Positions 1 through 64,000 of a DNA stretch of 64,000 nucleotides are shown here, piece after piece. The notes beneath the pieces are model-generated. The model worked only from the letters and a program-made list of their open reading frames with translations. It was not told the origin of the DNA and did not search any database. Source of the stretch: Candidatus Multivoradales bacterium (GTDB taxonomy: Bacteria > Acidobacteriota > Thermoanaerobaculia > Multivoradales > J023); assembly GCA_965248925.1 (NCBI GenBank), contig CBDFLE010000006.1, positions 5,120,001-5,184,000 on the forward strand, given 5' to 3'. How positions within the stretch are numbered: the first letter of the stretch is position 1; every line of letters starts with the position of its first letter. The position numbers and the translations under genes were made by a program.

Positions 1-230
1 TAGAGAAAATTGGTGTTTACGATAGTTTCTTCGAGCTGGGTGGGCACTCTCTTATGGTCGTGCGGATGCTTTCGCGAGTTCGTGACCTATTGGATGTAGA
101 ACTCTCGCCGCGCCCCTTGTTCGAAGATCCGACCATCGCTGGTCTCTCCAGGCAGATTGCCATGGCTCTTCTCGCCGAGAACGACAAAGACATTGTCGAA
201 GACCCGCTCAACGACTCGCTCGAGAGCTGA
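1..230 (+). CDS. 3' end of an upstream NRPS: terminal peptidyl carrier (T/PCP) domain plus acidic C-terminal docking tail (partial, missing from the ORF track)
   Basis: Frame 3 reads EKIGVYDSFFELGGHSLMVVRMLSRVRDLLDVELSPRPLFEDPTIAGLSRQIAMALLAENDKDIVEDPLNDSLES*. It contains the phosphopantetheine motif FFxLGGHSL, and the TGA is at 228-230. Confidence 0.93.
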   Translation, partial: EKIGVYDSFFELGGHSLMVVRMLSRVRDLLDVELSPRPLFEDPTIAGLSRQIAMALLAENDKDIVEDPLNDSLES

Positions 231-472
231 TAGATCACCACCCTTGGCGAAGTTTCTCCTTAAGACGGTGGTCTCTCTGTGGCGCGTGGGCAGCTACTCC
301 CATGGCTCTGTTGAGGTAAAATACTGGCCGAATAGCGGGTTCTTTCACAGGTCTGTGGGGGGATTCAACAGTCAGTTCGATAGGCCTGGGCGGCGCCTAA
401 TCGGTGTCAGGGTGGGTCTGCGGGTCAAGTTTTATACTCCTGGAATTTTCTTCCGATGGCTTGCGGAGAACG
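231..472 (+). promoter_or_regulatory. Only sizeable intergenic spacer in the window; possible internal promoter and RBS of NRPS1
   Basis: Less GC-rich than the coding DNA. -10-like hexamers TAAAAT (317-322) and TATACT (433-438) lack a convincing -35. GGAGA at 465-469 precedes the ATG at 473. No Fur-box-like palindrome seen. Confidence 0.35.
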
Positions 473-3400
473 ATGGATCGAAAGAGGCAAATCGATGGGT
501 TGTCGCCGGCTGCGCTTGCCGCTCTGGTCAAGAACCTGCGGCAGAAAAAGAAAGTAGTCCGGCGCCGTATTCCGCGGCTCGGGCGGTCGCCGGCTGGTGA
601 TCGGCTGTCGTTTGCCCAAGAAAGATTCTGGTTCCTCGATCGCCTACATCCGGGTAGCGCAACCTACAACATAGCCGGAGCGGTCACCCTCGGTGGTGAG
701 CTCGACGTGGCGGCGCTGCGCGCCAGCCTGGATGCGCTGGTGGCGCGTCATCAAACCCTGCGCACCAGGTTCGCCGAGCGCGACGGCAGTCCGGTGCAGA
801 TCCTTTTCGATCCGCCACTGACTCCCTTGCCGGTGATCGATTTGCAGCAGTTGCTATCGAGCGACCGGCAGCAGCAAGCCGACCGGCTGGGCGCGCGCTG
901 GGCAAGATCTCCCTTCGAGCTGAACCGGGGTCCACTGCTGCGCTGTTTGCTGCTGCATGTGTCGGCGCGTCAGACGCAGCTGGTCCTCGGCTTGCACCAC
1001 ATCATCGCGGATGGATGGTCTTGCGCCATCATGGTGCGCGAAATAGCAGATGGCTATTCCAGGTGGTGTGTTCCCGAACCGCCTGCAGACGGCGGTTGGG
1101 ACGCCGAGTTGCCGATTCAATATGCCGATTTCGCTGACTGGCAGCGCCAGCGTTTGGTGGACGAGCGGCTGGCGTCGCTACTCGACTTCTGGCAGCCACG
1201 TCTGCAGGGGGTTCCGGTCTTGGACTTGCCGACCGACGGCCAACGGTCTGCGTCGGCCGCCGGGCTCGGTGGGCGCCTGCCGTTGCGTATCGACAGGCAT
1301 CTGACCAGCGGTCTAGAGACGCTTGCCAAGGGCGCCGGGGTGACTTTGTTCGTTGCCCTGGTCGGCGTTTTCGGCTTGCTGTTGCGGCGTTTCTCGGGCC
1401 AGCAAGACTTTGCTGTCGCCACCCCGACGGCGGGACGCGATAGGTCTGAACTCGAGCCGCTGATTGGCTGCTTCGTCAACACTCTGCTACTGCGGCTGCG
1501 GTGGTCCGACAATCTGCTGCTCGATGATCTGCTGAGTGCTACCGGTGAGCAGATGGCCGGCGCTCTTGAGCACCAGGAGCTGCCATTCGAAGAGCTGGTG
1601 CGTGAGTTGGATCCGCAGCGCAGCATGGCGACGGCGCCACTGGCGCAAGTGATGTTGGTGCTTCAGGGTACCCCCCTCGACCTGCGCCTAGGCGATCTAT
1701 CACTAACCTTGGAGGAACTGGACACCGGCTCAGCCAAGTTTGATTTGTTACTCAATCTGACACCCTGCTCGGGGCGGCTGGAGGGCTTCCTCGAGTACCG
1801 CCGCGAACTCTTCGACCGCTCGACAGTCGACCGCCTCTGCCGCTATCTGGAAGCGCTGATCGCGGCCTTTGTCGGTGGCCGGGGCCGCCTTCTGTCGCAG
1901 CTCTCCGCCGCGCCTCGAAGTGAGCGGCAGCAGCTGCTTTATGAGTGGAGCGAAGCGTCGACCGCCGGGTCGCCGAACCGCGGGTCGGTTGGCGATTTGC
2001 TACACCGCATGGTGGCGGCGCAGAGCCAGCGTTCGCCGACGTCGACAGCGCTAATCGATGGCGCTAGCAGCTGGAGCTATGCCCAGCTCGACGAGGCTGT
2101 CGGGCAGCTGGCGAGTCGCCTTGTCGGTGCCGGGGTCGAGCCCGGACAGCCGGTGGCGGTCTGCCTGCGGCGATCGCCGGAGATGGTTGTTTGCTTGTTG
2201 GCGGTTATGCGGGCAGGAGCCTACTACGTGCCTTTGGATGTTGGCTACCCGACCGAACGGCTGCACTTCATAGTCACCGATTCGGCGGTGCAGGTGGTGC
2301 TGCTCGGCGCGGCGCTGGAGGTGGATTTACCGCCGGTGGCCACCACCCTGCGAATCGAGCCGTGGCGGCTGGCCGAGCTGTCCGGGACGGCGGCGCGGCG
2401 CGACCGGGAGTGCAGGCCGAGCGTCGCGCTGGCCAGTGAGTCGCTCGCCTACGTGATCTACACCTCGGGCTCGACCGGTCAGCCGAAAGGGGTGGGGATC
2501 TCGCACTCTGCCGCGACCGGGCTGATGCATTGGGCGCGAAGTCAGTTCAGCGATAGCGAACTCAGCGGCGTGCTGGCGGCGACCTCGATTTGTTTTGACC
2601 TGTCGGTGTTCGAACTCTTCGCGCCGCTGTGCTGGGGTGGCTGCGCGGTGCTGGCTGAGGATGCTCTGAACCTGTCTGGTTTGCCGGCGGCCGATCGCGT
2701 GCGGCTGATCAACACGGTGCCCTCGGTGATGGCCGCGGTGCTGCGGCAGGGCCCTCTGCCGGCCTCGGTCGAGACTATTAACCTGGCTGGCGAGGCACTC
2801 AGCGGTGCTCTGGTGGCGCAGGTTTACGCCGCCGCAGGTGTCCGTCGGGTGCTGAATCTCTACGGCCCGTCCGAAGACACGACTTACAGCACCGCTACCG
2901 AGGTAAGCCGCTCTGCCAGGGTGCCGACAATCGGCCGGCCGTTGCCCGCTACCGAAGTCTATCTGCTGGATCGGCGCGGTCTGCCGGTGCCCCTTGGGGC
3001 GCGTGGCGAGCTGGCTTTAGGTGGTGCCCATCTCGCGCGTGGCTATTTGCGCCGAAGTGCGCTGACCGCTGAGCGTTTCGTGCCTCACTCGTTCTCGGCG
3101 GCGGCCGGAGCGCGACTCTATTTGACTGGCGATCAGGCGCGCTATCGCGGCGCTGGTGAGCTTGATTTCTTGGGCCGGCTGGACCATCAAGTCAAAGTGC
3201 GGGGCTTTCGCATCGAGCTGGGTGAAGTTGCCGCGCGGCTGACCGAGCATCCTGCGGTCGAGGAGGTAGTGGCGGTGGTGGAAGCGGACGCCGACGGTGG
3301 TTGGCTGATCGCTTTCTGGAGTGGTCGATCGGCAGACTCGCCAGCGGTCAGCGGCGCCGAGCTGCGCGCCTTCCTCGCCACTCGCCTGCCGGATTTCATG

Positions 3401-6400
3401 GTTCCTACCTGGCTGCTGCGGCTGGCCGAGCTACCACGGACTGCGAATGGCAAGATCGACCGCCGAGCCCTGCCGGGCCTGAGCGAGATCCGCGGTCAAC
3501 ACAGCGGCGAATACATCGCGCCGCGAGATGCGGTCGAACGGACCGTGGCGGACATCTGGTGCCAGGTGCTAAAGCTCGAGCGAGTCGGCGCCCTGGACGA
3601 GTTCTTTGCCCTTGGCGGTCACTCCTTACTGGCCACTCGGGTGGTGGCGCGGGTGCGCGAGGCGTTCGGCATCGAGCTGCCACTGCGCAGTGTCTTCGAA
3701 TTCTCGACCGTCGAGCGCTCGGCTGAGCAGATTCGTTCTCTCCAGCAGGCGCCGGGAGAGCTGGCTGAGTGGGCGCGGATCGAAGCGGTCTCGGCCGCGG
3801 TTCTACCCCTGTCGTTCGCCCAGGAACGGCTGTGGTTTGTCGAGCAGCTGGAACCCGGCGCGGCGACCCATAACGTGCCGGCGGCGGTTCGCTTGGTTGG
3901 CTCTCTCGATCGCTTGGCGCTGCACGCTGCACTCGCCGCGATCATCGAGCGCCACGCCATCTTGCGCACGGTTGTGCGTTCCACTGATGGCCGTGGGCTG
4001 CAAGAGTTCTTGCCCAGCTTGGAGCTACTTGTACCGCTCACCGATCTTTCCGCCCTCGATTCGGCAGCGGCGGAAGACCAGCTGGCGCTGGTCTTTGCCG
4101 CTAGCGCCCAGCGTCCCTTCGACCTCGAGAAAGGGCCGCTGATTCGCTCCCAACTGCTGCGGCTGGCGTCCGCTGAGCACGTCCTACTGCTCGAACTGCA
4201 CCACCTGATCACCGACGCCTGGTCGATGGAGATCTTGATTCGCGAGCTGACCGCGTTCTATGGCGGCAAGAGCCTGCCGCCGGTCGAGCTGAGCTACGGT
4301 GACTTCGCTCTGTGGCAGCGACGGCTGCTGGACGAACGAGCCCTGGAGCCGCACCTCGACTACTGGCGCCGCCAGCTAGCGGCGATCGAGCCTTTAGAGC
4401 TGCCGACGGATTGGCCTCGGCCGACTCAGCCGAGCCAGCGTGGTGGTGCCCTGCCGGTGGTTCTCGGCATGCGGCTCAGCGCCGCGCTGGAAGACTTCAG
4501 CCGGCGATTCGCCGCCACTCCATTCATGGTCTTACTGGCCACCTTCGCCCACCAATTGTCGATTTACAGCGGACGTTGCGATATCGCCATCGGTTCGCCG
4601 GTCGCTGGCCGGCAGCGAATCGAACTCGAGGAGATGATCGGCTTCTTTGTCAACACCCTGGTACTGCGGGTCGAAGTCGGCGGTGATCCGACCTTCCGCC
4701 AGCTGCTTGGCAGGGTTCGCGAGCTGACCCTACAGGGGCAGGAGCACCAGCAAGTGCCTTTCGCGCGTCTGGTGGAGGAGTTGAGCCCGCGGCGGGATTT
4801 AGGCATCACTCCTCTGTTCCAGGTGATGCTGGTGTTGCAGACCGCGCCGCGGCCGGTGTTGGCTGTCGAGGGCCTAGAGCTGGAGCCTTTGGCGGTCCAC
4901 AACGCGACGGCACCGTTCGAGCTGACCCTGTCACTGGCGCCGGTCGATGACGGCCTCGAAGGTACCTTCGAATATGCCGCAGAGCTGTTCTCGGCAGCGA
5001 CGGTGGCGCGATTTCGCGATCACTTCTGCCACCTGCTGTCGGCTGTTGTCGAGCAGCCGAATCGTCGCCTGTCTGAACTCTCGCCACTAGCGGCTGGCGA
5101 ACGTCATCAGGTGTTGGTGAGCTGGGCTGGAACGACACTGTGCTTGGCTGAGCCCAGCACAGTGGTGGAGCGGATCGATGCGGCGGTCGGTGGACGGCAA
5201 GCGGTCGCGGCGGTGGTGGACGGCGACCAACGGCTGAGCTATGGCGAACTCGATGTCGCGGTCGTCGCGCTGGCCCAGCGCTTGCGCCGGTTCGGCGTTG
5301 GCCCCGAGATCCGGGTGGCGGTTCATCTGCGCCGCTCGGCGCGGTTGATAGTCGCCTTGCTGGCGGTGATGAAGTGTGGCGGTGCCTATGTGCCGCTCGA
5401 TCCGCGAGCACCGCGGCGGCGGCTGGCTCAGATCCTTGACGACGCCGGGGTGGCCTTAGTGCTCAGCGAGTCGCAGCTGCTCGGCGATCTGCCGTCGACC
5501 GAGGTGCCGGTGTGGACTCTCGGCGCGCTCGAGGAAGCCGCCGCGGTGGCTGACGAACGGGCCTTTGCTACCGTCGCCCCCGAACTCACCGCTTATTTGA
5601 TTTACACCTCTGGATCGAGCGGCCGGCCGAAAGGGGTGGCGATCTCTCATCGCGCCTTGGCCAGCTATGTGGTGCGGGCTGCCGAACGCTATGACCTGGG
5701 GGAGGGTGACCGGGTCTTGCAGCTCAACTCGATCAGCTTCGACACCAGTGCCGAGGAGATATTTCCCGCGCTACTCGCCGGCGCTACGTTGGTTCCGTGG
5801 AGCGGTGAACTCGAGTCCGCTGGCGCTTTCCTGGCCAGTTGTCAGCGGGTTGGCGTCACCGTGCTCAATTTCCCGACAGCCTACTGGCACACCCTGGTGG
5901 CGGAAGTTGAAGACGATTCGACCGCCCACTGGCCGGCCGGCCTGCGGCTGGTGATCATCGGCGGCGAGCAGGCACTGGCCCAGGATCTCGGCCGATGGCG
6001 GGGGCAGCTGGATGGTGCGGTGCGACTTCTCAATACCTATGGTCCTACTGAAGCGACAATCGTCGCCAGTTGGTGGGAGGACGCTGGTCAGAGATTGTCC
6101 GGCGCCACTGGCCTACCGATTGGTGAGCCGACACCCAACGCGCGCACTCGGGTGCTCGACCGCTGCCTGCGGCCGCTACCGATCGGTGTTCCTGGTGAAC
6201 TCTGCATCGGCGGCGAGGGATTGGCTCGCGGCTACTTCGGCAATCCCCGGCTGACCGCTGAGCTGTTTGTACCCGATCCCTATTCGAGCGATGCTTTCGA
6301 CCGCCTCTACCGCACTGGCGATCTGGTCCGGTTTACCGGCGGCGGGGAGCTGGAGTTTGTTGGTCGGCGCGATCACCAGGTCAAAATCCGCGGTTTCCGA

Positions 6401-9400
6401 GTGGAGTTGGGTGAGATCGAAGCAGCGCTCGAAGCTGATCCCGGAGTGCGTTCCGCGGTGGTGACAGCGACCCCGTCTCCAGCCGGCGATCTGCGCCTGG
6501 CGGCCTATGTAGTGGCCCTCGATTCGGTGCAGCTGAATCTCGAAGATCTGGCCACGGCGACCGCCAGCCGGCTGCCGAACTATATGTTGCCGAGCGCCTG
6601 GGGCGAACTCGATACCCTGCCTTTGCTGGCCAGCGGCAAAGTCAACCGCCGCGCATTAGCGTCTCCGGAGTGGCGTTCTGAAAGCGCTGAAAGGGTGGCT
6701 CCGGTCGGTGAATCCGAAGTGTTGCTAGCGCGGCTCTTCGGCGAGTTGTTGGAAGTCGCTCAGGCTGGTGCTAATGACGATTTTTTCCGCCTCGGCGGCC
6801 ACTCACTGCTCGCAATTCAGTTGGTTTCACGAGTCCGTGCGGCACTCGCCGTGGAGCTGCCGGTGAGGCAGGTCTTCGAGCATCCGCGGTTGGCTGATCT
6901 GGCGCGGCGGCTAGATGTCCTGCGCCACCAGCAGGCCGCAGTCGAGCTGGGCTCGATCGAGCGCCGGCCGGACAGTGCGCCGGTCGAGCTTTCCTACGCC
7001 CAGCAGCGACTGTGGTTTCTCGACCAGCTGCAGCCCGAGAGCATCGCTTACCATGTGCCGGTTGTGGTCGAACTCGAAGGCGCGCTCGACGTCGACGCAC
7101 TGCGCCACAGTCTAGCCCGGACGATGGCTCGTCACTCGGTGCTACGGACCATCTTCCCCACCCGCGGCGGTCGGCCGGCGGCCGAGGTCGCTGCCACTGC
7201 TGTCCTCGGTCAACCGGCGGTGGATCTGACGGCGCTGACCCATTCGGCGGCCGAGAAGCAGGCCCAGCAGATCGTCTTGCAGAGTATCCGGCGGCCTTTT
7301 GATCTGGGCCGTGGCCTGCTGTGGCGAACCCTCTTGCTGCGTCTGGGTGAGCGTCGCCACAGGCTGATTCTGACCTTGCATCACATCGTTACCGATGGCT
7401 GGTCGATGGGTATTCTGCTGCGCGAGCTGACGATTCACTACGCCGCCCTGAAGTCTGGTGAGCAGATCGACCTGCCGGCTTTGCCGGTGAGCTATTCGGA
7501 CTATGCCAGTTGGCAGCGCGGTTGGTTGGGAAGCGAGTTGATCGCTTCGCAGCTGGCGTATTGGAAAGAGGCTCTAGCTGGCGCCCCGGCGGTGCTCGAC
7601 CTGCCCACCGACCGGCCGCGGCCAGCGAATCCGCGCCAGCTGGGCGCTCTGCACGGATTTCGTTGGTCGAGTTCGTTGAGCGACCGTCTCAGTGCCTTCG
7701 GCCGGGACCGGGGTGCCACTCTCTTCATGGTCTTGCGGGCGCTCTTTCAGCTCTTGCTGGCCCGGCAGGCGCGGCAGACAGACCTGGTGATCGGAAGCCC
7801 GGTGGCTGGTCGCCGGCAGCTCGAAGTCGAGGGTTTGATCGGCCTGTTTGTCAACCTGTTGCCACTGCGCGCCGAACTCAGCGGCGAGCCGACTTTCGAA
7901 GACTTCCTGGAGCAAGTGCGCGACAACACTCTAGCCGCCTTCACGCACCAGGATCTACCTTTCGAACGGCTAGTGGACGAACTCCAGCCGCAGCGCGACT
8001 TGAGCTACACGCCGATCTTTCAGACCTTGCTGGTGTTGCAAAATGCCCCCCTGAAGCCGGCGGTGGTCAGCGACCTGGAGCTGCGACCGCTACAAGTCGA
8101 TTTCGGCATCGCCAAATTCGATTTGACGCTGACGTTCGAGGAGGGTTCTGAGGGTCTCGAGGGGCTTTTCGAGTATGACCTGGAGCTGTTCGACACGACC
8201 ACGGTCGAGCGTTTCGCCAGCCGCTTGCAAACGCTCTGCGAGAGCGCCCTGGCGGCGCCCCTGCAATGCTGCGGCAGGCTCGACCTGCTGCCGCCCGAGG
8301 AGCGCCGGCAACTGCTCGCCCAGACCCCGCTTCGCGTGGCCGCGCCGTCGCTCGAGCCGTTACACCAGTTGTTCGAGGCGCAAGCCGCGAGGCGCCCTGA
8401 TGCGGTGGCTCTCTGCCTGGGCTCGGCGACCCTGACCTACCGCGCGCTCGACCGGCGAGCCGAGCGCTTGGCAGCGGCGCTGCGCGGTCTGGGGGTGAAG
8501 CGCGGCGCCCGCGTGGGGATCTTCCTCGACCGCTCTCTGGACCTGGTGATGGCGATCTTGGCGGTGCTCAAGATGGGTGCTGCTTATGTGCCCCTCGACC
8601 CGGCCAATCCGGCGGAGCGGCTGGCCTACCTGCTGCAGGATTCCGGGCTTGGTGTGTTGCTAACCCAGCGGCGCCTGCTCGCCAGCCTGCCCGAATCTAA
8701 TCTGCGCACGGTGCTCCTCGATGCCCCCTGGCCGCCGCCGCTGGCCGGGGGTGTGCGGTCGACACCGGAGGACGCGGCCTATGTCATCTACACCTCGGGC
8801 TCGACCGGCAAACCAAAGGGAGTGGAGGTCACCCATGCCAATGTTACCCGGCTGCTGAGCGCGGCGCGGCAAGGATTCGATTTCGACCAACTCGATGCCT
8901 GGTCGTTGTTTCATTCCTGCGCTTTCGACTTCTCGGTCTGGGAACTCTGGGGTGCGCTGGCCTACGGCGGTCGGCTGCTGGTGGTGCCGTACTGGACCAG
9001 CCGCTCGCCCGATGAATTGCTCGAGCTGCTCGCTCGCCAGCGGGTGACGGTGCTCAACCAGACGCCGTCCGCATTTCGCCAGCTAATACGGGCCGAGCAG
9101 TCTGCCGCCGCCGCGCCGCGGCTGGCGCTACGCTGGGTGATCTTCGGCGGTGAAGCGCTGGAGCTCGAATCGCTGCGGCCCTGGTTCGAGCGCCATGGCG
9201 AGGAGCGGCCGCGCCTGGTCAACATGTTCGGCATCACCGAGACCACGGTGCACGTCACCTACCGCCGGTTGCTGGCGGCGGATCTCGACCGTCTGGCCGG
9301 TGCCAGCCCGATCGGCGAGCCGCTGCCCGACTTGCGCCTGCACCTACTGGACGGTTATCTCGAGCCGCTGCCGATCGGCGTTGTCGGTGAGCTGTATGTG

Positions 9401-12400
9401 GCCGGCGCTGGGATCGCACGGGGCTATCTGGAGCGGCCCGCGCTGACTGCTGAGCGGTTGGTGCCCGACCCCTTTTCGGGCCTGCCCGGCGAGCGTCTGT
9501 ATCGCTCGGGAGACCTCGCCCGGCGGCTCACCAGCGGTGACTTGGCCTATGTTGGCCGGGCCGATCAGCAGGTCAAGATCCGCGGCTTCCGCATTGAACT
9601 CGGTGAGATCGAAGGCGCTTTGCTGGAGCATCCGGCGGTGACCGAGGCGGCGGTGCTGGCCCTCGACGGCGGCGATGGCAGCAAGCTCGCCGCCTACGTT
9701 GTCGCCACGGCGGCGAGCGACGACCTGCGAGCCCATCTGCTGGCGCTGCTGCCACAGTACATGGTGCCGGAGCACATCCAGACGCTGTCCAACCTGCCGC
9801 TGACCGCCAATGGCAAGCTCGACCAGCGCCGATTGCCGGTGCCGCGGCGGCAGGCCGGTGAGCCGACCGCCGCTCATGTGCCGCCGACCGATCCGCTGGC
9901 TCGGCGGGTGGCAGCGGCGTGGCGGCAGGTGCTGGAGCGGCAGGAGATCGGCATGACCGACAGCTTCTTCACCCTCGGTGGCGACTCGATCAAGGCGGTG
10001 CGGCTCGCCGGCCTACTCAACGAAGAGTTCGACGCCGGTTTCAAGGTGCGCGACGTGTTCCGCTTTCAGACCGTCGGCGAGCAGACCGAGCGGCTGCGCG
10101 GCGGTGCCGCCGGCTGGACGATCGAGCGGGAGCACTCCGCTGGCCTGGAACAAATCGCCCGCTTTCGCAAGGGACTGCTCGCCGATGCCGAAACCGCCGC
10201 TCGCCTGCCGCCGGATTGGGCCGATGTCTACCCTCTGAGCGACATCGAAAAGAGCATGGTGTACTACTCCTTGCTGTGGCCCGAGGAGCCAGTTTATCAC
10301 GATCAATTCGTCTACTTCGTCGAGCTGCAGCAGCCGGCCGGCTTCTTCCGCGCTCTCGAGCTGCTGATCGACCGCCATCACAACCTGCGCTGCAGCTTCG
10401 ATCTCTACAGCTTCGCCGAGCAGGCCAAGGTGGTGCATCGAACGGCGGGTCCGCAGTGGGCGGTCGAGGATCTCTCGGCGCTAGCCGAGGATGCCCAGCG
10501 GCGTCGAGTCTTGCAGTACCAGGCCAGCGATCTGGCTCGGCGTTTTTCCTTCACCGGCGACCTGATGTGGCGTTTCAAACTCTTCCGCTTGGCGGGCGAG
10601 CGCCATTGTGTAGTGTGGACTTTCCACCATGCCATCCTCGATGGCTGGAGCAACATTTCGTTGTGGGTTGAGCTGAGTGAGACCTGCCGGCTCGCCGACC
10701 TCGAAACACGGTCTGCCTTGCCCCCGCTGGCCACCGGCTACCGCGACTATGTGGCGGTTACTCTGGGCCGCAAGGGCTCGGCCGAGACCACCGCTTTCTG
10801 GCGCCGCTACCTGGCCGGCCACGAGCGCAGCAAGCTGCCTTTCAACCGCGCTCGTCGGCAACTCGGTACCGACACCGCGATGCAGATTCGGCGTCGCGAC
10901 CTGGGCGGCGAACTGCTCGAGCGGCTGCGCCGGCAGGCCGCTCGGTACGAATTGTCGCTGCAGGGCTTGTGCCTGGCGGCGCATGTCTTCTTGCTCCATG
11001 TGCTGTCATCAGTTGGCGACTTGGTCACCGGGGTGGTGTCCAACGATCGGGTCGGGTTGGCGGACGGCGAGAAAGTTCTCGGCTGTTTCCTGACCACTTT
11101 GCCCCTACGTTTGGCGGCCGATCGCCACCACCATCGCCTGGAGCTGGTGCGGGAGGTCGAGCGGCGGTTGATCGACGTCAAAGCGCATGAGATTCCATTG
11201 GTCGAGATCGCTGCCGCCAGTGGCACACGGGTGACCTCAGGAAATCCGCTCTTCGACACCCTGTTTAACTACATGGATTTCCATCGTCTGGAAGGACTGC
11301 AGCAAAACTCTTGCTTCCGCGCTCAAACCTCAGACCAGCAGGTCGAGGCCTTCGGGCTCGAGAACAGCGAGATGACCAATACGTTGTTCGATCTCGAGGT
11401 CAACACCACCTTGGGTGGTCTGGGTTGCGTGGTGAAATTCTCGCCGGAGCATTTTGAGCCGGCTGATATCGAAAAGACCCTCGATCTCTACGGCTCTCTC
11501 TTACACGCATTCGCCGAGGATCTCGGCGCGCCACTCGACGCCGAGCAGTTGCTGGTTTCGAGCAGCGAGCGGCAGCAGCTGGTGCAGCGCTACAACCACA
11601 CCGGGATCGCCTATAAGACCGATCAGCTGCTGCACCAGCCGTTCGAGCGCAGCTGCGCAAGGGCTGCTGCGAGAGTGGCGGTATCGTGTGCTGGCAAGAG
11701 CCTTAGTTATGGCGAACTCGAGAACCGCGCCAACCAGCTGGCTCACTATCTGATCGAGCGTGGGGTCGAGCCTGGGGACAATGTCGGTCTGATCTACGCC
11801 CGGTCGCTGGAACTCGCTGTCGGGGTCCTAGCGATCCTCAAGGCGGGTGCTGCCTATGTGCCAATAGAGCCTTCGTACCCGGCGCTGCGCAAGAGCTACA
11901 TCGTCAATAGCTCGGGTATTCGCTGGCTGTTGGCCGCTGATCAGAGCCAGACGGTACTCGATTTCGACCAGTTGGTGGCGGACGAGGTCATGGTGTTGGT
12001 TCCCGAGCCGCAGGTGCTGGCCGCTTGCTCGCCGAGGATTCCGGAAGTTGCTTCGTCGGCGGCCCATCGAACTCGCCAGCTTGCCTATACGATCTACACT
12101 TCGGGCTCAACTGGCCGGCCGAAGGGAGTGATGATTGAGCATCAGCAGGCGATCAATCTGCTGAGCTGGGTCAACCGTCAGTATCGGGTCGGGGGTGACG
12201 ACGTTCTGCTGATGCTGTCATCGGTGTGCTTCGACCTCTCGGTGTACGACTTGTTCGGTGGTTGGGCAGCAGGGGCGAAGGTGGTGATTGCTGAACTCGG
12301 TGATATCCGCGAGCCTGGTCGCACCCGCGATCTGCTGGACGCCGAAGGGGTGACTTTCTGGAACTCGGTGCCCTCTACGCTGGGCACCCTGGTGAAGTAC

Positions 12401-15400
12401 CTTGAGGATCGCCAGCCGGACTATTGCAACAGGACTCTGCGGCTAGTGTTTCTGAGTGGAGACTGGATTCCGGTGTCGCTGCCCGATCGAATCCGACGGT
12501 TTTTTTCCGCCGCCGAAGTGGTCAGCCTGGGAGGTGCCACCGAAGCGACGGTGTGGTCGATCTTCCACCCGATCGGCGAAGTCGATCTATCGTCCGTCAG
12601 TATTCCCTACGGTCGGCCGCTCGATAACAACACTTTCTTTGTTCTCGACCGCAGTCTGAGCTTGGTGCCCACTGGCGTGGTCGGCGACCTTTACATTGGT
12701 GGTGTTGGCGTGGCTCGTGGCTATGCCGGTGATCCGCGCAAGACCGCGCAGGCTTTTGTACCTGACCGTTTCGCTGTTGGGGGCGAGCGCCTGTACCGCA
12801 CCGGTGACCTCGGCCGGATGCTCGACAGTGGCGCGATCGAGTTTCTCGGCCGCGCCGACCACCAGGTCAAGATCCGCGGGTTCCGGGTCGAACTCGGTGA
12901 GATCGAAAACACCCTGTTGCAGCATCCGCAAATCGTCGAGGCGGTAGTAGTGGTGCGAAGCGACCCGGCCGGTGACAAGTTGCTGTGCGCCTACCTCGTG
13001 GCTCGAGGTGGTTTCGAGCTGAACGCCGTTGAATTGCGCCGGCATCTCGGCGCAGCCTTGCCGGAGTACATGATCCCGGCGACCTACGTCTTCCTCGATC
13101 AGTTACCGCTGAATGCCAACAACAAACTCGATCGGCACCAGCTGCCGGATCCAGAGGTGGCCAATCTGGCGATCGCCGCCAGGTATGTGGAGCCGGAGAG
13201 CGTTCTGGAGAGTGAGCTGATCGATATCTGGCAGGAAGTGCTCGGCGTCGACGGTATCGGGACCCGGCATGACTTCTTTGAACTCGGTGGACACTCGCTC
13301 TCGGCGGTGCAAGTGATTACCCGGTTGCGCCAGAGCTACGGCATCGAGCTACCGCTGCGCGAGCTGTTCGATGGACCGACGGTGACCGAGCTGGCGGCTC
13401 GCTTGGGGCGGCTCGGGGCCAGCGGCGCCCGCAGCACTACAGCTCTGGAGATCGATCCGAGTCAGCGGCCAGATCCGGCCCCGCTATCGTTCTCTCAGGA
13501 GCGGCTGTGGTTCATCGATCAACTGGAGCCGGGCAACCCTGCCTACAATATCTCTACCGCCCTGCGTCTCAGAGGCGATCTCGATCTCGCTGCTCTGAGC
13601 GCCGCTTTCAGCGAGATCGTTCGTCGGCATGAGGTGTTGAGAACCACTTATCCGGCCGACCAGGGGCGACCTCTGATGGTGATCGCCGAGCCGGCAGCGG
13701 TGGCCGTCGGAGTTATCGATCTTGGGGCTATCGCCGCTGATCAGCGCCTCGATCAGGCTCGCGGGCTGGCCCAAAGAGTCGCTGAGCAGCCCTTCGATCT
13801 GGCCCGAGATTCGCTGTTGCGGGTAGTGGCGGTGCGGTTGGCGGAGGCTGATCACGTCGCTCTGCTGAGCATGCATCACATCGTTACCGATGGTTGGTCG
13901 ATGGGTATCTTGATTGACGAACTGGGAGTGCTCTACGGCAGCCGGGTGAGTGGCCGCGAAGGGAGCTTGCCGGAGCTACCGATTCAGTACGCGGACTATG
14001 CCCACTGGCAGCGACAGCGTCTGACTGACCGGGTGATCGAAAGCCAGCTTAACTTCTGGCGCGGCCAGCTGGAGGGCACCGCCACGGTGATCGATCTGCC
14101 CACCGATTTTCCGCGGCCGGCGCAGCGCAGCTCGCGTGGAGCGGTGGCTCGGGTGAGCATCGACCAGCGCTTGTCGGAGGCCCTGGCCGAGCTTGGCCGG
14201 GCGCGAGGGATGACCACGTTCATGGCCGTGTTGGCAGTGCTCGAGGTCTTACTACAACGCTACTCTGGCCAGAACGATTTCACTATCGGCACGCCGGTGA
14301 TGGGCCGGCACCGGGTGGAAACAGAAAGCTTGATCGGTTTCCTAGTCAACACCTTGGTGTTGCGTGCCGACCTCTCCGGGCAGCCCACTTTTGAATCGCT
14401 CTTGGAGCGGGTGCGAAGGATCAATCTGCGTGCTCACGAGCACCAGGAGCTGCCCTTCGAAAAGCTCGCCGAGCACCTTCAGCCGGACCGAGACCTCAGC
14501 CGCACACCCCTCTTCCAAGTTCTTTTCGTGCTGCAAAAGATGGCTAGCGAAGAGGCTCTGGAGTTGCCCGGCCTGACTCTCGAACCGCTGCGCGTTGATA
14601 CCGAAACGGCCCAGTTCGAGCTTACTTTGATCCTCAACGAGACGGTCGACGGTCTGACCGGATCCTTGATCTACAGTACAGATTTATTCACCGCCGACAG
14701 CATCGAGCGTCTGTGGCGGCATTTTGAGAGCTTGGCGCGGGCGGCGGTCGAGAATCCGGCGACCAAGATCGGCGATCTTGCGTTGCTCAGTGTTGCTGAG
14801 CGGCAAGAGCTGCTGAGTCTGGCCGTGGTCCGTGCACCAGCCTCGGCGAACGCTGGACGACTCACCCTGGTCGAGCTGTTTGCCCGCCAAGTCAAGGCTC
14901 GGCCAGACCATCTCGCGCTCAGCGCCGGTCAGCAGCATTGGACCTACCTGGAACTCGATCAGCAAACCGACCAGCTGGCGGCGCTGTTGCAGAGCCGCGG
15001 CGCCCGGCCGGAGGTGCTGATCGGCTTGTGCTGTGAGCGTGGTGCCAACATGGTGCTCGGCATCCTAAGCATTCTCAAAGCCGGCGCGGCCTACCTGCCG
15101 TTGGATCCGCGGTACCCGAAAGAGCGCCTAAGGCTGATTCTCGACGATTGTCGGGCACCGTTGTTGCTCAGTGAGCGGGCCGTGGCAGGTGACTTGCCCA
15201 GCCATGGTGCCGAGGTGGTCTTAGTCGATCAGCGGGCGGGTTTCGTTTCTGCCGCGTTGGCACCAGTGGCACTCGCGGCGGACCATCCGGTGTACGTGAT
15301 CTACACCTCCGGTTCTACCGGACGGCCGAAAGGGGTGCCGGTGAGCCACCGCAGTGTGGTCAGGCTGTTCGAGGCCTGCCAGCCGTGGTGTGAGTTTGGT

Positions 15401-18061
15401 GCTGAGGAAGTATGGGCGTTGTTTCATTCGTTCGCTTTCGATTTCTCGGTCTGGGAACTCTGGGGCGCGTTGCTGCACGGTGGGCGAGTGGTGGTAGTGC
15501 CCTATGCCACCAGCCGCTCGGCGGACGAGTTCCTCAACTTGCTCCGGCGGGAGCAGGTGACTGTTTTGAGCCAGACCCCTTCGGCTTTCCGCCAGTTGAT
15601 CGCGGCGGTAGAAAATGCCGCGGAGGCCGCCGAGGCTAGGGGCGAGGAATTCTCCACCGGCGCCTTGCGCTGGGTGATCTTCGGCGGCGAAGCGTTGGAG
15701 TTGCAGAGTCTGCGTCCCTGGTTCAAGCGCTTTGGCGACCGCCGGCCGCGGCTAGTCAACATGTATGGCATCACCGAAACAACCGTTCACGTTACCCAGC
15801 GGCATCTCGGCTTGCCGGACCTCGATGCTAGGCAGGGCTCGGTGATCGGCAAGGCCCTCGATCATCTGGGTATCTACCTGCTCGATAGGCACCTTCAGCT
15901 GCTGCCGCGGGGAGTAGTCGGCGAGATCTTTGTTGCCGGTGAGGGTCTCAGCCGCGGTTACCTGAGGCGGGCTGGCCTAACAGCCCTGCGTTTCGTGCCC
16001 CATCCCTACGCCGAAATGCCGGGTGAGCGGCTCTACCGCAGCGGGGATTTGGCCCGTTGGCGACGCGGTGGTGGCCTTGAATACCTCGGCCGCGCCGACA
16101 CCCAAGTCAAGATACGCGGTTTCCGGATCGAACTCGGTGAAGTCGAGGCGGTGCTGGCGGCACACCCAAGAGTGCGTCAAGCGCTGGTGTTGAAGAACGA
16201 GTTCAAGGCTGACGACGCCCGCTTAGTTGCTTATGCGGTGGTCGATACGGAGGAGCCGCCGACTCTCGATGAGCTGCTCACCCACCTGCATGCACAGCTG
16301 CCCGACTACATGGTGCCGGCCGCCTGCTGTCTGCTCGAAGCCTTTCCGCTGACCGCCCATGGCAAGATCGATCGTGGCTCCCTGCCGGAGGTCGAGACGG
16401 CACTAGTGAGGGCCGGTGGCGAGGCTCCGGTAACAACCGCCGAGGAGTTGCTGGCGGGGCTTTGGCAGGAGTTGTTGGGGGTCGAGGGGGTGGGTCGCCG
16501 GGATGATTTCTTCGACCTTGGCGGTCATTCTCTGCTCGCCACCCAACTAGTGTCGAGGCTGCGCGAGGTTTTTGCTCGCGAAGTATCCGTGCGGCAGATT
16601 TTCGAGCATCCGCGATTGGTCGACTTGGCTGCCAGCCTGGAAGACTCGGGGGTGGCTGAGCGACCACCACCGATCGTCCGCCGATCGTCCGCCGGGCGCC
16701 ATTTACTGTCTTTCCCCCAGCAGCGATTCTGGCTGCTTGAGCAGCTCGATCCAGGCTCTGCGGCCCACAATGTGATCGATGCTCTGCGCCTCGAAGGCGA
16801 GTTGGACGTTGCCGCGCTGGGACAGGCGCTGCAGCAGGTGTGGCAACGCCACGAGGTCTTGCGGGTGACTTTCTTCGAGGTCGACGGCCGGCCCTACCAG
16901 CGGCTCGGCTCGAAGTTGCAGCTGACCCTGCCGACGGTCGACCTGGGTGGTCTGGACAGCGCCGACCGGCAGCACCAACTGCGGCGTTGGATCGAGCGAG
17001 AAAGTACTGTTGGTTTCGATCTGGGCCGCGGACCCCTGCTGCGGGCGAAGCTGATTCGCCTGGCGAAGATCGAGCATGTCTTGCTGGTCAACCTCCACCA
17101 CATCGTTTGCGATGGTTGGTCAATGGGGCGCTTGATGGGCGAGGTCACCGGTTTCTACGGTGCCCTTAGGTCGAGGGATGGCCGGCTACCGGAAAAGCTA
17201 CCGGTGAGCTACTTGGACTATGTCGCCTGGCAGCGCGAGTGGCTCGACGAGGCTCGCCAAGAGGAGCAACTGGACTACTGGCGGCTACGCCTAGCCGGTG
17301 ATCCGCCACCGGTCGAGTTGCCGCTCGAGCTGCCCAAACCCCAAGTTGGTCACCGTCGCGGTGCGGCCCATGTCGAATGGCTGCCCAGCGAACTCAGTGG
17401 CGAGTTGGAACGGCTCGGCCGGCGGCAGGGCGCTACCTTGTTCATGACTTTGTTGGCGGCCTTTAAGGTATTGCTACTGCGGGCCTCGGGTATCGACGAT
17501 TTGGTGGTGGGAACTAATCTAGCCAACCGCAATCGGGTCGAACTAGAGGGCCTGGTAGGCAACTTCATCAACATGCTGGCCTTGCGCAGTGACCTTTCCG
17601 GCGCACCGTCTTTTCTCGAGGTGCTGGAGAGGGTACGGGTCACGGCACTCGAGGCCTACGCGCACCAGGATGTGCCGTACGAACAGGTGCTGCGGGAAGT
17701 ACTACCCCATCGCGCAGGCCGCGGCGCGGCGCTGATCCGCTGGATGCTGGCTTTCGAGAAGTATCCACCGAGCGGTGTCGAGCTGCCCGAACTGGTGGTG
17801 TCGGCGGTCGACTTCGAGGTTTCTTCCTCAGCTTTTGACCTCAGTCTCAATCTCAGTGAGGACGGCGAGCGGGGTATCAAGGCGATCTGGGTCTTCGATA
17901 CCGAGTTCTTTGGTCAGGCGGCAATCACCGCCCTGGCGCAGGATTTCCTGGCTGTGCTCGAGCAAGTGACCCTTAACCCGGAACGGCCGGTGAGTGAGGT
18001 GCGGATCGTCCATGAGGCGCCGACTTCGACTCTGGTCGACGCCTTCAATGACGACCTCTGA
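473..18061 (+). CDS. NRPS1, about 5862 aa: N-terminal docking helix-C-A(Ala)-T-C-A(Lys/Orn-like)-T-C-A(Thr)-T-C(modAA)-A(Cys-like)-T-C-A(Thr)-T-C
   Basis: The ORF track starts at 404, but ATG 473 has an RBS and begins a docking-type helix (MDRKRQIDGLSPAALAALVKNLRQKK). Six HHxxxD(G/A) C motifs, five YTSGS(T/S)GxPKG A3 motifs and five GG(H/D)S T motifs. Manual codes: DLFNNALTYK (Ala), DTENIGTIVK (basic, Lys-like), DFWNIGMVHK (Thr), DLYNFSLVWK (Cys-like), DFWSIGMVHK (Thr). Ends in a C domain followed by ...LVDAFNDDL*. Confidence 0.96.
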   Translation: MDRKRQIDGLSPAALAALVKNLRQKKKVVRRRIPRLGRSPAGDRLSFAQERFWFLDRLHPGSATYNIAGAVTLGGELDVAALRASLDALVARHQTLRTRFAERDGSPVQILFDPPLTPLPVIDLQQLLSSDRQQQADRLGARWARSPFELNRGPLLRCLLLHVSARQTQLVLGLHHIIADGWSCAIMVREIADGYSRWCVPEPPADGGWDAELPIQYADFADWQRQRLVDERLASLLDFWQPRLQGVPVLDLPTDGQRSASAAGLGGRLPLRIDRHLTSGLETLAKGAGVTLFVALVGVFGLLLRRFSGQQDFAVATPTAGRDRSELEPLIGCFVNTLLLRLRWSDNLLLDDLLSATGEQMAGALEHQELPFEELVRELDPQRSMATAPLAQVMLVLQGTPLDLRLGDLSLTLEELDTGSAKFDLLLNLTPCSGRLEGFLEYRRELFDRSTVDRLCRYLEALIAAFVGGRGRLLSQLSAAPRSERQQLLYEWSEASTAGSPNRGSVGDLLHRMVAAQSQRSPTSTALIDGASSWSYAQLDEAVGQLASRLVGAGVEPGQPVAVCLRRSPEMVVCLLAVMRAGAYYVPLDVGYPTERLHFIVTDSAVQVVLLGAALEVDLPPVATTLRIEPWRLAELSGTAARRDRECRPSVALASESLAYVIYTSGSTGQPKGVGISHSAATGLMHWARSQFSDSELSGVLAATSICFDLSVFELFAPLCWGGCAVLAEDALNLSGLPAADRVRLINTVPSVMAAVLRQGPLPASVETINLAGEALSGALVAQVYAAAGVRRVLNLYGPSEDTTYSTATEVSRSARVPTIGRPLPATEVYLLDRRGLPVPLGARGELALGGAHLARGYLRRSALTAERFVPHSFSAAAGARLYLTGDQARYRGAGELDFLGRLDHQVKVRGFRIELGEVAARLTEHPAVEEVVAVVEADADGGWLIAFWSGRSADSPAVSGAELRAFLATRLPDFMVPTWLLRLAELPRTANGKIDRRALPGLSEIRGQHSGEYIAPRDAVERTVADIWCQVLKLERVGALDEFFALGGHSLLATRVVARVREAFGIELPLRSVFEFSTVERSAEQIRSLQQAPGELAEWARIEAVSAAVLPLSFAQERLWFVEQLEPGAATHNVPAAVRLVGSLDRLALHAALAAIIERHAILRTVVRSTDGRGLQEFLPSLELLVPLTDLSALDSAAAEDQLALVFAASAQRPFDLEKGPLIRSQLLRLASAEHVLLLELHHLITDAWSMEILIRELTAFYGGKSLPPVELSYGDFALWQRRLLDERALEPHLDYWRRQLAAIEPLELPTDWPRPTQPSQRGGALPVVLGMRLSAALEDFSRRFAATPFMVLLATFAHQLSIYSGRCDIAIGSPVAGRQRIELEEMIGFFVNTLVLRVEVGGDPTFRQLLGRVRELTLQGQEHQQVPFARLVEELSPRRDLGITPLFQVMLVLQTAPRPVLAVEGLELEPLAVHNATAPFELTLSLAPVDDGLEGTFEYAAELFSAATVARFRDHFCHLLSAVVEQPNRRLSELSPLAAGERHQVLVSWAGTTLCLAEPSTVVERIDAAVGGRQAVAAVVDGDQRLSYGELDVAVVALAQRLRRFGVGPEIRVAVHLRRSARLIVALLAVMKCGGAYVPLDPRAPRRRLAQILDDAGVALVLSESQLLGDLPSTEVPVWTLGALEEAAAVADERAFATVAPELTAYLIYTSGSSGRPKGVAISHRALASYVVRAAERYDLGEGDRVLQLNSISFDTSAEEIFPALLAGATLVPWSGELESAGAFLASCQRVGVTVLNFPTAYWHTLVAEVEDDSTAHWPAGLRLVIIGGEQALAQDLGRWRGQLDGAVRLLNTYGPTEATIVASWWEDAGQRLSGATGLPIGEPTPNARTRVLDRCLRPLPIGVPGELCIGGEGLARGYFGNPRLTAELFVPDPYSSDAFDRLYRTGDLVRFTGGGELEFVGRRDHQVKIRGFRVELGEIEAALEADPGVRSAVVTATPSPAGDLRLAAYVVALDSVQLNLEDLATATASRLPNYMLPSAWGELDTLPLLASGKVNRRALASPEWRSESAERVAPVGESEVLLARLFGELLEVAQAGANDDFFRLGGHSLLAIQLVSRVRAALAVELPVRQVFEHPRLADLARRLDVLRHQQAAVELGSIERRPDSAPVELSYAQQRLWFLDQLQPESIAYHVPVVVELEGALDVDALRHSLARTMARHSVLRTIFPTRGGRPAAEVAATAVLGQPAVDLTALTHSAAEKQAQQIVLQSIRRPFDLGRGLLWRTLLLRLGERRHRLILTLHHIVTDGWSMGILLRELTIHYAALKSGEQIDLPALPVSYSDYASWQRGWLGSELIASQLAYWKEALAGAPAVLDLPTDRPRPANPRQLGALHGFRWSSSLSDRLSAFGRDRGATLFMVLRALFQLLLARQARQTDLVIGSPVAGRRQLEVEGLIGLFVNLLPLRAELSGEPTFEDFLEQVRDNTLAAFTHQDLPFERLVDELQPQRDLSYTPIFQTLLVLQNAPLKPAVVSDLELRPLQVDFGIAKFDLTLTFEEGSEGLEGLFEYDLELFDTTTVERFASRLQTLCESALAAPLQCCGRLDLLPPEERRQLLAQTPLRVAAPSLEPLHQLFEAQAARRPDAVALCLGSATLTYRALDRRAERLAAALRGLGVKRGARVGIFLDRSLDLVMAILAVLKMGAAYVPLDPANPAERLAYLLQDSGLGVLLTQRRLLASLPESNLRTVLLDAPWPPPLAGGVRSTPEDAAYVIYTSGSTGKPKGVEVTHANVTRLLSAARQGFDFDQLDAWSLFHSCAFDFSVWELWGALAYGGRLLVVPYWTSRSPDELLELLARQRVTVLNQTPSAFRQLIRAEQSAAAAPRLALRWVIFGGEALELESLRPWFERHGEERPRLVNMFGITETTVHVTYRRLLAADLDRLAGASPIGEPLPDLRLHLLDGYLEPLPIGVVGELYVAGAGIARGYLERPALTAERLVPDPFSGLPGERLYRSGDLARRLTSGDLAYVGRADQQVKIRGFRIELGEIEGALLEHPAVTEAAVLALDGGDGSKLAAYVVATAASDDLRAHLLALLPQYMVPEHIQTLSNLPLTANGKLDQRRLPVPRRQAGEPTAAHVPPTDPLARRVAAAWRQVLERQEIGMTDSFFTLGGDSIKAVRLAGLLNEEFDAGFKVRDVFRFQTVGEQTERLRGGAAGWTIEREHSAGLEQIARFRKGLLADAETAARLPPDWADVYPLSDIEKSMVYYSLLWPEEPVYHDQFVYFVELQQPAGFFRALELLIDRHHNLRCSFDLYSFAEQAKVVHRTAGPQWAVEDLSALAEDAQRRRVLQYQASDLARRFSFTGDLMWRFKLFRLAGERHCVVWTFHHAILDGWSNISLWVELSETCRLADLETRSALPPLATGYRDYVAVTLGRKGSAETTAFWRRYLAGHERSKLPFNRARRQLGTDTAMQIRRRDLGGELLERLRRQAARYELSLQGLCLAAHVFLLHVLSSVGDLVTGVVSNDRVGLADGEKVLGCFLTTLPLRLAADRHHHRLELVREVERRLIDVKAHEIPLVEIAAASGTRVTSGNPLFDTLFNYMDFHRLEGLQQNSCFRAQTSDQQVEAFGLENSEMTNTLFDLEVNTTLGGLGCVVKFSPEHFEPADIEKTLDLYGSLLHAFAEDLGAPLDAEQLLVSSSERQQLVQRYNHTGIAYKTDQLLHQPFERSCARAAARVAVSCAGKSLSYGELENRANQLAHYLIERGVEPGDNVGLIYARSLELAVGVLAILKAGAAYVPIEPSYPALRKSYIVNSSGIRWLLAADQSQTVLDFDQLVADEVMVLVPEPQVLAACSPRIPEVASSAAHRTRQLAYTIYTSGSTGRPKGVMIEHQQAINLLSWVNRQYRVGGDDVLLMLSSVCFDLSVYDLFGGWAAGAKVVIAELGDIREPGRTRDLLDAEGVTFWNSVPSTLGTLVKYLEDRQPDYCNRTLRLVFLSGDWIPVSLPDRIRRFFSAAEVVSLGGATEATVWSIFHPIGEVDLSSVSIPYGRPLDNNTFFVLDRSLSLVPTGVVGDLYIGGVGVARGYAGDPRKTAQAFVPDRFAVGGERLYRTGDLGRMLDSGAIEFLGRADHQVKIRGFRVELGEIENTLLQHPQIVEAVVVVRSDPAGDKLLCAYLVARGGFELNAVELRRHLGAALPEYMIPATYVFLDQLPLNANNKLDRHQLPDPEVANLAIAARYVEPESVLESELIDIWQEVLGVDGIGTRHDFFELGGHSLSAVQVITRLRQSYGIELPLRELFDGPTVTELAARLGRLGASGARSTTALEIDPSQRPDPAPLSFSQERLWFIDQLEPGNPAYNISTALRLRGDLDLAALSAAFSEIVRRHEVLRTTYPADQGRPLMVIAEPAAVAVGVIDLGAIAADQRLDQARGLAQRVAEQPFDLARDSLLRVVAVRLAEADHVALLSMHHIVTDGWSMGILIDELGVLYGSRVSGREGSLPELPIQYADYAHWQRQRLTDRVIESQLNFWRGQLEGTATVIDLPTDFPRPAQRSSRGAVARVSIDQRLSEALAELGRARGMTTFMAVLAVLEVLLQRYSGQNDFTIGTPVMGRHRVETESLIGFLVNTLVLRADLSGQPTFESLLERVRRINLRAHEHQELPFEKLAEHLQPDRDLSRTPLFQVLFVLQKMASEEALELPGLTLEPLRVDTETAQFELTLILNETVDGLTGSLIYSTDLFTADSIERLWRHFESLARAAVENPATKIGDLALLSVAERQELLSLAVVRAPASANAGRLTLVELFARQVKARPDHLALSAGQQHWTYLELDQQTDQLAALLQSRGARPEVLIGLCCERGANMVLGILSILKAGAAYLPLDPRYPKERLRLILDDCRAPLLLSERAVAGDLPSHGAEVVLVDQRAGFVSAALAPVALAADHPVYVIYTSGSTGRPKGVPVSHRSVVRLFEACQPWCEFGAEEVWALFHSFAFDFSVWELWGALLHGGRVVVVPYATSRSADEFLNLLRREQVTVLSQTPSAFRQLIAAVENAAEAAEARGEEFSTGALRWVIFGGEALELQSLRPWFKRFGDRRPRLVNMYGITETTVHVTQRHLGLPDLDARQGSVIGKALDHLGIYLLDRHLQLLPRGVVGEIFVAGEGLSRGYLRRAGLTALRFVPHPYAEMPGERLYRSGDLARWRRGGGLEYLGRADTQVKIRGFRIELGEVEAVLAAHPRVRQALVLKNEFKADDARLVAYAVVDTEEPPTLDELLTHLHAQLPDYMVPAACCLLEAFPLTAHGKIDRGSLPEVETALVRAGGEAPVTTAEELLAGLWQELLGVEGVGRRDDFFDLGGHSLLATQLVSRLREVFAREVSVRQIFEHPRLVDLAASLEDSGVAERPPPIVRRSSAGRHLLSFPQQRFWLLEQLDPGSAAHNVIDALRLEGELDVAALGQALQQVWQRHEVLRVTFFEVDGRPYQRLGSKLQLTLPTVDLGGLDSADRQHQLRRWIERESTVGFDLGRGPLLRAKLIRLAKIEHVLLVNLHHIVCDGWSMGRLMGEVTGFYGALRSRDGRLPEKLPVSYLDYVAWQREWLDEARQEEQLDYWRLRLAGDPPPVELPLELPKPQVGHRRGAAHVEWLPSELSGELERLGRRQGATLFMTLLAAFKVLLLRASGIDDLVVGTNLANRNRVELEGLVGNFINMLALRSDLSGAPSFLEVLERVRVTALEAYAHQDVPYEQVLREVLPHRAGRGAALIRWMLAFEKYPPSGVELPELVVSAVDFEVSSSAFDLSLNLSEDGERGIKAIWVFDTEFFGQAAITALAQDFLAVLEQVTLNPERPVSEVRIVHEAPTSTLVDAFNDDL

Positions 18062-18098
18062 CCCCTGGCTTGGATCGGCCGACGGAGAACATTTCAAT

Positions 18099-19619
18099 AT
18101 GGCAACAGTGCGCCTCTTGACCCTCGATTTCTACACTTTGGAGGAGCTTCGTCAGTGGCTTGAAGACGACCTCGAGCTAGTGCTGGATGATGCAGTTCGC
18201 CAGAGCATTCAAGCGGGTGCCGAATTCGTCCAACGCAAGGCCCAAGAGGACTGCTTCATCTATGGTGTCAATACCGGTTTTGGTTCGCTGTGCGAGACTC
18301 GGGTCGACAGTGATGAGATCGAGTTGCTGCAGTACAACCATGTGGTTTCGCACGCCTGCGGCGTCGGCCAACTGGTGCCTGAGCACACCGCGCGGATGTT
18401 GCTGTTAATCAAGCTACTGACCTTTCGCTCCGGTCGCACCGGTATCTCTCTGCCGACCGTTGGACGGATCGTCGAAATGTGGAATCGGCGGATCACTCCG
18501 GCGATCCCGCGCAAGGGTTCAGTGGGCGCCAGCGGTGATCTCGCGCCACTGGCCCACATGTCGTTGCCGCTGCTGGGTCTCGGCCGGGTCTATTACCGCG
18601 GCGAGGTAATAGACAGTGCGGAGATGTTGGCCGCCGAAGGTTGGCAGCCCCTCGAACTCAAAGCCAAGGAAGGTCTCGCTTTGACCAACGGCGTGCAGTA
18701 CATCAACTCGGTAGCGGTGGAAAGTGTGCTGTGGGCTATCGAGTTGGCCCGTTGCGCCGATTTGGCGGCGGCGATGAGTATCCAGGCGTTTAGTGCCGCC
18801 AGCAGTTTCTATCACCCGCGGTACCACGAAACCTCGTACCACTTAGAACGACGCACGGTTGCTGGCAACTTGAGATTGCTACTCGACGGCAGCAACCACG
18901 ACCGCTTGCCGACCTGTAACTCATCGCAGCAAGACCCCTACTCGTTCCGCTGCATTCCGCAGGTTCACGGGGCCATCCGACAAGTGCTCGGTTTCGTTGC
19001 CGGAGTGATCGAGAATGAGGTCAATGGAGTTTCAGACAACCCGCTGTTCTTCGCCGAGGCCGATGAGATCCACTACGGCGGCAATTTGCACGGCGAGTCC
19101 ACCGCCTTGGCCCTAGATAACTTGGCGATCGCTATTTCGGAGCTGTCTAATATTTCTGAGCGCCGCACCTACCAGCTGCTCTCGGGTAGTCGTGGCCTAC
19201 CCAGCTTCTTGGTTGCCAAGCCAGGCGCCAACTCCGGCTTCATGATCGTGCAATACACCTCGGCGGCGTTGCTCAATGAGAACAAACTGCTAGCCAGTCC
19301 GGCCAGCGTCGACACTATTCCGACCTGTCAGTTGCAGGAGGATCACGTCAGCATGGGTGCTACCTCGGCCCACAAACTCCTGCAAATCCTGACTAACTCC
19401 GAACGCATCCTGGCCACCGAAATGCTGATCGCCGCCCAGGCGATCGATTTCAACCAGGGATTGGAACTGTCAGAGATCACCCGGGCGGTACACCAGGGAC
19501 TGCGCTCGGTGGTGCCGTTTTTGGACAACGACCGGGTGATGAGCGACGATATGGAAACCGCCTTCGAGTTCTTCGCTGGCAACAAACGCGAGTGGAGTAG
19601 CTCGCTAGGGCTGAGCTGA
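18099..19619 (+). CDS. MIO-dependent aromatic amino acid ammonia-lyase/aminomutase family protein, histidine ammonia-lyase (HutH)-like, about 506 aa
   Basis: Motifs YGVNTGFGSL, SHACGVG, GSVGASGDLAPLAH (MIO-forming Ala-Ser-Gly at 18528-18536), KEGLALTNG, QDPYSFRCIPQVHG, SDNP, SERR and QEDHVSM. ATG 18099 has GGAG at 18084-18087; the track start at 17994 overlaps NRPS1. Confidence 0.93.
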   Translation: MATVRLLTLDFYTLEELRQWLEDDLELVLDDAVRQSIQAGAEFVQRKAQEDCFIYGVNTGFGSLCETRVDSDEIELLQYNHVVSHACGVGQLVPEHTARMLLLIKLLTFRSGRTGISLPTVGRIVEMWNRRITPAIPRKGSVGASGDLAPLAHMSLPLLGLGRVYYRGEVIDSAEMLAAEGWQPLELKAKEGLALTNGVQYINSVAVESVLWAIELARCADLAAAMSIQAFSAASSFYHPRYHETSYHLERRTVAGNLRLLLDGSNHDRLPTCNSSQQDPYSFRCIPQVHGAIRQVLGFVAGVIENEVNGVSDNPLFFAEADEIHYGGNLHGESTALALDNLAIAISELSNISERRTYQLLSGSRGLPSFLVAKPGANSGFMIVQYTSAALLNENKLLASPASVDTIPTCQLQEDHVSMGATSAHKLLQILTNSERILATEMLIAAQAIDFNQGLELSEITRAVHQGLRSVVPFLDNDRVMSDDMETAFEFFAGNKREWSSSLGLS

Positions 19620-19623
19620 GCCA

Positions 19624-22600
19624 GTGAAGGCTGAACCAACATTGGCCAGGGTCAGCGCAGCCAGAAGGCCGGCGGGCACTTTGCAACGCCCCTTCGAGCC
19701 GATTCATCGATGGATCGGCCGGCGAGCTGCCAGCGCTCCCCGGAGCATCGCGATCGAATTCGCCGGTGGCTCTCTGACCTTTGGCGAGCTGGCGCAAGCC
19801 GTGGCCGAGCTGGTCGGTAGATTGCGTCGGGCCGGGGTCGACCAGGGCGATTTGGTCGGTGTTGCGACCAGCGATCGAGAGCAAGTGGTGGTGGCGCTGT
19901 TAGCAGTGCTCGAAGTCGGCGGCCTATTCATGCCGATCGACCCAGAATTCCAGGCCGCGACTCTCGGCAGCTTGATCACCGCCGCCGAGCCGTCTTGGTG
20001 GTTGGTGGCGCCGGAGCAAGCCGAGGCGATCAGGGCGGCGAGCCGCGGCTGTGGTGTCGATTGCAGCTGTCTGGATCTTTTTCCGGTCGCTAAGAAAGAG
20101 GAGAAGAGGGCCGCTGGAGCGGCGCCGGCAGCGCTCTCTGTGATCGATCCGGAGCTACCTTGCTACGTCTATTTCACCTCCGGATCCAGTGGCCAACCGA
20201 AGGGCATTGTCGGACGCCTGAAGGCCCTCGATCACTACGCGGGCTGGATGCATGACGCTTTCGACGTCGGCTCAGATTGCCGCTTCAGCCAGCTCATCTC
20301 GCCGGCCTGGGATGGCTTCTTGCTCGATGTCTTCGTGCCCCTGTCGGCAGGCGGTACGGTGGTGGCACCGCCTGATCGAACCACCCTGCTCGATGGCGCT
20401 CGATTGGTGCGCTGGCTCGACCAAGAACAGATCAGCCACATGCATTGCACCCCCTCCTTGCTGCGCAGCCTGCTCAATCAGCCATTGCAGCCGCGGCTGT
20501 TCAGAGCCTTGCGCTGGCTGATGTTGGTTGGCGAAGCGGTGTTGCCTTCGGATGTCGCCCGCTGGATGGAGATCTTCGGCGAGCGGGTTCGACTGGTCAA
20601 CTTATATGGTCCTAGCGAAACTACCCTGACCAAGCTCTTCTATTGCATCTCAAGTGCCGATGGGGCCGCCGATACAGTGCCGATCGGTGGTCCGATGCCA
20701 GGGGCCAGGGTCTTGGTGGTCGACGAGCGTGGCCAACCTTGTCCGCCAGGGCGGGAGGGAGAAATCCTGATCCGCACCCCCTATCGTTCGTTGGGCTATC
20801 TGCGGCAACCCGAGCTCAGTGCCAAGGTCTTTGTCCAGAACCCGTTCAGCGATCGGACTGGCGATCTGGTCTATCGCACCGGCGACCTGGGACGCACGCG
20901 CGCTGATGGTTTGCTGGAGTTTATCGGCCGCCGCGATGGTCAAGTGAAGATCCGCGGCGTCCGCGTCGAGCTAGTGCCGATCGAGAGCCTGCTGTCGTCG
21001 CATCCGGCGGTGAACGAAGTGGTGGTGGTCGAACGGCGTGACCGTCAGGGTGGCAACTTCCTCTGTGCCTTCCTCAGTCTCGGCCAGCCGGTCGAAAGAG
21101 GCGAGCTACGCGCTTTTCTACTCTCCAGCCTTCCCGAGATCAAAGTGCCGTCGGCTTTCGTGGTGATGGAAAGTCTACCGCGGACTTTGACTGGCAAGAT
21201 CGATCGAGGCGCGCTACCTGAGCCGAACCAGTCGCTGCTCGGCCGGGGCCAGTCCTACCGTCAGCCCCGCAATCCGGTCGAGCAGAAGTTGGCCGCAGTC
21301 TTCGGCCGCATTCTGAATCTCGAGCGAGTCGGCATCGATGACAGCTTCTTCGAACTCGGTGGCCATTCGCTATTGTCGATGGAGCTGTTGTCGGGGATTC
21401 GGGATGAACTCGGCGTCGAGCTTCCCCTGGGGCAGATTTTCGAGCATCCGACCATCGTCGCCCTGGCGCGCGTGGTCGCTCAGGGGGCGCCGGTCAGTGC
21501 TGCCCGCTCCGCCATCTCGCCGGTCGAGCTCGGCGATGGAGAGTTTCCTCTGTCTTTCTCACAGCAACGCCTGTGGTTCGTGGATCAGCTGTCGCACGAC
21601 GCCACGTTCCTCAACATTGCCGACGCTGTCGAATTGCGAGGAGAAGTTTCGCCAGAGGTGTTGCGGCGCGCGCTGGAGCGCACCGTCGAACGTCAGGAGG
21701 CTCTGCGCACGGCCTTCGCGGAGCGCGGTGGCGAGCCCGTCCAGATGGTGGGTGAGCCGTGGTCGGTAGCGCTGCCAGAAGTCGATCTTCGGAGTTTGCC
21801 AGAGGCGCAGAGAGATAGCTTGGCAAGTCGACATCTGGCGCAAGAAAGTCGCCGGGTCTTCGATCTGCGCAACGGCCGGCTGCTGCGCTGCCGGCTGCTG
21901 CGTCTGGCCGATCAACGCTACTTGCTGATCTGCGTGATCCATCACATCATCGCTGATTGGTGGTCTTTTGGTGTGCTGGTGCGCGAGCTGACGTCGGCCT
22001 ACGAAGATCTGGCCGCGGGGCGTTCTTGCACCCTGCCGGAACTCGCCGTGCAAGGTCGCGATTTCGCGCTCTGGGAGCGTCGCTGGATGGTCGACGAAGT
22101 GCTGGAGCAACAGCTGGTCTACTGGCGAGAGCGATTGCAAGGTTGTGCGACTTTTCATCCTCTACCGCTCGACTTTCCGCGGCCCAGCCGCCAGATCCAT
22201 GCTGGCGACCAAGTCGACTTCGAGTGGCCGCGGCCGCTGGCTGCTCGGCTGGTGAGGCTTGCCGAGGAGCAGGGTTGCAGCCGTTTCATGCTCGGTTTGG
22301 CGCTCTTCCAGATAGTTGTGGCGCATCTGGTCAAGACCGACGATGTGGTGATCAGTGCGCCGGTGAGCTTTCGCGATCGGCCCGAGGTCGAGCCGTTGAT
22401 CGGTTTCTTCGTCAACACGCTGTTGTTTCGTGCTCAGCTTGCCGTCGAACTCGACTTTGGCGGTTTTCTGCTCCAAGTTCGACAGCGGGTGGTGGAAGCA
22501 TTCGATCATCAGCACCTGCCGCTCGAGCGCTTGATCGAGGAGCGGGCGCCACAGCGCAGCCTCGACCACACCCCGTTGTTGCAGATCGGTTACAGCTTTT

Positions 22601-23013
22601 TCGAGCTGGCCTCGACGACTGCTCTGCGGCTCAATTCTTTGCGGATCGAGCCTTTTCCGGTTGTCGTACAGGAGGTTCAGTTCGAGCTCAATCTGATTGT
22701 TCGTGAGACCGGCGATGGCCTTGCCGGAACCTTGCAGTACCAAACCGCGTTGTTCGAGCGCTCGACTGTCGAGCGCTTTGCCGATCTCTTGGTGAGCTTG
22801 GCCGAAGCGGTTGCAGAACATCCTGAGGCCAGCCTTGGCGAGCTTCGCCAGCGGCTTGTCACGGCGGAGCAAAGTTCTCTTGAGGCTCGCCGTGAGGTGC
22901 TTGGAGGGTGGGCTCGACAGCGCTTCTCGAAACGCCGCCGAACCGTCGTGCGAGCGGTCAGCCGAGCCGCGTCTAACAACTCAGCCAGTGAGGACTCATG
23001 CAAGACTCCCTAG
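19624..23013 (+). CDS. NRPS2, 1129 aa: A(unknown substrate)-T-C plus basic C-terminal tail
   Basis: A motifs YFTSGSSGQPKG, NLYGPSE, YRTGDL and TGKIDR. T motif FFELGGHSL. C motif variant HHIIADWWS. Manual code about DGLHMVLLTK. The GTG start follows the lyase stop after a 4-nt gap; the exact start is uncertain. Confidence 0.93.
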   Translation: MKAEPTLARVSAARRPAGTLQRPFEPIHRWIGRRAASAPRSIAIEFAGGSLTFGELAQAVAELVGRLRRAGVDQGDLVGVATSDREQVVVALLAVLEVGGLFMPIDPEFQAATLGSLITAAEPSWWLVAPEQAEAIRAASRGCGVDCSCLDLFPVAKKEEKRAAGAAPAALSVIDPELPCYVYFTSGSSGQPKGIVGRLKALDHYAGWMHDAFDVGSDCRFSQLISPAWDGFLLDVFVPLSAGGTVVAPPDRTTLLDGARLVRWLDQEQISHMHCTPSLLRSLLNQPLQPRLFRALRWLMLVGEAVLPSDVARWMEIFGERVRLVNLYGPSETTLTKLFYCISSADGAADTVPIGGPMPGARVLVVDERGQPCPPGREGEILIRTPYRSLGYLRQPELSAKVFVQNPFSDRTGDLVYRTGDLGRTRADGLLEFIGRRDGQVKIRGVRVELVPIESLLSSHPAVNEVVVVERRDRQGGNFLCAFLSLGQPVERGELRAFLLSSLPEIKVPSAFVVMESLPRTLTGKIDRGALPEPNQSLLGRGQSYRQPRNPVEQKLAAVFGRILNLERVGIDDSFFELGGHSLLSMELLSGIRDELGVELPLGQIFEHPTIVALARVVAQGAPVSAARSAISPVELGDGEFPLSFSQQRLWFVDQLSHDATFLNIADAVELRGEVSPEVLRRALERTVERQEALRTAFAERGGEPVQMVGEPWSVALPEVDLRSLPEAQRDSLASRHLAQESRRVFDLRNGRLLRCRLLRLADQRYLLICVIHHIIADWWSFGVLVRELTSAYEDLAAGRSCTLPELAVQGRDFALWERRWMVDEVLEQQLVYWRERLQGCATFHPLPLDFPRPSRQIHAGDQVDFEWPRPLAARLVRLAEEQGCSRFMLGLALFQIVVAHLVKTDDVVISAPVSFRDRPEVEPLIGFFVNTLLFRAQLAVELDFGGFLLQVRQRVVEAFDHQHLPLERLIEERAPQRSLDHTPLLQIGYSFFELASTTALRLNSLRIEPFPVVVQEVQFELNLIVRETGDGLAGTLQYQTALFERSTVERFADLLVSLAEAVAEHPEASLGELRQRLVTAEQSSLEARREVLGGWARQRFSKRRRTVVRAVSRAASNNSASEDSCKTP

Positions 23014-26000
23014 AAGGATTCCACCTTTCGAGCCAGCAGCTTCGGCTGTGGAGTGTGGCGGTTCGGGGTCAGGGCATGACCCCGCGAGCGGTGGCAAGGA
23101 TCGAATTCCACGGCGAGCTGGATCCTCAGGCCCTGTCTGCGGCGGCGAGCCAGCTGGTGGCGCGGCATGAGATTTTGCGTACCGCTTTTCGTTGCCTGCC
23201 AGGGATGAGCCGGCCGCTGCAGGTGATCGAGGAGCCGGCCGCGCCCTTGATCGAGAGGCGGGATTTCAGTGGCATCGACGAGCAGCTGGCCGCGGTGGCC
23301 GTGGCGCAAGCTTGCATCGAGTTGCAAGAGTGCGAACTCGACCTCGAAGTCGGGGTTGCATGGCGAATGCTCTGCTTACGGTTGGGCAGGGATCGCCACC
23401 AGCTGGTGTGGGTGCTACCAGCATTGTGCTGTGATGCCGCGAGCATGGTCAACTTGACCGCCGAGTTGAACCAGGCTTATCGGCAGGGGGCGGCAACCCT
23501 GGACGAGGCCACCCAATATGCCGACATCTCTAGTTGGCAGGCCGAGCTTCTGGAGGCTGATGAAGCCAGTGAGGGGAGGGCCTTTTGGCGCCGCTTGGGC
23601 GCCGCACTACCGGTCCTCGGCGACTTGCCCTTCGAACGACGCCAGGCGGAGTCCGCCGCTGGCGAGCGGGGGACCTCGCGGGTCCGGTTGCCGGCGGTGT
23701 TGGTAGACGCTCTGCGGGTATCGGCCGCAGCTCACGGCGCTGAGCCCAAAGTGCTGCTGGCGGTGGTTTGGGCGACCTTGCTGGGCCGGCTGCTGGAATC
23801 CTCCCGAGTGGCTCTAGGGATGCTTGTCGAGGGGCGTCCCTATGAAGAGATGGTGACCGCGGTGGGCCCCTACGCGCGCTGGGTGCCGCTCGATTTCCCC
23901 CTGCCAGACGAGGCCGATTTTGGCGCCTTGGTCGAGTCCACGGCGGCCCGTTTGAACGAACTCGAGGATTGGCTGGACAGCTACGACGAGCATGCTCTAG
24001 CAACCGCCTCCGAAGCTGCCGATGGGCATCGATTCGGCTTCGAATTCGAATCTCTCACTGCTGTGGTTTCCGCCGACAAGTTTCGCCTGGTGGAGCGTCG
24101 GTGGACTTCAGAGCCCTTCGAACTTCTATTGAAAGTGTGCCTCGCGGCGGCTGGCGACAGTGACGCCGAGAGTCATGTCGAACTGCATTGGAATTCTGCC
24201 CGCTGGCTGGGTTGGGAGCTCGAGCAGCTGCCATATTGGTATCGGCACCTACTCACCGACGCGGTGGAGCGGGGCGGGGCCTTGACAGCGTTGGCATGGG
24301 GTGACGCTGCCCCTCGCCGCGCTCGCTTGGCGGCGCTGAGCAGTACAGCGATCGATGTTGGCAGCGATGCCTTGCTACCGCGGCTGGTCGAGCACCAGGC
24401 CAGAATGACGCCACAACGTTGGGCGGTCAGCAGCTCCCAGGGCGAGCTCAACTATGCCGAGTTGGTTGAGCGCGCCACGCGGCTGGCGCGGCAACTGCGC
24501 GCGCGGGGCGTTGGTCAGGGAGACCGAGTAGGGATTGCAGTGCAGCGATCGCTGGCGATGGTGGTCGGCATGTTGGCGATCTGGAAGACTGGAGCTGCCT
24601 ATGTGCCGCTCGACCCAAGCTATCCGGCCGAGCGCTTACGCTTCATGATCGAGGATTCGGACCTCGCCTTGTTGCTCACCCACGAAGGCGGTTTGGCCGA
24701 CTTGGACGGCTTCACTGATCGCTGTTTGCTGGTTGATCCAGCGGGGGTTGGTGAGGGGTCGACAGCTGGCGGGGAAGGATTGCCCGAAGTTTGCTCATCG
24801 GCGCCCGCTTACGTCATCTACACCTCGGGCTCGACCGGACGGCCGAAGGGAGTAGTGGTAGCCCATCGGGCGATCGCCAATCGCTTATCGTGGATGCGCC
24901 GCGCCCAGCCGTTGGCGGCCGACGATCGGGTGCTGCAGAAAACTCCTTTCAGCTTCGATGCCTCGATTTGGGAGATCTTCCTTCCTCTGATCAGCGGCGC
25001 CGGCTTGGTGTTGGCCGAGCCTGGTGGGCAGCGTGACAACGCCTACTTGCTGGCGACCGTCGTCGCCCAGCGCATTACTGTGCTGCAATTGGTGCCATCG
25101 CAGCTGGCGGTTTTTCTACAGCAGCCTGATATTGAAGAGGGCTGTCGAGGGCTGCGGCGGATGTACTGTGGCGGGGAGGCTTTCGCGGTCCACCTGGCGG
25201 CTCGTTTTCATCAGCTTTGTGGTGCCGAGCTGTACAACCTCTATGGCCCCACCGAGGCTTCCATCGATGTTGCTTGGCAGCAGAGCTCGGGCGCCATGAG
25301 CGACGAAAGTGGCCGCGCCGCCTGGTTGCCGATCGGCCGGGCGCTTGACAACGTCCGCTTGTTGGTGGTCGATCGGCGTCTGCGCCAGCAGCCCTGGGGA
25401 GTGTCCGGCGAGCTGCTGATCGCTGGTGTCGGCCTGGCCCAGGGCTATCACCATCGGCCCGGCCTGACCGCCGAGAGGTTCTGCCCTGATCCAGCGGGGG
25501 TCGAAGTCGGTGGTCGTGGCTATCACTCCGGCGACCGGGTGCGGCGGCTACGCGACGGTGGGCTCGAGTTCCTTGGTCGCCTCGACGAGCAGGTCAAGTT
25601 GCGGGGCTTTCGCATCGAGCTGGGTGAGATCAATACTCTGATCGAGCGTCAGCCGGGTGTGCGCGAGGCGGCGACGGTGCTCCACGGCGACAGCATGGAC
25701 CAGATCCTGGCTACTTACGTGGTGCCGAGCGACCAGCAGTTGGAGGTCGAAAGTCTCGGACGGGTGCTGGCGGAGTGGCTGCCTGAGCACATGATTCCGA
25801 CGGTTTTCGTCGAACTCGATACTTTGCCGCGGCAGCCCAACGGCAAGCTCGATCGGGGTGCTCTACCCGAGCCACGGCGGCAACGTGGCGAACAGGTGCA
25901 GTGGGTGGCGCCGCGCAATTCTACCGAAGAGCTGTTGGCCGGATTCTGGTGCGAGCTGTTGGGAGTCGACGAGGTTGGTATCGACGATGATTTTTTCGCC

Positions 26001-29000
26001 CTCGGCGGACACTCGCTGTTGGCTACTCGGCTGATCGCTAGAGTGCGCGAGTTGTTCCAAGTCGAGATCAAGGTCGCGCAGCTCTTCGAGCGGCCGACGA
26101 TCGCCGAATTGGCGCCAGAGATCGCCGACGCCCGAGGCTCGAAGGATGCAACTGCTGCTGCCATTCCGCCACTGCGGCGAGCGCCGCGACCGGTACGGAT
26201 CCCGCTGTCGTTCGGACAACGGCGACTGTGGTTCCTCGACCGGCTTCAGCCTGGGTTGGTGGCCTACAACTTACCCGTGGCGATCGGCCTAGAAGGGCGG
26301 CTCGAGCGGTCGGCGCTCGAAGCAGCCCTCGGCGAAGTGGTGCGGCGTCACGAGGTCCTGCGCACGGTTTTTGAGCAGGCCGACGGCGAGCCTTACCAAA
26401 GGCTGCTGGCGCCCAACCCGGTAGTCCTGCCATGGGTCGACCTCGAGCAGCTCGAGGCTGGCGATGCCGAGGACGAGGCGCGGCTCTGGCTGGGCGAGGC
26501 AGCCGCGAGACCCTTTGATTTGCGCCGCGGGCCTCTGCTGCGGGGCCTGGTGCTGGTTCTGGAGGCGGATCGCCACGTCGCGCAGCTGACCTTGCACCAC
26601 ATTGTTTCGGACGGCTGGTCCAACAGCTTGCTAGTCGAGGAGCTGTCGACTCTTTATGGGGCGTTCATCAAGGCTCGACCCAGCCCCCTGGCGGAGCTAC
26701 CGGTGCAGTACGCAGACTACGCTTGTTGGCAACACGGTTGGCTGGCAGAGGAGGTGCTAGAGAACGAGTTGGCCTACTGGCGAGCGGCCCTAGCGGGGGC
26801 GCCAAAAGAGCTTGGTCTGCCCACCGATCGGCCGCGTCCGGCGGTGCAGTCCTTTCGCGGTGCCAGCTGCGACCTGCGGCTCGATGAAGGGCTTTCGCAG
26901 CAGCTGAAGAATCTCGCCCTACAGAGTTCGGCGACTCCTTTCATGGTCTTCGTCGCTGCCTTTCAGTTGCTGTTGGGCCGCTATGCCGGTCAGCGTGATC
27001 TCTGTATTGGAACACCGGTCGCGGGCCGCGGTCAGCTGCTTTCAGAAGGGTTGATCGGTCTGTTCGTCAATACTCTGGTACTGCGAGCCGAACTCGACCC
27101 GCGGCAGACCTGGGCCGAGCTGTTGACGGCGGTTCGCGCCACTTGCCTGGCCGCCCACGACCATCAGGAGCTGCCTTTCGAGTGCTTGGTGGAAGCCATC
27201 GAAAGCGAGCGCAGCCTCAGCCATTCGCCAGTTTTTCAGGTCATGCTGGCGCTGCAGAACGTACCTCGCGCGAGCCTCGATCTTCCCGGCCTGACCTTGA
27301 GAGCGTTAGAGTCGGATCACCGCACCTCGAAGATGGAGCTGACCCTGGTGCTGGCGGAAGCCGACGGCTGCTTTAGCGGCTCGCTAGAGTACAACACCGA
27401 CCTCTTCGACGGCGTTACCATGCGGCGCCTACTGGGCCACTTTGCAACCCTGCTCGGCAGTGTTGCCGCCGCTCCTCAGAGTCTCCTGGGTGAGCTCGAC
27501 ACGCTCTCTCGCGCCCAGCGCAATCAGCTACTGCAAGAGTGGAATTCGCGGCCGCAAACGGATACTTCGGAGCCCTTTTCCCATCGCCTCTTCGCTCTTC
27601 GGGCGGCGCAGCAGCCAAAGGCGTTGGCGGTTGCCGACGAGCGCGGCGAGCTGAGCTACGGCGAGCTTGATCAGCTGGCCAACCGGTTGGCGCACCAACT
27701 TGTCGACCTAGGAGTTGCTGCGGACCATGTGGTGGCAATCATGGTGGAGCGGTCGCCGAGTTTGGTGGTGGCGATTCTAGCGGTGATGAAGGCCGGTGGT
27801 GCCTACCTACCGCTCGACCCGGACCATCCCTCAGCCCGCTTGCAGCTGATGCTCGAAGATGCCCAACCAACAGTTTTGATCGCCACCGGAGCAACCCTCG
27901 GCCTGTTGGCCGAAGTAGCGCTGCCGGTCTTGCGGCTCGACCAGGAAGTCGGCAAAGCGGCGACAAAGACTCCGCTGGGGTCCCCCGAAGTCGAGCTGCT
28001 CCCCTCCAACCTGGCCTACGTGATCTACACCTCGGGATCTACGGGTCGACCGAAGGGAACTGGTTTGACTCATGCCGGCTTGGCCAACTTGGCGGCTTGG
28101 CATCGCCGTACCTATGCCGTCGAAGCGGCAGATCGCGCCACCATGGTCGCCAGCCAGGCCTTCGATGCTTCGGTTTGGGAGTTGTGGCCCTATCTCACCG
28201 CTGGCGCTAGCCTGCATGTGCCCGGCGCGGCGGTGCGGGGCGCGCCAGCGGCACTCTTCAGCTGGCTGGGGGAGCAGCGCATCAGCTTGAGCTTCTTGCC
28301 CACCCCGTTGGCCGAAGCGATGCTCGAAGGGGTGGCGCCGGCGGGTCTTGCCTTACGCGCCCTGTTGATCGGTGGAGACCGGCTGCACAAGATGAGTGGC
28401 AAACCACTGCCCTGCCGCGTGGTCAACCACTACGGTCCGACCGAGGACACCGTGGTGTCGACTTGGGGCGAGGTGCCGGCAGAAACCGTTTCTGACCCCT
28501 CGATAGGGCGGCCGATCGATCAAACCTCAGCCTATGTCGTCGACGCTGACCTGCGCCTGCTGCCGATCGCGGCCCGGGGTGAACTGGTCCTCGGCGGCGT
28601 CGGGCTAGCCCGCGGCTACCTACGCCGGCCAGCAGCGACGGCAGCTGCCTTCATCCCCGATCCTTTCAGTAGCCAAGTGGGGAGCCGCTTGTATCGAAGT
28701 GGCGATCTGGTGCGCCTGTCAGTGGCTGGTGATCTCGAATTCCTCGGTCGTCGCGACCACCAGATCAAGGTGCGCGGCTTTCGTATCGAACCGGGCGAGA
28801 TTGAAGCAACTCTGATGGCTGTGCCGGGGGTTCGCGAAGCCCTGGTGGTGGCCCGCAAAGCGGCCGGCGGTGGTCACCGGCTGGTGGCCTACATCGTGCC
28901 GGACGAGCCGTCTGTCGACCCGGAGTCGGCGGCCGAAGGGCTGCGCCAGGTGCTGCGCGCGGCGCTGCCGGACTACATGGTGCCGAGCGCCCTGGTGGCG

Positions 29001-29426
29001 CTCGAGGCTCTGCCACTAAGCCCCAACGGTAAGCTCGATCGAGGGGCCTTGCCGGAGCCCGAGCTGCTTGGCCGCGGCAGTTACGTGGAGCCGCAAACGC
29101 CGACTGAACAAAGCCTGGCGAAGATTTGGGCGGAAGTCTTGGAACTCGATCGGGTGGGAGCTGAGGACAATTTCTTCGCCCTAGGTGGCCATTCCTTGAT
29201 TGCTTTGAAAGTGGTTTCGCGAGTTCTCGGGCAGTTTGCAGTCGAGCTGCCGGTCCGCGATCTCTTTGCGGCCGCGACCCTCGCCGAGTTGGCGGAGCGG
29301 CTCGACCAGCTGACGCTGGAGTCAGTAGATACCGACGAACTTGCCATGTTGCTGGCCCAGGTCGAGGAAGAAGGCGACGCCGAGAGCTTGGCCGGCGAAG
29401 TTGAGAAAGCTGGGGTGAAGGGATGA
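22998..29426 (+). CDS. NRPS3, 2142 aa: interface (I)-like C domain-A(Gln-like)-T-C-A(Leu)-T plus acidic docking tail
   Basis: The N-terminal C-like domain starts EGFHLSSQQLRLW and has LPALCCD instead of HHxxxDG. Codes DAWQYGLIDK (close to the Gln code DAWQFGLIDK) and DAWFLGHVVK (Leu). Two GGHSL T domains. C-terminus ...ESVDTDELAMLLAQVEEE. Overlaps the NRPS2 end by 16 nt. Confidence 0.95.
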   Translation: MQDSLEGFHLSSQQLRLWSVAVRGQGMTPRAVARIEFHGELDPQALSAAASQLVARHEILRTAFRCLPGMSRPLQVIEEPAAPLIERRDFSGIDEQLAAVAVAQACIELQECELDLEVGVAWRMLCLRLGRDRHQLVWVLPALCCDAASMVNLTAELNQAYRQGAATLDEATQYADISSWQAELLEADEASEGRAFWRRLGAALPVLGDLPFERRQAESAAGERGTSRVRLPAVLVDALRVSAAAHGAEPKVLLAVVWATLLGRLLESSRVALGMLVEGRPYEEMVTAVGPYARWVPLDFPLPDEADFGALVESTAARLNELEDWLDSYDEHALATASEAADGHRFGFEFESLTAVVSADKFRLVERRWTSEPFELLLKVCLAAAGDSDAESHVELHWNSARWLGWELEQLPYWYRHLLTDAVERGGALTALAWGDAAPRRARLAALSSTAIDVGSDALLPRLVEHQARMTPQRWAVSSSQGELNYAELVERATRLARQLRARGVGQGDRVGIAVQRSLAMVVGMLAIWKTGAAYVPLDPSYPAERLRFMIEDSDLALLLTHEGGLADLDGFTDRCLLVDPAGVGEGSTAGGEGLPEVCSSAPAYVIYTSGSTGRPKGVVVAHRAIANRLSWMRRAQPLAADDRVLQKTPFSFDASIWEIFLPLISGAGLVLAEPGGQRDNAYLLATVVAQRITVLQLVPSQLAVFLQQPDIEEGCRGLRRMYCGGEAFAVHLAARFHQLCGAELYNLYGPTEASIDVAWQQSSGAMSDESGRAAWLPIGRALDNVRLLVVDRRLRQQPWGVSGELLIAGVGLAQGYHHRPGLTAERFCPDPAGVEVGGRGYHSGDRVRRLRDGGLEFLGRLDEQVKLRGFRIELGEINTLIERQPGVREAATVLHGDSMDQILATYVVPSDQQLEVESLGRVLAEWLPEHMIPTVFVELDTLPRQPNGKLDRGALPEPRRQRGEQVQWVAPRNSTEELLAGFWCELLGVDEVGIDDDFFALGGHSLLATRLIARVRELFQVEIKVAQLFERPTIAELAPEIADARGSKDATAAAIPPLRRAPRPVRIPLSFGQRRLWFLDRLQPGLVAYNLPVAIGLEGRLERSALEAALGEVVRRHEVLRTVFEQADGEPYQRLLAPNPVVLPWVDLEQLEAGDAEDEARLWLGEAAARPFDLRRGPLLRGLVLVLEADRHVAQLTLHHIVSDGWSNSLLVEELSTLYGAFIKARPSPLAELPVQYADYACWQHGWLAEEVLENELAYWRAALAGAPKELGLPTDRPRPAVQSFRGASCDLRLDEGLSQQLKNLALQSSATPFMVFVAAFQLLLGRYAGQRDLCIGTPVAGRGQLLSEGLIGLFVNTLVLRAELDPRQTWAELLTAVRATCLAAHDHQELPFECLVEAIESERSLSHSPVFQVMLALQNVPRASLDLPGLTLRALESDHRTSKMELTLVLAEADGCFSGSLEYNTDLFDGVTMRRLLGHFATLLGSVAAAPQSLLGELDTLSRAQRNQLLQEWNSRPQTDTSEPFSHRLFALRAAQQPKALAVADERGELSYGELDQLANRLAHQLVDLGVAADHVVAIMVERSPSLVVAILAVMKAGGAYLPLDPDHPSARLQLMLEDAQPTVLIATGATLGLLAEVALPVLRLDQEVGKAATKTPLGSPEVELLPSNLAYVIYTSGSTGRPKGTGLTHAGLANLAAWHRRTYAVEAADRATMVASQAFDASVWELWPYLTAGASLHVPGAAVRGAPAALFSWLGEQRISLSFLPTPLAEAMLEGVAPAGLALRALLIGGDRLHKMSGKPLPCRVVNHYGPTEDTVVSTWGEVPAETVSDPSIGRPIDQTSAYVVDADLRLLPIAARGELVLGGVGLARGYLRRPAATAAAFIPDPFSSQVGSRLYRSGDLVRLSVAGDLEFLGRRDHQIKVRGFRIEPGEIEATLMAVPGVREALVVARKAAGGGHRLVAYIVPDEPSVDPESAAEGLRQVLRAALPDYMVPSALVALEALPLSPNGKLDRGALPEPELLGRGSYVEPQTPTEQSLAKIWAEVLELDRVGAEDNFFALGGHSLIALKVVSRVLGQFAVELPVRDLFAAATLAELAERLDQLTLESVDTDELAMLLAQVEEEGDAESLAGEVEKAGVKG

Positions 29427-32400
29427 GTCGGCGCCAGCTTGAAGAACGCCTGCGCCAGCTACCCGCGGCCAAGCGGCAGCAGCTGCTCGGGCTGATGCGG
29501 CAGCGAGCGACTGCCGATCGGCTGTCGGAAAAAATTCCGCGCCGTCGTCAAGACGGCCCTTCGCCTCTGTCTTTTGCCCAGCAGCGGTTGTGGTTCCTGG
29601 ACCGCTTGACGCCGGATAACGCGGCCTACAACTTGCCTTTTGCGGTTCGCCTCGAAGGTCAGCTTGAAGTCGCGGAGCTCGAGGCGGCGATTCTTGAGGT
29701 AGTCAGCCGCCATCAGGTTCTGCGCTCGCGCTTCAGTACCGTAGGTGGCCAACCTCGGCAACAACCCGCCGCAATGGCTGAAGTCGGGCTGGCGCGGGTC
29801 GATCTAGGCCGCCTGACGGAGGCTGCAGGAGATCGCGAGCTGGCTCGTCGGCTCAACGATGAAGCTAGCCGTCCGTTCGATCTGCAGGCAGAACTCCCAT
29901 TTCGGGCTTGCTTAGTGGAATTGCGTAAGCACCATCATGTGGTTCTCTTTACCTTGCATCACATTGCTGCCGACGGCTGGTCGATGGGCAATTTGAGTGC
30001 TGAAGTGGCAGCTCTCTATGGTGCCTTGGTGGCCGGCGAAGAATCTGACCTTACAGCCTTGGAAGTTCAGTATTCAGACTATGCCGCCTGGCAGCGGGAG
30101 ACTCTCGAGGGCGAGGTTCTGCAAGCGCAGCTGGACTATTGGCGGCAATGTTTGAGCGGCGCTCCGCAAGTTCTGGAGCTGCCTACTGATCGGCCGAGGC
30201 CCGCCACCCAGAGCCTGCGCGGTTCGTTTCGCAAATTGCAGCTTGGGACCGACTTGGCAGTGGCCCTGGAGGGGTTGGCACAGGCTAGCGAAGTGACCTC
30301 CTTTATGTTGCTGATGGCGGCCTTCCAAACGCTACTCAGCCGGTACTGCGGCCAGACCGACTTGGTCGTAGGCTCACCGGTGGCCAATCGAGGCCGGCCC
30401 GAGTTGGAGCCGCTGATCGGCTACTTCGTCAATAACTTGGCGCTGCGGAGTGATCTGTCGGGCAATCCTGTGTTCGCCGATCTGCTCGCTAGCACCAAGA
30501 CCTCGGTGTTGGCTGCCTTCGATCACCAGGAGGTGCCGTTCGAGAAGCTAATCGATGAGTTCGGTTTGGAACGTAGCCTGAGCTATCCGCCGTTATTTCA
30601 AGTGGTGTTCGCTCTGCAGGCAGCCGCGCCAGAGCCGATCGCTATACCCGGTGGCCTGCGGATGAGCGCCATCGATCTTGACAGCTACAGCGCAAAATTC
30701 GAACTCACCCTATCGATGCAGCGCAGCAAGGACGGATTTCACGGCGGCTTGGAGTACGCCACCGATCTGTTCGACTCCACCACCGTCGACCGTCTGCTGG
30801 GGGCCTTTGCCAATCTGCTGCGGGGTCTGGTGAAACAGTCTCGCGCACGGCTCTGGGAGTTGCCTCTGCTGAGTGCCTCGGAGTGTTGGCAAGTGCGGAC
30901 GGAGTGGAGCGGAGGGGGCCTCGATCTGGTGCCACGAAACAACTTGATCGATTGTTTCGCGGCGCGAGTGGCGAACGGCCCTGAGCGCCTGGCCGTAGCC
31001 TGCGGCAGGCGCTCGCTGAGTTATGGCGAACTCGATCGAAGGTCAACAGAGCTGGCTGCCGAACTGGTCGAACGCGGTGCCTTGCCGGGGCAGCGGATCG
31101 CTCTATGTGTCGAGCGCGACGTCGAACTGGCGGTAGGTATCTTGGGGATTCTCAAGGCCGGTTGCGCCTACCTGCCGATCGACTCGAAGCTGCCGGCTGA
31201 GCGCTTGAGGTTCTTGCTCGAGGATGCTGCCGCTGAGTTGGTGGTGGCCGATCGGGCAGCCTCGACCGCGGCTCTGCCGACGAGTGTTGTTGCGCCGGTG
31301 CGGGTCGACCGGCTGACGGCTGCGAAGGTCACCGACTGGCGACCGGTCAGTGTGCCGCCAGAAGCGCCAGCCTACGTCATTTACACCTCTGGCTCGACCG
31401 GCCGACCTAAAGGGGTGGTGGTCAGCCACGCCAACGTCTTGCGTTTGTTCGACGCCTCTGAACGGTGGTTCAACTTCGATGCTTCAGATGTCTGGACGCT
31501 GTTCCACTCCTACTCCTTCGATTTTTCGGTGTGGGAGTTCTGGGGGGCGCTACTCTACGGCGGACGGCTCGAAGTCGTGCCCTATTCGGTGAGCCGATCG
31601 CCAGCTGATTTTCGCGCCTTGCTGACCGAGCGCGGGGTCACCGTTCTCAATCAAACACCGTCGGCTTTTCGCCAGCTCATCCAGGCGGACGAACAGGTTG
31701 GTGGGACAGCGGCGCTGCGGTTGCGGTGGGTGATCTTTGGCGGCGAGGCTCTTGAACCTCGCAGCTTGGCGGGCTGGGTCGAACGGCATGGCGATGGTCA
31801 CAGCGATGGTGGGGTGGTGGGCCGCCGCGGGCCGCGGCTGATCAACATGTACGGCATCACTGAAACGACCGTGCATGTGACCTATCGCCGCCTCACCCGA
31901 CGCGAGATCGAACTGGGTTTTGGCAGTGTCATCGGCGTGCCGATTCCCGACCTGCAAACTTTGGTGCTGGACCACCGGGGCGGTTTGGTGCCGATCGGTG
32001 TGGCGGGGGAGCTACAAATCGCGGGCGGAGGCGTTGCTAGCGGCTATCTCCACCGCGCGGCGTTGACGGCGATGCGCTTCGTGCCCGACCCGTACTCCCG
32101 CAAGGCTGGCTCGCGGCTCTATCGAAGTGGCGATCTCGGCCGCTGGTCAGGGCGTGGCGAGTTGGAGTACCTCGGCCGCATCGACTTGCAAGTGAAGGTT
32201 CGCGGTTTCCGCATCGAGTTGGGAGAGATCGAGGCGGCTCTCGCCGCGCACGCAAGGGTCGCCGAGGCGGTGGTGGTAGCTCGGCGAGAGGGCGGCGAGC
32301 GGCAGCGCCTGGTGGCTTATGTGGTCGGCGACGAACAGCTGCCGAGCGTCGGCGAACTGCGCTCCTTCCTCGCCGACAGCTTGCCGGAACACATGCTACC

Positions 32401-35400
32401 GGCGCACATCGTGGCCCTTGCCGCGATGCCCTTGACCGCCAATGGCAAGCTCGACCGGGGGGCCTTACCGGCGCCGAGTGAAGAGCGGCCAGATCTAGTG
32501 GCCGAGTACATTGAGCCGCGAACTGCCGCCGAAGCCGTGCTCTGTCGGGTCTGGGCCGAGGTGCTGGGAATCGAGAAAGTCGGGATCAACGACAATTTCT
32601 TCGCCCTTGGTGGCGATTCAATTCTCAGCTTGCGGGCAGTCGCCCTGGCCGGCGAAGCTGGAGTCCCGGTAGCGCTACCGGACCTGTTCCGATTTCAGAC
32701 GGTGGCTGAGTTGGGGGAGAAGATCGGTGACGCTCTTGAGCAATTCGAGGAGCGGCCTGCCACCGCGCCCTTCAGCTTGCTAAGCGAGGCTCAGCGGGCG
32801 GCTCTTCCGGACGACGTAGTCGATGCCTATCCCCTGACTTATCTGCAATCGGGGATGCTCTTCCACATGGAGCTGACCCCCGAGGAGCCCCTCTATCACA
32901 ACGTTGACAGCTGGCATCTTCGCGGACGGTTCGAGTTCGCCCCCTTCCGCCTTGCGGTCGACCGGGTGGTGGCTCGGCACCCGATTCTTCGCACCTCTTT
33001 CGATCTGGAGGCCGCGGAGGAACCTCTGCAGCGGGTGCACCGCCAGGCCCGGCTGCCGATCTCGGTGATCGATTTTCGCGGCCTGCCGAGCGATCTGCAA
33101 GAACTTCGCATCCAGAGCTTTCTAGGCCAGCAGAAACGCTGCTTGCTGGATTTCTCCCGCCCGCCGCAACTGCGCTTTTATATCCATCTACGCAGCGCCG
33201 AGACCTTTCAGTTCACTTTGATCGAGAACCACGCCATTCTCGACGGTTGGAGCTTGCACTCGACCCTGGCGGAGATGTTCGAGCTGTTCTTCGCCTTGCT
33301 CGACGGCGACGATCCGGCGATCGAGCCGCCGCTGAGCCTGACCTTCCGTGAGTTTGTCGAGCGCGAGCGCCAGGCCCTCGAATCCCAGGAGACGATCGAC
33401 TACTGGCAGCGCCAGCTGGCCGATTTGACCCTGCCGGAGCTGCCGTCGTGGCCGCTCGACGCGGTGTTCGAAGCGCCGCGGATCCGCTCCCACGAGGTGC
33501 CTCTCGAGGCGGCTCTCTTCGACCGCCTGGTAGCTTTGCAGCGCATTGCTGGTGTGCCGATCAAAAGCATTTTTCTGAGTGCCCACCTCAAGGTGCTCAG
33601 TCTGACCACCGGCCGGCACGAAGTGTTCACTGGGTTAGCATCGAACGGCCGCCTGGAGGAAGCCGAAGGCGACCAAGTACGTGGCTTGTTCCTCAATCTG
33701 CCGCCGTTGAGATTGCGCCTGCAAGGCGGCAGCTGGGTGCAGCTGGCGCGCCAGGTGTTTGCCGCCGAAACCGAGCTGTTGCCGCATCGTCTATATCCCC
33801 AGGCAGCTCTGCAGCGCCAGTTCGGGCAGCGGGCTCTGGTCGATATCAGCTTCAACTACATGCACTTCCACGTCATTGGCGAGCTGCTGCTCTCCGATCG
33901 GGTGGAAGTGCTCGACTCGACCAATCTCGGTGGCACCAACTTCAAGCTCACCGCCAATTTCGCGCAGAATATGGAGGGCTCGCAAGCCGGCTTGATTCTG
34001 GAGTACGACTCGCAAGCCCTGCCGCCGGCACAAGCCGCGGCGATCGGTGAACTCTACGGCAAGGTGCTGGCGGCGATGGCTGGCGAACCGGGCGGCAGCC
34101 ACCAAATGCTGGACTACCTGCGGCCCTCGGACCGTCATCGTCTGCTGGTCGAGCTCAACGACACTGGCTCGGACTATGAGGATCAGCTAAGCGTGCCGCA
34201 GCTCTTCGCGCAGCAGGTCGACGCCCGTCCCGACGCCATTGCCATCGGTGCCGGCTCGACCCAGTTGAGCTACGGTGAACTCGACCGGCGCGCCCGACGC
34301 ATTGCCCACCAGCTGATCGATCTCGGAGTCGAACTCGAAGACCCGGTCGGGGTCTGCTTGCGACGCTCGCCTGAGCTGATCGTCGCTCTGCTCGCCGTGG
34401 TCAAGGCCGGCGGCGTCTATATTGCCCTCGACCCCGAGTATCCTGTTGAGCGGTTGCGGCTGATGATCGAGGACACCGCGATGGCCGTCCTGGTCACCGC
34501 CAGTGACCTGAGCGAGCGCTTGCCCAGTGGTGCCGCGCAGCTGCTGTTGATCGACCGGGCCGAACACGGGACGAGCGCTGCCGTCAGGCGCAGTTCGCCG
34601 CTGATCGACGCCTTACCCGTCGAGGGTCTGTGTCTGTTGATCTACACCTCGGGTTCGACCGGCCAGCCCAAGGCCAGTGGCACCACTCACCGTGGGGTGG
34701 TCTCCCTGGTGCGTGGTGGCTCCCACTACGCCGAGCTGTTGCCGACGGACACCATGCTGCAACAAGCGCCGGTGTCTTTCGATGCCAGCGTGTTGGAGAT
34801 CTGGGGCATGCTGCTCAACGGTGGCAGAGTGGGGATTGGCAGCGCCGATCAGCTCGATCTCGACGAAGTCGCCACTGCGCTGATCGCACAGCGGGTCACG
34901 GTTCAGGTTCTAACCTCGGGGTTGTTTCGCCTGCTGGCCGAGGAGCGACTCGATTCGCTGGCCGGATTGCGGGACCTGATGACTGGTGGAGAAGCGGCCT
35001 CGGTGCCGCACATGAGGAAAGTTCTGCGAGCTTATCCGCGGTTGCGGCTGAGCAATGTCTACGGGCCGTCGGAAAACTCGACCTACTCGGCGGTCCAGAT
35101 GACCCGCCCTTGGCATCTCGGCGCTGCCTCGATGCCGATCGGCACGCCGGTGTCCAACCGAACGGTGCTGGTGCTCGATGGCTTCCTGCGGTTGGTGGCT
35201 AGCGGCGTTCCGGGTCGGCTCTATGTCGGTGGCCATGGTCTCGCCCGCGGCTATTGGCGCCGGCCTGGGATGACTGCCAGCGTCTTCGTACCCCATCCTT
35301 ATTCCAGGCAGCGCGGAGAGCGACTTTACGACACCGGTGATCTGGCGCGACTGCTGGCCGACGGCAGTCTGGACTTTCTTGGCCGGCAGGACCACCAAGT

Positions 35401-38400
35401 CAAAATCCGCGGCTTCCGCATCGAGCCGGGCGAGGTTGCGGTAGCTCTGATGGAGCTGCCCGAGGTAGGCGACGCGGTAGTGGTGGTGAGCCAGGGAGAT
35501 ACCGAGAAGCACCTGGTGGCCTATGTTGTGCCGACTGCTCCGGTCGCCGATCTCGAGCGGTGCTTGCATGCCGCGCTGGCCACCAAGTTGCCCACCTACA
35601 TGCTGCCGTCGGCCATCGTTGAACTGGCGTCGCTACCTCTCAGCCCCAATGGCAAGCTCGACCGGGAGGCTTTGCCGGCGCCTCGTTCGAGAAACCTCGC
35701 CAGCCCCCTGGTACGACTGCCGGAGAGTGCTGCCGAGAAGCTACTTGCCGAGATCTGGCAAGAGGTTCTGGTAGTCGACGGCTTGGGAGTCGACGAGAAT
35801 TTCTTCGAACTCGGCGGTCACTCGCTGCTGGCTACCCGAGTGATCTCACGGTTGCGGCGCTCGTTGAATATCGAGTTGCCGTTGAGCGCCTTGTTCGAGG
35901 AGCCCACCATCGGTGGCCTGGCGCGGCTCTTGGAACGGGATACTCAGAACGCTTTAGGGGCTTCGAGACGGATCGAGCGCCGTGCCGCGGGCCAGGAGCA
36001 GGCGCCGTCGTTTGGTCAACGCCGCTTGTGGTTCATCGACCAATTGAAGCCAGGTAATCCGGTCTACAACATCGCCAATGCTCTGCGTCTCGAAGGCCAG
36101 GTCGACAGCGCTGTGCTGGTCTACAGCATCGAGCGGTTGGTCGAGCGGCATCAGGTCTTGCGGACGGTCTTCCACGAGATCGACGGCCAGCCGGTGCTCG
36201 AGGTCCGCCCGCCAGGGACGCTGACGCTGCCCGAGATCGATCTGAGCGGCTTGCCGACAGCCTCGCAGTGGCCGGTGGTCCGGGAGCTGGCGGCTGGCGA
36301 AGCGTCAGCGCCGTTTGACTTGGGTAGCGATTCGGTGCTGCGGGTTACCCTGCTGCGCTTGGCGGCTGACGATCAGGTGTTGCTACTAGTGGTGCATCAC
36401 ATCGCCGCCGATGGTTGGTCGATGGACCTCATGATTCACGAGATCTCTGCCCACTATTCGGCAGCCGCCGCGGGTCAGCAAGCGCCGCTGCCGGAGCTAC
36501 CGATTCAGTACGCGGATTTCGCCGCCTGGCAGCAGGAGCTGCTGAGCAGCGCGGTCGGTGAGCAGCAGTTGCAGTTCTGGCATCGCACTCTCGACCAAGC
36601 GCCGGCCTTGCTCGAGCTGCCTCTGGACCGCCCCCGGCCGGCGGTTCAACGCCACCGTGGGGCGCGCTACGACTTCCAGGTGCCGGCCGCGCTGAGCGCC
36701 GCCTTGCGGGATCTTGGACAGCAGCTTGGGGCGACCCCGTTCATGATCTTGTTGACCGCCTTCAAAGTGCTCCTGGCGCGTCACTCGGGTCAGTCCGATA
36801 TTTCGATCGGAACGCCGATCGCTGGCCGCCGGATGTCCGAAGCAGAGAACTTGATCGGCTTGTTCGCAAACACTTTGGTGTTGCGCAACACCTTGCAGCC
36901 GGCGAATAGCTTCAGCTCTTTGGTGGCTGCTATTCGCGCGACGACCCTGGACGCTTACGAGAATCAGGATCTGCCCTTCGAACGCCTAGTGGAGGAACTC
37001 AAGCCGGAGCGAAGCCTGGCTTTCTCCCCTCTTTTCCAGGTCTTCTTCGTTTGGCTCGACGCCGCGGTGGGCGGTCAGCCGGCGGCTGTAGAGGCCTTGC
37101 GCTGGAGTTCGGTGGAGACCGGCCACACTACTTCGATGTTCGATCTTGCCCTGACCATGCACGAACGACAGGGCGCTTTTGTCGGTGAGTTCGTTTTTGA
37201 CACGGATCTTTTCGAAGCCAGCACTGTTCAGCGCCTGGCGGAGCGTTTTCGCGTCTTGCTCGACAGCGCGGTAGCGCGGCCGGGGATGCTAATTGCCGAG
37301 CTGTCGCTGCTGCCGGGGGCTGAAGTCGAACAGCTGCTGCTGCAGTTGGCGCCGGGGGCACCGCCGGTCGGTACGAGGCCCCGGTTCTTGCATCAGTTCT
37401 TTGGCTGTCAGGCAGCGCTCACTCCGGCGGCGGTGGCGGTCGTGCATGGTGACCGGCACTGGACCTACGCCGAACTCGATCAGCGGGCTACTGAGATTGC
37501 CGCTGGTTTGCAAGCCCGGGGTGTTGGACCGGAGGTGCTGGTCGCGGTCTGCGTCGAGCGCGGAGCGGAGTTGGTGGCGGCGTTGCTGGGGGTTCTCAAG
37601 GCCGGGGGTGGATACCTGCCACTAGATTCGGCTTACCCAACTAGCCGCTTGCGGGCGACCCTGCAGGACTCACGGGCAACCCTATTGCTGGTTGATGACG
37701 AAGCGACCGCCAAGCGTCTCGAAGGTACGGTTCAGTGGCTGCTGGTCAGCACCGTGGTCGCCGACCCTGACCGCTGGTTGGCGATGGATCTTGATCCCGA
37801 TCAGTTGGCCTATTCGATCTACACCTCGGGCTCTACCGGGCGACCCAAGGGAATTGGTATTACTCATGGCAGCGCTGCCCAACTGGTGGCTTGGGCCAGT
37901 GCTGAGTTCAGTGCCGCGGAACTCGAGGCGGTGCTGGCCTCGACCTCGGTGTGCTTCGATCTGTCAGTTTTCGAGATTTTCGTGCCGTTGTCGGTGGGGG
38001 GTCGGGTAGTGATGGTCAGTGACGCCCTCGAACTCGCTGAAGGTGGGGCCGGGGCCACGGTGACGTTGATCAACTCGGTGCCCTCGGCGATCAGCGAACT
38101 CAATCGACTGGAGGCCATACCGCCGACGGTGCGGACCCTCAACTTGGCAGGTGAGCCGCTGCGCGGTGAGCTCCTGCGGAGCTTGTATGAAGGCAGCTCG
38201 GTCGAGCGGGTGCTCAATCTCTACGGGCCGTCCGAGGACACCACCTATTCGACTTGGGCACAGCCGCTGCGCGCCAGCAGCGAGGAACCGCCGATCGGTC
38301 GACCGATCAGTGGCAGCAGTGTTTTCCTGCTCGACCCCCTTGGCCAGCTGGTGCCGATAGGCGTCGTCGGCGAGCTGCTGCTCGCCGGTGCGGGGTTAGC

Positions 38401-41400
38401 CCGCGGCTACCTTGGACGCCCAGCGTTGACCGCCGAACGCTTCGTGCCCGACGGCGTGAGCGGCCGATCGTCGGCCAGGATGTATCGCAGTGGAGACCTG
38501 GCTCGCTGGCGGGTCAACGGTGAACTCGAATTCCTCGGTCGACTCGATCACCAGGTCAAAGTGCGTGGCTTCCGCATTGAGTTGGGTGAGATCGAGGTAG
38601 CGCTGAGCGAAGTTGGCGGTGTCGACAGTATGGTCGTGGTGGCGGAGGGCAGCGCTGAGGCACGCCGCCTGGTGGCCTACGTCACCGGGCGGCTCGAAGT
38701 TGAGGAGCTGCGCCGTCAGCTCTCCCGACGATTGCCGGCCTACATGGTGCCAGAGGTCTTTGTGGTCCTCGAAGCACTGCCTTTGAACGTTAATGGTAAG
38801 ATAGATCGCGACTGTTTGCCGTCGCCGGCGGCCGAGTTGGTGGCGCGCGGTATGGTCTCGCGGTTACCGGAGAGTCCCACCGAGTTGCGGCTGGCGGCGA
38901 TTTGGCAAGAGGTTCTTGAGCTTGGAGAAGTCGGTGCCGAGGAGAGCTTCTTCACTCTCGGTGGGCATTCTTTATTGGCTACCCGGGTGATCTCGAGAGT
39001 GCGCACCGAGTTCGCTGCCGAATTGCCGCTGCGATCACTGTTCGAGACTCCGACGATCGCCGGTTTGGCCCGCCAAGTCGATCTGGCGCGGCAGCCCACC
39101 ACGTTGCCGGCGCTACGGCCGCTACTTCGCGGTGGCCCCTTGCCACTGTCTTTTGCCCAGCAGCGGCTGTGGTTCATCGATCAGCTCGAGCCGGGCAACT
39201 TGGTGTTCAACATTCCCATCGTGCTGCATGCCGAAGGGCCGCTGGAAGTGGCAGCGCTAGCGGCCTGCTTCACCGAAGTGGTGCGCCGGCACGAGGTTCT
39301 GCGTACTACCTTTGCCACCGAGGACGGGGAGCCGGTGCAAGTGGTGGCACGGCCTCGACCGGTGTCCTTGCCGCTGATCGATCTCTGTGCGCTGCGCGCC
39401 GCTGATCGCCAGCAGCAGACTGACCGAGCTACCGACCTCTGCGAGCGCCGGCCGTTCAATCTCGCCACGGGTCCTCTGGTGCGTTGTGCGCTAATCCGCA
39501 TGGAGCAGGGTCAACACCAGTTGCAGGTGACCCTGCACCATATCGTCAGCGATGCCTGGACTCTGGAGGTGCTGTACCAGGAAGTCGCCGCGCTCTACCA
39601 TGCCTTCAGTCAGCGGCAGCCTTCGCCACTGGCTGAGCTGCCGCTACAGTACGCCGATTATGCCGGCTGGCAGCGGCAGTGGTTGCGGGGCGAAGCGCTA
39701 GAGCAGCGCCTCGATTTCTGGCGTCACACCCTGGCTGGTGCTCCGCCTCTTTTGGAGCTGCCCTACGATCGGCCGCGGCCGGCGATGCAGAGCCACCGCG
39801 GTGGTTACCACCGCTTCACACTGAGTCAGCAAGTGGCGGCCACCGTGGGGAAGCTCGGGCAGAGCTTGACCGCCACTCCTTTCATCATCTTGCTGGCGCT
39901 GTTCAAGGGGCTCTTGGCTCGTTATTCGGGCGCCATCGACCTAGTGGTCGGAACCCCGGTAGCGGGGCGCGATCATCTCGAACTCGAGCGGCTGATCGGT
40001 TGCTTCATCAACACCCTGGTGCTGCGCACGGACCTGTCCGGCGATCCGAGTTCGCGACAGTTGGTGCAGCGGGTGCGCGAGGTTTTCTTGGCCGCTGACG
40101 CCCATCAGCAAGTGCCCTTTGAAAAGTTGGTCGAGGAGCTCGGCGTCGAGCGCAGCCTGACGCACTCACCGCTGTTCCAGGTGATGTTCCTGCAGCCGCG
40201 ATCGGCACTCGTTTCAAGCTCCCCGAACGAGGCTGAGACAAGGCCTGACGCCAGCCGTGAGGAGCTTTCCTGGAGGGTGGTGGAACGAGCCGGTGAGACT
40301 TCGCAATTCGACCTTACTCTGTCAGTGCAAGAGGACGCGGCCGGCGGCTTGGTGGGAACGCTGGAGTATTGCCTCGACCTCTTCGAACCGTCGACTATGG
40401 AGCGGCTAGCGCGGCACTACTCGAACTGGGTCGCGGGAGCTCTTGCTGACCCTGAGCTGACGCTGTCACAGCTCAGCATGCTGTCGCCCGTGGAGCGCTA
40501 CCAGCTGCGTTTTGAGCGCGCCTTGGGCGGCAGCACCGGCAGCGTGCCGTGGTCGACAGTACAGCAGGGGATCTGGCAGCAGGCGCGGTGCGCTCCACAG
40601 CGGCTGGCGCTGGTGGCTGATGATGTTCAGTTGAGCTACGCTGAGTTGGTCGGCGCGGCGGCGCGACTGGGCGAGCGGTTGCGACTGCTCGGGGTCGGCC
40701 CTGAGGTAGCGGTGGCTCTGTCGGTCGAGCGTTCTCCCGAGATGGTGGTGGCGGTGCTCGCGGTACTCGCCGCTGGCGGCTTCTACGTACCGCTCGATCC
40801 GGCTCTGCCGACGGCGCGCTGCGAGTGGATTGTCGACCAGGCTCGGCCGCGAGTCCTGCTCACCCGGGCAGCGTTGCGGCAGCGGTTTGCGGTGGGCGAG
40901 GCCGAGGTGTTGCTGCTCGACGATGTACTGTCCGCGCCGGCCGCCGCCGGTGACGCCACCGTCGCCGAGTTGCCGCTGCCGGCCGCTGGGGAGAGTGCGG
41001 TCTATGCGATCTTCACTTCGGGCTCGACCGGCCGGCCGAAGGGGGTCTTGGTCAGTCACCAGTCCTTGGCCAACTACACCGCGGTCGCTAGCCAGGTTTT
41101 TGTGGTGAGCGCAGAGGACCGGGTCTTGCAGCTTGCTTCGCTGAGCTTCGATGCCAGCGCCGAGGAGATCTTTCCGGCGCTGACACGTGGCGCGACTCTA
41201 GTGCTACGCGACGAAGCCATGATGGGCTCGGCCCGCGCTTTCTTTGCCGCCTGTCGTCGTCAGCGAGTGACCGTGCTCGACTTGCCGACAGCGCTGTGGC
41301 ACGAGTTGATGCAGGCGATGGAGGAGGAGGATCTGACCCTCCCCGGCACCCTTCGCCTGGTAATCCTGGGTGGCGAGGCGGCGCAGTCCGAGCCTTGGGC

Positions 41401-44400
41401 GATCTGGCGCCGCCGGGTGGGTTCTCGGGTTCGCCTGGTCAATACCTACGGTCCAACCGAGAGCACCATCGTCGCCACCCATTGGCAGCTCGGGCGCCGA
41501 GCCTGGTTGGCCAGCGACGGAGAGATGCCGATGGGCCGGCCGGTCGCCGGCTGCGCCACCTACCTTGCTGGCCGGCGTTTGCAGCTGGTGCCGCCGGGGG
41601 TCGACGGTGAGCTGTTGATCGGTGGCAGGGGGGTGGCGCGCTGTTATCTTGGCCAACCGGCGCTGACCGCCGAGCGCTTTGTTCCGAACCCATTCTCGGA
41701 CCGTCCTGGCGACCGTCTCTATCGTAGTGGCGACCTGGCCCGGTGGCGCTCTGACGGTGCTCTGCGCTTTATAGGTCGGCTCGATCAGCAGATTAAGATC
41801 CGTGGTTTCCGCGTGGAGCTGGGGGAGATCGAGAACGTTCTGGCGGCGCATCCGCAAGTCCGTGAAGCGGCGCTGAGGATGTTTGAAGACCCGCGCGGTG
41901 CCCGTTTGGTGGCCTATGTCGTCGGCACTGCCAAGGCAACGGACTTGCGCCAGTTTCTTGCCGCGCGGCTGCCGGACTACATGGTGCCGGCACAATTCGT
42001 CGACCTAGAACGCCTACCGCTCAACACGATGGGAAAGCTCGATCGGCAGGCGTTGCCGCAGCCGCGGCCGGTCGATGGGGTGGGCAGCGGCTACAGCGCC
42101 CCTCGTGGAGCGATCGAGCAAGGGTTGGCGGAGATCTGGCAGGACGTGCTGGGGGTCGAGCAAGTGGGGCGCAGCGATGACTTTTTCGCCCTCGGCGGCC
42201 ACTCTTTGCTGGCTACCAGGGTGATCGCTCGTCTCCGGCGGCTGCTCGGGGTCGAGCCTCCTTTGCGGCTGCTCTTCGAAGCTCCCGTGCTGGCTCAGCA
42301 GGCGGCGTCGCTGGGTGAGTTCGGGGGTAGGGCGCAGGCGCCGCCGATCGAGCCGCAGTCGCGTGATCAGCCGTTGGTGGTCTCTTTCGCACAGCAGCGG
42401 CTGTGGTTGATCGATCAGCTGGATCCGGGTAGCGCCGCCTACAACATGCCGATTGCCATGCGCGTCGAGGGGGAGTTAGATATCGCCGCCCTGGGCTGGG
42501 CGTTGAGCGAGATGATGCGCCGTCACGAGGTGCTGCGCAGCCGCTTCGTTGGCGTCAAGGGAGTGGCTCGGCAGCGGGTCGATCCGCCACCACCACCCTT
42601 CCTACCGCTGATCGATCTCAGCGGCCTGACTGGCGCGGATCGGCGCTGCTCGACTTTGGGCCGGGTCGCCGAGGAAGCGGCGACACCCTTTGATCTGGCG
42701 CGTGGTCCACTGCTGCGGGCCCTGGTGCTGCGTCTGGCTGAGCAGCAGCATGCCATCTTGATCACCGTTCATCACATCGTCAGTGATGGTTGGTCGATGG
42801 AGCTGATGAGTCGCGAGATGATCGCTCTCTACGGCGCCGGTAGCAACGGCCGCCCCTCGCCGCTGGCCGAGCTGCCTATCCAATACGGTGATTTCGCGAT
42901 CTGGCAGCGGCGCTGGTTGGCCGGTGAGGTGATGGACGCCGAGCTGGCTTACTGGCGGCGCCAGCTGGCCGGCGCGCCGCCGGTGCTCGAGCTGCCTCTG
43001 GATCGACCGCGACCGGCGTTGCAGAGTTCGGCTGGCGCCCATTTCGGTTGCCGCCTCGACGCCGACACCGGCAGCGCTGTGCGGCGGCTGGCGAGGGAAC
43101 TCGGCGCGACCCCATTCATGGTCATGCTGGCAGCCTACGGTGGCCTGTTGGCGCGGCATTCCAACCAGCTCGACCTGTGCATCGGTACGCCGGTTGCCGG
43201 CCGCGGCCGCCTGGAACTCGAGCCGTTGATCGGTTTCTTTGTTAACACGCTGGTGCTGCGCGCGGACTGCTCCGGCGACCCCAGCGGCGCGCTGCTGGTA
43301 GAACGGACCAAAGAGGCGGTGCTGGCGGCCGATCAGCATCAGAACGTTCCCTTCGACAAGTTGGTAGAGGAATTAGCCGTCGAACGCAGCTTGTCGACGT
43401 CGCCTCTCTTCCAGGTGATGTTCGCGCTGCAGAATGCCGCCCTCGAAGCGCCGCGCCCGGCGCTACCCGGCAACGAGCCGAACCGCTGGGAAGCCCTCGA
43501 GCTGCCGGGGCAGAGCGCTCAATTCGACCTGACGCTGACGGTGTTCGACGGCGATGACATGGCGGTGGATATCGAATACCGCAGCTCCTTGTTTGACCCC
43601 ACCACCATCGAGCGGATGGCGGGTCACTATCGCAACTTGGTGCGCGCCTTGCTGGTGGCTCCGCAGCGGTCCTGGTCGCTGCTGACCATGCTGTCCGCCG
43701 CCGAGCGCTGCCAGCTGATGGTCGAGCTACAGGGTCCCGAGGGTGCGAGCGACGAGGGGAGCCTGGTCCATCAGCGCTTCCAGGCGCAAGCCCGGCGCTG
43801 CCCCGAGGCGGTGGCGGTGGTCCACGCTGGTGGCGAGTTGACCTATGCCGAGCTGGCTCAGGCCAGTGCCGAGCTGGCGACCTGCTTGTGCCAGCAGGGA
43901 GTCGGCCCGGAGGTGGCGGTTGCGCTGGTTGTCGAGCGTGGTCCGGAGATGATCGTGGCGGTGCTCGGCATCGCCGAGGCGGGCGGTTTCTACGTGCCGA
44001 TAGATCCTTCCCTGCCAGCTGAGCGCCAAGCCTTCATGCTCGACGAAGTCAGGCCCAGTGTGCTGGTGACCCAGAGTCATCTGCGGCCCGACTTACCACC
44101 GCACGGGGCGACGATAGTGTTGCTTGACCCGCCCACCGCCGAGCAAGAGCGCAGGGTTGCCGGCCGCGTGATCGGGCGACTCGACCCGGAGAATCCGGCC
44201 TACACGATCTACACTTCCGGCTCCACTGGCCGGCCCAAAGGGGTGGTCATTCGCCACGGTGCTCTGGCTGAGTACATCGAGACCACGGTGGAGAAATACG
44301 GCTTGCGGCCGGGGGATCGGGTGCTGCAATTCTCTTCCGTGAGCTTCGATGCCAGCGTCGAGGAGATTTACAGTCCGCTGGTCTGCGGCGCCACTTTGGT

Positions 44401-47400
44401 GCTACGTGACGAAGACATGTTGAGCTCGGTGGCCGCTTTTCTCGACCGTTGCGAACGCTGGCGGCTGACGGTGTTGATCCTCACCACCGCCTACTGGCAC
44501 GAGCTGGCGGTGGCCCTCGACCGCGAAGACCTCGAGTTACCTCCCTTGGTTCGCCTGCTGGCGATCGGTGGCGAGGCGGCGCTGGCCGAAGCCTGGAGTT
44601 CCTGGTCTCGACGGGTCGATCCACGGGTCCGGTTGATCAATCTCTGGGGTACAACCGAGACCACGATCTCGACCACCCAATGGCAGGTCAGAGGCTTGCC
44701 GTCTCACGGCACCAGCGAAATGCCGATTGGCCGTCCTCTGCGAAATTATCGAACCTACCTCTGTGGTCGGTATCTCGAGCCGGTGCCTCTCGGAGTTAGC
44801 GGAGAGGCATTGATCGGCGGCAGCGGGTTGGCACGCGGTTTCTTCGGTCGTCCGCGGCTAACCGCCCAACGGTTCATTCCGGATCCTTTTGCCTGCTTGT
44901 CCGGCAGCCGTCTCTACCGCACTGGCGACCTGGCCCGATGGACCCCGGACGGGGTTCTGGAATTCGCCGGCCGGATCGATTTGCAGGTCAAGGTGCGGGG
45001 CTTCCGCGTCGAGTTGGGGGAGATCGAAAGCGTCTTGATGTCCCATCCGGCGGTGCGTGAAGCGGCGGTGACCCTGCGTGATGAGGTGGCTGGCGATCAG
45101 CGATTGGTCGCCTACCTGACCGGCGCCGCGGCCACCGCCGAGGAGCTTCGGGCTCACCTCGCCGATCGGCTGCCGGCTTATATGGTGCCGGTGGCTTTTG
45201 TCGCCTTGGAGCAATTGCCGCAGACCGCCCTCGGCAAGGTTGATCGTCGGGCGCTGCCGGCACCGGCTCGGAAAGATCTCACCGCCGGCCTTTTTGTGCC
45301 GCCGTGTGGTGCCATGGAGACCGCCATCGCCTCGATCTGGCAGGAAGTGCTGGCGGTTGAGCGGGTCGGCCGCGACGATAATTTCTTCGCCCTCGGTGGC
45401 CACTCCTTGTTGGCCGCCCGAGTGATCTCGCGGTTGCGCCAAGCCCTCGGCGTCGAGCCGCCGTTGCGCGCTATCTTCGAGTCCCCAACGCTGGCCGACT
45501 TGGCGGTGAGTCTTGAGCAGCTCTCGGCCGATGCTGGCGAGCGGATCGGCCGCCAGCAGCCCGGAGCGTCTCAACCCCTGTCCTACGCACAGCGACGTTT
45601 GTGGCTGATCGATCAGCTAGAGCCGGGCAGCGCGGCCTACAACATTCCTACTGCGCTGCGGATCGAAGGTCAGTTCGAGATCACGGTGCTCAGCCGCGGT
45701 TTGACCGAGGTGGTGCGGCGCCACCAGGTTCTGCGCACTCGCTTCGAGTCGTTGGGCGGCATCCCGCAGCAGGTGATCGAGGCGGCGATGGCGGTTGCTC
45801 TACCGCTGGTCGAGCTAAGTGCCTTGCGGCCTGCCGAGCGGGCCGCGGAGGAAGCCCGCTGGCTGGCCGCCGAAGCCGACCAGCCATTCGATCTGGGCCG
45901 TGCGCCGCTGCTCCGAGGGCTGGTGCTGCGGCTGGCGCCGGAGTGTCATGCCGTAGCGCTTTCGGTACACCACATCGCCAGTGACGGTTGGTCAATGGAG
46001 TTGCTGACTCAGGAAGTGAGCGAACTCTACCGTGCTTTCGCGGCTGGCCGACCGTCACCGCTCGAGGAGTTGCAGATCCAGTACGCCGATTTTGCCGCCT
46101 GGCAGCGGCAGCAGCAGAGCGCCGAGGATCTGGAGGCCGAGCTGAGCTACTGGCAGGAGCGGCTGGCGGCCGCGCCACCGCCGCTCGAGCTGCCCTTTGA
46201 TCGGCCGCGGCCGGCGATCCAAAGCGGCCGGGGCGCACATAGCGATCGGGCTCTCGCCGCACCCATCAGCAGAGCGGTACGACGCCTGGCGGAGGCCGGC
46301 GAGGCGACCCTGTTCATCGCCCTACTGAGTGGTTTTCAGGCCTTTCTGGGGCGGCTCACCGGTCAGCTCGATTTCACTGTCGGCACCCCGGTCGCCGGCC
46401 GCGATCGCTTGGAAACCGAGCCCTTGATCGGTTTTTTCGTCAACACCCTAGTGTTGCGAGCAGATCTCACCCAGCAGCCGAATTGGGAAGAGCTGCTGCG
46501 GCGCACCCGGCAGAGGACGCTCGAAGCCCTCGATCATCAGACCCTGCCGTTCGAAAAATTGGTCGAAGTCCTGGACCCGCAGCGCAGCTTGGCGTACGCG
46601 CCCTTGTTCCAAGTCATGTTCCAGCTCAACTCGACGGCTGTCGCCAAGCCCGAGGTGTTGGATGAAGTTGCGGCTGAGGCCGCGGACGGACCCCGCTGGA
46701 GCTTGCTGGGCGCTGCCTCGAGCAGCACCAAGTTCGACTTGACCCTGGCGGTTAGCGAGCTTGATGAAGGGCTTCATTTGACGCTCGAATACAGCACTGA
46801 TCTGTTCGAGAAGACGACTATCGACCGTCTGCTGCGGGGCTACGAGATCCTGCTCGAAGGGCTTGCCATGGAGCCTGAACTGCCTTTCTGGCAGCTTCCC
46901 TTACTGAGTCCGAGTGAGCGCCGTCAACTGCTCGAAGAGTGGAGCGGAGCGGCTGCCGCCGTGCCCGAAGTCGAGCCCCTGTCGGTACTCTTCGCGGCGC
47001 GGGTGCAGCAGTTTCCACAGCGGCTGGCGGTGATCGACGAATACGGCTCGCTGAGCTACCGCCAGCTCGATCAGCGGGCGGAGCAATTGGCCGCCTATCT
47101 GCGCCAGCTGGGTGCCGGTGCCGAGGTCCGAGTCGGCTTGCTCAGCGAACGCTCTCTCGACATGGTGGTTGCGCTGCTTGCCATCGCCAAGACCGGCAGT
47201 GCCTACGTGCCGCTCGACCCAGCCCATCCACCGGCCCGGCTGGTCTTCGTGCTGGCGGATGCCGCGGCGACGATTGTGGTCGGCGAGGATGGCTTGCTGG
47301 AGGGGCTGGAGCTACCACCCTCGGTGCGTCACCTGGTCGGCTTCGACAGTGCCAAGTCGGCGCTCGCCGGACGGTCGACGGTGGCCGTACCCGCGCCGTA

Positions 47401-50400
47401 CGAACTCGAATCCACCGCCTATGTGATCTACACCTCGGGTTCGACCGGCCAACCCAAGGGAACGATGATCTCGCAGCGCTCGCTGTCCAACTACTTGCTG
47501 TGGGCGGTTGCGGCTTACGGTGCTGAACAGGGTGGGGGGTCCTTGGTAGCGTCGTCGCTGGCATTCGACCTCACCATCACCTCCTTGCTGGTGCCGCTGA
47601 TCAGTGGCACCGGCGTGCGCTTGATCAGCGCTGCCGCCGGCGCCTTGGGATTGGGCGAGAAGTTGCTCGAAGCAGCCGACCTCAGCCTGCTGAAGCTGAC
47701 CCCGAGCCAAGCCCAGCTGATCGCCCGCCAACGATCCGGCGCTGAACTCGAGGGTCGCGCTCGCTGCTTAGTACTGGGCGGCGAAGCGCTGAGCGCAGAG
47801 CATTTCGCCACCTGGCCGTCGGCCACTCGGGTGGTCAACGAGTACGGACCTACCGAAGCCACGGTCGGCTGTATTCTGTTCGAAACCCGACCCACCGTCG
47901 CTGAGGGCGCGGTACCGATCGGCCGTCCGGTGGCAGGTGCCCGCGCCCATCTACTCGATCGCCATGCTTCCCTGGTAGCACCAGGAGTGGCCGGTGAACT
48001 GTACCTCGGCGGTCCCGGTTTGGCTCGCGGCTATGTCGGCCGTCCTGCTCTGACCGCCGAGCGTTTTGTGCCCGATCCCTTCACTGAGCGGCCGGGTGAA
48101 CGGCTCTATCGCAGTGGCGATCTGGCGCGCTATCTGGCGGCTGGTGAGCTGGATTTCCTCGGTCGTTGCGATCAGCAGATCAAGCTGCGCGGCTACCGCA
48201 TTGAGCCGGGGGAGATCGAAGCCTTGCTGGCTGCTCGGCCGGGGGTCGAAGAGGCTTTTGTAATGCTCGAGCAGAACGGTGAACGGCTGCTGGCCTATGT
48301 CGCCGCCGGTGGCGAGCCGCCCAAAGCCGAGGAGCTGCGGCAGCAGTTGGCCAGCCGCTTGCCCGAATACATGGTGCCGTCGGTGATCGTCGTCTTGCCG
48401 GCGTTGCCGTTGACTGTCAACGGTAAGATCGATCGCCGGGCACTGCCGCCGCCGGTTGCCGCTCCGGACGCCGACGCGGCGCTACCGGCGGGCCAACTCG
48501 AGCAGCTGCTGGCGAAAATCTTCGCGGCAGTGTTGGGCCTTGACGAGGTCGGCCGCGAGGAGAGTTTCTTTGCCCTGGGTGGACACTCTCTGCTGGCCAC
48601 GCAGGTGGTGTCGAGAATCCGCGCCGCGATGGCTGTCGAGCTACCACTGCGGGAACTTTTCGAGCAGCCGACGGTGGCTGGCTTGGCGGCGCGAGTCGAA
48701 CTCGCCATGGCCGATAACCTGGGACTGACGGCGCCACCGCTAGTGCCGGCGGCGCGCGATCAACCGCTGCCGCTGTCCTTCACTCAAAGGCGCCTGTGGT
48801 TCATCGATCAGCTCGATACTGGTAGTGCGGCCTACAACTTGCCGCACGTACTCCGTTTGCGCGGCGAACTCGATGTCAGCGCGCTGGCCTGGGCCTTCAG
48901 TACCCTGGTCAGGCGTCACGAGATCCTGCGGACCAGCTTTGGCACCGAGGACGAGCAGCCGGTGCAACGGGTGTCGCCGGCTGCCGAGTGGCGTTTGCCG
49001 AGGGTCGATCTAGGTTCTCTCGAGGTCGCCGATGGCGAGCACCAGGCGCGGAGGTTGGCGCGCCAGGAAGGGCAGCGGCCTTTCGATTTGAGCCGTGGGC
49101 CTCTGCTGCGCACGGTGCTGCTGGATCTGGCGGAAGAGCAGCACCTGTTGCTGGTCACCATGCATCACATCGCCAGCGATGCCTGGTCGATGCAGATACT
49201 TAGCGGCGAGGTCGGGCAGCTGTATCAGGCGGCGGCCGCCAGGCAACCCGATTCACTACCGCCGCTGCCAATTCAATACGCCGACTACGCAGTATGGCAA
49301 CGTCAATGGCTGGCCGGCGAAGTCCTGGAGCAAATGCTCGAGACCTGGACCGGCAAGCTGCGCGGTGCACCGCGGCGCCTGGATCTGCCCTTTGATCGGC
49401 CACGGCCGGAGGTGCCTTCGCTGCGCGGCGGCAGCCAGCCCTTCGTTCTACCAGCGGCGTTGGCCGGCGAGCTGCGGGGTCTCGGCGCGGCGGCAGACTG
49501 TACATTGTTCATGACCCTGCTGGCCTGCCTCTACGCGCTGCTCTACCGGCTGACAGGTCAGCCAGATTTGGTGGTCGGCACCGACCTGGCAAACCGCAAC
49601 CGGGCCGAGACCGAAGGCTTGATTGGGTTTTTCGTCAATATCCTGCCGCTGCGCCTCGACCTTTCGGGGGGGCTTAGTTTTCGCCAGCTGTTGACCCGCG
49701 TGCGGCTGGAAACACTGTCGGCGCTGACTCATCAAGACTTGCCTTTCGACCAGCTGGTGATGGCGCTCAGCCCGGAGCGCAGTCTGGCTCCTTCGCCGCT
49801 ATTCGACGTTCTATTCGTCAATCAGACCGAGGGCCGGACGCCGGTCGCTGAGAGTTCCGAAGGCGCCGGCGAGGCCGCTGAACCACCGTCGCTGACCTTT
49901 GAGCCGATGGTGCCAGAGTTTGCGGTGTCGCGCTTTGAGCTGGCGCTCTTCGTCGGCGAGGATGGCGGCACTATCGCTGGTGCTTGGGACTTCCAGCTGG
50001 ATCTGTTCGACCCGTCGACCATCGCTACCTTGAGCTCTCGATTCGAAACCTTGATTGCCTCGATCGTCGCCTTACCGGACGCGCCGATCGATGCTCTCGA
50101 ATATCACACCGCAGCAGAACGATTGGAGCAGGACATGCAACGACAGCAACGCCAAGCAAAGAGTTTCAGCAAGTTCAAGAAGATCAAACCCAAGGCGGTG
50201 AGCCTGACCAGCGATGCCGAGCTGGTGGCCACCAGTTACCTGAGCGAGGACAGCCGGCTGCCGGTGGTCTTCCAGCCCACCCAACCTGATGTTGACTTGG
50301 TGGAGTGGGCGGCTGCCCACCGGCAGCAAATCGAAGACCGGGTAAGGCGCCATGGCGCGGCTCTGTTCCGTGGCTTCGGTGGCCCCTCGGTGGAGCGCTT

Positions 50401-51211
50401 TGAGCGCTTCGCGGTGGCGGTCTGCCCCGATCTCTATGGCGACTATGGCGACCTACCGAAGGAAGAATCGGGCGACAATATCTACCATTCGACTCCCTAC
50501 CCGAAGGATAAGATGATCTTGTTCCACAACGAGAGTTCGCATCTGGAGCGCTGGCCGATACGCCAGTTCTTCTCCTGCGTCGTCGCCTCTACCAGCGGTG
50601 GTGAGACCCCGATCGTCGATTGCCGGCAGCTCTATCGCCACCTCGACCCGGTGCTGCGCCAGCGCTTCGAGGAGCAGGGTCTACGCTATGTTCGCAACTT
50701 CACTCCCGGGCTCGATGTCAGCTGGCAGGATTTCCTCAAGACCGAAGATCGGCAGCAAGCCGAGCACCAGATGGCGGCGCGGGGCCTGGGCTTCGAATGG
50801 AAAGAGGGGGGCGGGCTCCGCATCTGGAAGCGGGCACCAGCGATCGTCCAGCATCCGGACACCGGCACAGCACTGTTCTTCAACCAGATCCAGCTCCACC
50901 ATGTGGCCTATTTGGACGAAGAGGTGCGCTCTAGCCTGCTAGCTCTGTATGCGGTGGAAGATCTGCCGCGCAATGTCTATTTTGGTGATGGTTCGCCGAT
51001 CGAAGACGAGGTAGCGCAGGCCATTCTCGAGCTCTATTGGCGGCACTCGGTGAGTTTCCGCTGGCAAGAGGGCGACATCGTGATGCTCGACAACATGCTC
51101 ATCGCGCATGCTCGCAATCCTTTCGAGGGTGAGCGCAAGATCATCGTTGCGATGGGGCGGATGTTCGCCCAGGAAGACCTCACCAGCACCGCAGTTGGTG
51201 AGCGGAGCTAG
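29423..51211 (+). CDS. NRPS4, 7262 aa: docking-C-A(Thr)-T-C(modAA)-A(hydrophobic)-T-C-A(Ala)-T-C-A(Lys)-T-C-A(unknown)-T-C-A(Asn)-T-C-TauD-like Fe(II)/2-oxoglutarate beta-hydroxylase
   Basis: Seven C, six A and six T motif sets. Manual codes: DFWNIGMVHK, DALVMGVTYK, DLFNNALTYK, DAEDIGTIVK, DAEIAGLISK and DLTKVGEVGK. The C-terminal ~310 aa carry GAALFRGF, FHNESSH, GGETPIVD and DNMLIAHAR (H-x-E...H facial triad). ATGA overlap with NRPS3. Confidence 0.96.
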   Translation: MSRRQLEERLRQLPAAKRQQLLGLMRQRATADRLSEKIPRRRQDGPSPLSFAQQRLWFLDRLTPDNAAYNLPFAVRLEGQLEVAELEAAILEVVSRHQVLRSRFSTVGGQPRQQPAAMAEVGLARVDLGRLTEAAGDRELARRLNDEASRPFDLQAELPFRACLVELRKHHHVVLFTLHHIAADGWSMGNLSAEVAALYGALVAGEESDLTALEVQYSDYAAWQRETLEGEVLQAQLDYWRQCLSGAPQVLELPTDRPRPATQSLRGSFRKLQLGTDLAVALEGLAQASEVTSFMLLMAAFQTLLSRYCGQTDLVVGSPVANRGRPELEPLIGYFVNNLALRSDLSGNPVFADLLASTKTSVLAAFDHQEVPFEKLIDEFGLERSLSYPPLFQVVFALQAAAPEPIAIPGGLRMSAIDLDSYSAKFELTLSMQRSKDGFHGGLEYATDLFDSTTVDRLLGAFANLLRGLVKQSRARLWELPLLSASECWQVRTEWSGGGLDLVPRNNLIDCFAARVANGPERLAVACGRRSLSYGELDRRSTELAAELVERGALPGQRIALCVERDVELAVGILGILKAGCAYLPIDSKLPAERLRFLLEDAAAELVVADRAASTAALPTSVVAPVRVDRLTAAKVTDWRPVSVPPEAPAYVIYTSGSTGRPKGVVVSHANVLRLFDASERWFNFDASDVWTLFHSYSFDFSVWEFWGALLYGGRLEVVPYSVSRSPADFRALLTERGVTVLNQTPSAFRQLIQADEQVGGTAALRLRWVIFGGEALEPRSLAGWVERHGDGHSDGGVVGRRGPRLINMYGITETTVHVTYRRLTRREIELGFGSVIGVPIPDLQTLVLDHRGGLVPIGVAGELQIAGGGVASGYLHRAALTAMRFVPDPYSRKAGSRLYRSGDLGRWSGRGELEYLGRIDLQVKVRGFRIELGEIEAALAAHARVAEAVVVARREGGERQRLVAYVVGDEQLPSVGELRSFLADSLPEHMLPAHIVALAAMPLTANGKLDRGALPAPSEERPDLVAEYIEPRTAAEAVLCRVWAEVLGIEKVGINDNFFALGGDSILSLRAVALAGEAGVPVALPDLFRFQTVAELGEKIGDALEQFEERPATAPFSLLSEAQRAALPDDVVDAYPLTYLQSGMLFHMELTPEEPLYHNVDSWHLRGRFEFAPFRLAVDRVVARHPILRTSFDLEAAEEPLQRVHRQARLPISVIDFRGLPSDLQELRIQSFLGQQKRCLLDFSRPPQLRFYIHLRSAETFQFTLIENHAILDGWSLHSTLAEMFELFFALLDGDDPAIEPPLSLTFREFVERERQALESQETIDYWQRQLADLTLPELPSWPLDAVFEAPRIRSHEVPLEAALFDRLVALQRIAGVPIKSIFLSAHLKVLSLTTGRHEVFTGLASNGRLEEAEGDQVRGLFLNLPPLRLRLQGGSWVQLARQVFAAETELLPHRLYPQAALQRQFGQRALVDISFNYMHFHVIGELLLSDRVEVLDSTNLGGTNFKLTANFAQNMEGSQAGLILEYDSQALPPAQAAAIGELYGKVLAAMAGEPGGSHQMLDYLRPSDRHRLLVELNDTGSDYEDQLSVPQLFAQQVDARPDAIAIGAGSTQLSYGELDRRARRIAHQLIDLGVELEDPVGVCLRRSPELIVALLAVVKAGGVYIALDPEYPVERLRLMIEDTAMAVLVTASDLSERLPSGAAQLLLIDRAEHGTSAAVRRSSPLIDALPVEGLCLLIYTSGSTGQPKASGTTHRGVVSLVRGGSHYAELLPTDTMLQQAPVSFDASVLEIWGMLLNGGRVGIGSADQLDLDEVATALIAQRVTVQVLTSGLFRLLAEERLDSLAGLRDLMTGGEAASVPHMRKVLRAYPRLRLSNVYGPSENSTYSAVQMTRPWHLGAASMPIGTPVSNRTVLVLDGFLRLVASGVPGRLYVGGHGLARGYWRRPGMTASVFVPHPYSRQRGERLYDTGDLARLLADGSLDFLGRQDHQVKIRGFRIEPGEVAVALMELPEVGDAVVVVSQGDTEKHLVAYVVPTAPVADLERCLHAALATKLPTYMLPSAIVELASLPLSPNGKLDREALPAPRSRNLASPLVRLPESAAEKLLAEIWQEVLVVDGLGVDENFFELGGHSLLATRVISRLRRSLNIELPLSALFEEPTIGGLARLLERDTQNALGASRRIERRAAGQEQAPSFGQRRLWFIDQLKPGNPVYNIANALRLEGQVDSAVLVYSIERLVERHQVLRTVFHEIDGQPVLEVRPPGTLTLPEIDLSGLPTASQWPVVRELAAGEASAPFDLGSDSVLRVTLLRLAADDQVLLLVVHHIAADGWSMDLMIHEISAHYSAAAAGQQAPLPELPIQYADFAAWQQELLSSAVGEQQLQFWHRTLDQAPALLELPLDRPRPAVQRHRGARYDFQVPAALSAALRDLGQQLGATPFMILLTAFKVLLARHSGQSDISIGTPIAGRRMSEAENLIGLFANTLVLRNTLQPANSFSSLVAAIRATTLDAYENQDLPFERLVEELKPERSLAFSPLFQVFFVWLDAAVGGQPAAVEALRWSSVETGHTTSMFDLALTMHERQGAFVGEFVFDTDLFEASTVQRLAERFRVLLDSAVARPGMLIAELSLLPGAEVEQLLLQLAPGAPPVGTRPRFLHQFFGCQAALTPAAVAVVHGDRHWTYAELDQRATEIAAGLQARGVGPEVLVAVCVERGAELVAALLGVLKAGGGYLPLDSAYPTSRLRATLQDSRATLLLVDDEATAKRLEGTVQWLLVSTVVADPDRWLAMDLDPDQLAYSIYTSGSTGRPKGIGITHGSAAQLVAWASAEFSAAELEAVLASTSVCFDLSVFEIFVPLSVGGRVVMVSDALELAEGGAGATVTLINSVPSAISELNRLEAIPPTVRTLNLAGEPLRGELLRSLYEGSSVERVLNLYGPSEDTTYSTWAQPLRASSEEPPIGRPISGSSVFLLDPLGQLVPIGVVGELLLAGAGLARGYLGRPALTAERFVPDGVSGRSSARMYRSGDLARWRVNGELEFLGRLDHQVKVRGFRIELGEIEVALSEVGGVDSMVVVAEGSAEARRLVAYVTGRLEVEELRRQLSRRLPAYMVPEVFVVLEALPLNVNGKIDRDCLPSPAAELVARGMVSRLPESPTELRLAAIWQEVLELGEVGAEESFFTLGGHSLLATRVISRVRTEFAAELPLRSLFETPTIAGLARQVDLARQPTTLPALRPLLRGGPLPLSFAQQRLWFIDQLEPGNLVFNIPIVLHAEGPLEVAALAACFTEVVRRHEVLRTTFATEDGEPVQVVARPRPVSLPLIDLCALRAADRQQQTDRATDLCERRPFNLATGPLVRCALIRMEQGQHQLQVTLHHIVSDAWTLEVLYQEVAALYHAFSQRQPSPLAELPLQYADYAGWQRQWLRGEALEQRLDFWRHTLAGAPPLLELPYDRPRPAMQSHRGGYHRFTLSQQVAATVGKLGQSLTATPFIILLALFKGLLARYSGAIDLVVGTPVAGRDHLELERLIGCFINTLVLRTDLSGDPSSRQLVQRVREVFLAADAHQQVPFEKLVEELGVERSLTHSPLFQVMFLQPRSALVSSSPNEAETRPDASREELSWRVVERAGETSQFDLTLSVQEDAAGGLVGTLEYCLDLFEPSTMERLARHYSNWVAGALADPELTLSQLSMLSPVERYQLRFERALGGSTGSVPWSTVQQGIWQQARCAPQRLALVADDVQLSYAELVGAAARLGERLRLLGVGPEVAVALSVERSPEMVVAVLAVLAAGGFYVPLDPALPTARCEWIVDQARPRVLLTRAALRQRFAVGEAEVLLLDDVLSAPAAAGDATVAELPLPAAGESAVYAIFTSGSTGRPKGVLVSHQSLANYTAVASQVFVVSAEDRVLQLASLSFDASAEEIFPALTRGATLVLRDEAMMGSARAFFAACRRQRVTVLDLPTALWHELMQAMEEEDLTLPGTLRLVILGGEAAQSEPWAIWRRRVGSRVRLVNTYGPTESTIVATHWQLGRRAWLASDGEMPMGRPVAGCATYLAGRRLQLVPPGVDGELLIGGRGVARCYLGQPALTAERFVPNPFSDRPGDRLYRSGDLARWRSDGALRFIGRLDQQIKIRGFRVELGEIENVLAAHPQVREAALRMFEDPRGARLVAYVVGTAKATDLRQFLAARLPDYMVPAQFVDLERLPLNTMGKLDRQALPQPRPVDGVGSGYSAPRGAIEQGLAEIWQDVLGVEQVGRSDDFFALGGHSLLATRVIARLRRLLGVEPPLRLLFEAPVLAQQAASLGEFGGRAQAPPIEPQSRDQPLVVSFAQQRLWLIDQLDPGSAAYNMPIAMRVEGELDIAALGWALSEMMRRHEVLRSRFVGVKGVARQRVDPPPPPFLPLIDLSGLTGADRRCSTLGRVAEEAATPFDLARGPLLRALVLRLAEQQHAILITVHHIVSDGWSMELMSREMIALYGAGSNGRPSPLAELPIQYGDFAIWQRRWLAGEVMDAELAYWRRQLAGAPPVLELPLDRPRPALQSSAGAHFGCRLDADTGSAVRRLARELGATPFMVMLAAYGGLLARHSNQLDLCIGTPVAGRGRLELEPLIGFFVNTLVLRADCSGDPSGALLVERTKEAVLAADQHQNVPFDKLVEELAVERSLSTSPLFQVMFALQNAALEAPRPALPGNEPNRWEALELPGQSAQFDLTLTVFDGDDMAVDIEYRSSLFDPTTIERMAGHYRNLVRALLVAPQRSWSLLTMLSAAERCQLMVELQGPEGASDEGSLVHQRFQAQARRCPEAVAVVHAGGELTYAELAQASAELATCLCQQGVGPEVAVALVVERGPEMIVAVLGIAEAGGFYVPIDPSLPAERQAFMLDEVRPSVLVTQSHLRPDLPPHGATIVLLDPPTAEQERRVAGRVIGRLDPENPAYTIYTSGSTGRPKGVVIRHGALAEYIETTVEKYGLRPGDRVLQFSSVSFDASVEEIYSPLVCGATLVLRDEDMLSSVAAFLDRCERWRLTVLILTTAYWHELAVALDREDLELPPLVRLLAIGGEAALAEAWSSWSRRVDPRVRLINLWGTTETTISTTQWQVRGLPSHGTSEMPIGRPLRNYRTYLCGRYLEPVPLGVSGEALIGGSGLARGFFGRPRLTAQRFIPDPFACLSGSRLYRTGDLARWTPDGVLEFAGRIDLQVKVRGFRVELGEIESVLMSHPAVREAAVTLRDEVAGDQRLVAYLTGAAATAEELRAHLADRLPAYMVPVAFVALEQLPQTALGKVDRRALPAPARKDLTAGLFVPPCGAMETAIASIWQEVLAVERVGRDDNFFALGGHSLLAARVISRLRQALGVEPPLRAIFESPTLADLAVSLEQLSADAGERIGRQQPGASQPLSYAQRRLWLIDQLEPGSAAYNIPTALRIEGQFEITVLSRGLTEVVRRHQVLRTRFESLGGIPQQVIEAAMAVALPLVELSALRPAERAAEEARWLAAEADQPFDLGRAPLLRGLVLRLAPECHAVALSVHHIASDGWSMELLTQEVSELYRAFAAGRPSPLEELQIQYADFAAWQRQQQSAEDLEAELSYWQERLAAAPPPLELPFDRPRPAIQSGRGAHSDRALAAPISRAVRRLAEAGEATLFIALLSGFQAFLGRLTGQLDFTVGTPVAGRDRLETEPLIGFFVNTLVLRADLTQQPNWEELLRRTRQRTLEALDHQTLPFEKLVEVLDPQRSLAYAPLFQVMFQLNSTAVAKPEVLDEVAAEAADGPRWSLLGAASSSTKFDLTLAVSELDEGLHLTLEYSTDLFEKTTIDRLLRGYEILLEGLAMEPELPFWQLPLLSPSERRQLLEEWSGAAAAVPEVEPLSVLFAARVQQFPQRLAVIDEYGSLSYRQLDQRAEQLAAYLRQLGAGAEVRVGLLSERSLDMVVALLAIAKTGSAYVPLDPAHPPARLVFVLADAAATIVVGEDGLLEGLELPPSVRHLVGFDSAKSALAGRSTVAVPAPYELESTAYVIYTSGSTGQPKGTMISQRSLSNYLLWAVAAYGAEQGGGSLVASSLAFDLTITSLLVPLISGTGVRLISAAAGALGLGEKLLEAADLSLLKLTPSQAQLIARQRSGAELEGRARCLVLGGEALSAEHFATWPSATRVVNEYGPTEATVGCILFETRPTVAEGAVPIGRPVAGARAHLLDRHASLVAPGVAGELYLGGPGLARGYVGRPALTAERFVPDPFTERPGERLYRSGDLARYLAAGELDFLGRCDQQIKLRGYRIEPGEIEALLAARPGVEEAFVMLEQNGERLLAYVAAGGEPPKAEELRQQLASRLPEYMVPSVIVVLPALPLTVNGKIDRRALPPPVAAPDADAALPAGQLEQLLAKIFAAVLGLDEVGREESFFALGGHSLLATQVVSRIRAAMAVELPLRELFEQPTVAGLAARVELAMADNLGLTAPPLVPAARDQPLPLSFTQRRLWFIDQLDTGSAAYNLPHVLRLRGELDVSALAWAFSTLVRRHEILRTSFGTEDEQPVQRVSPAAEWRLPRVDLGSLEVADGEHQARRLARQEGQRPFDLSRGPLLRTVLLDLAEEQHLLLVTMHHIASDAWSMQILSGEVGQLYQAAAARQPDSLPPLPIQYADYAVWQRQWLAGEVLEQMLETWTGKLRGAPRRLDLPFDRPRPEVPSLRGGSQPFVLPAALAGELRGLGAAADCTLFMTLLACLYALLYRLTGQPDLVVGTDLANRNRAETEGLIGFFVNILPLRLDLSGGLSFRQLLTRVRLETLSALTHQDLPFDQLVMALSPERSLAPSPLFDVLFVNQTEGRTPVAESSEGAGEAAEPPSLTFEPMVPEFAVSRFELALFVGEDGGTIAGAWDFQLDLFDPSTIATLSSRFETLIASIVALPDAPIDALEYHTAAERLEQDMQRQQRQAKSFSKFKKIKPKAVSLTSDAELVATSYLSEDSRLPVVFQPTQPDVDLVEWAAAHRQQIEDRVRRHGAALFRGFGGPSVERFERFAVAVCPDLYGDYGDLPKEESGDNIYHSTPYPKDKMILFHNESSHLERWPIRQFFSCVVASTSGGETPIVDCRQLYRHLDPVLRQRFEEQGLRYVRNFTPGLDVSWQDFLKTEDRQQAEHQMAARGLGFEWKEGGGLRIWKRAPAIVQHPDTGTALFFNQIQLHHVAYLDEEVRSSLLALYAVEDLPRNVYFGDGSPIEDEVAQAILELYWRHSVSFRWQEGDIVMLDNMLIAHARNPFEGERKIIVAMGRMFAQEDLTSTAVGERS
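50230..51180 (+). other. NRPS-fused TauD/SyrP-like aspartyl beta-hydroxylase domain (approximate limits)
   Basis: HNE at 50525-50533 and distal His (IAHAR) at 51107. It is fused after a terminal C domain and directly upstream of an I-A(Asp) protein, the arrangement described for fused beta-hydroxylases in siderophore NRPSs (Reitz et al. 2019, PNAS). Confidence 0.85.
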
Positions 51212-51218
51212 CGCGATT

Positions 51219-55788
<4,570 letters not shown>

Positions 55789-55796
<8 letters not shown>

Positions 55797-58700
55797 TCTA
55801 CCGGTAGAAGGTTTCAGGGCTTCGCCGCAGCAGCGCCGGTTGTGGCCGGCGATGCGTCACGGCGCCGAATTGAGGGTCCAAGGGGCGCTGACCATCCGTG
55901 GCCAGCTCGAACTCGAAGTGCTGCGCCGGGCGCTGGCGACGCGGGTCGAAAAGCACGAGATCTTGCGCACCACGTTCTTCCTACCGCCTGGCCTGCGCAC
56001 ACCGTTGCAGGTGGTGGGTGAAGACGCGGCCTACGAATTGTGCCAGCTGGCCGCCGAAGAGTCGTTGTCGCAATTGCTCGCGGCAGAGCGCTCGCGGCCC
56101 TTCCACCTGCGCTCGGGGCCCCTGTTGCGGGTTGCTTGGGTCAGCCATTCCCCGGCTCATAGCTGGCTGGTGCTGACCCTGCCGGCGCTGTGTGCGGATC
56201 GCCGCAGCCTTGACAATTTGCTCGTTGAATTGGCCGCGGAGCTGAGTGGCACTAGTCCGGTGCTTGCCGCCGCCGCCGATCAGGCCGACAACGAGACACT
56301 GCAATATGCCGATTTCGCTGCTTGGCTGGAACAGCTCGTAGACGATCCGGACGACGATGCAGTGCCTTTGGCAGCAGCTTTCTGGCAGCCTCTGATCGAT
56401 CATGAAGCCGCCGCGGCTCACTTGCCTGGGCAGGGGAATGCGGCCGCAGCTGGAACCTTCGTGCCACAGCGCCTCACTCTCGAAATGCAACCGGCGCTCG
56501 GCCAGGCCCTGGACGAGTGGCGGGGGAGCACAGCCGGGCAACAGGCGGTGGGTGATTGGGTGCTCGTCGCCTGGCACACTTTGCTGTGGCGGTTAACCGG
56601 CACGTCGGTCCGGGTTGGCGAAGTGGTCCTGGGCCGAACCGACGCTGAACTCGACGCCATGATCGGACCGCTTGAATGTTGTTTGCCGCTGGCTTGCTGT
56701 CCAGCAGACACACTCAGCGGTAGCGAGTTCGTCGATCTGTGCCGCGAGGCCCGGCGCCAGACCGATGAGTGGCAGGACTATGCTGATCTGGATCGGCTGC
56801 AGGAATGCCAGTTTTCGTTCGAAGAAACCGCGGCTCCGGTCGCCTTGGCCAGCAGCCGAGGACTGAGTTGCGAGTGGTTGGCCAGCTGGTCTTGCGGAGG
56901 GTTATTCACCGCGCGGTTGGTCTGTGAGACGGCCGAGAACCAGCTGCAGGCCCTGCGGCTGTTCTACGATCCGCGGCAGCTGGACGAGGGCCAGGCAACC
57001 GTCTTGGGCGCGCGTCTGCAGCGGTTGCTCGCCGCTCTCTTGCGCTCCCCAGAGCGCCGGTTGACGGAACTCGAGTTGCTCGGTGTCCCCGAGCAGCGGC
57101 GGCTGATGGTGGATTTCCAAGGTGCTCCAGTGAGCGCGCGTCTCTTACCGCTCGACCGACGTCTGGAAGCGCTGGCGGCTGAACGACCGATGGCTCCAGC
57201 GCTGATCTGTGGCGCCCAGCGCTTGACCTATGGCGAGCTGTTCGGGCGGGTCGAAACGCTGAGCGAACGCTTGAGACAGCAAGGTGTCGGCCCGGAGGAC
57301 CGGGTGGCGATCCATGCCGAGCGCTCGGCCGATCTGGTGGTGGCGATCTTCGCCATTTTCCGTGCCGGTGCCGCCTATGTGGTGCTCGAGCCGGGCTCTC
57401 CCGCGGATCGGCTGGCCGCTGCTGTGGCCGACAGCCGGCCCCGGGTGCTGCTCACCGAGAGCGCTCAGCCGGTGCTTGGCGAGTCTTTCGAGGGAGCGGT
57501 GCTGCTGCTCGACGATGCTGCGTCGGATCCGTCGCCTGCTGCCGGTCCACCGCCGGTGAATGCCGGCTCGGCGCTGGAGCAACTGGCCTACGTGCTGTTC
57601 ACCTCGGGCTCGACCGGGCGGCCAAAAGGGGTGGCGATCGAACATCGGGCACTGGCCAGCTATGTCGCGGCGGTCATCTCGCGGCTCGAGTTGCAGGACG
57701 GCTGGCGCTACGCCATGGTGTCGACTTTCGCCGCCGACCTCGGTCACACCATGCTCTATCCGGCGCTGGCCAGTGGTGGATGTCTGCATGTGATCAGCGC
57801 TGAGATGGCTGCCAGCCCGGACACTCTGGCCGACTACATGGAAGCGCAGGAGATCGACTGTCTGAAGATCGTGCCCTCCCATCTCAAGGCCCTGCTGTCG
57901 ATGTCACGGCCGGGTCGAGTGTTGCCGCGGCGCCGGCTGGTGCTGGGGGGTGAAGCGTTGAGCCGCGAGTTACCAGAGCGGCTTGACGAACTAGCGGCGC
58001 GCTGCCGGGTGTTCAATCACTATGGCCCTACCGAGACCACTGTGGGGGTGCTCGCCGGAGCCGCTTCAGTGCGGCTCGAGGGCGCCGCTACGGTACCTCT
58101 GGGACGGCCGCTCGACGGTGCCCGGGCCATCCTCCTGGACCGTTGGGGAGGGGCGGTAGCCGAAGGCGTAGTCGGTGAGATTCACCTTGGCGGCAGCAGC
58201 CTGGCGCGCTGCTATTGGTGCCGCCCAGCCTGGACTGCGGAGCGTTTTGTGCCAGATCGCTGGAGCGGCGCCAGCGGTGAGCGCTTGTATCGCACCGGCG
58301 ATCTGGCCAAGCAAGTGCGCGACACCAGCGACGGCCTAGTGATGGCATTCGTCGGCCGCACGGATTCACAAGTCAAGCTGCGTGGTTTCCGCATCGAGCT
58401 GGGCGAGGTCGAGGCGGCGTTGCGTCAGCTGAACGAGGTGCGCGATGCGGTGGCGGTGATCCGCCGTGATGTGGATACCGAAGTTCGTCTGGTGGCCTAC
58501 GTGGTGTTTCGCCAGCGACGTCTGCAGCTGATCGATGGTTGGCGCCAAACCCTGGCGGCGAGCTTGCCGGACTACATGGTGCCGGTGGCAATGGTAGCGC
58601 TCGATGCCTTGCCATTGACCGCCAATGGCAAAGTCGACCGCGCCGCCCTACCGGCGCCCGAGCGCATCCGCTCGCTGGCGGAGAACTATGTGGTTCCCCA

Positions 58701-60396
58701 GGGAGAGGCTGAGTGCTTGCTGGCCGAGGTGTGGGAAGAGGTTCTTGGTATGGAACGGATTGGTAGCGAGGACAACTTTTTCGAACTCGGTGGTGACTCG
58801 ATCTTGGCCATTCAGGTGATCGCCCGCGCCAGCCGTGCCGGCCTGACTGTCGATCCCAGGCAAATCTTCCAGTATCAGACCATAGCCGAACTCGCTTTAG
58901 TGGCGGTGGAAGGAGCCGGACCGGTGGTGGCCGAGCAGGGTTTGGTAGCGGGGATGGCACCGCTAACACCGATCCAGCAGTGGTTTTTCGCTCAGGGTTT
59001 CGAACAGCCGCAGCATTGGAATCAGAGCTTGATGTTCGACAGCCCCAAGCCCCTCGAAGTAGGAGTGCTAGGGGCCGCGATAAGCGGGTTGATGGATCAT
59101 CACGACGCGCTCCGCTCACGTTTCCAGATCAGCGAGGAGCGCCAGCAGCAGATCTTTGAGCGCTCAGCACCCGAACAGGGGAGAGTGACTCATCTCGACC
59201 TCTCGCGGCTGCGGGCCGAGGAGGGTAGTGGCCAGATTTCCTCGCTGGCGGCCCAAGCCCAGGCCGCCCTCGATCTGCGGTGCGGACCGGTGTTGCGCGC
59301 CATCTACTTCGAGATCGGCGGCGAGGTTGGCCACCGGCTGTTGTTGGTGATACACCATCTGGTGATCGATGGCGTTTCTTGGCGGGTCTTGTTCGAGGAT
59401 CTGGCGGCGCTCTACGGTCAGCTGGCCAGTGGCCAGGCGCCGAGCCTGCCGGCCAAGACGACCTCCTACAAGAGCTGGGCCGAGAAGTCCGTTGCCCACG
59501 TCGCCGCCGGTGCCCTCGACCAAGAGCTGGAGTTCTGGCGGGCGGCGCGGCCCCTAGGCTCAGCAGGGCTGCCTCTCGATTTTCCGTCCGGCGACAACAG
59601 CCTGATGTCTGCTGATGGGGTGGTCGTAGAACTCGACGCCGATCTCACTCGCTCCCTGTTGCAGGAGGTACCGGCAGCATACGGCACCGAGATCAACGAT
59701 CTGCTGCTGAGCGCCCTCCTACTCACCTTGAGCGGCGGCGCTGGCGACCGCGAACTCTTGCTCGAGATGGAAGGGCATGGCCGTGAGATGGTCTTCGCCG
59801 ATGTCGATCTGTCGCGAACCGTCGGTTGGTTCACCACCCACTACCCAGTGCTGCTGCGCGGGCCCGTTGGCGCAGATCTGGGTGCCACGTTAATCGCGGT
59901 CAAGGAGAACTTGCGCCAGCTGCCGGCCCGCGGAATCGGCTACGGCATGCTGCGCTACCTGCGCCCGGCTGACGCCGTTGGCGAAGGGCTGGGTGCCCAG
60001 CCGGAGCCGACGCTGAGTTTCAACTACCTGGGACAGCTGGATTCGGCGGTCGATCAAGCCGCCGGATTTTTGCAGCCGGCCGCTGAGGACACCGGACCCT
60101 CGTCGTATGTCGGCAGCCATCGGTACCGCCAGCTAGAGATCAGCGTCATGGTCATCGGTGGCAAATTGCGCAGCAACTGGATCTTCAGCAAGGAACTGCA
60201 CCGGCGGGCCACCATCGAAGGCTGGGCCGGTGATTTCCTCAACCACTTGAAGGTGCTGATCGAGCATTGTCTGTCGCCCGCGGTGGGTGCGCACACACCT
60301 TCGGATTTTCCTCTGGCCGGACTCGACCAAGACAGTCTGGAGCAGATCTCGAAGTTGCTTGGCGAGAATGACGATCTTTGGGAGGAAGCCGGTTGA
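55789..60396 (+). CDS. NRPS6, about 1535 aa: interface (I) domain-A(Asp)-T-E plus COM donor
   Basis: Starts MSSLPVEGFRASPQQRRLW and has LPALCADRRS. Asp code DLTKVGHVGK, T motif GGDSI. Epimerase motifs PLTPIQQWF, HHLVIDGVSW, EGHGRE, RTVGWFT and FNYLGQ, then the TPSDFPLA COM tail. Overlaps NRPS5 by 8 nt. Confidence 0.95.
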
Positions 60397-63300
60397 AGAA
60401 TCGCAATCTGGAAGATATCTACCCGCTTTCACCTCTACAGGAGAGCTTGCTCTACCACCTCTTGGCGCTTCCCGGCTCGGCGGTGGGTTTCGAGCAGAAG
60501 AGCACCATCCTGCGGGGGGAGCTAGACCTGGATGCTTTTGCGGAGGCCTGGCGGCAGGTAGTGCGGCGCCATCCAACCCTGCGCACGGTGTTTGTCTGGG
60601 AAGGGTTGGCGCGGCCGATGCAGGTAGTGTGCAAGCGGGTAGAACTCGCCCTTGAACGGCACGATTGGTCGGCGTCTTCGACCGACCGCCAGGTTACCGA
60701 CCTAGAGGCATTTTTGGACGCCGATCAGCGCCGCGGTTTCGATTTGAGGCGGGCGCCTTTGATGCGTCTGGCGTTGATCGATCTCGGCGAGCAAACCTGG
60801 CGCTTGGTGTGGAGCTACCACCACCTACTGATCGACGCTTGGTGCCGTTCACTGGTGCTGGACGAAGTCGCGGCGCTCTACAGCGGACTGCGCGTTGGCC
60901 AGCAGCCGACTTTACCGCCGCGGCGTCCGTTTCGCGACTATATGGCGTGGCTGGCGCGGCAAGACGAAGCGGCGGCGGCGGCTTTCTGGCGTCGTAGCCT
61001 GGCCGCGGTAGGGGAGCCTACCCGCCTACGCCTCGAAGGTGTCGACCCGGCGGTCGATCGAGAGGTTGGGTACCAAGGCCGTGACCGCTACCTGGCGAGC
61101 GAGTGTAGCGCTGTAGTAGGGGCTGGGGCCAAGCGCTTGGGAATCACCCTCGGCAGTCTGGTGCAGGGAGCTTGGGCGATCTTGCTGGGTCGCTACAGTG
61201 GACTCTCAAAAGTGATTTTCGGTGCGACGGTTTCTGGTAGACCACCGGATTTGCCAGGTGTCGAGAACCTAGTCGGCATGTTGATCAACAATCTGCCGGT
61301 GGCGTTGCAGATCGACGATGCGCAGCCGGTTGGCGGCTGGCTATCGGAGCTACAGCGCCAGGTCGCCGAGTTGCGCACCTATCAGCATTGCTCGCCAGCG
61401 CAGATTCTTGAATGGAGCGGTCGCCCAGCTGGTCAACGCTTGTTCGACACCTTGCTGCTGTTTCAGAACGCTCCCCAGGACAGCTTGGGTGAGCCCGCCG
61501 ATGACGACTCGGCTGCGGGGTCGGCGGCGGCCGAACTTGAGATCAGCGACTACCGCAGCCGGCTGGAAACCGGCTACCCTTTGACATTGGTGGTGGTGCC
61601 CGGCGAGCGCATGCTGCTGCGAGCCTTCTTCGACGCCAGCCGTTACTCCGCTACCGCGATGGAGCGCTTGCTCGGTCACCTGGAGAATCTGTTGGTCGGC
61701 TTGATCGGCGATCCGAAACGGCCGCTCGGCGAGCTCGAGATGCTTTGGCCAGAGGAGCAGCAGTGGCTGTTGCAGGACTGTGAAAGCGGCCTGGGAGATT
61801 TCGGGCGCCTTGACCGAGCCTACCTACTAGACGACCTGCGACGGCCGGTGGCGGCTGGGTTGCCCGGCGATCTCTGGCTCGCCGGCAGTGGTGTTGTGCC
61901 GGTGCCTGAGGGCACCGCGGTGGCGCCCGATCCGTTCCGCGAATCGCCCACCGCTCAGATGTGGCAGAGCGGCTATTCCGCGCGCCGCTTGGCCGCAGGT
62001 GAGCTCGAGACGCTGGGGCCCAGCCAACGACGGGTCGAAGTCGCCGGCCAACGGATCCGAGTAGGGGAGATAGAGGCCGCTCTGCGGCGCGATCCGGAAG
62101 TTGGGGAAGTTCTCGTCAAGCGTTGGCGCACGGCTCGTGGTGTCGACTATTGGCTGGCTTACGTGGAGCCTGCGCCAGCGGCCGGATTGGATGTTCCGCG
62201 CTTGCGCCAGACTGCCGAGCGCCTGCTGCCGCGTCACCTCTTGCCAGCGTTCTTCGTCGAGTTGACGCCGCTGCCTCGGGACTCAGCGGGCAGACTCGAT
62301 GAGGACCGGCTGCCGGCTCCCGAGAGCCTCACCGATCGCTTGCACGCTGGTTTTGTGCCGCCGGAAACACCGCTGCAGCTTCGCTTGGTGCGGATTTGGG
62401 AAGAGACCTTCGGGCTCACCCCGATCGGAATTCGGGATGACTTCTTTGCCCTCGGCGGGCATTCGGCGCTGGCGGTGCTGTTAATGACCCGGATTCGCGC
62501 GGAGTTTGGCGACCTGCTACCGCTCAACGCATTGCTCGAGGCTGGCACAGTGGAGAGGCTGGCCGGGGTGATCGGCCGGCCCGCCGAAGATCGAGAACCC
62601 AGTAGCTTGGTTGCCATCCAGGCGGCTGGCTCGCGAACGCCGCTGTTCGTGGTCCATCCCGGCGGTGGTGGGGTGCTGTGCTACACCGACCTGGCCTACT
62701 GCCTGGGCGCCGACCAGCCGGTGCTTGGCCTACAGGCTCCGGGCTGGGCCGATTCCCGTGCCCCGTTCACCACTGTCGAGGAACTCGCCGAACTCTACGT
62801 CGAGCTAATTCACCACCGGCTGCCGGACGGGCCGTACCGGTTGGCGGGCTGGTCGTTCGGCGGACTAGTGGCGTATGAAGTAGCGCTGCGATTGGCGGAT
62901 GCCGGGCAGCCCCCAGATCTGCTGGCGGTACTCGATGCCGGGCGGCGAGATGAAGTCGAGGTGCTGAGCGAAAGCGAAATCTTGATGCGTTTCCTCGAGT
63001 CTGTTCCGCGGCTCGCCGAGCAACTGAGCGCGAGCGAACTGGCGGCGATTGGTGACCTCGATGCACAGATCGCCCATGCGTTAGCCATTGCCAGGCAAAA
63101 CGGAGTGTTACCGCCGCACTTCGACGTCGAGGAGGCGCGGCGCCTATTTACGGTCCGGCGGGCCTGCATCCGGGCCGCCGAGGTCTACTTACCGGGAAAC
63201 CTTGATGGCTCGATAGAGTTGTTTGTCTCGCGCGAGTTTCGCGATGGTTTCGGCGATCCGGAACTCGGCTGGCGGTCCTGGGTGGAGGGAGAGATCGTTG

Positions 63301-63470
63301 TCCATGAGCTGGATTCGAGCCATGCGGAAATGGTCCAGCGACCTTGGATCGAAGGGTTGGCGAAAATCCTGGGGAGCAGACTTCGTGACCTTGAACAGCA
63401 AACTGGAGGCCGCGTGGATCAGCAACTGATTGTGGCTGGAAGTAGCAAAAAGCGAGGAGTAAGAGATTGA
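60393..63470 (+). CDS. NRPS7 termination protein, about 1025 aa: C(DCL-type)-vestigial A fragment-T-TE
   Basis: TTG 60393 overlaps the NRPS6 stop (TTGA) with GGAGG at 60381-60385. N-terminus KNRNLEDIYPLSPLQ, with WSYHHLLIDAWC (DCL-like). T motif FFALGGHSAL. TE motifs HPGGG, GWSFGG and a C-terminal His (SHAEM). Confidence 0.93.
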   Translation: MKNRNLEDIYPLSPLQESLLYHLLALPGSAVGFEQKSTILRGELDLDAFAEAWRQVVRRHPTLRTVFVWEGLARPMQVVCKRVELALERHDWSASSTDRQVTDLEAFLDADQRRGFDLRRAPLMRLALIDLGEQTWRLVWSYHHLLIDAWCRSLVLDEVAALYSGLRVGQQPTLPPRRPFRDYMAWLARQDEAAAAAFWRRSLAAVGEPTRLRLEGVDPAVDREVGYQGRDRYLASECSAVVGAGAKRLGITLGSLVQGAWAILLGRYSGLSKVIFGATVSGRPPDLPGVENLVGMLINNLPVALQIDDAQPVGGWLSELQRQVAELRTYQHCSPAQILEWSGRPAGQRLFDTLLLFQNAPQDSLGEPADDDSAAGSAAAELEISDYRSRLETGYPLTLVVVPGERMLLRAFFDASRYSATAMERLLGHLENLLVGLIGDPKRPLGELEMLWPEEQQWLLQDCESGLGDFGRLDRAYLLDDLRRPVAAGLPGDLWLAGSGVVPVPEGTAVAPDPFRESPTAQMWQSGYSARRLAAGELETLGPSQRRVEVAGQRIRVGEIEAALRRDPEVGEVLVKRWRTARGVDYWLAYVEPAPAAGLDVPRLRQTAERLLPRHLLPAFFVELTPLPRDSAGRLDEDRLPAPESLTDRLHAGFVPPETPLQLRLVRIWEETFGLTPIGIRDDFFALGGHSALAVLLMTRIRAEFGDLLPLNALLEAGTVERLAGVIGRPAEDREPSSLVAIQAAGSRTPLFVVHPGGGGVLCYTDLAYCLGADQPVLGLQAPGWADSRAPFTTVEELAELYVELIHHRLPDGPYRLAGWSFGGLVAYEVALRLADAGQPPDLLAVLDAGRRDEVEVLSESEILMRFLESVPRLAEQLSASELAAIGDLDAQIAHALAIARQNGVLPPHFDVEEARRLFTVRRACIRAAEVYLPGNLDGSIELFVSREFRDGFGDPELGWRSWVEGEIVVHELDSSHAEMVQRPWIEGLAKILGSRLRDLEQQTGGRVDQQLIVAGSSKKRGVRD

Positions 63471-64000
63471 TCGGGATCTTCAAACTATTGTCTTTCCTGG
63501 TGCGCTGCGCGCGCAGTCTGCGGTTCTCCAGATGGTTGATCGCCATTGTCATCGCCACTGGTGTCATCAGTGGCCTGGCCAGTGCTGGATTCGTCGGCGT
63601 GATCAACGAGGTGGTCCATGCCGACCCGGCGGACCAGGCTGTAAGGCAGCGCCATCTATGGATCTTCGTCGGTCTTTGCCTGGCTCTCCCAATCTTTCGC
63701 TTCGCCTCGACGGTGTTGCTACAAAGACTGGTTCAGCGAGTTCTCTACGACCTCAGACTGCGACTCTGCCGCCAAGTCATGGCGGCACCTTTGAGTGACC
63801 TGGAGCAGATCGGCCCGGGTCGTCTGCTGGCCACGTTAACTCAGGATATCGATACCATTGTCGGCTCATTCGGCAATATTCCGATGCTGATTCTGCAAGC
63901 CACGGTAGTCATCGGCTGTCTGAGCTACTTGGGCTACCTGTCGCCGGTTTTGCTGCTGATGGTGTTGGCATTCGTGGTCATCGGTGTGGTGAGCTATCAA
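63467..64000 (+). CDS. Cyclic peptide export ABC transporter, PvdE/SyrD/YojI family, N-terminal membrane domain (partial, missing from the ORF track)
   Basis: TTG 63467 overlaps the NRPS7 stop (TTGA) with GAGGAG upstream. The frame stays open to the window end: MIGIFKLLSFL...IATGVISGLASAGFVGVINE...LRLRLCRQVMAAPLSDLEQIGPGRLLATLTQDID...GCLSYLGYLSP. Hydrophobic helices and motifs are typical of this family. Confidence 0.85.
   Translation, partial: MIGIFKLLSFLVRCARSLRFSRWLIAIVIATGVISGLASAGFVGVINEVVHADPADQAVRQRHLWIFVGLCLALPIFRFASTVLLQRLVQRVLYDLRLRLCRQVMAAPLSDLEQIGPGRLLATLTQDIDTIVGSFGNIPMLILQATVVIGCLSYLGYLSPVLLLMVLAFVVIGVVSYQ

What the first reader, a model, noticed from the sequence alone, without database searches (positions are those of the whole stretch)
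16700..21500. HAL-like MIO enzyme gene inserted inside a split NRPS module: candidate new aminomutase / beta-amino-acid extender system
Seen: NRPS1 ends in a C domain, NRPS2 starts with the matching A-T, and the only gene between them is the MIO enzyme. It lies 37 nt after NRPS1 and 4 nt before NRPS2, and no hutU/hutI/hutG catabolic genes are in the window. Established: MIO enzymes embedded in NRPS clusters are often aminomutases supplying beta-Tyr or beta-Phe (SgcC4, CmdF, AdmH). The 'SH' switch residues and the Glu of QEDHVSM are histidine-lyase signatures, not the HL/FL of TAM/PAM. Inference: a lyase product such as urocanate has no alpha-amine and would make a poor mid-chain extender. The enzyme may instead be a His-type aminomutase (beta-histidine or an analogue) dedicated to the adjacent orphan A domain. 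I know of no characterised histidine aminomutase. This is the best candidate for an undescribed system here.
Basis: partly seen in the sequence, partly recalled or inferred. Interest (0 to 1): 0.88.

Follow-up and report, generated by a model that had tools for sequence, protein, structure and literature searches.

The report
NRPS-coupled histidine-lyase-like enzyme, candidate aminomutase
A second, unusual copy of the histidine ammonia-lyase gene sits between two peptide-synthetase genes; relatives in three bacterial groups sit in the same kind of place, so it probably feeds a histidine-derived amino acid, perhaps beta-histidine, into a lipopeptide.

Summary
A 506-aa MIO enzyme gene (18099-19619) lies 37 nt after an NRPS gene that ends in a C domain and 4 nt before one that starts A-T-C.

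It is not the housekeeping HutH, which lies 2.9 Mb away beside urocanase and is 42% identical. The gene belongs to a tight clade, "clade B" (its 119 nearest database relatives, 59-70% identical). All histidine-lyase catalytic residues are invariant there, with two invariant switches, T197V and F329L.

All six clade-B genes whose neighbourhood I could read lie against NRPS modules, and none lies near hutU. In the five outside the window, the adjacent A domain carries one conserved code, DA(C/A)Q(M/L)ALLAK. Asp235 is kept, and three of the five have an intact upstream C domain. The same A type also sits beside a tyrosine-2,3-aminomutase equivalog.

In the window the partner A domain is a different lineage. 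It is the only one of 120 relatives to have lost the basic residue at position 239.

Best reading (about 0.5): a histidine 2,3-aminomutase that supplies beta-histidine. Urocanate supply by a plain lyase remains possible. The C | A-T-C split is a family trait, not caused by the gene. No activity was tested.

The parts
404..18061 (+). NRPS gene N1: five C-A-T modules followed by a terminal C domain
   Evidence: ORF list; domain map; His motifs. A-domain codes by alignment.
16700..17998 (+). Terminal C domain of N1 (residues 5433-5865). HHIVCDGWS is intact. It is the acceptor-side partner for the N2 A-T.
18084..18089 (+). GGAGAA, the likely ribosome-binding site, 9 nt before the ATG of the MIO gene
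   Evidence: Sequence read.
18099..19619 (+). Clade-B histidine-ammonia-lyase-like MIO enzyme gene (506 aa, P0001)
   Evidence: PF00221 at E 3.5e-164. NCBIfam HAL subfamily 564.6 against cut-off 524; hutH equivalog 538.4 against 539.15; tyrosine aminomutase model 337.3 against 501. Aligned to P. putida HAL.
18528..18536 (+). Codons for Ala144-Ser145-Gly146, the MIO-forming triad
   Evidence: invariant in 123 of 123 clade-B sequences
18693..18695 (+). Val199, equivalent to Thr197 of P. putida HAL: a clade-B switch
   Evidence: V in 123 of 123 clade-B sequences; T in 31 of 31 hutU-linked HALs.
19086..19088 (+). Leu330, equivalent to Phe329 of P. putida HAL: a clade-B switch
   Evidence: L in 123 of 123 clade-B sequences; F in 31 of 31 hutU-linked HALs.
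19624..23013 (+). NRPS gene N2: A-T-C (1129 aa)
19720..21198 (+). A domain of N2, specificity code DGLHMVLLTK. Asp235 is kept; Leu stands at 239 where all 119 nearest relatives have Arg or Lys.
21283..21474 (+). T (carrier) domain of N2
21538..22845 (+). C domain of N2 (HHIIADWWS)
22998..63470 (+). Rest of the assembly line. N3 is C*-A-T-C-A-T. N4 has six modules and a C-terminal TauD domain. N5 is C*-A(Asp)-T-C. N6 is C*-A(Asp)-T-E. N7 is C, an A remnant, T and TE.

Best explanation
The gene encodes a specialised, secondary-metabolic member of the histidine ammonia-lyase family (clade B). It still binds free L-histidine and still forms the MIO cofactor. I propose that it acts as a histidine 2,3-aminomutase: the amine stays on the MIO and is added back at C3, giving beta-histidine.

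The A domain of N2, encoded 4 nt downstream, then activates this beta-amino acid and loads it on the N2 carrier domain. The terminal C domain of N1 joins the growing lipopeptide to its amine.

Shown:
- the anatomy of the locus;
- that the gene is a second, divergent copy;
- the clade, its invariant residues and its NRPS neighbourhoods;
- the partner A-domain codes.

Inferred:
- histidine as substrate, from the conserved binding residues;
- an amine-bearing product, from Asp235 and the intact upstream C domains;
- mutase chemistry, by analogy with the MIO aminomutase plus A-domain pairs.
For: 1. Dedicated paralogue.
- The genome has two PF00221 genes. The other one sits about 4 kb from urocanase.
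- The window copy is 42% identical to that one and at most 45% identical to full-length HALs in 40 related genomes. It is 59-70% identical to the 119 other proteins listed among its 120 best database hits.

2. A discrete clade.
- In a tree of 154 sequences, 123 clade-B sequences separate cleanly from 31 hutU-linked HALs.
- Y53, S82, H83, ASG, N195, Y280, R283 and E414 are invariant in 123 of 123. Q277 is kept in 118 of 123.
- T197V and F329L are invariant in 123 of 123 clade-B sequences and in 0 of 31 hutU-linked ones.

3. Context.
- All 6 clade-B genes with readable flanks lie directly against NRPS genes and none near hutU. They are the window, G014, G162, two Anaerolineae and one Pyrinomonadaceae genome.
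- Of 176 lower-identity HAL loci, 0 have NRPS neighbours and 90 have hutU.
- All five other genomes also hold a canonical HAL gene.

4. Partner A domain.
- In the five loci outside the window, the module touching the gene has the code DA(C/A)Q(M/L)ALLAK. With the second G162 copy, the six domains of this type form a clade with support 1.0.
- Asp235 is kept in all of them. The second A domain of the Anaerolineae NRPSs has Val at 235, so these synthetases do replace Asp in some A domains.
- The C domain in front is intact (HHxxxDG) in G162, G014 and G894. It is dead or truncated only where the module is first in line.
- In G894 the A domain carries an embedded methyltransferase.

5. Link to a known aminomutase type.
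- A paralogous G162 locus pairs the same A-domain code (DAAQLALLAK) with an MIO gene that passes the NCBIfam tyrosine 2,3-aminomutase equivalog (520.3 against 501). Its closest solved structure is SgTAM.

6. The window itself.
- N2 is mid-chain, because a FAAL-like loader lies upstream, and it sits behind an intact C domain.
- Its A domain is the only one of 120 relatives without Arg or Lys at position 239.
- Of the 60 A domains in this genome, it is the best match to the partner type seen elsewhere.
Against: - No sequence feature of mutase chemistry was found. The two clade switches are not shared with SgTAM, which reads NGTS and NFHG at those places.
- The protein scores as a HAL (subfamily model passed) and far below the aminomutase models.
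- Every residue known to matter for lyase activity is kept, so plain lyase activity is fully compatible.
- A Stigmatella HAL, encoded away from its cluster, makes urocanate that primes the imidacins (PMC11301661, passages read). A clade-B member occurs in that genus.
- The window's partner A domain is not of the conserved partner type. The argument from the other loci therefore transfers only by analogy.
- Context is known for only 6 clade-B genes. About 115 others could not be placed.
- The counts of A domains in other genomes scored only 3 candidates per genome.
- The resemblance of the partner code to the SgcC1 beta-tyrosine code is recalled from memory and could not be verified.
Confidence: 0.5

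Rival explanations
1. It is an ordinary histidine ammonia-lyase recruited to a gene cluster. It makes urocanate, which enters the product as an acyl unit (starter or side-chain acyl group), as in the imidacins.
For: - All HAL catalytic and His-binding residues are invariant, and the HAL subfamily model is passed.
- There is a precedent for urocanate loaded by an A domain in Stigmatella (PMC11301661).
- In the two Anaerolineae loci the partner A domain is in the first module, behind a dead or truncated C domain. That position could take an acid with no amine.
- The window's line begins with a FAAL-like loader that could in principle take an acrylic acid.
Against: - The partner A domains keep Asp235 in 6 of 6 domains of that type and in N2.
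- In G162 (both loci), G014, G894 and the window, the partner module sits behind an intact C domain, which needs a nucleophilic amine.
- The same A type pairs with a tyrosine aminomutase equivalog rather than a lyase.
Confidence: 0.25
2. The gene is functionally unrelated to the neighbouring module. N2 activates an ordinary alpha-amino acid, and the lyase is a passenger or has a role such as local histidine or nitrogen handling.
For: - The N2 A domain belongs to a large family of A-first NRPS proteins that occur without any MIO gene, including one in this genome.
- The C | A-T-C junction exists without the gene.
- The GC3 of the gene is ordinary for the cluster.
Against: - Six of six clade-B genes are embedded in NRPS loci across three groups, with tight spacing (37 and 4 nt here).
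- Five of six have the same partner A code.
- N2 is the only one of 120 family members to have lost Arg or Lys at position 239.
- The clade has its own invariant substitutions.
Confidence: 0.13
3. Clade B has shifted substrate. It is an aminomutase or lyase for tyrosine or another aromatic amino acid, not histidine.
For: - The partner A-domain code is the same as the one next to the tyrosine-aminomutase-like gene in G162.
- The His at the switch position is shared with SgTAM.
Against: - Glu414 and the QEDH motif are invariant in clade B (E in 123 of 123). SgTAM and the G162 TAM-like protein read NQDV there.
- The overall score favours HAL (564 bits) over the TAM model (337 bits).
Confidence: 0.07

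Closest known systems
MIO aminomutase plus dedicated A-domain pairs that feed beta-aryl-beta-amino acids to NRPS lines: SgcC4/SgcC1, CmdF/CmdD, AdmH/AdmJ (recalled from memory) and HabB/HabA (PMC9802438, passages read)
   Same: - An MIO enzyme gene lies directly beside the NRPS.
- The partner A domain has an unpredictable code and keeps Asp235.
- A partner A domain of the same type sits beside a tyrosine 2,3-aminomutase equivalog in G162.
   Different: - The enzyme here is of histidine-lyase type: Glu414, QEDH, HAL model passed, aminomutase models failed.
- A histidine aminomutase has not been described (PMC9002059, Conclusion).
- Its product is not known.
Catabolic histidine ammonia-lyase HutH (P. 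putida HAL, PDB 1B8F and 1GKM)
   Same: - The fold family and the MIO triad.
- All catalytic and His-binding residues.
- About 356 bits to the solved P. putida enzyme.
   Different: - No hut neighbours. It is a second copy, 42% identical to the genome's own hutH.
- T197V and F329L are invariant in the clade.
- The hutH equivalog score is just under its cut-off, whereas the genome's own hutH scores 652.6.
Urocanate priming of the imidacin PKS in Stigmatella aurantiaca (PMC11301661)
   Same: A HAL product is used in secondary metabolism, with loading by an A domain.
   Different: - There the HAL is encoded far from the cluster and the unit is a starter.
- Here the gene is inside the cluster, and the partner module is mid-chain behind an active C domain.

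Membership tests
MIO-dependent aromatic amino acid lyase/aminomutase superfamily (PF00221) | Match to the family model over its full length | tested here: met
   E 3.5e-164; model positions 2-465 of 466
MIO-dependent aromatic amino acid lyase/aminomutase superfamily (PF00221) | Ala-Ser-Gly triad that forms the MIO, and the catalytic Tyr (Tyr53 of P. putida HAL) | tested here: met
   ASG at residues 144-146 and Tyr55; both invariant in the clade
Histidine ammonia-lyase, catabolic HutH | Curated equivalog score (TIGR01225) | tested here: not met
   538.4 against cut-off 539.15, which is borderline. The own-genome hutH scores 652.6. The looser HAL subfamily model NF006871 is passed, at 564.6 against 524.
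Histidine ammonia-lyase, catabolic HutH | Lies with hutU, hutI and other hut genes | tested here: not met
   The only urocanase match in the genome is 2.9 Mb away, beside the other copy. None of the 6 clade-B loci has hutU nearby.
Histidine ammonia-lyase, catabolic HutH | His-binding residues His83 and Glu414, and carboxylate-binding Arg283 | tested here: met
Histidine ammonia-lyase, catabolic HutH | Thr197 and Phe329, invariant in the hutU-linked enzymes sampled | tested here: not met
   Val and Leu here and in 123 of 123 clade-B sequences; Thr and Phe in 31 of 31 hutU-linked ones
Histidine ammonia-lyase, catabolic HutH | Releases urocanate and ammonia | not testable with these tools
   Needs an enzyme assay.
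MIO aminomutases (tyrosine and phenylalanine 2,3-aminomutases) | Curated equivalog scores (TIGR03832, TIGR04475, TIGR04473) | tested here: not met
   337.3 against 501; 327.9 against 800; 130.6 against 1250
MIO aminomutases (tyrosine and phenylalanine 2,3-aminomutases) | Encoded beside an NRPS module whose A domain takes the beta-amino acid | tested here: inconclusive
   Adjacency is met in 6 of 6 loci. The partner A type also pairs with a TAM equivalog. The substrate of these A domains is not known.
MIO aminomutases (tyrosine and phenylalanine 2,3-aminomutases) | Forms the beta-amino acid | not testable with these tools
   Needs an enzyme assay.
MIO-partner A-domain type (code DA(C/A)Q(M/L)ALLAK), defined here | The N2 A domain groups with this clade | tested here: not met
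   The N2 A domain sits in the Arg/Lys239 family (15 of 15, support 0.998), sister to a copy on contig C5 of the same genome. The partner type forms a separate clade (6 of 6, support 1.0).

The most novel reading that the evidence does not exclude
Clade B is the missing histidine 2,3-aminomutase family. It would be a cross-phylum set of HAL-derived MIO enzymes, marked by T197V and F329L, that make beta-histidine for nonribosomal peptides. These enzymes would be served by a dedicated A-domain type. In this genome they would instead be served by an acid-type A domain re-tuned by loss of Arg239.
Probability: 0.45. Interest if true: 0.85.

Novelty: new variant of a known kind. Interest (0 to 1): 0.72.

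Why it matters
MIO aminomutases are known for phenylalanine and tyrosine only. A 2022 review states that there is no genomic evidence for a histidine counterpart (PMC9002059, Conclusion).

This locus and its relatives give a concrete, sequence-defined candidate family, with two diagnostic residues and a recurring partner A domain. One compact test system stands out: the Anaerolineae locus, a two-module NRPS with a type II thioesterase and a sulfotransferase.

If confirmed, the result would add beta-histidine to the nonribosomal building blocks. It would give genome-mining tools a new specificity rule. It would also offer a natural pair of closely related lyase and mutase enzymes, for working out what decides between the two reactions.

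If the enzyme is only a lyase, the clade still marks an unrecognised use of urocanate in peptide natural products.

Tried and rejected
- **Loading-module idea.** I first thought N2 (A-T-C) might be a urocanate loader. I rejected this because a 2886-aa gene with a FAAL-like loader precedes N1, N1 ends in an intact C domain, and Asp235 is kept.
- **Recent horizontal insertion.** The low overall GC of the gene (0.583) comes from codon positions 1 and 2. Its GC3 (0.724) lies within the cluster's range: 34 of 174 windows are as low or lower. There is no compositional signal.
- **Wide context scans.** The pattern scans of genome and metagenome contigs were swamped by a generic HAL peptide. They gave only two close loci and one 2-kb fragment. 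Plasmids held no clade-B gene among 14 hits, all under 60% identity.
- **Solved structures for the A domains.** These gave only generic NRPS hits.
- **Literature.** Searches for printed specificity codes found nothing. Searches for a histidine aminomutase or beta-histidine found only the 2022 review. Searches for a Phaselicystis flava cluster holding the clade-B protein AYM54407.1 found nothing. Supplementary files were not opened.
- **Mutase signature.** The clade switches at positions 197 and 329 are not shared with SgTAM, so they cannot be read as mutase marks.

Full report
**1. What is in the window**

All large genes lie on the + strand.

| Gene | Coordinates | Domains |
|---|---|---|
| N1 | 404-18061 | five C-A-T modules, then a terminal C |
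| MIO gene | 18099-19619 | 506 aa, PF00221 |
| N2 | 19624-23013 | A-T-C |
| N3 to N7 | 22998-63470 | see below |
| (next gene) | from 63467 | start of an ABC transporter |

- N1's terminal C domain is residues 5433-5865, with HHIVCDGWS intact.
- The MIO gene starts at ATG 18099, behind GGAGAA at 18084-18089. That is 37 nt after the N1 stop. Its Pfam match is PF00221 at E 3.5e-164.
- N2 starts 4 nt after the MIO gene's stop.
- N3 is C*-A-T-C-A-T. N4 has six modules and a fused C-terminal TauD domain. N5 is C*-A-T-C. N6 is C*-A-T-E. N7 is C, an A remnant, T and TE. C* means a divergent condensation-like domain without HHxxxD.
- The line does not begin in the window. A 2886-aa gene ends at window position 227 and opens with a FAAL-like AMP-binding domain and a carrier domain.

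N2 is therefore a mid-chain module.

**2. The gene is a second copy of a special kind**

- The genome holds two PF00221 genes. The other lies at C6:2.206 Mb, about 4 kb from the only urocanase match.
- The window protein is 42% identical to that copy. It is at most 45% identical to full-length HALs in 40 genomes of the same family and order. One 63%-identical fragment at a contig end in G014 is the exception.
- It is 59-70% identical to the other 119 of its 120 listed database hits. Those with names come from Polyangium, Phaselicystis, Stigmatella, Chromobacterium vaccinii, Pyrinomonadaceae and Chloroflexota.
- In a tree of 154 sequences, these 119, the window protein and three further NRPS-linked proteins (123 in all) form one group. 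A long branch separates them from 31 HALs that have hutU beside them: 30 picked at random plus the genome's own. I call this group clade B.

Scores under NCBI's curated models:

| Protein | hutH equivalog (cut-off 539.15) | HAL subfamily model (cut-off 524) | Tyr aminomutase model (cut-off 501) |
|---|---|---|---|
| Window protein | 538.4 | 564.6 | 337.3 |
| Four other NRPS-linked clade-B proteins | 545-563 | 568-577 | 320-361 |
| Genome's own hutH | 652.6 | 702 | 321.9 |

**3. Residues**

I mapped the protein on P. putida HAL through the alignment.

- Invariant in 123 of 123 clade-B sequences: Tyr53, Ser82, His83, the ASG triad, Asp145, Asn195, Tyr280, Arg283 and Glu414. Gln277 is kept in 118 of 123.
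- Two positions switch completely. Thr197 becomes Val and Phe329 becomes Leu in 123 of 123 clade-B sequences, and in 0 of 31 hutU-linked ones.
- Other clade-wide changes include S112T, E227Q, R244S, S325F/Y and P333S.
- SgTAM keeps Thr and Phe at the two switch positions, so the switches are not shared with a known mutase.
The His-type assignment therefore rests on Glu414, the QEDH motif and the family scores.

**4. Neighbourhoods**

I could read the flanks of six clade-B genes. A* marks the partner A-domain type described in section 5.

| Locus | Arrangement |
|---|---|
| Window | [..T-C] \| gene \| [A-T-C] |
| G014 (same family; two contig ends) | PKS modules, CmlA-like hydroxylase, [C-A*-T] \| gene \| [C-A-T-C..] |
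| G162:C141 (same phylum) | [..MT..T] \| gene \| [C-A*-T-C..] |
| G433 (Anaerolineae) | gene \| [truncated C-A*-T-C-A-T], [C-A-T], [C-A-T-TE], type II TE, sulfotransferase |
| G434 (Anaerolineae) | gene \| [C without HH-A*-T-C-A-T-TE], type II TE, sulfotransferase |
| G894 (Pyrinomonadaceae) | [C-A*(methyltransferase inserted)-T] \| gene \| [C-A(Asp)-T-TE] |

- None of the six has hutU in the stretch read.
- Left out of that count: eight rows that are the clade-B loci themselves or repeats of them, the G014 fragment, and one 2-kb clade-B-like fragment without flanks (L098).
- All five other genomes also hold a higher-scoring canonical PF00221 gene. hutU lies beside it in G014 and G433.

The clade is rare:

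| Sample | Genomes with a close match |
|---|---|
| Window's phylum (own genome included) | 2 of 401 |
| Class of G433 (Anaerolineae) | 2 of 301 |
| Family of G432 (Pyrinomonadaceae) | 1 of 301 |

**5. The partner A domain**

I read specificity codes from alignments anchored on a threonine-type domain of N1.

- In the five loci outside the window, the module touching the gene reads DACQMALLAK, DACQLALLAK or DAAQLALLAK.
- G162 holds a second copy of this type on contig C131. The six domains form a clade with support 1.0.
- Asp235, which binds the substrate's amine, is kept in all six. The second A domain of both Anaerolineae NRPSs has Val there. Asp235 is therefore not kept by every A domain in these enzymes.
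- The C domain in front of the partner A domain has an intact HHxxxDG in G162 (both loci), G014 and G894. It is dead or truncated only in the two loci where the module is first in line.
- A building block that serves both as a starter and as an acceptor behind active C domains should carry an amine. Urocanate has none.

**6. A link to a known aminomutase type**

- The G162 locus on C131 is a paralogue of the one on C141. The first 560 residues of its NRPS are 63% identical to the gene upstream of the clade-B gene.
- It reads [..T-C-A*(with an insert)-T] | MIO gene | [C-A-T..].
- This MIO protein (P0242) passes the tyrosine 2,3-aminomutase equivalog, at 520.3 against 501. Its closest solved structure is SgTAM, at 410 bits.
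- So the same A-domain type serves a TAM-like enzyme in one locus and clade-B enzymes in five. This is the strongest indirect support for reading clade B as a supplier of a beta-amino acid.
- From memory, the beta-tyrosine code of SgcC1 shares Asp235, Gln278, Leu322 and Ala331 with this type. I could not verify that.

**7. The window's own partner is different**

- The A domain of N2 reads DGLHMVLLTK. It is the most divergent A domain of the cluster.
- Its 119 nearest database relatives are 40-52% identical; those with names are nearly all Acidobacteriota. All 119 have Arg or Lys at position 239, and 118 have His278. Examples: DGRHLALMAK in 47, DGKHVTILSK in 26, DARHLALMTK in 12.
- N2 is the only one of the 120 with Leu at 239.
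- 114 of the 119 begin with the A domain within 40 residues.
- The same genome has a sister copy on contig C5 (47% identical, code DARHLALMTK). It has the same C | A-T-C | C*-A arrangement, with no gene in the junction.
- The split module is therefore a trait of this A-domain family. The MIO gene occupies a junction that was already there.
- Of the 60 A domains in the genome, N2's is the best match to the partner type of the other loci, at 264 bits.
- I infer that an acid-recognising A domain was re-tuned here by loss of the basic residue. That would suit a substrate in which a carboxylate is replaced by a neutral ring. The step is an inference.

**8. Mechanism, and how sure**

Best reading, at about 0.5:
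1. The enzyme binds free L-histidine.
2. It removes the amine onto the MIO and adds it back at C3, giving beta-histidine.
3. The N2 A domain activates the beta-histidine.
4. N1's last C domain couples the lipopeptide chain to its amine.

Rivals:
- A plain lyase that supplies urocanate (0.25).
- A gene unrelated to N2's substrate (0.13).
- A shift to another aromatic amino acid (0.07).

Limits of the evidence:
- No sequence feature separates lyase from mutase here.
- Every lyase residue is kept.
- A Stigmatella HAL is known to supply urocanate to a PKS (PMC11301661, passages read).

**9. Comparison with what is known, and novelty**

- The system works like the MIO aminomutase plus A-domain pairs of C-1027, the chondramides and andrimid (recalled from memory) and the habitasporins (PMC9802438, passages read).
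- It is not a member of the tyrosine or phenylalanine aminomutase families by score.
- It fails three features of catabolic HutH: context, the equivalog cut-off (narrowly) and residues 197 and 329.
- A 2022 review states that no histidine aminomutase is evident in genomes (PMC9002059, Conclusion). My two searches on the subject found nothing later.
- I rate it a new variant of a known kind. It is unproven but well defined, and easy to test.

Noticed in passing
window 50060-51208 (end of N4); N5 51108-52577; N6 55741-57180; N3 22998-24407: A TauD-type dioxygenase domain is fused to the C-terminus of N4. The next two genes open with condensation-like domains that lack HHxxxD, followed by Asp-type A domains (DLTKVGHVGK). 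This resembles, from memory, the beta-hydroxyaspartate 'interface domain' arrangement of siderophore synthetases. N3 opens with the same kind of domain before a Gln-like A domain.
   Followed up: partly
window 60378-63470 (N7): The last NRPS gene reads C, T and TE. Only the C-terminal third of an A domain lies between C and T (residues 484-638 match positions 334-492 of the query). The final module seems to lack its own working A domain.
   Followed up: no
G000:C6:5106639-5120227, upstream of the window (locus L200): The assembly line starts in a 2886-aa gene with a FAAL-like loader. Polyprenyl synthase, prenyltransferase-fold and squalene-hopene-cyclase-like genes lie just before it.
   Followed up: partly
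G000:C5:2260052-2269230 (locus L202): A second large NRPS region in the same genome has the same C | A-T-C | C*-A junction. Its A domain has the code DARHLALMTK and there is no gene in the junction. A-first NRPS proteins of this family (Arg or Lys at 239, His at 278) are common in Acidobacteriota. Their substrate is unknown to me.
   Followed up: partly
L207 (G162:C131) 8599-10245, minus strand: An MIO gene (P0242) passes the tyrosine 2,3-aminomutase equivalog. It lies between an NRPS module with the code DAAQLALLAK, which carries an unexplained insert of about 390 aa in its A domain, and a further NRPS/PKS gene.
   Followed up: partly
L004/L198 (G433:C13) and L005/L199 (G434:C89): Compact Anaerolineae clusters hold a clade-B gene, a short NRPS, a type II thioesterase and a sulfotransferase. 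The second A domain has Val at position 235 (VAWLTSLSNK), which suggests a substrate without an alpha-amine.
   Followed up: partly
relatives G002, G003, G006, G007, G010, G012, G020, G024, G026, G029, G033, G037, G039: Many related genomes show HAL-like matches in two pieces: query residues about 52-325 at 37-43% identity and about 322-460 at 44-53%. They lie inside open frames of 550-1187 aa. This may be a different MIO paralogue, or a fusion.
   Followed up: no
protein P0024 (Phaselicystis flava, AYM54407.1): This clade-B protein is held only as a GenBank/UniRef entry, with no genome contig. It may come from a deposited gene cluster. I could not trace a paper.
   Followed up: partly

Follow-up and report, generated by a model that had tools for sequence, protein, structure and literature searches.

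The window analysed here, a stretch of 64,000 nt from the genome of a Candidatus Multivoradales bacterium, carries a series of NRPS genes. The NRPS3 gene (ORF 22998-29426, ATG start) codes for a protein of 2142 amino acids with the domain order C-like, A, T, C, A, T and the N-terminal sequence MQDSLEGFHLSSQQLRLW. It overlaps by 16 nt with the NRPS2 gene (19624-23013), which codes for an A-T-C protein whose normal C domain stops at residue 1086 of 1129 and is followed by a tail of 43 amino acids; as stated in a preliminary description of this DNA, NRPS2 ends without a TauD domain. The following features were assigned at the junction of the two proteins:

21544..22881, + strand: terminal C domain of NRPS2, residues 641-1086, with HHIIADWWS (PF00668, E 5.6e-87; limits from phmmer)
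22921..22962, + strand: basic junction motif RFSKRRRTVVRAVS in the 43-residue NRPS2 tail after the C domain
22998..24317, + strand: interface (I)-type domain of NRPS3, catalytically dead and condensation-like, residues 1-440 (PF00668, E 1e-35, over residues 33-323)
23415..23435, + strand: LPALCCD block, residues 140-146, standing where the active-site motif of C domains has HHxxxD
24390..25922, + strand: adenylation domain of NRPS3 module 1, code DAWQYGLIDK, Gln-like
25935..26114, + strand: carrier domain (T/PCP) of NRPS3 module 1, residues 980-1039 (PF00550), presumably presenting a Gln thioester as hydroxylase substrate

The junction shows a tandem placement of a C domain at the end of NRPS2 and an I-type domain at the start of NRPS3 (residues 1-440), with the A domain beginning at residue 465. 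The C domain of NRPS2 is the catalytic C domain of a split module, whose I, A(Gln) and T domains reside on NRPS3. Two further I-type domains and one hydroxylase domain are present in the window:

50279..51151, + strand: dioxygenase domain of the TauD family at the C-terminal end of NRPS4, fused behind the last C domain (PF02668, E 2.3e-45)
51219..52517, + strand: I domain of NRPS5, with LPALCAD, before an Asp-coded A domain and directly after the NRPS4 TauD domain (database gene call of 1525 aa)
55789..57120, + strand: I domain of NRPS6, with LPALCAD, before an Asp-coded A domain

The true start of NRPS5 lies at about 51219, its N-terminus reading MTAEAFLLSPGQRRLW, and NRPS6 starts at about 55789 with an N-terminus reading ..VEGFRASPQQRRLW.

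The PF00668 match of the NRPS3 domain indicates homology to the condensation superfamily. In an alignment with the ten other C/E domains of the window, LPALCCD falls onto xHHxxxD, the two His columns of HHxxxDG are occupied by Pro and Ala, and the catalytic motif is absent. The same columns read LPALCAD in both NRPS5 and NRPS6, in agreement with the initial observation that the NRPS3 domain shares LPALC(C/A)D and the start motif with the two Asp-module I domains. What sets the three domains apart is the LPALCxD block and not the S.QQ.RLW start, which C domains in general have as their C1 core motif. The consensus in 117 I-type domains is LPALCAD, with the Asp kept in 117/117, and the catalytic-His column contains Ala (83), Ser (14), Gly (5), Pro (5), Thr (4) or Val (3), these being the six commonest residues, with 3 further rows not itemised.

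The NRPS3 I domain scored 95-208 bits against the N-terminal domains of 48 database NRPSs vs. at most 90 bits for ordinary C domains. Identities among the three I domains of the window are only 26-27%, compared to 16-26% with the other C/E domains, and the family membership therefore rests on the motif, the profile scores and phylogenetic trees. FastTree separated 117 I-type rows from 10 C/E domains of the window with a support of 99, and a quick IQ-TREE run separated 56 I-type rows from 7 C/E rows with the same support, the I-type rows having been chosen by profile and C-TauD-I-A(Asp) architecture rather than from the published references of Reitz et al. (2019), and the outgroup consisting solely of the window's own C/E domains, with X, starter, Cy and other C subtypes left out. 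The trees were built on architecture-defined I domains because no named siderophore NRPS was returned: none of the classical ones was among the 124 matches to the NRPS5 I domain, which come mostly from Acidobacteriota, Cyanobacteriota and actinomycetes, and a scan of genome contigs did not find a named one either. The NRPS3 domain groups with these architecture-defined I domains (99 vs. the C/E domains of the window), which bears out its first assignment. Judged from its sequence, the region of the first 440 residues is a genuine I-type domain, i.e., a condensation fold without the catalytic histidines. A profile of 11 I-type domains matches solved C domains, e.g., that of PvdL (E 4.8e-66); a search of PDB entries with this profile gave ordinary C domains as best hits and no solved I domain, and entry 8z0q ("Special condensation domain"), for which no paper naming it was found, scored below ordinary C domains. 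In 40 related genomes, no ortholog of the NRPS3 I domain was found, the best match showing 38% identity and the matches being mostly ordinary C domains.

I domains reportedly work with the aspartyl or histidyl β-hydroxylases of siderophore NRPSs, as Reitz et al. are said to have described in PNAS in 2019. These siderophore I domains have the same condensation fold without HHxxxDG as that of NRPS3 and likewise follow a complete C domain and directly precede an A domain where two NRPS proteins meet. Their TauD-family hydroxylase is either fused behind the upstream C domain or stand-alone, and a similar association may exist for NRPS3. The order C-TauD in NRPS4 followed by I-A(Asp) in NRPS5 reproduces the fused Asp form and matches the order C-TauD-C-A(Asp) given for potashchelin in PMC7100376. 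The TauD domain of NRPS4 belongs to a clade of fused hydroxylases (100/99), as sister to a Sorangium C-TauD preceding an Asp I-module. In contrast to the siderophore systems, which are specific for Asp or His, NRPS3 carries a Gln code and has a hydroxylase neither fused nor adjacent; siderophores are short, whereas the cluster here looks like one for a long lipopeptide of about 18-19 modules, and their producers are proteobacterial, whereas the relatives found here are mostly from Acidobacteriota and Cyanobacteriota. NRPS3 contains the only non-Asp I-module of the cluster, and the Asn-coded module (module 6 of NRPS4) has no I domain. Because NRPS5, located upstream of NRPS6, ends in a C domain and a basic tail without TauD, NRPS3 is not unique in missing a fused hydroxylase; the I domain of NRPS6 likewise has none fused upstream.

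The Stachelhaus positions were taken from an alignment of all 16 A domains, which confirmed the reported Gln-like code DAWQYGLIDK for the first A domain of NRPS3 and gave DLTKVGHVGK for NRPS5 and NRPS6. At 9 of 10 positions it equals the Gln code DAWQFGLIDK, as printed in PMC8313283 and PMC2866473, the only exchange being F to Y at position 299. This exchange might mark a different substrate of the A domain, e.g., Glu or a substituted Gln, as codes predict and do not prove, and the family also includes I-modules with Glu-like codes. However, those carry another code (DAKDLGVVD), and an independent metagenome locus with a TauD upstream (L112) shows the same DAWQYGLID variant among relatives otherwise reading DAWQFGLID; with 9 positions identical to the printed Gln code, a substrate other than Gln appears very improbable.

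Gln-coded members account for 13 of 49 protein matches and, across 158 retrieved loci, for 13 of the 155 I-type domains. Among ten evaluable loci with Gln I-modules, six contain a TauD directly upstream (L020, L109, L112, L118, L129 and L139), two have one elsewhere in the locus and two have none, counted within flanks of 10 kb, beyond which distal hydroxylases could lie. A second cluster of the same genome, on C5, also contains a TauD followed by I-A(Gln) with the code DAWQFGLID (C5:2263414-2270363). NRPS3 is not the singular case it was first taken for, as Gln I-modules recur in public sequences and once more in this genome; together, Gln, Asn, Glu, His and other codes make up about one third of the readable I-modules. 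The Gln I-modules with an adjacent TauD, in public sequences and on C5, are of the same domain family and class of A code as NRPS3, and their TauDs fall into one clade with the stand-alone enzyme described below. They differ in having the TauD directly before the I-module and, in several cases, a methyltransferase insert in the A domain, and none has a known product. The use of I-domain phylogeny as a substrate predictor was ruled out, with Gln-coded I domains being scattered over the trees.

The missing hydroxylase had been put forward as a peculiarity of NRPS3. It is correct that none is fused to NRPS2, but this is not special, as 21 of 60 Asp I-modules lack an adjacent TauD and 16 of 60 lack one in the entire locus. 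A search beyond the window for a stand-alone Fe/2OG enzyme, as had been proposed, found a TauD-family gene before the first NRPS gene:

genome position C6:5098992-5100044: stand-alone TauD gene (PF02668, E 6.8e-51)

From this gene it is 11.6 kb downstream to the first NRPS gene and about 43 kb to NRPS3, with about ten genes of unrelated appearance in between, which include radical SAM, class-V aminotransferase, GcvH-like, CobW, prenyl and cyclase-like ones. All five full-length PF02668 genes of the genome are found at the two I-domain NRPS clusters. NCBIfam provided no informative name for either the stand-alone or the NRPS4-fused TauD. Residues H131, E133, H325, R327 and R334 of the stand-alone protein, which we take to be the facial triad and the 2OG-binding Arg, are invariant across 15 aligned relatives, and the N-terminal leader motif typical of TauD proteins at I-domain junctions is kept as LGKLRRRSVRITSSSLVEE. 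In the tree, the protein falls into a clade of 21 rows (100/99), apart from the clade of stand-alone Asp enzymes (96/87) and the fused clade (100/99). The labelled members of this clade precede modules for Gln (6), Asn (6), His (3), Glu (1), an SSRD code (1) and Asp (1), i.e., 17 of 18 partners are non-Asp, and the best identity (56%) is to a TauD of a Gln module. A Gln subclade including the protein was obtained with supports of 85-87 in a quick tree, but the finished careful tree gave a polytomy. As a testable rule, we propose that these hydroxylases group by the class of their substrate and not by the position of their gene. A complex prediction for the NRPS3 I domain with the stand-alone TauD scored 0.56 compared to 0.21 for the best control, a weak pass of a mark reached by 58/80 solved complexes and 2/110 mismatched pairs, where passes up to 0.60 are wrong more often than right unless the pairing is likely beforehand. 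Contact agreement between the runs was at least 84%, and the partner pLDDT at least 83.

We lean slightly towards the interpretation that carrier-bound Gln is β-hydroxylated in trans, with the I domain of NRPS3 as the platform. The A domain of NRPS3 would load L-Gln onto the carrier domain, and the I domain, located at the NRPS2/NRPS3 junction and binding the basic tail of NRPS2, would recruit a trans-acting Fe(II)/2-oxoglutarate-dependent hydroxylase of the TauD family, for which the stand-alone TauD at C6:5098992-5100044 would be the best candidate. Gln-S-carrier would be converted to 3-hydroxy-Gln-S-carrier before or together with peptide bond formation by the C domain of NRPS2, and the modified residue would occupy position 9 in a lipopeptide with about 18-19 residues. 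We infer both the action of the stand-alone TauD on the NRPS3 module and the position of the hydroxylation. Against this reading, no hydroxylase is fused or adjacent to NRPS3, the candidate lies about 43 kb off behind genes of unrelated appearance and may not belong to the cluster, Asn and Gln modules are equally common as partners in the TauD clade and the cluster contains an Asn-coded module, and the Asp I-module of NRPS6, also without its own TauD, could be the client. The same genome offers a precedent for such a distal pairing: a Glu-like I-module on C5 has no adjacent TauD, but at the edge of its cluster, about 70 kb off, lies a TauD that is the sister (100/99) of one directly preceding a Glu-coded I-module.

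Of the initial proposal of a new residue class or a different trans-acting enzyme, the I-type domain, the Gln-like code and the stand-alone TauD have stood, while the singularity of the case and the restriction of I domains to Asp and His modules have not. That restriction is outdated by a Glu I-module with fused dioxygenase, characterised in 2026 (PMC13638107), and our literature search returned I domains reported for Asp, His and Glu, with none found for Gln. According to that paper, the stand-alone enzyme GlmF of glidomide biosynthesis strictly requires the I domain to hydroxylate His (Chen et al. 2022, Angew, cited in PMC13638107). Going by this description, glidomide and our proposal have in common a trans-acting stand-alone TauD-type enzyme, a carrier-bound residue and a module with an I domain, but the product is β-OH-His there, whereas Gln would be modified here and the hydroxylase gene lies far from the module. 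In myxoglucamide biosynthesis, as described in PMC13638107, MxgA/MxgB form the order C-Ox (fused), then I-A(Glu)-T. The similarities to NRPS2/NRPS3 are the I domain on a five-carbon acidic or amide residue, the distribution of the module over two proteins, one ending in C and the next starting with I, and, in our proposal, β-hydroxylation on the carrier. It differs by its fused dioxygenase and Glu as substrate, compared to Gln and no fused enzyme here, and its hydroxylation is cryptic, en route to a vinyl γ-amino acid. The Gln I-module is probably a modest extension of the known I-domain tailoring system. If Gln is hydroxylated here, the logic of I domains and TauD enzymes covers amide residues besides Asp, His and Glu, and genome-mining labels of I domains as β-OH-Asp markers would mispredict many clusters. 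To our knowledge, 3-hydroxy-Gln is rare in bacterial peptides, and the product may therefore represent a new lipopeptide scaffold.

As the main alternative, the I domain may only hold the split module together via the basic NRPS2 tail without any tailoring of Gln, and the stand-alone TauD would then serve Asp (NRPS6) or Asn (NRPS4 module 6) or be unrelated to the cluster. The motif in the NRPS2 tail is of the same class as those in the C-protein tails and TauD leaders at other I-domain junctions, roughly (K/R)(L/F)xxx(K/R)R(K/R)x(V/I), and also occurs at the N-terminus of the junction TauDs. All junctions before I domains in this genome bear it, with or without TauD (NRPS2 tail, NRPS5 tail, NRPS4 linker and two on C5), and the NRPS1 tail, followed by an A domain instead of an I domain, lacks it. 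TauD-less junctions elsewhere also retain the motif, with the C protein upstream carrying it at its end; 16 of 35 tails contain the strict pattern vs. a background of 1.5%. The same reading is favoured by the closest group of the NRPS3 I domain (7 rows at 98 in FastTree; a 9-row group at only 84 in IQ-TREE), in which three of six companions lack a TauD within 10 kb and a further one has a TauD belonging to the next module, by the 16 Asp I-modules without TauD in the locus mentioned above, and by the I domain being dispensable for myxoglucamide hydroxylation (PMC13638107). However, flanks of 10 kb are too short to exclude distal hydroxylases, as this genome has TauDs about 70 kb from their client, and the predominance of non-Asp partners (17/18) argues against the Asp module of NRPS6 as client of the stand-alone TauD. 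Considering further that NRPS3 has the only non-Asp I-module of the cluster and that the complex prediction weakly supports contact of its I domain with this TauD (0.56 vs. 0.21), we regard pure docking as rather unlikely.

A related idea, to which we would give about as little credit as to pure docking, is that I domains are primarily docking modules reading the basic peptide, with a hydroxylase-independent NRPS3-type subgroup, or that the peptide forms a code addressing distal hydroxylases. The modules of this subgroup are specific for Gln and Glu and frequently lack a TauD within range. As a second testable rule, we propose that the short basic motif is a mark of all I-domain junctions and of the hydroxylase leader; it could guide the engineering of split NRPS modules, and if a peptide code addresses distal hydroxylases, residue-specific installation of 3-hydroxy-Gln would be portable.

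Returning to hydroxylation in trans, an enzyme other than the stand-alone TauD might be recruited, either the NRPS4-fused TauD acting on several I-modules or an upstream non-TauD enzyme (radical SAM, aminotransferase). The cluster contains three I domains and two TauDs, so that two modules must share a hydroxylase unless an I domain plays a different part, and recruitment of additional enzymes by I domains is suggested in PMC13638107. Moreover, the relatives of Gln/Glu I-modules often carry a methyltransferase insert (PF05050) in the A domain, and both I-modules on C5 of the same genome have A-domain inserts, which shows that further tailoring is linked to them. We consider recruitment of another enzyme improbable, though, because the NRPS4-fused TauD groups firmly with fused hydroxylases of Asp and Asn modules (100/99), the A domain of NRPS3 (residues 465-975, with the T domain beginning at 980) contains no insert, and no result ties any other upstream gene to I domains.

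The NRPS genes of the window form a single long co-directional array with the following members (+ strand):

404–18061, NRPS1: five C-A-T modules and a terminal C domain
17994–19619, MIO-type lyase/mutase (PF00221)
19624–23013, NRPS2: A-T-C
22998–29426, NRPS3: C-like, A, T, C, A, T
29423–51211, NRPS4: six modules followed by a C and a TauD domain (PF02668, E 2.3e-45)
about 51219–55796, NRPS5: C-like, A(Asp), T, C
about 55789–60396, NRPS6: C-like, A(Asp), T, E-like
60378–63470, NRPS7: C, short A remnant, T, TE

Downstream of NRPS7 comes an ABC transporter gene, and one further NRPS gene (2864 aa) with an N-terminal fatty-acyl-AMP-ligase-like domain lies upstream of the window; the assembly line comprises about 18–19 modules. 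The A-domain remnant of NRPS7 (aa 465–668, window 61770–62381) spans only some 200 aa and gave no Pfam match and a weak match to our own A-domain profile; NRPS7 is apparently a last module that lacks an A domain.

The N-terminal domain of NRPS3 (I3; 22998–24317, aa 1–440) had been described as an interface (I) domain on a Gln-type module, and the underlying sequence statements on NRPS2, NRPS3, NRPS5 and NRPS6 were all correct on re-reading. The motif shared with the two Asp-module domains reads LPALCCD in NRPS3 and LPALCAD in NRPS5 and NRPS6, in alignment with xHHxxxD of the ten remaining C/E domains in the window. The common N-terminal start is also present (EGFHLSSQQLRLW in NRPS3, AEAFLLSPGQRRLW in NRPS5, VEGFRASPQQRRLW in NRPS6), although S.QQ.RLW within it corresponds to the C1 motif of C domains in general. 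The three I-type domains are 26–27% identical among themselves versus 16–26% to other C/E domains. The A code of the first NRPS3 module was again read as the Gln-like DAWQYGLIDK; NRPS5 and NRPS6 share the code DLTKVGHVGK. Excerpts of PMC8313283 and PMC2866473 give DAWQFGLIDK as the Gln code. As stated before, NRPS2 ends without a TauD domain; its final C domain is normal (HHIIADWWS) and is followed by a tail of 43 aa. The I domain of NRPS6 (55789–57120) likewise has no hydroxylase in front, NRPS5 ending in a C domain and a basic tail (54330–55796).

A search of a protein collection with residues 1–450 of NRPS3 resulted in 532 matches, 120 of them listed. Among the matches listed, 49 proteins had their best match at the extreme N-terminus with at least 90 bits, 48 of these 49 missing the HH motif, and ordinary C domains scored 90 bits or less. 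The family signature consists of RHEILRT.F, PLQVI, LPALCAD, QYAD..W and a DGR.YEEL..A.G block. LPALCAD has an invariant D across 117 I-type domains, and the six commonest residues in the catalytic-His column are Ala (83), Ser (14), Gly (5), Pro (5), Thr (4) and Val (3). Tree placement, suggested as a check in the preliminary description, grouped I3 with the I-type rows, which were split from the window's own C/E domains at 99 both by FastTree (117 vs. 10 rows) and by a quick IQ-TREE run (56 vs. 7 rows), these C/E domains being an outgroup without other special C subtypes. Membership rests on relatives defined by architecture rather than on the reference sequences of Reitz et al. 2019. On this basis, NRPS3 is confirmed to begin with an I-type domain, which belongs to a module coded for Gln. 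The order of C-TauD followed by I-A(Asp), as outlined for potashchelin in excerpts of PMC7100376, equals that of NRPS4 and NRPS5, and I domains are now recognised by antiSMASH 8, according to part of PMC12230676. The PDB entries 8z0q, 8z0r and 8z0s ('Special condensation domain in NRPS') match the I profile with E 9.4e-51, but below ordinary C domains; a literature search found no paper naming them.

Gln on I-modules is not unusual in sequence space. Among the matches listed, the A codes after the I domain in the 49 proteins were assigned to Gln (13), Asp (12), Asn (8) and Glu-like (3), next to DSALIAEVWK (5), which we take to be a His code, DAR.(V/L)SQMT (4) and others (4). An alignment of 11 I domains served as query in two scans, which provided 80 genome and 78 metagenome loci. 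Profiles that we built for I, C, A and TauD domains detected 155 I-type domains in these loci, 43 of them without a readable A code. A TauD gene was located at most 1.5 kb upstream of 39 of the 60 evaluable Asp I-modules (elsewhere in the locus for 5, none for 16), 13/18 Asn, 4/4 His-type and 2/3 Glu-like modules, and 6 of the 10 evaluable Gln I-modules (elsewhere 2, none 2; three more not evaluable). Hydroxylase pairing is therefore about equally frequent for Gln and Asp I-modules, and the absence of a neighbouring TauD is frequent for both. One locus (L112) has the identical code DAWQYGLID with a TauD in front. I-type domains also precede A domains whose codes belong to none of the classes Asp, Asn, Gln, Glu or His, for example SSRD(L/I)A(M/L)GI, DAR.(V/L)SQMT, DASTVAA(I/V), DVWFWGGIG and DAENIGAVT (loci L004–L161); a TauD accompanies some of these modules and is missing with others.

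The proposed search beyond the window for a stand-alone Fe/2OG enzyme yielded one TauD at 5098992–5100044 of the same contig (C6), 11.6 kb upstream of where the NRPS genes of the window's cluster begin. A PF02668 profile search of the genome returned five full-length TauD genes and one fragment, all five full-length genes being located at the two NRPS clusters with I domains: the one fused to NRPS4, the stand-alone one, and three stand-alone genes in a second giant cluster with two I-modules (contig C5, 2187874–2295791, minus strand). The first C5 I-module is arranged as TauD, I(LPAMAAD) and A(Gln, DAWQFGLID); the second has a Glu-like code and no adjoining TauD, two TauD genes lying in tandem about 70 kb away at the far cluster edge. 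The A domains of both C5 I-modules carry methyltransferase inserts. The window's cluster has three I domains versus only two TauDs; therefore, two modules may share a hydroxylase, or one Asp may be left unmodified. The fragment (135 aa, C-terminal) lies at C6:5095554–5095961. The interval from the stand-alone TauD to the first NRPS gene is occupied by a tight co-directional set (C6:5095554–5111507; L001, L002) that codes for radical SAM, class-V aminotransferase, GcvH-like, CobW, DUF116-polyprenyl synthase fusion, prenyltransferase-like and squalene-hopene-cyclase-like proteins.

An IQ-TREE search run to completion on 49 of the 71 TauD rows (22 near-duplicate or redundant fused-Asp rows removed) resolved three firm groups: a fused clade (10 rows, 100/99) with Asp and Asn partners, in which the NRPS4 domain is sister of a Sorangium C-TauD; a stand-alone clade with mostly Asp partners (16 rows, 96/87); and a non-Asp stand-alone clade (21 rows, 100/99; Gln 6, Asn 6, His 3, Glu 1, SSRD-code 1, Asp 1). 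The stand-alone TauD of C6 belongs to the last, in a polytomy, and shows its top identity (56%) to a Gln-module TauD. Judged by sequence, I3 appears to be its best candidate client because it is the only non-Asp I-module of the cluster. Of the distal C5 TauDs, one has as its sister (100/99) a TauD directly before a Glu-coded I-module, whose code is that of the C5 I-module without a neighbouring TauD; from this, the distal hydroxylases of this genome appear to be paired with I-modules by substrate class.

A basic motif, roughly (K/R)(L/F)xxx(K/R)R(K/R)x(V/I), occurs in the tails of NRPS2 (22921–22962, RFSKRRRTVVRAVS) and NRPS5 (55700–55790, RLRGARRAVAV), which are resembled by the C-TauD linker of NRPS4 (about 50190–50270, FSKFKKIKPKAVSL), the N-terminal leader of the stand-alone TauD (LGKLRRRSVRITSSSLVEE) and the leaders of the three C5 TauDs. 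It was not found in the tail of NRPS1, whose C end is followed by an A domain without an I domain; NRPS2/NRPS3 is therefore a typical I junction, and the distant TauD, having the motif in its leader, bears the address label of junction hydroxylases. In the surveyed loci, the upstream C protein ends in the same motif both before I-modules and before TauDs, and the motif recurs at the TauD N-terminus. A strict pattern matched 16/35 C tails before I domains and 35/51 before TauD, 0/31 tails before C domains, 0/3 before A domains and 1.5% of random 30-aa windows. The motif may be a docking peptide. These data also fit I domains as docking devices first of all, and a docking-only role of I3 is the main rival explanation, which we consider rather unlikely. 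We favour, with modest confidence, that I3 would support trans β-hydroxylation of carrier-bound Gln by the stand-alone TauD. Complex prediction of I3 with this TauD, both as alignments, scored 0.56 versus 0.21 for the best control, in a range (up to 0.60) where passes are wrong more often than right unless the pairing is likely beforehand; the contacts agreed to at least 84% between runs, with a partner pLDDT of 83 or higher. The mark applied was attained by 58/80 solved complexes and 2/110 mismatched pairs, and the predicted contact is weakly supported.

Reitz and colleagues reportedly described I domains in 2019 for Asp and His. For His, the I domain is reported to be indispensable with the stand-alone GlmF (Chen 2022, cited in PMC13638107), and for Glu, a fused dioxygenase works on an I-module whose I domain is dispensable, according to excerpts of PMC13638107. 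Subscription papers and supplements aside, neither titles and abstracts on hydroxyglutamine nor interface-domain literature searches contained a bacterial I domain linked to Gln; the hydroxy-Gln peptide natural products in titles and abstract beginnings were only fungal peptides or the actinomycete GE23077. Gln would be a further substrate, recurrent in nature, for an already known I-domain system.

The MIO-type gene stands between the C end of NRPS1 and the A start of NRPS2 (19624–21000, code DGLHMVLLTK). Its product scored highest as a histidine ammonia-lyase (564 bits vs. a subfamily cut-off of 524) and far under the cut-offs for tyrosine or phenylalanine aminomutase, and may point to an unusual β-amino acid or a His-derived unit. 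DCL-like motifs at the N-terminus characterise two divergent C domains (10213–11587, NRPS1 aa 3270–3728; 32795–34162, NRPS4 aa 1125–1580), which follow Thr-coded modules without an E domain and may serve in stereo-gating or dehydration; one of them reads ENHAILDG, with the first His missing, and that of NRPS1 precedes the Cys-like code DLYNFSLVWK.
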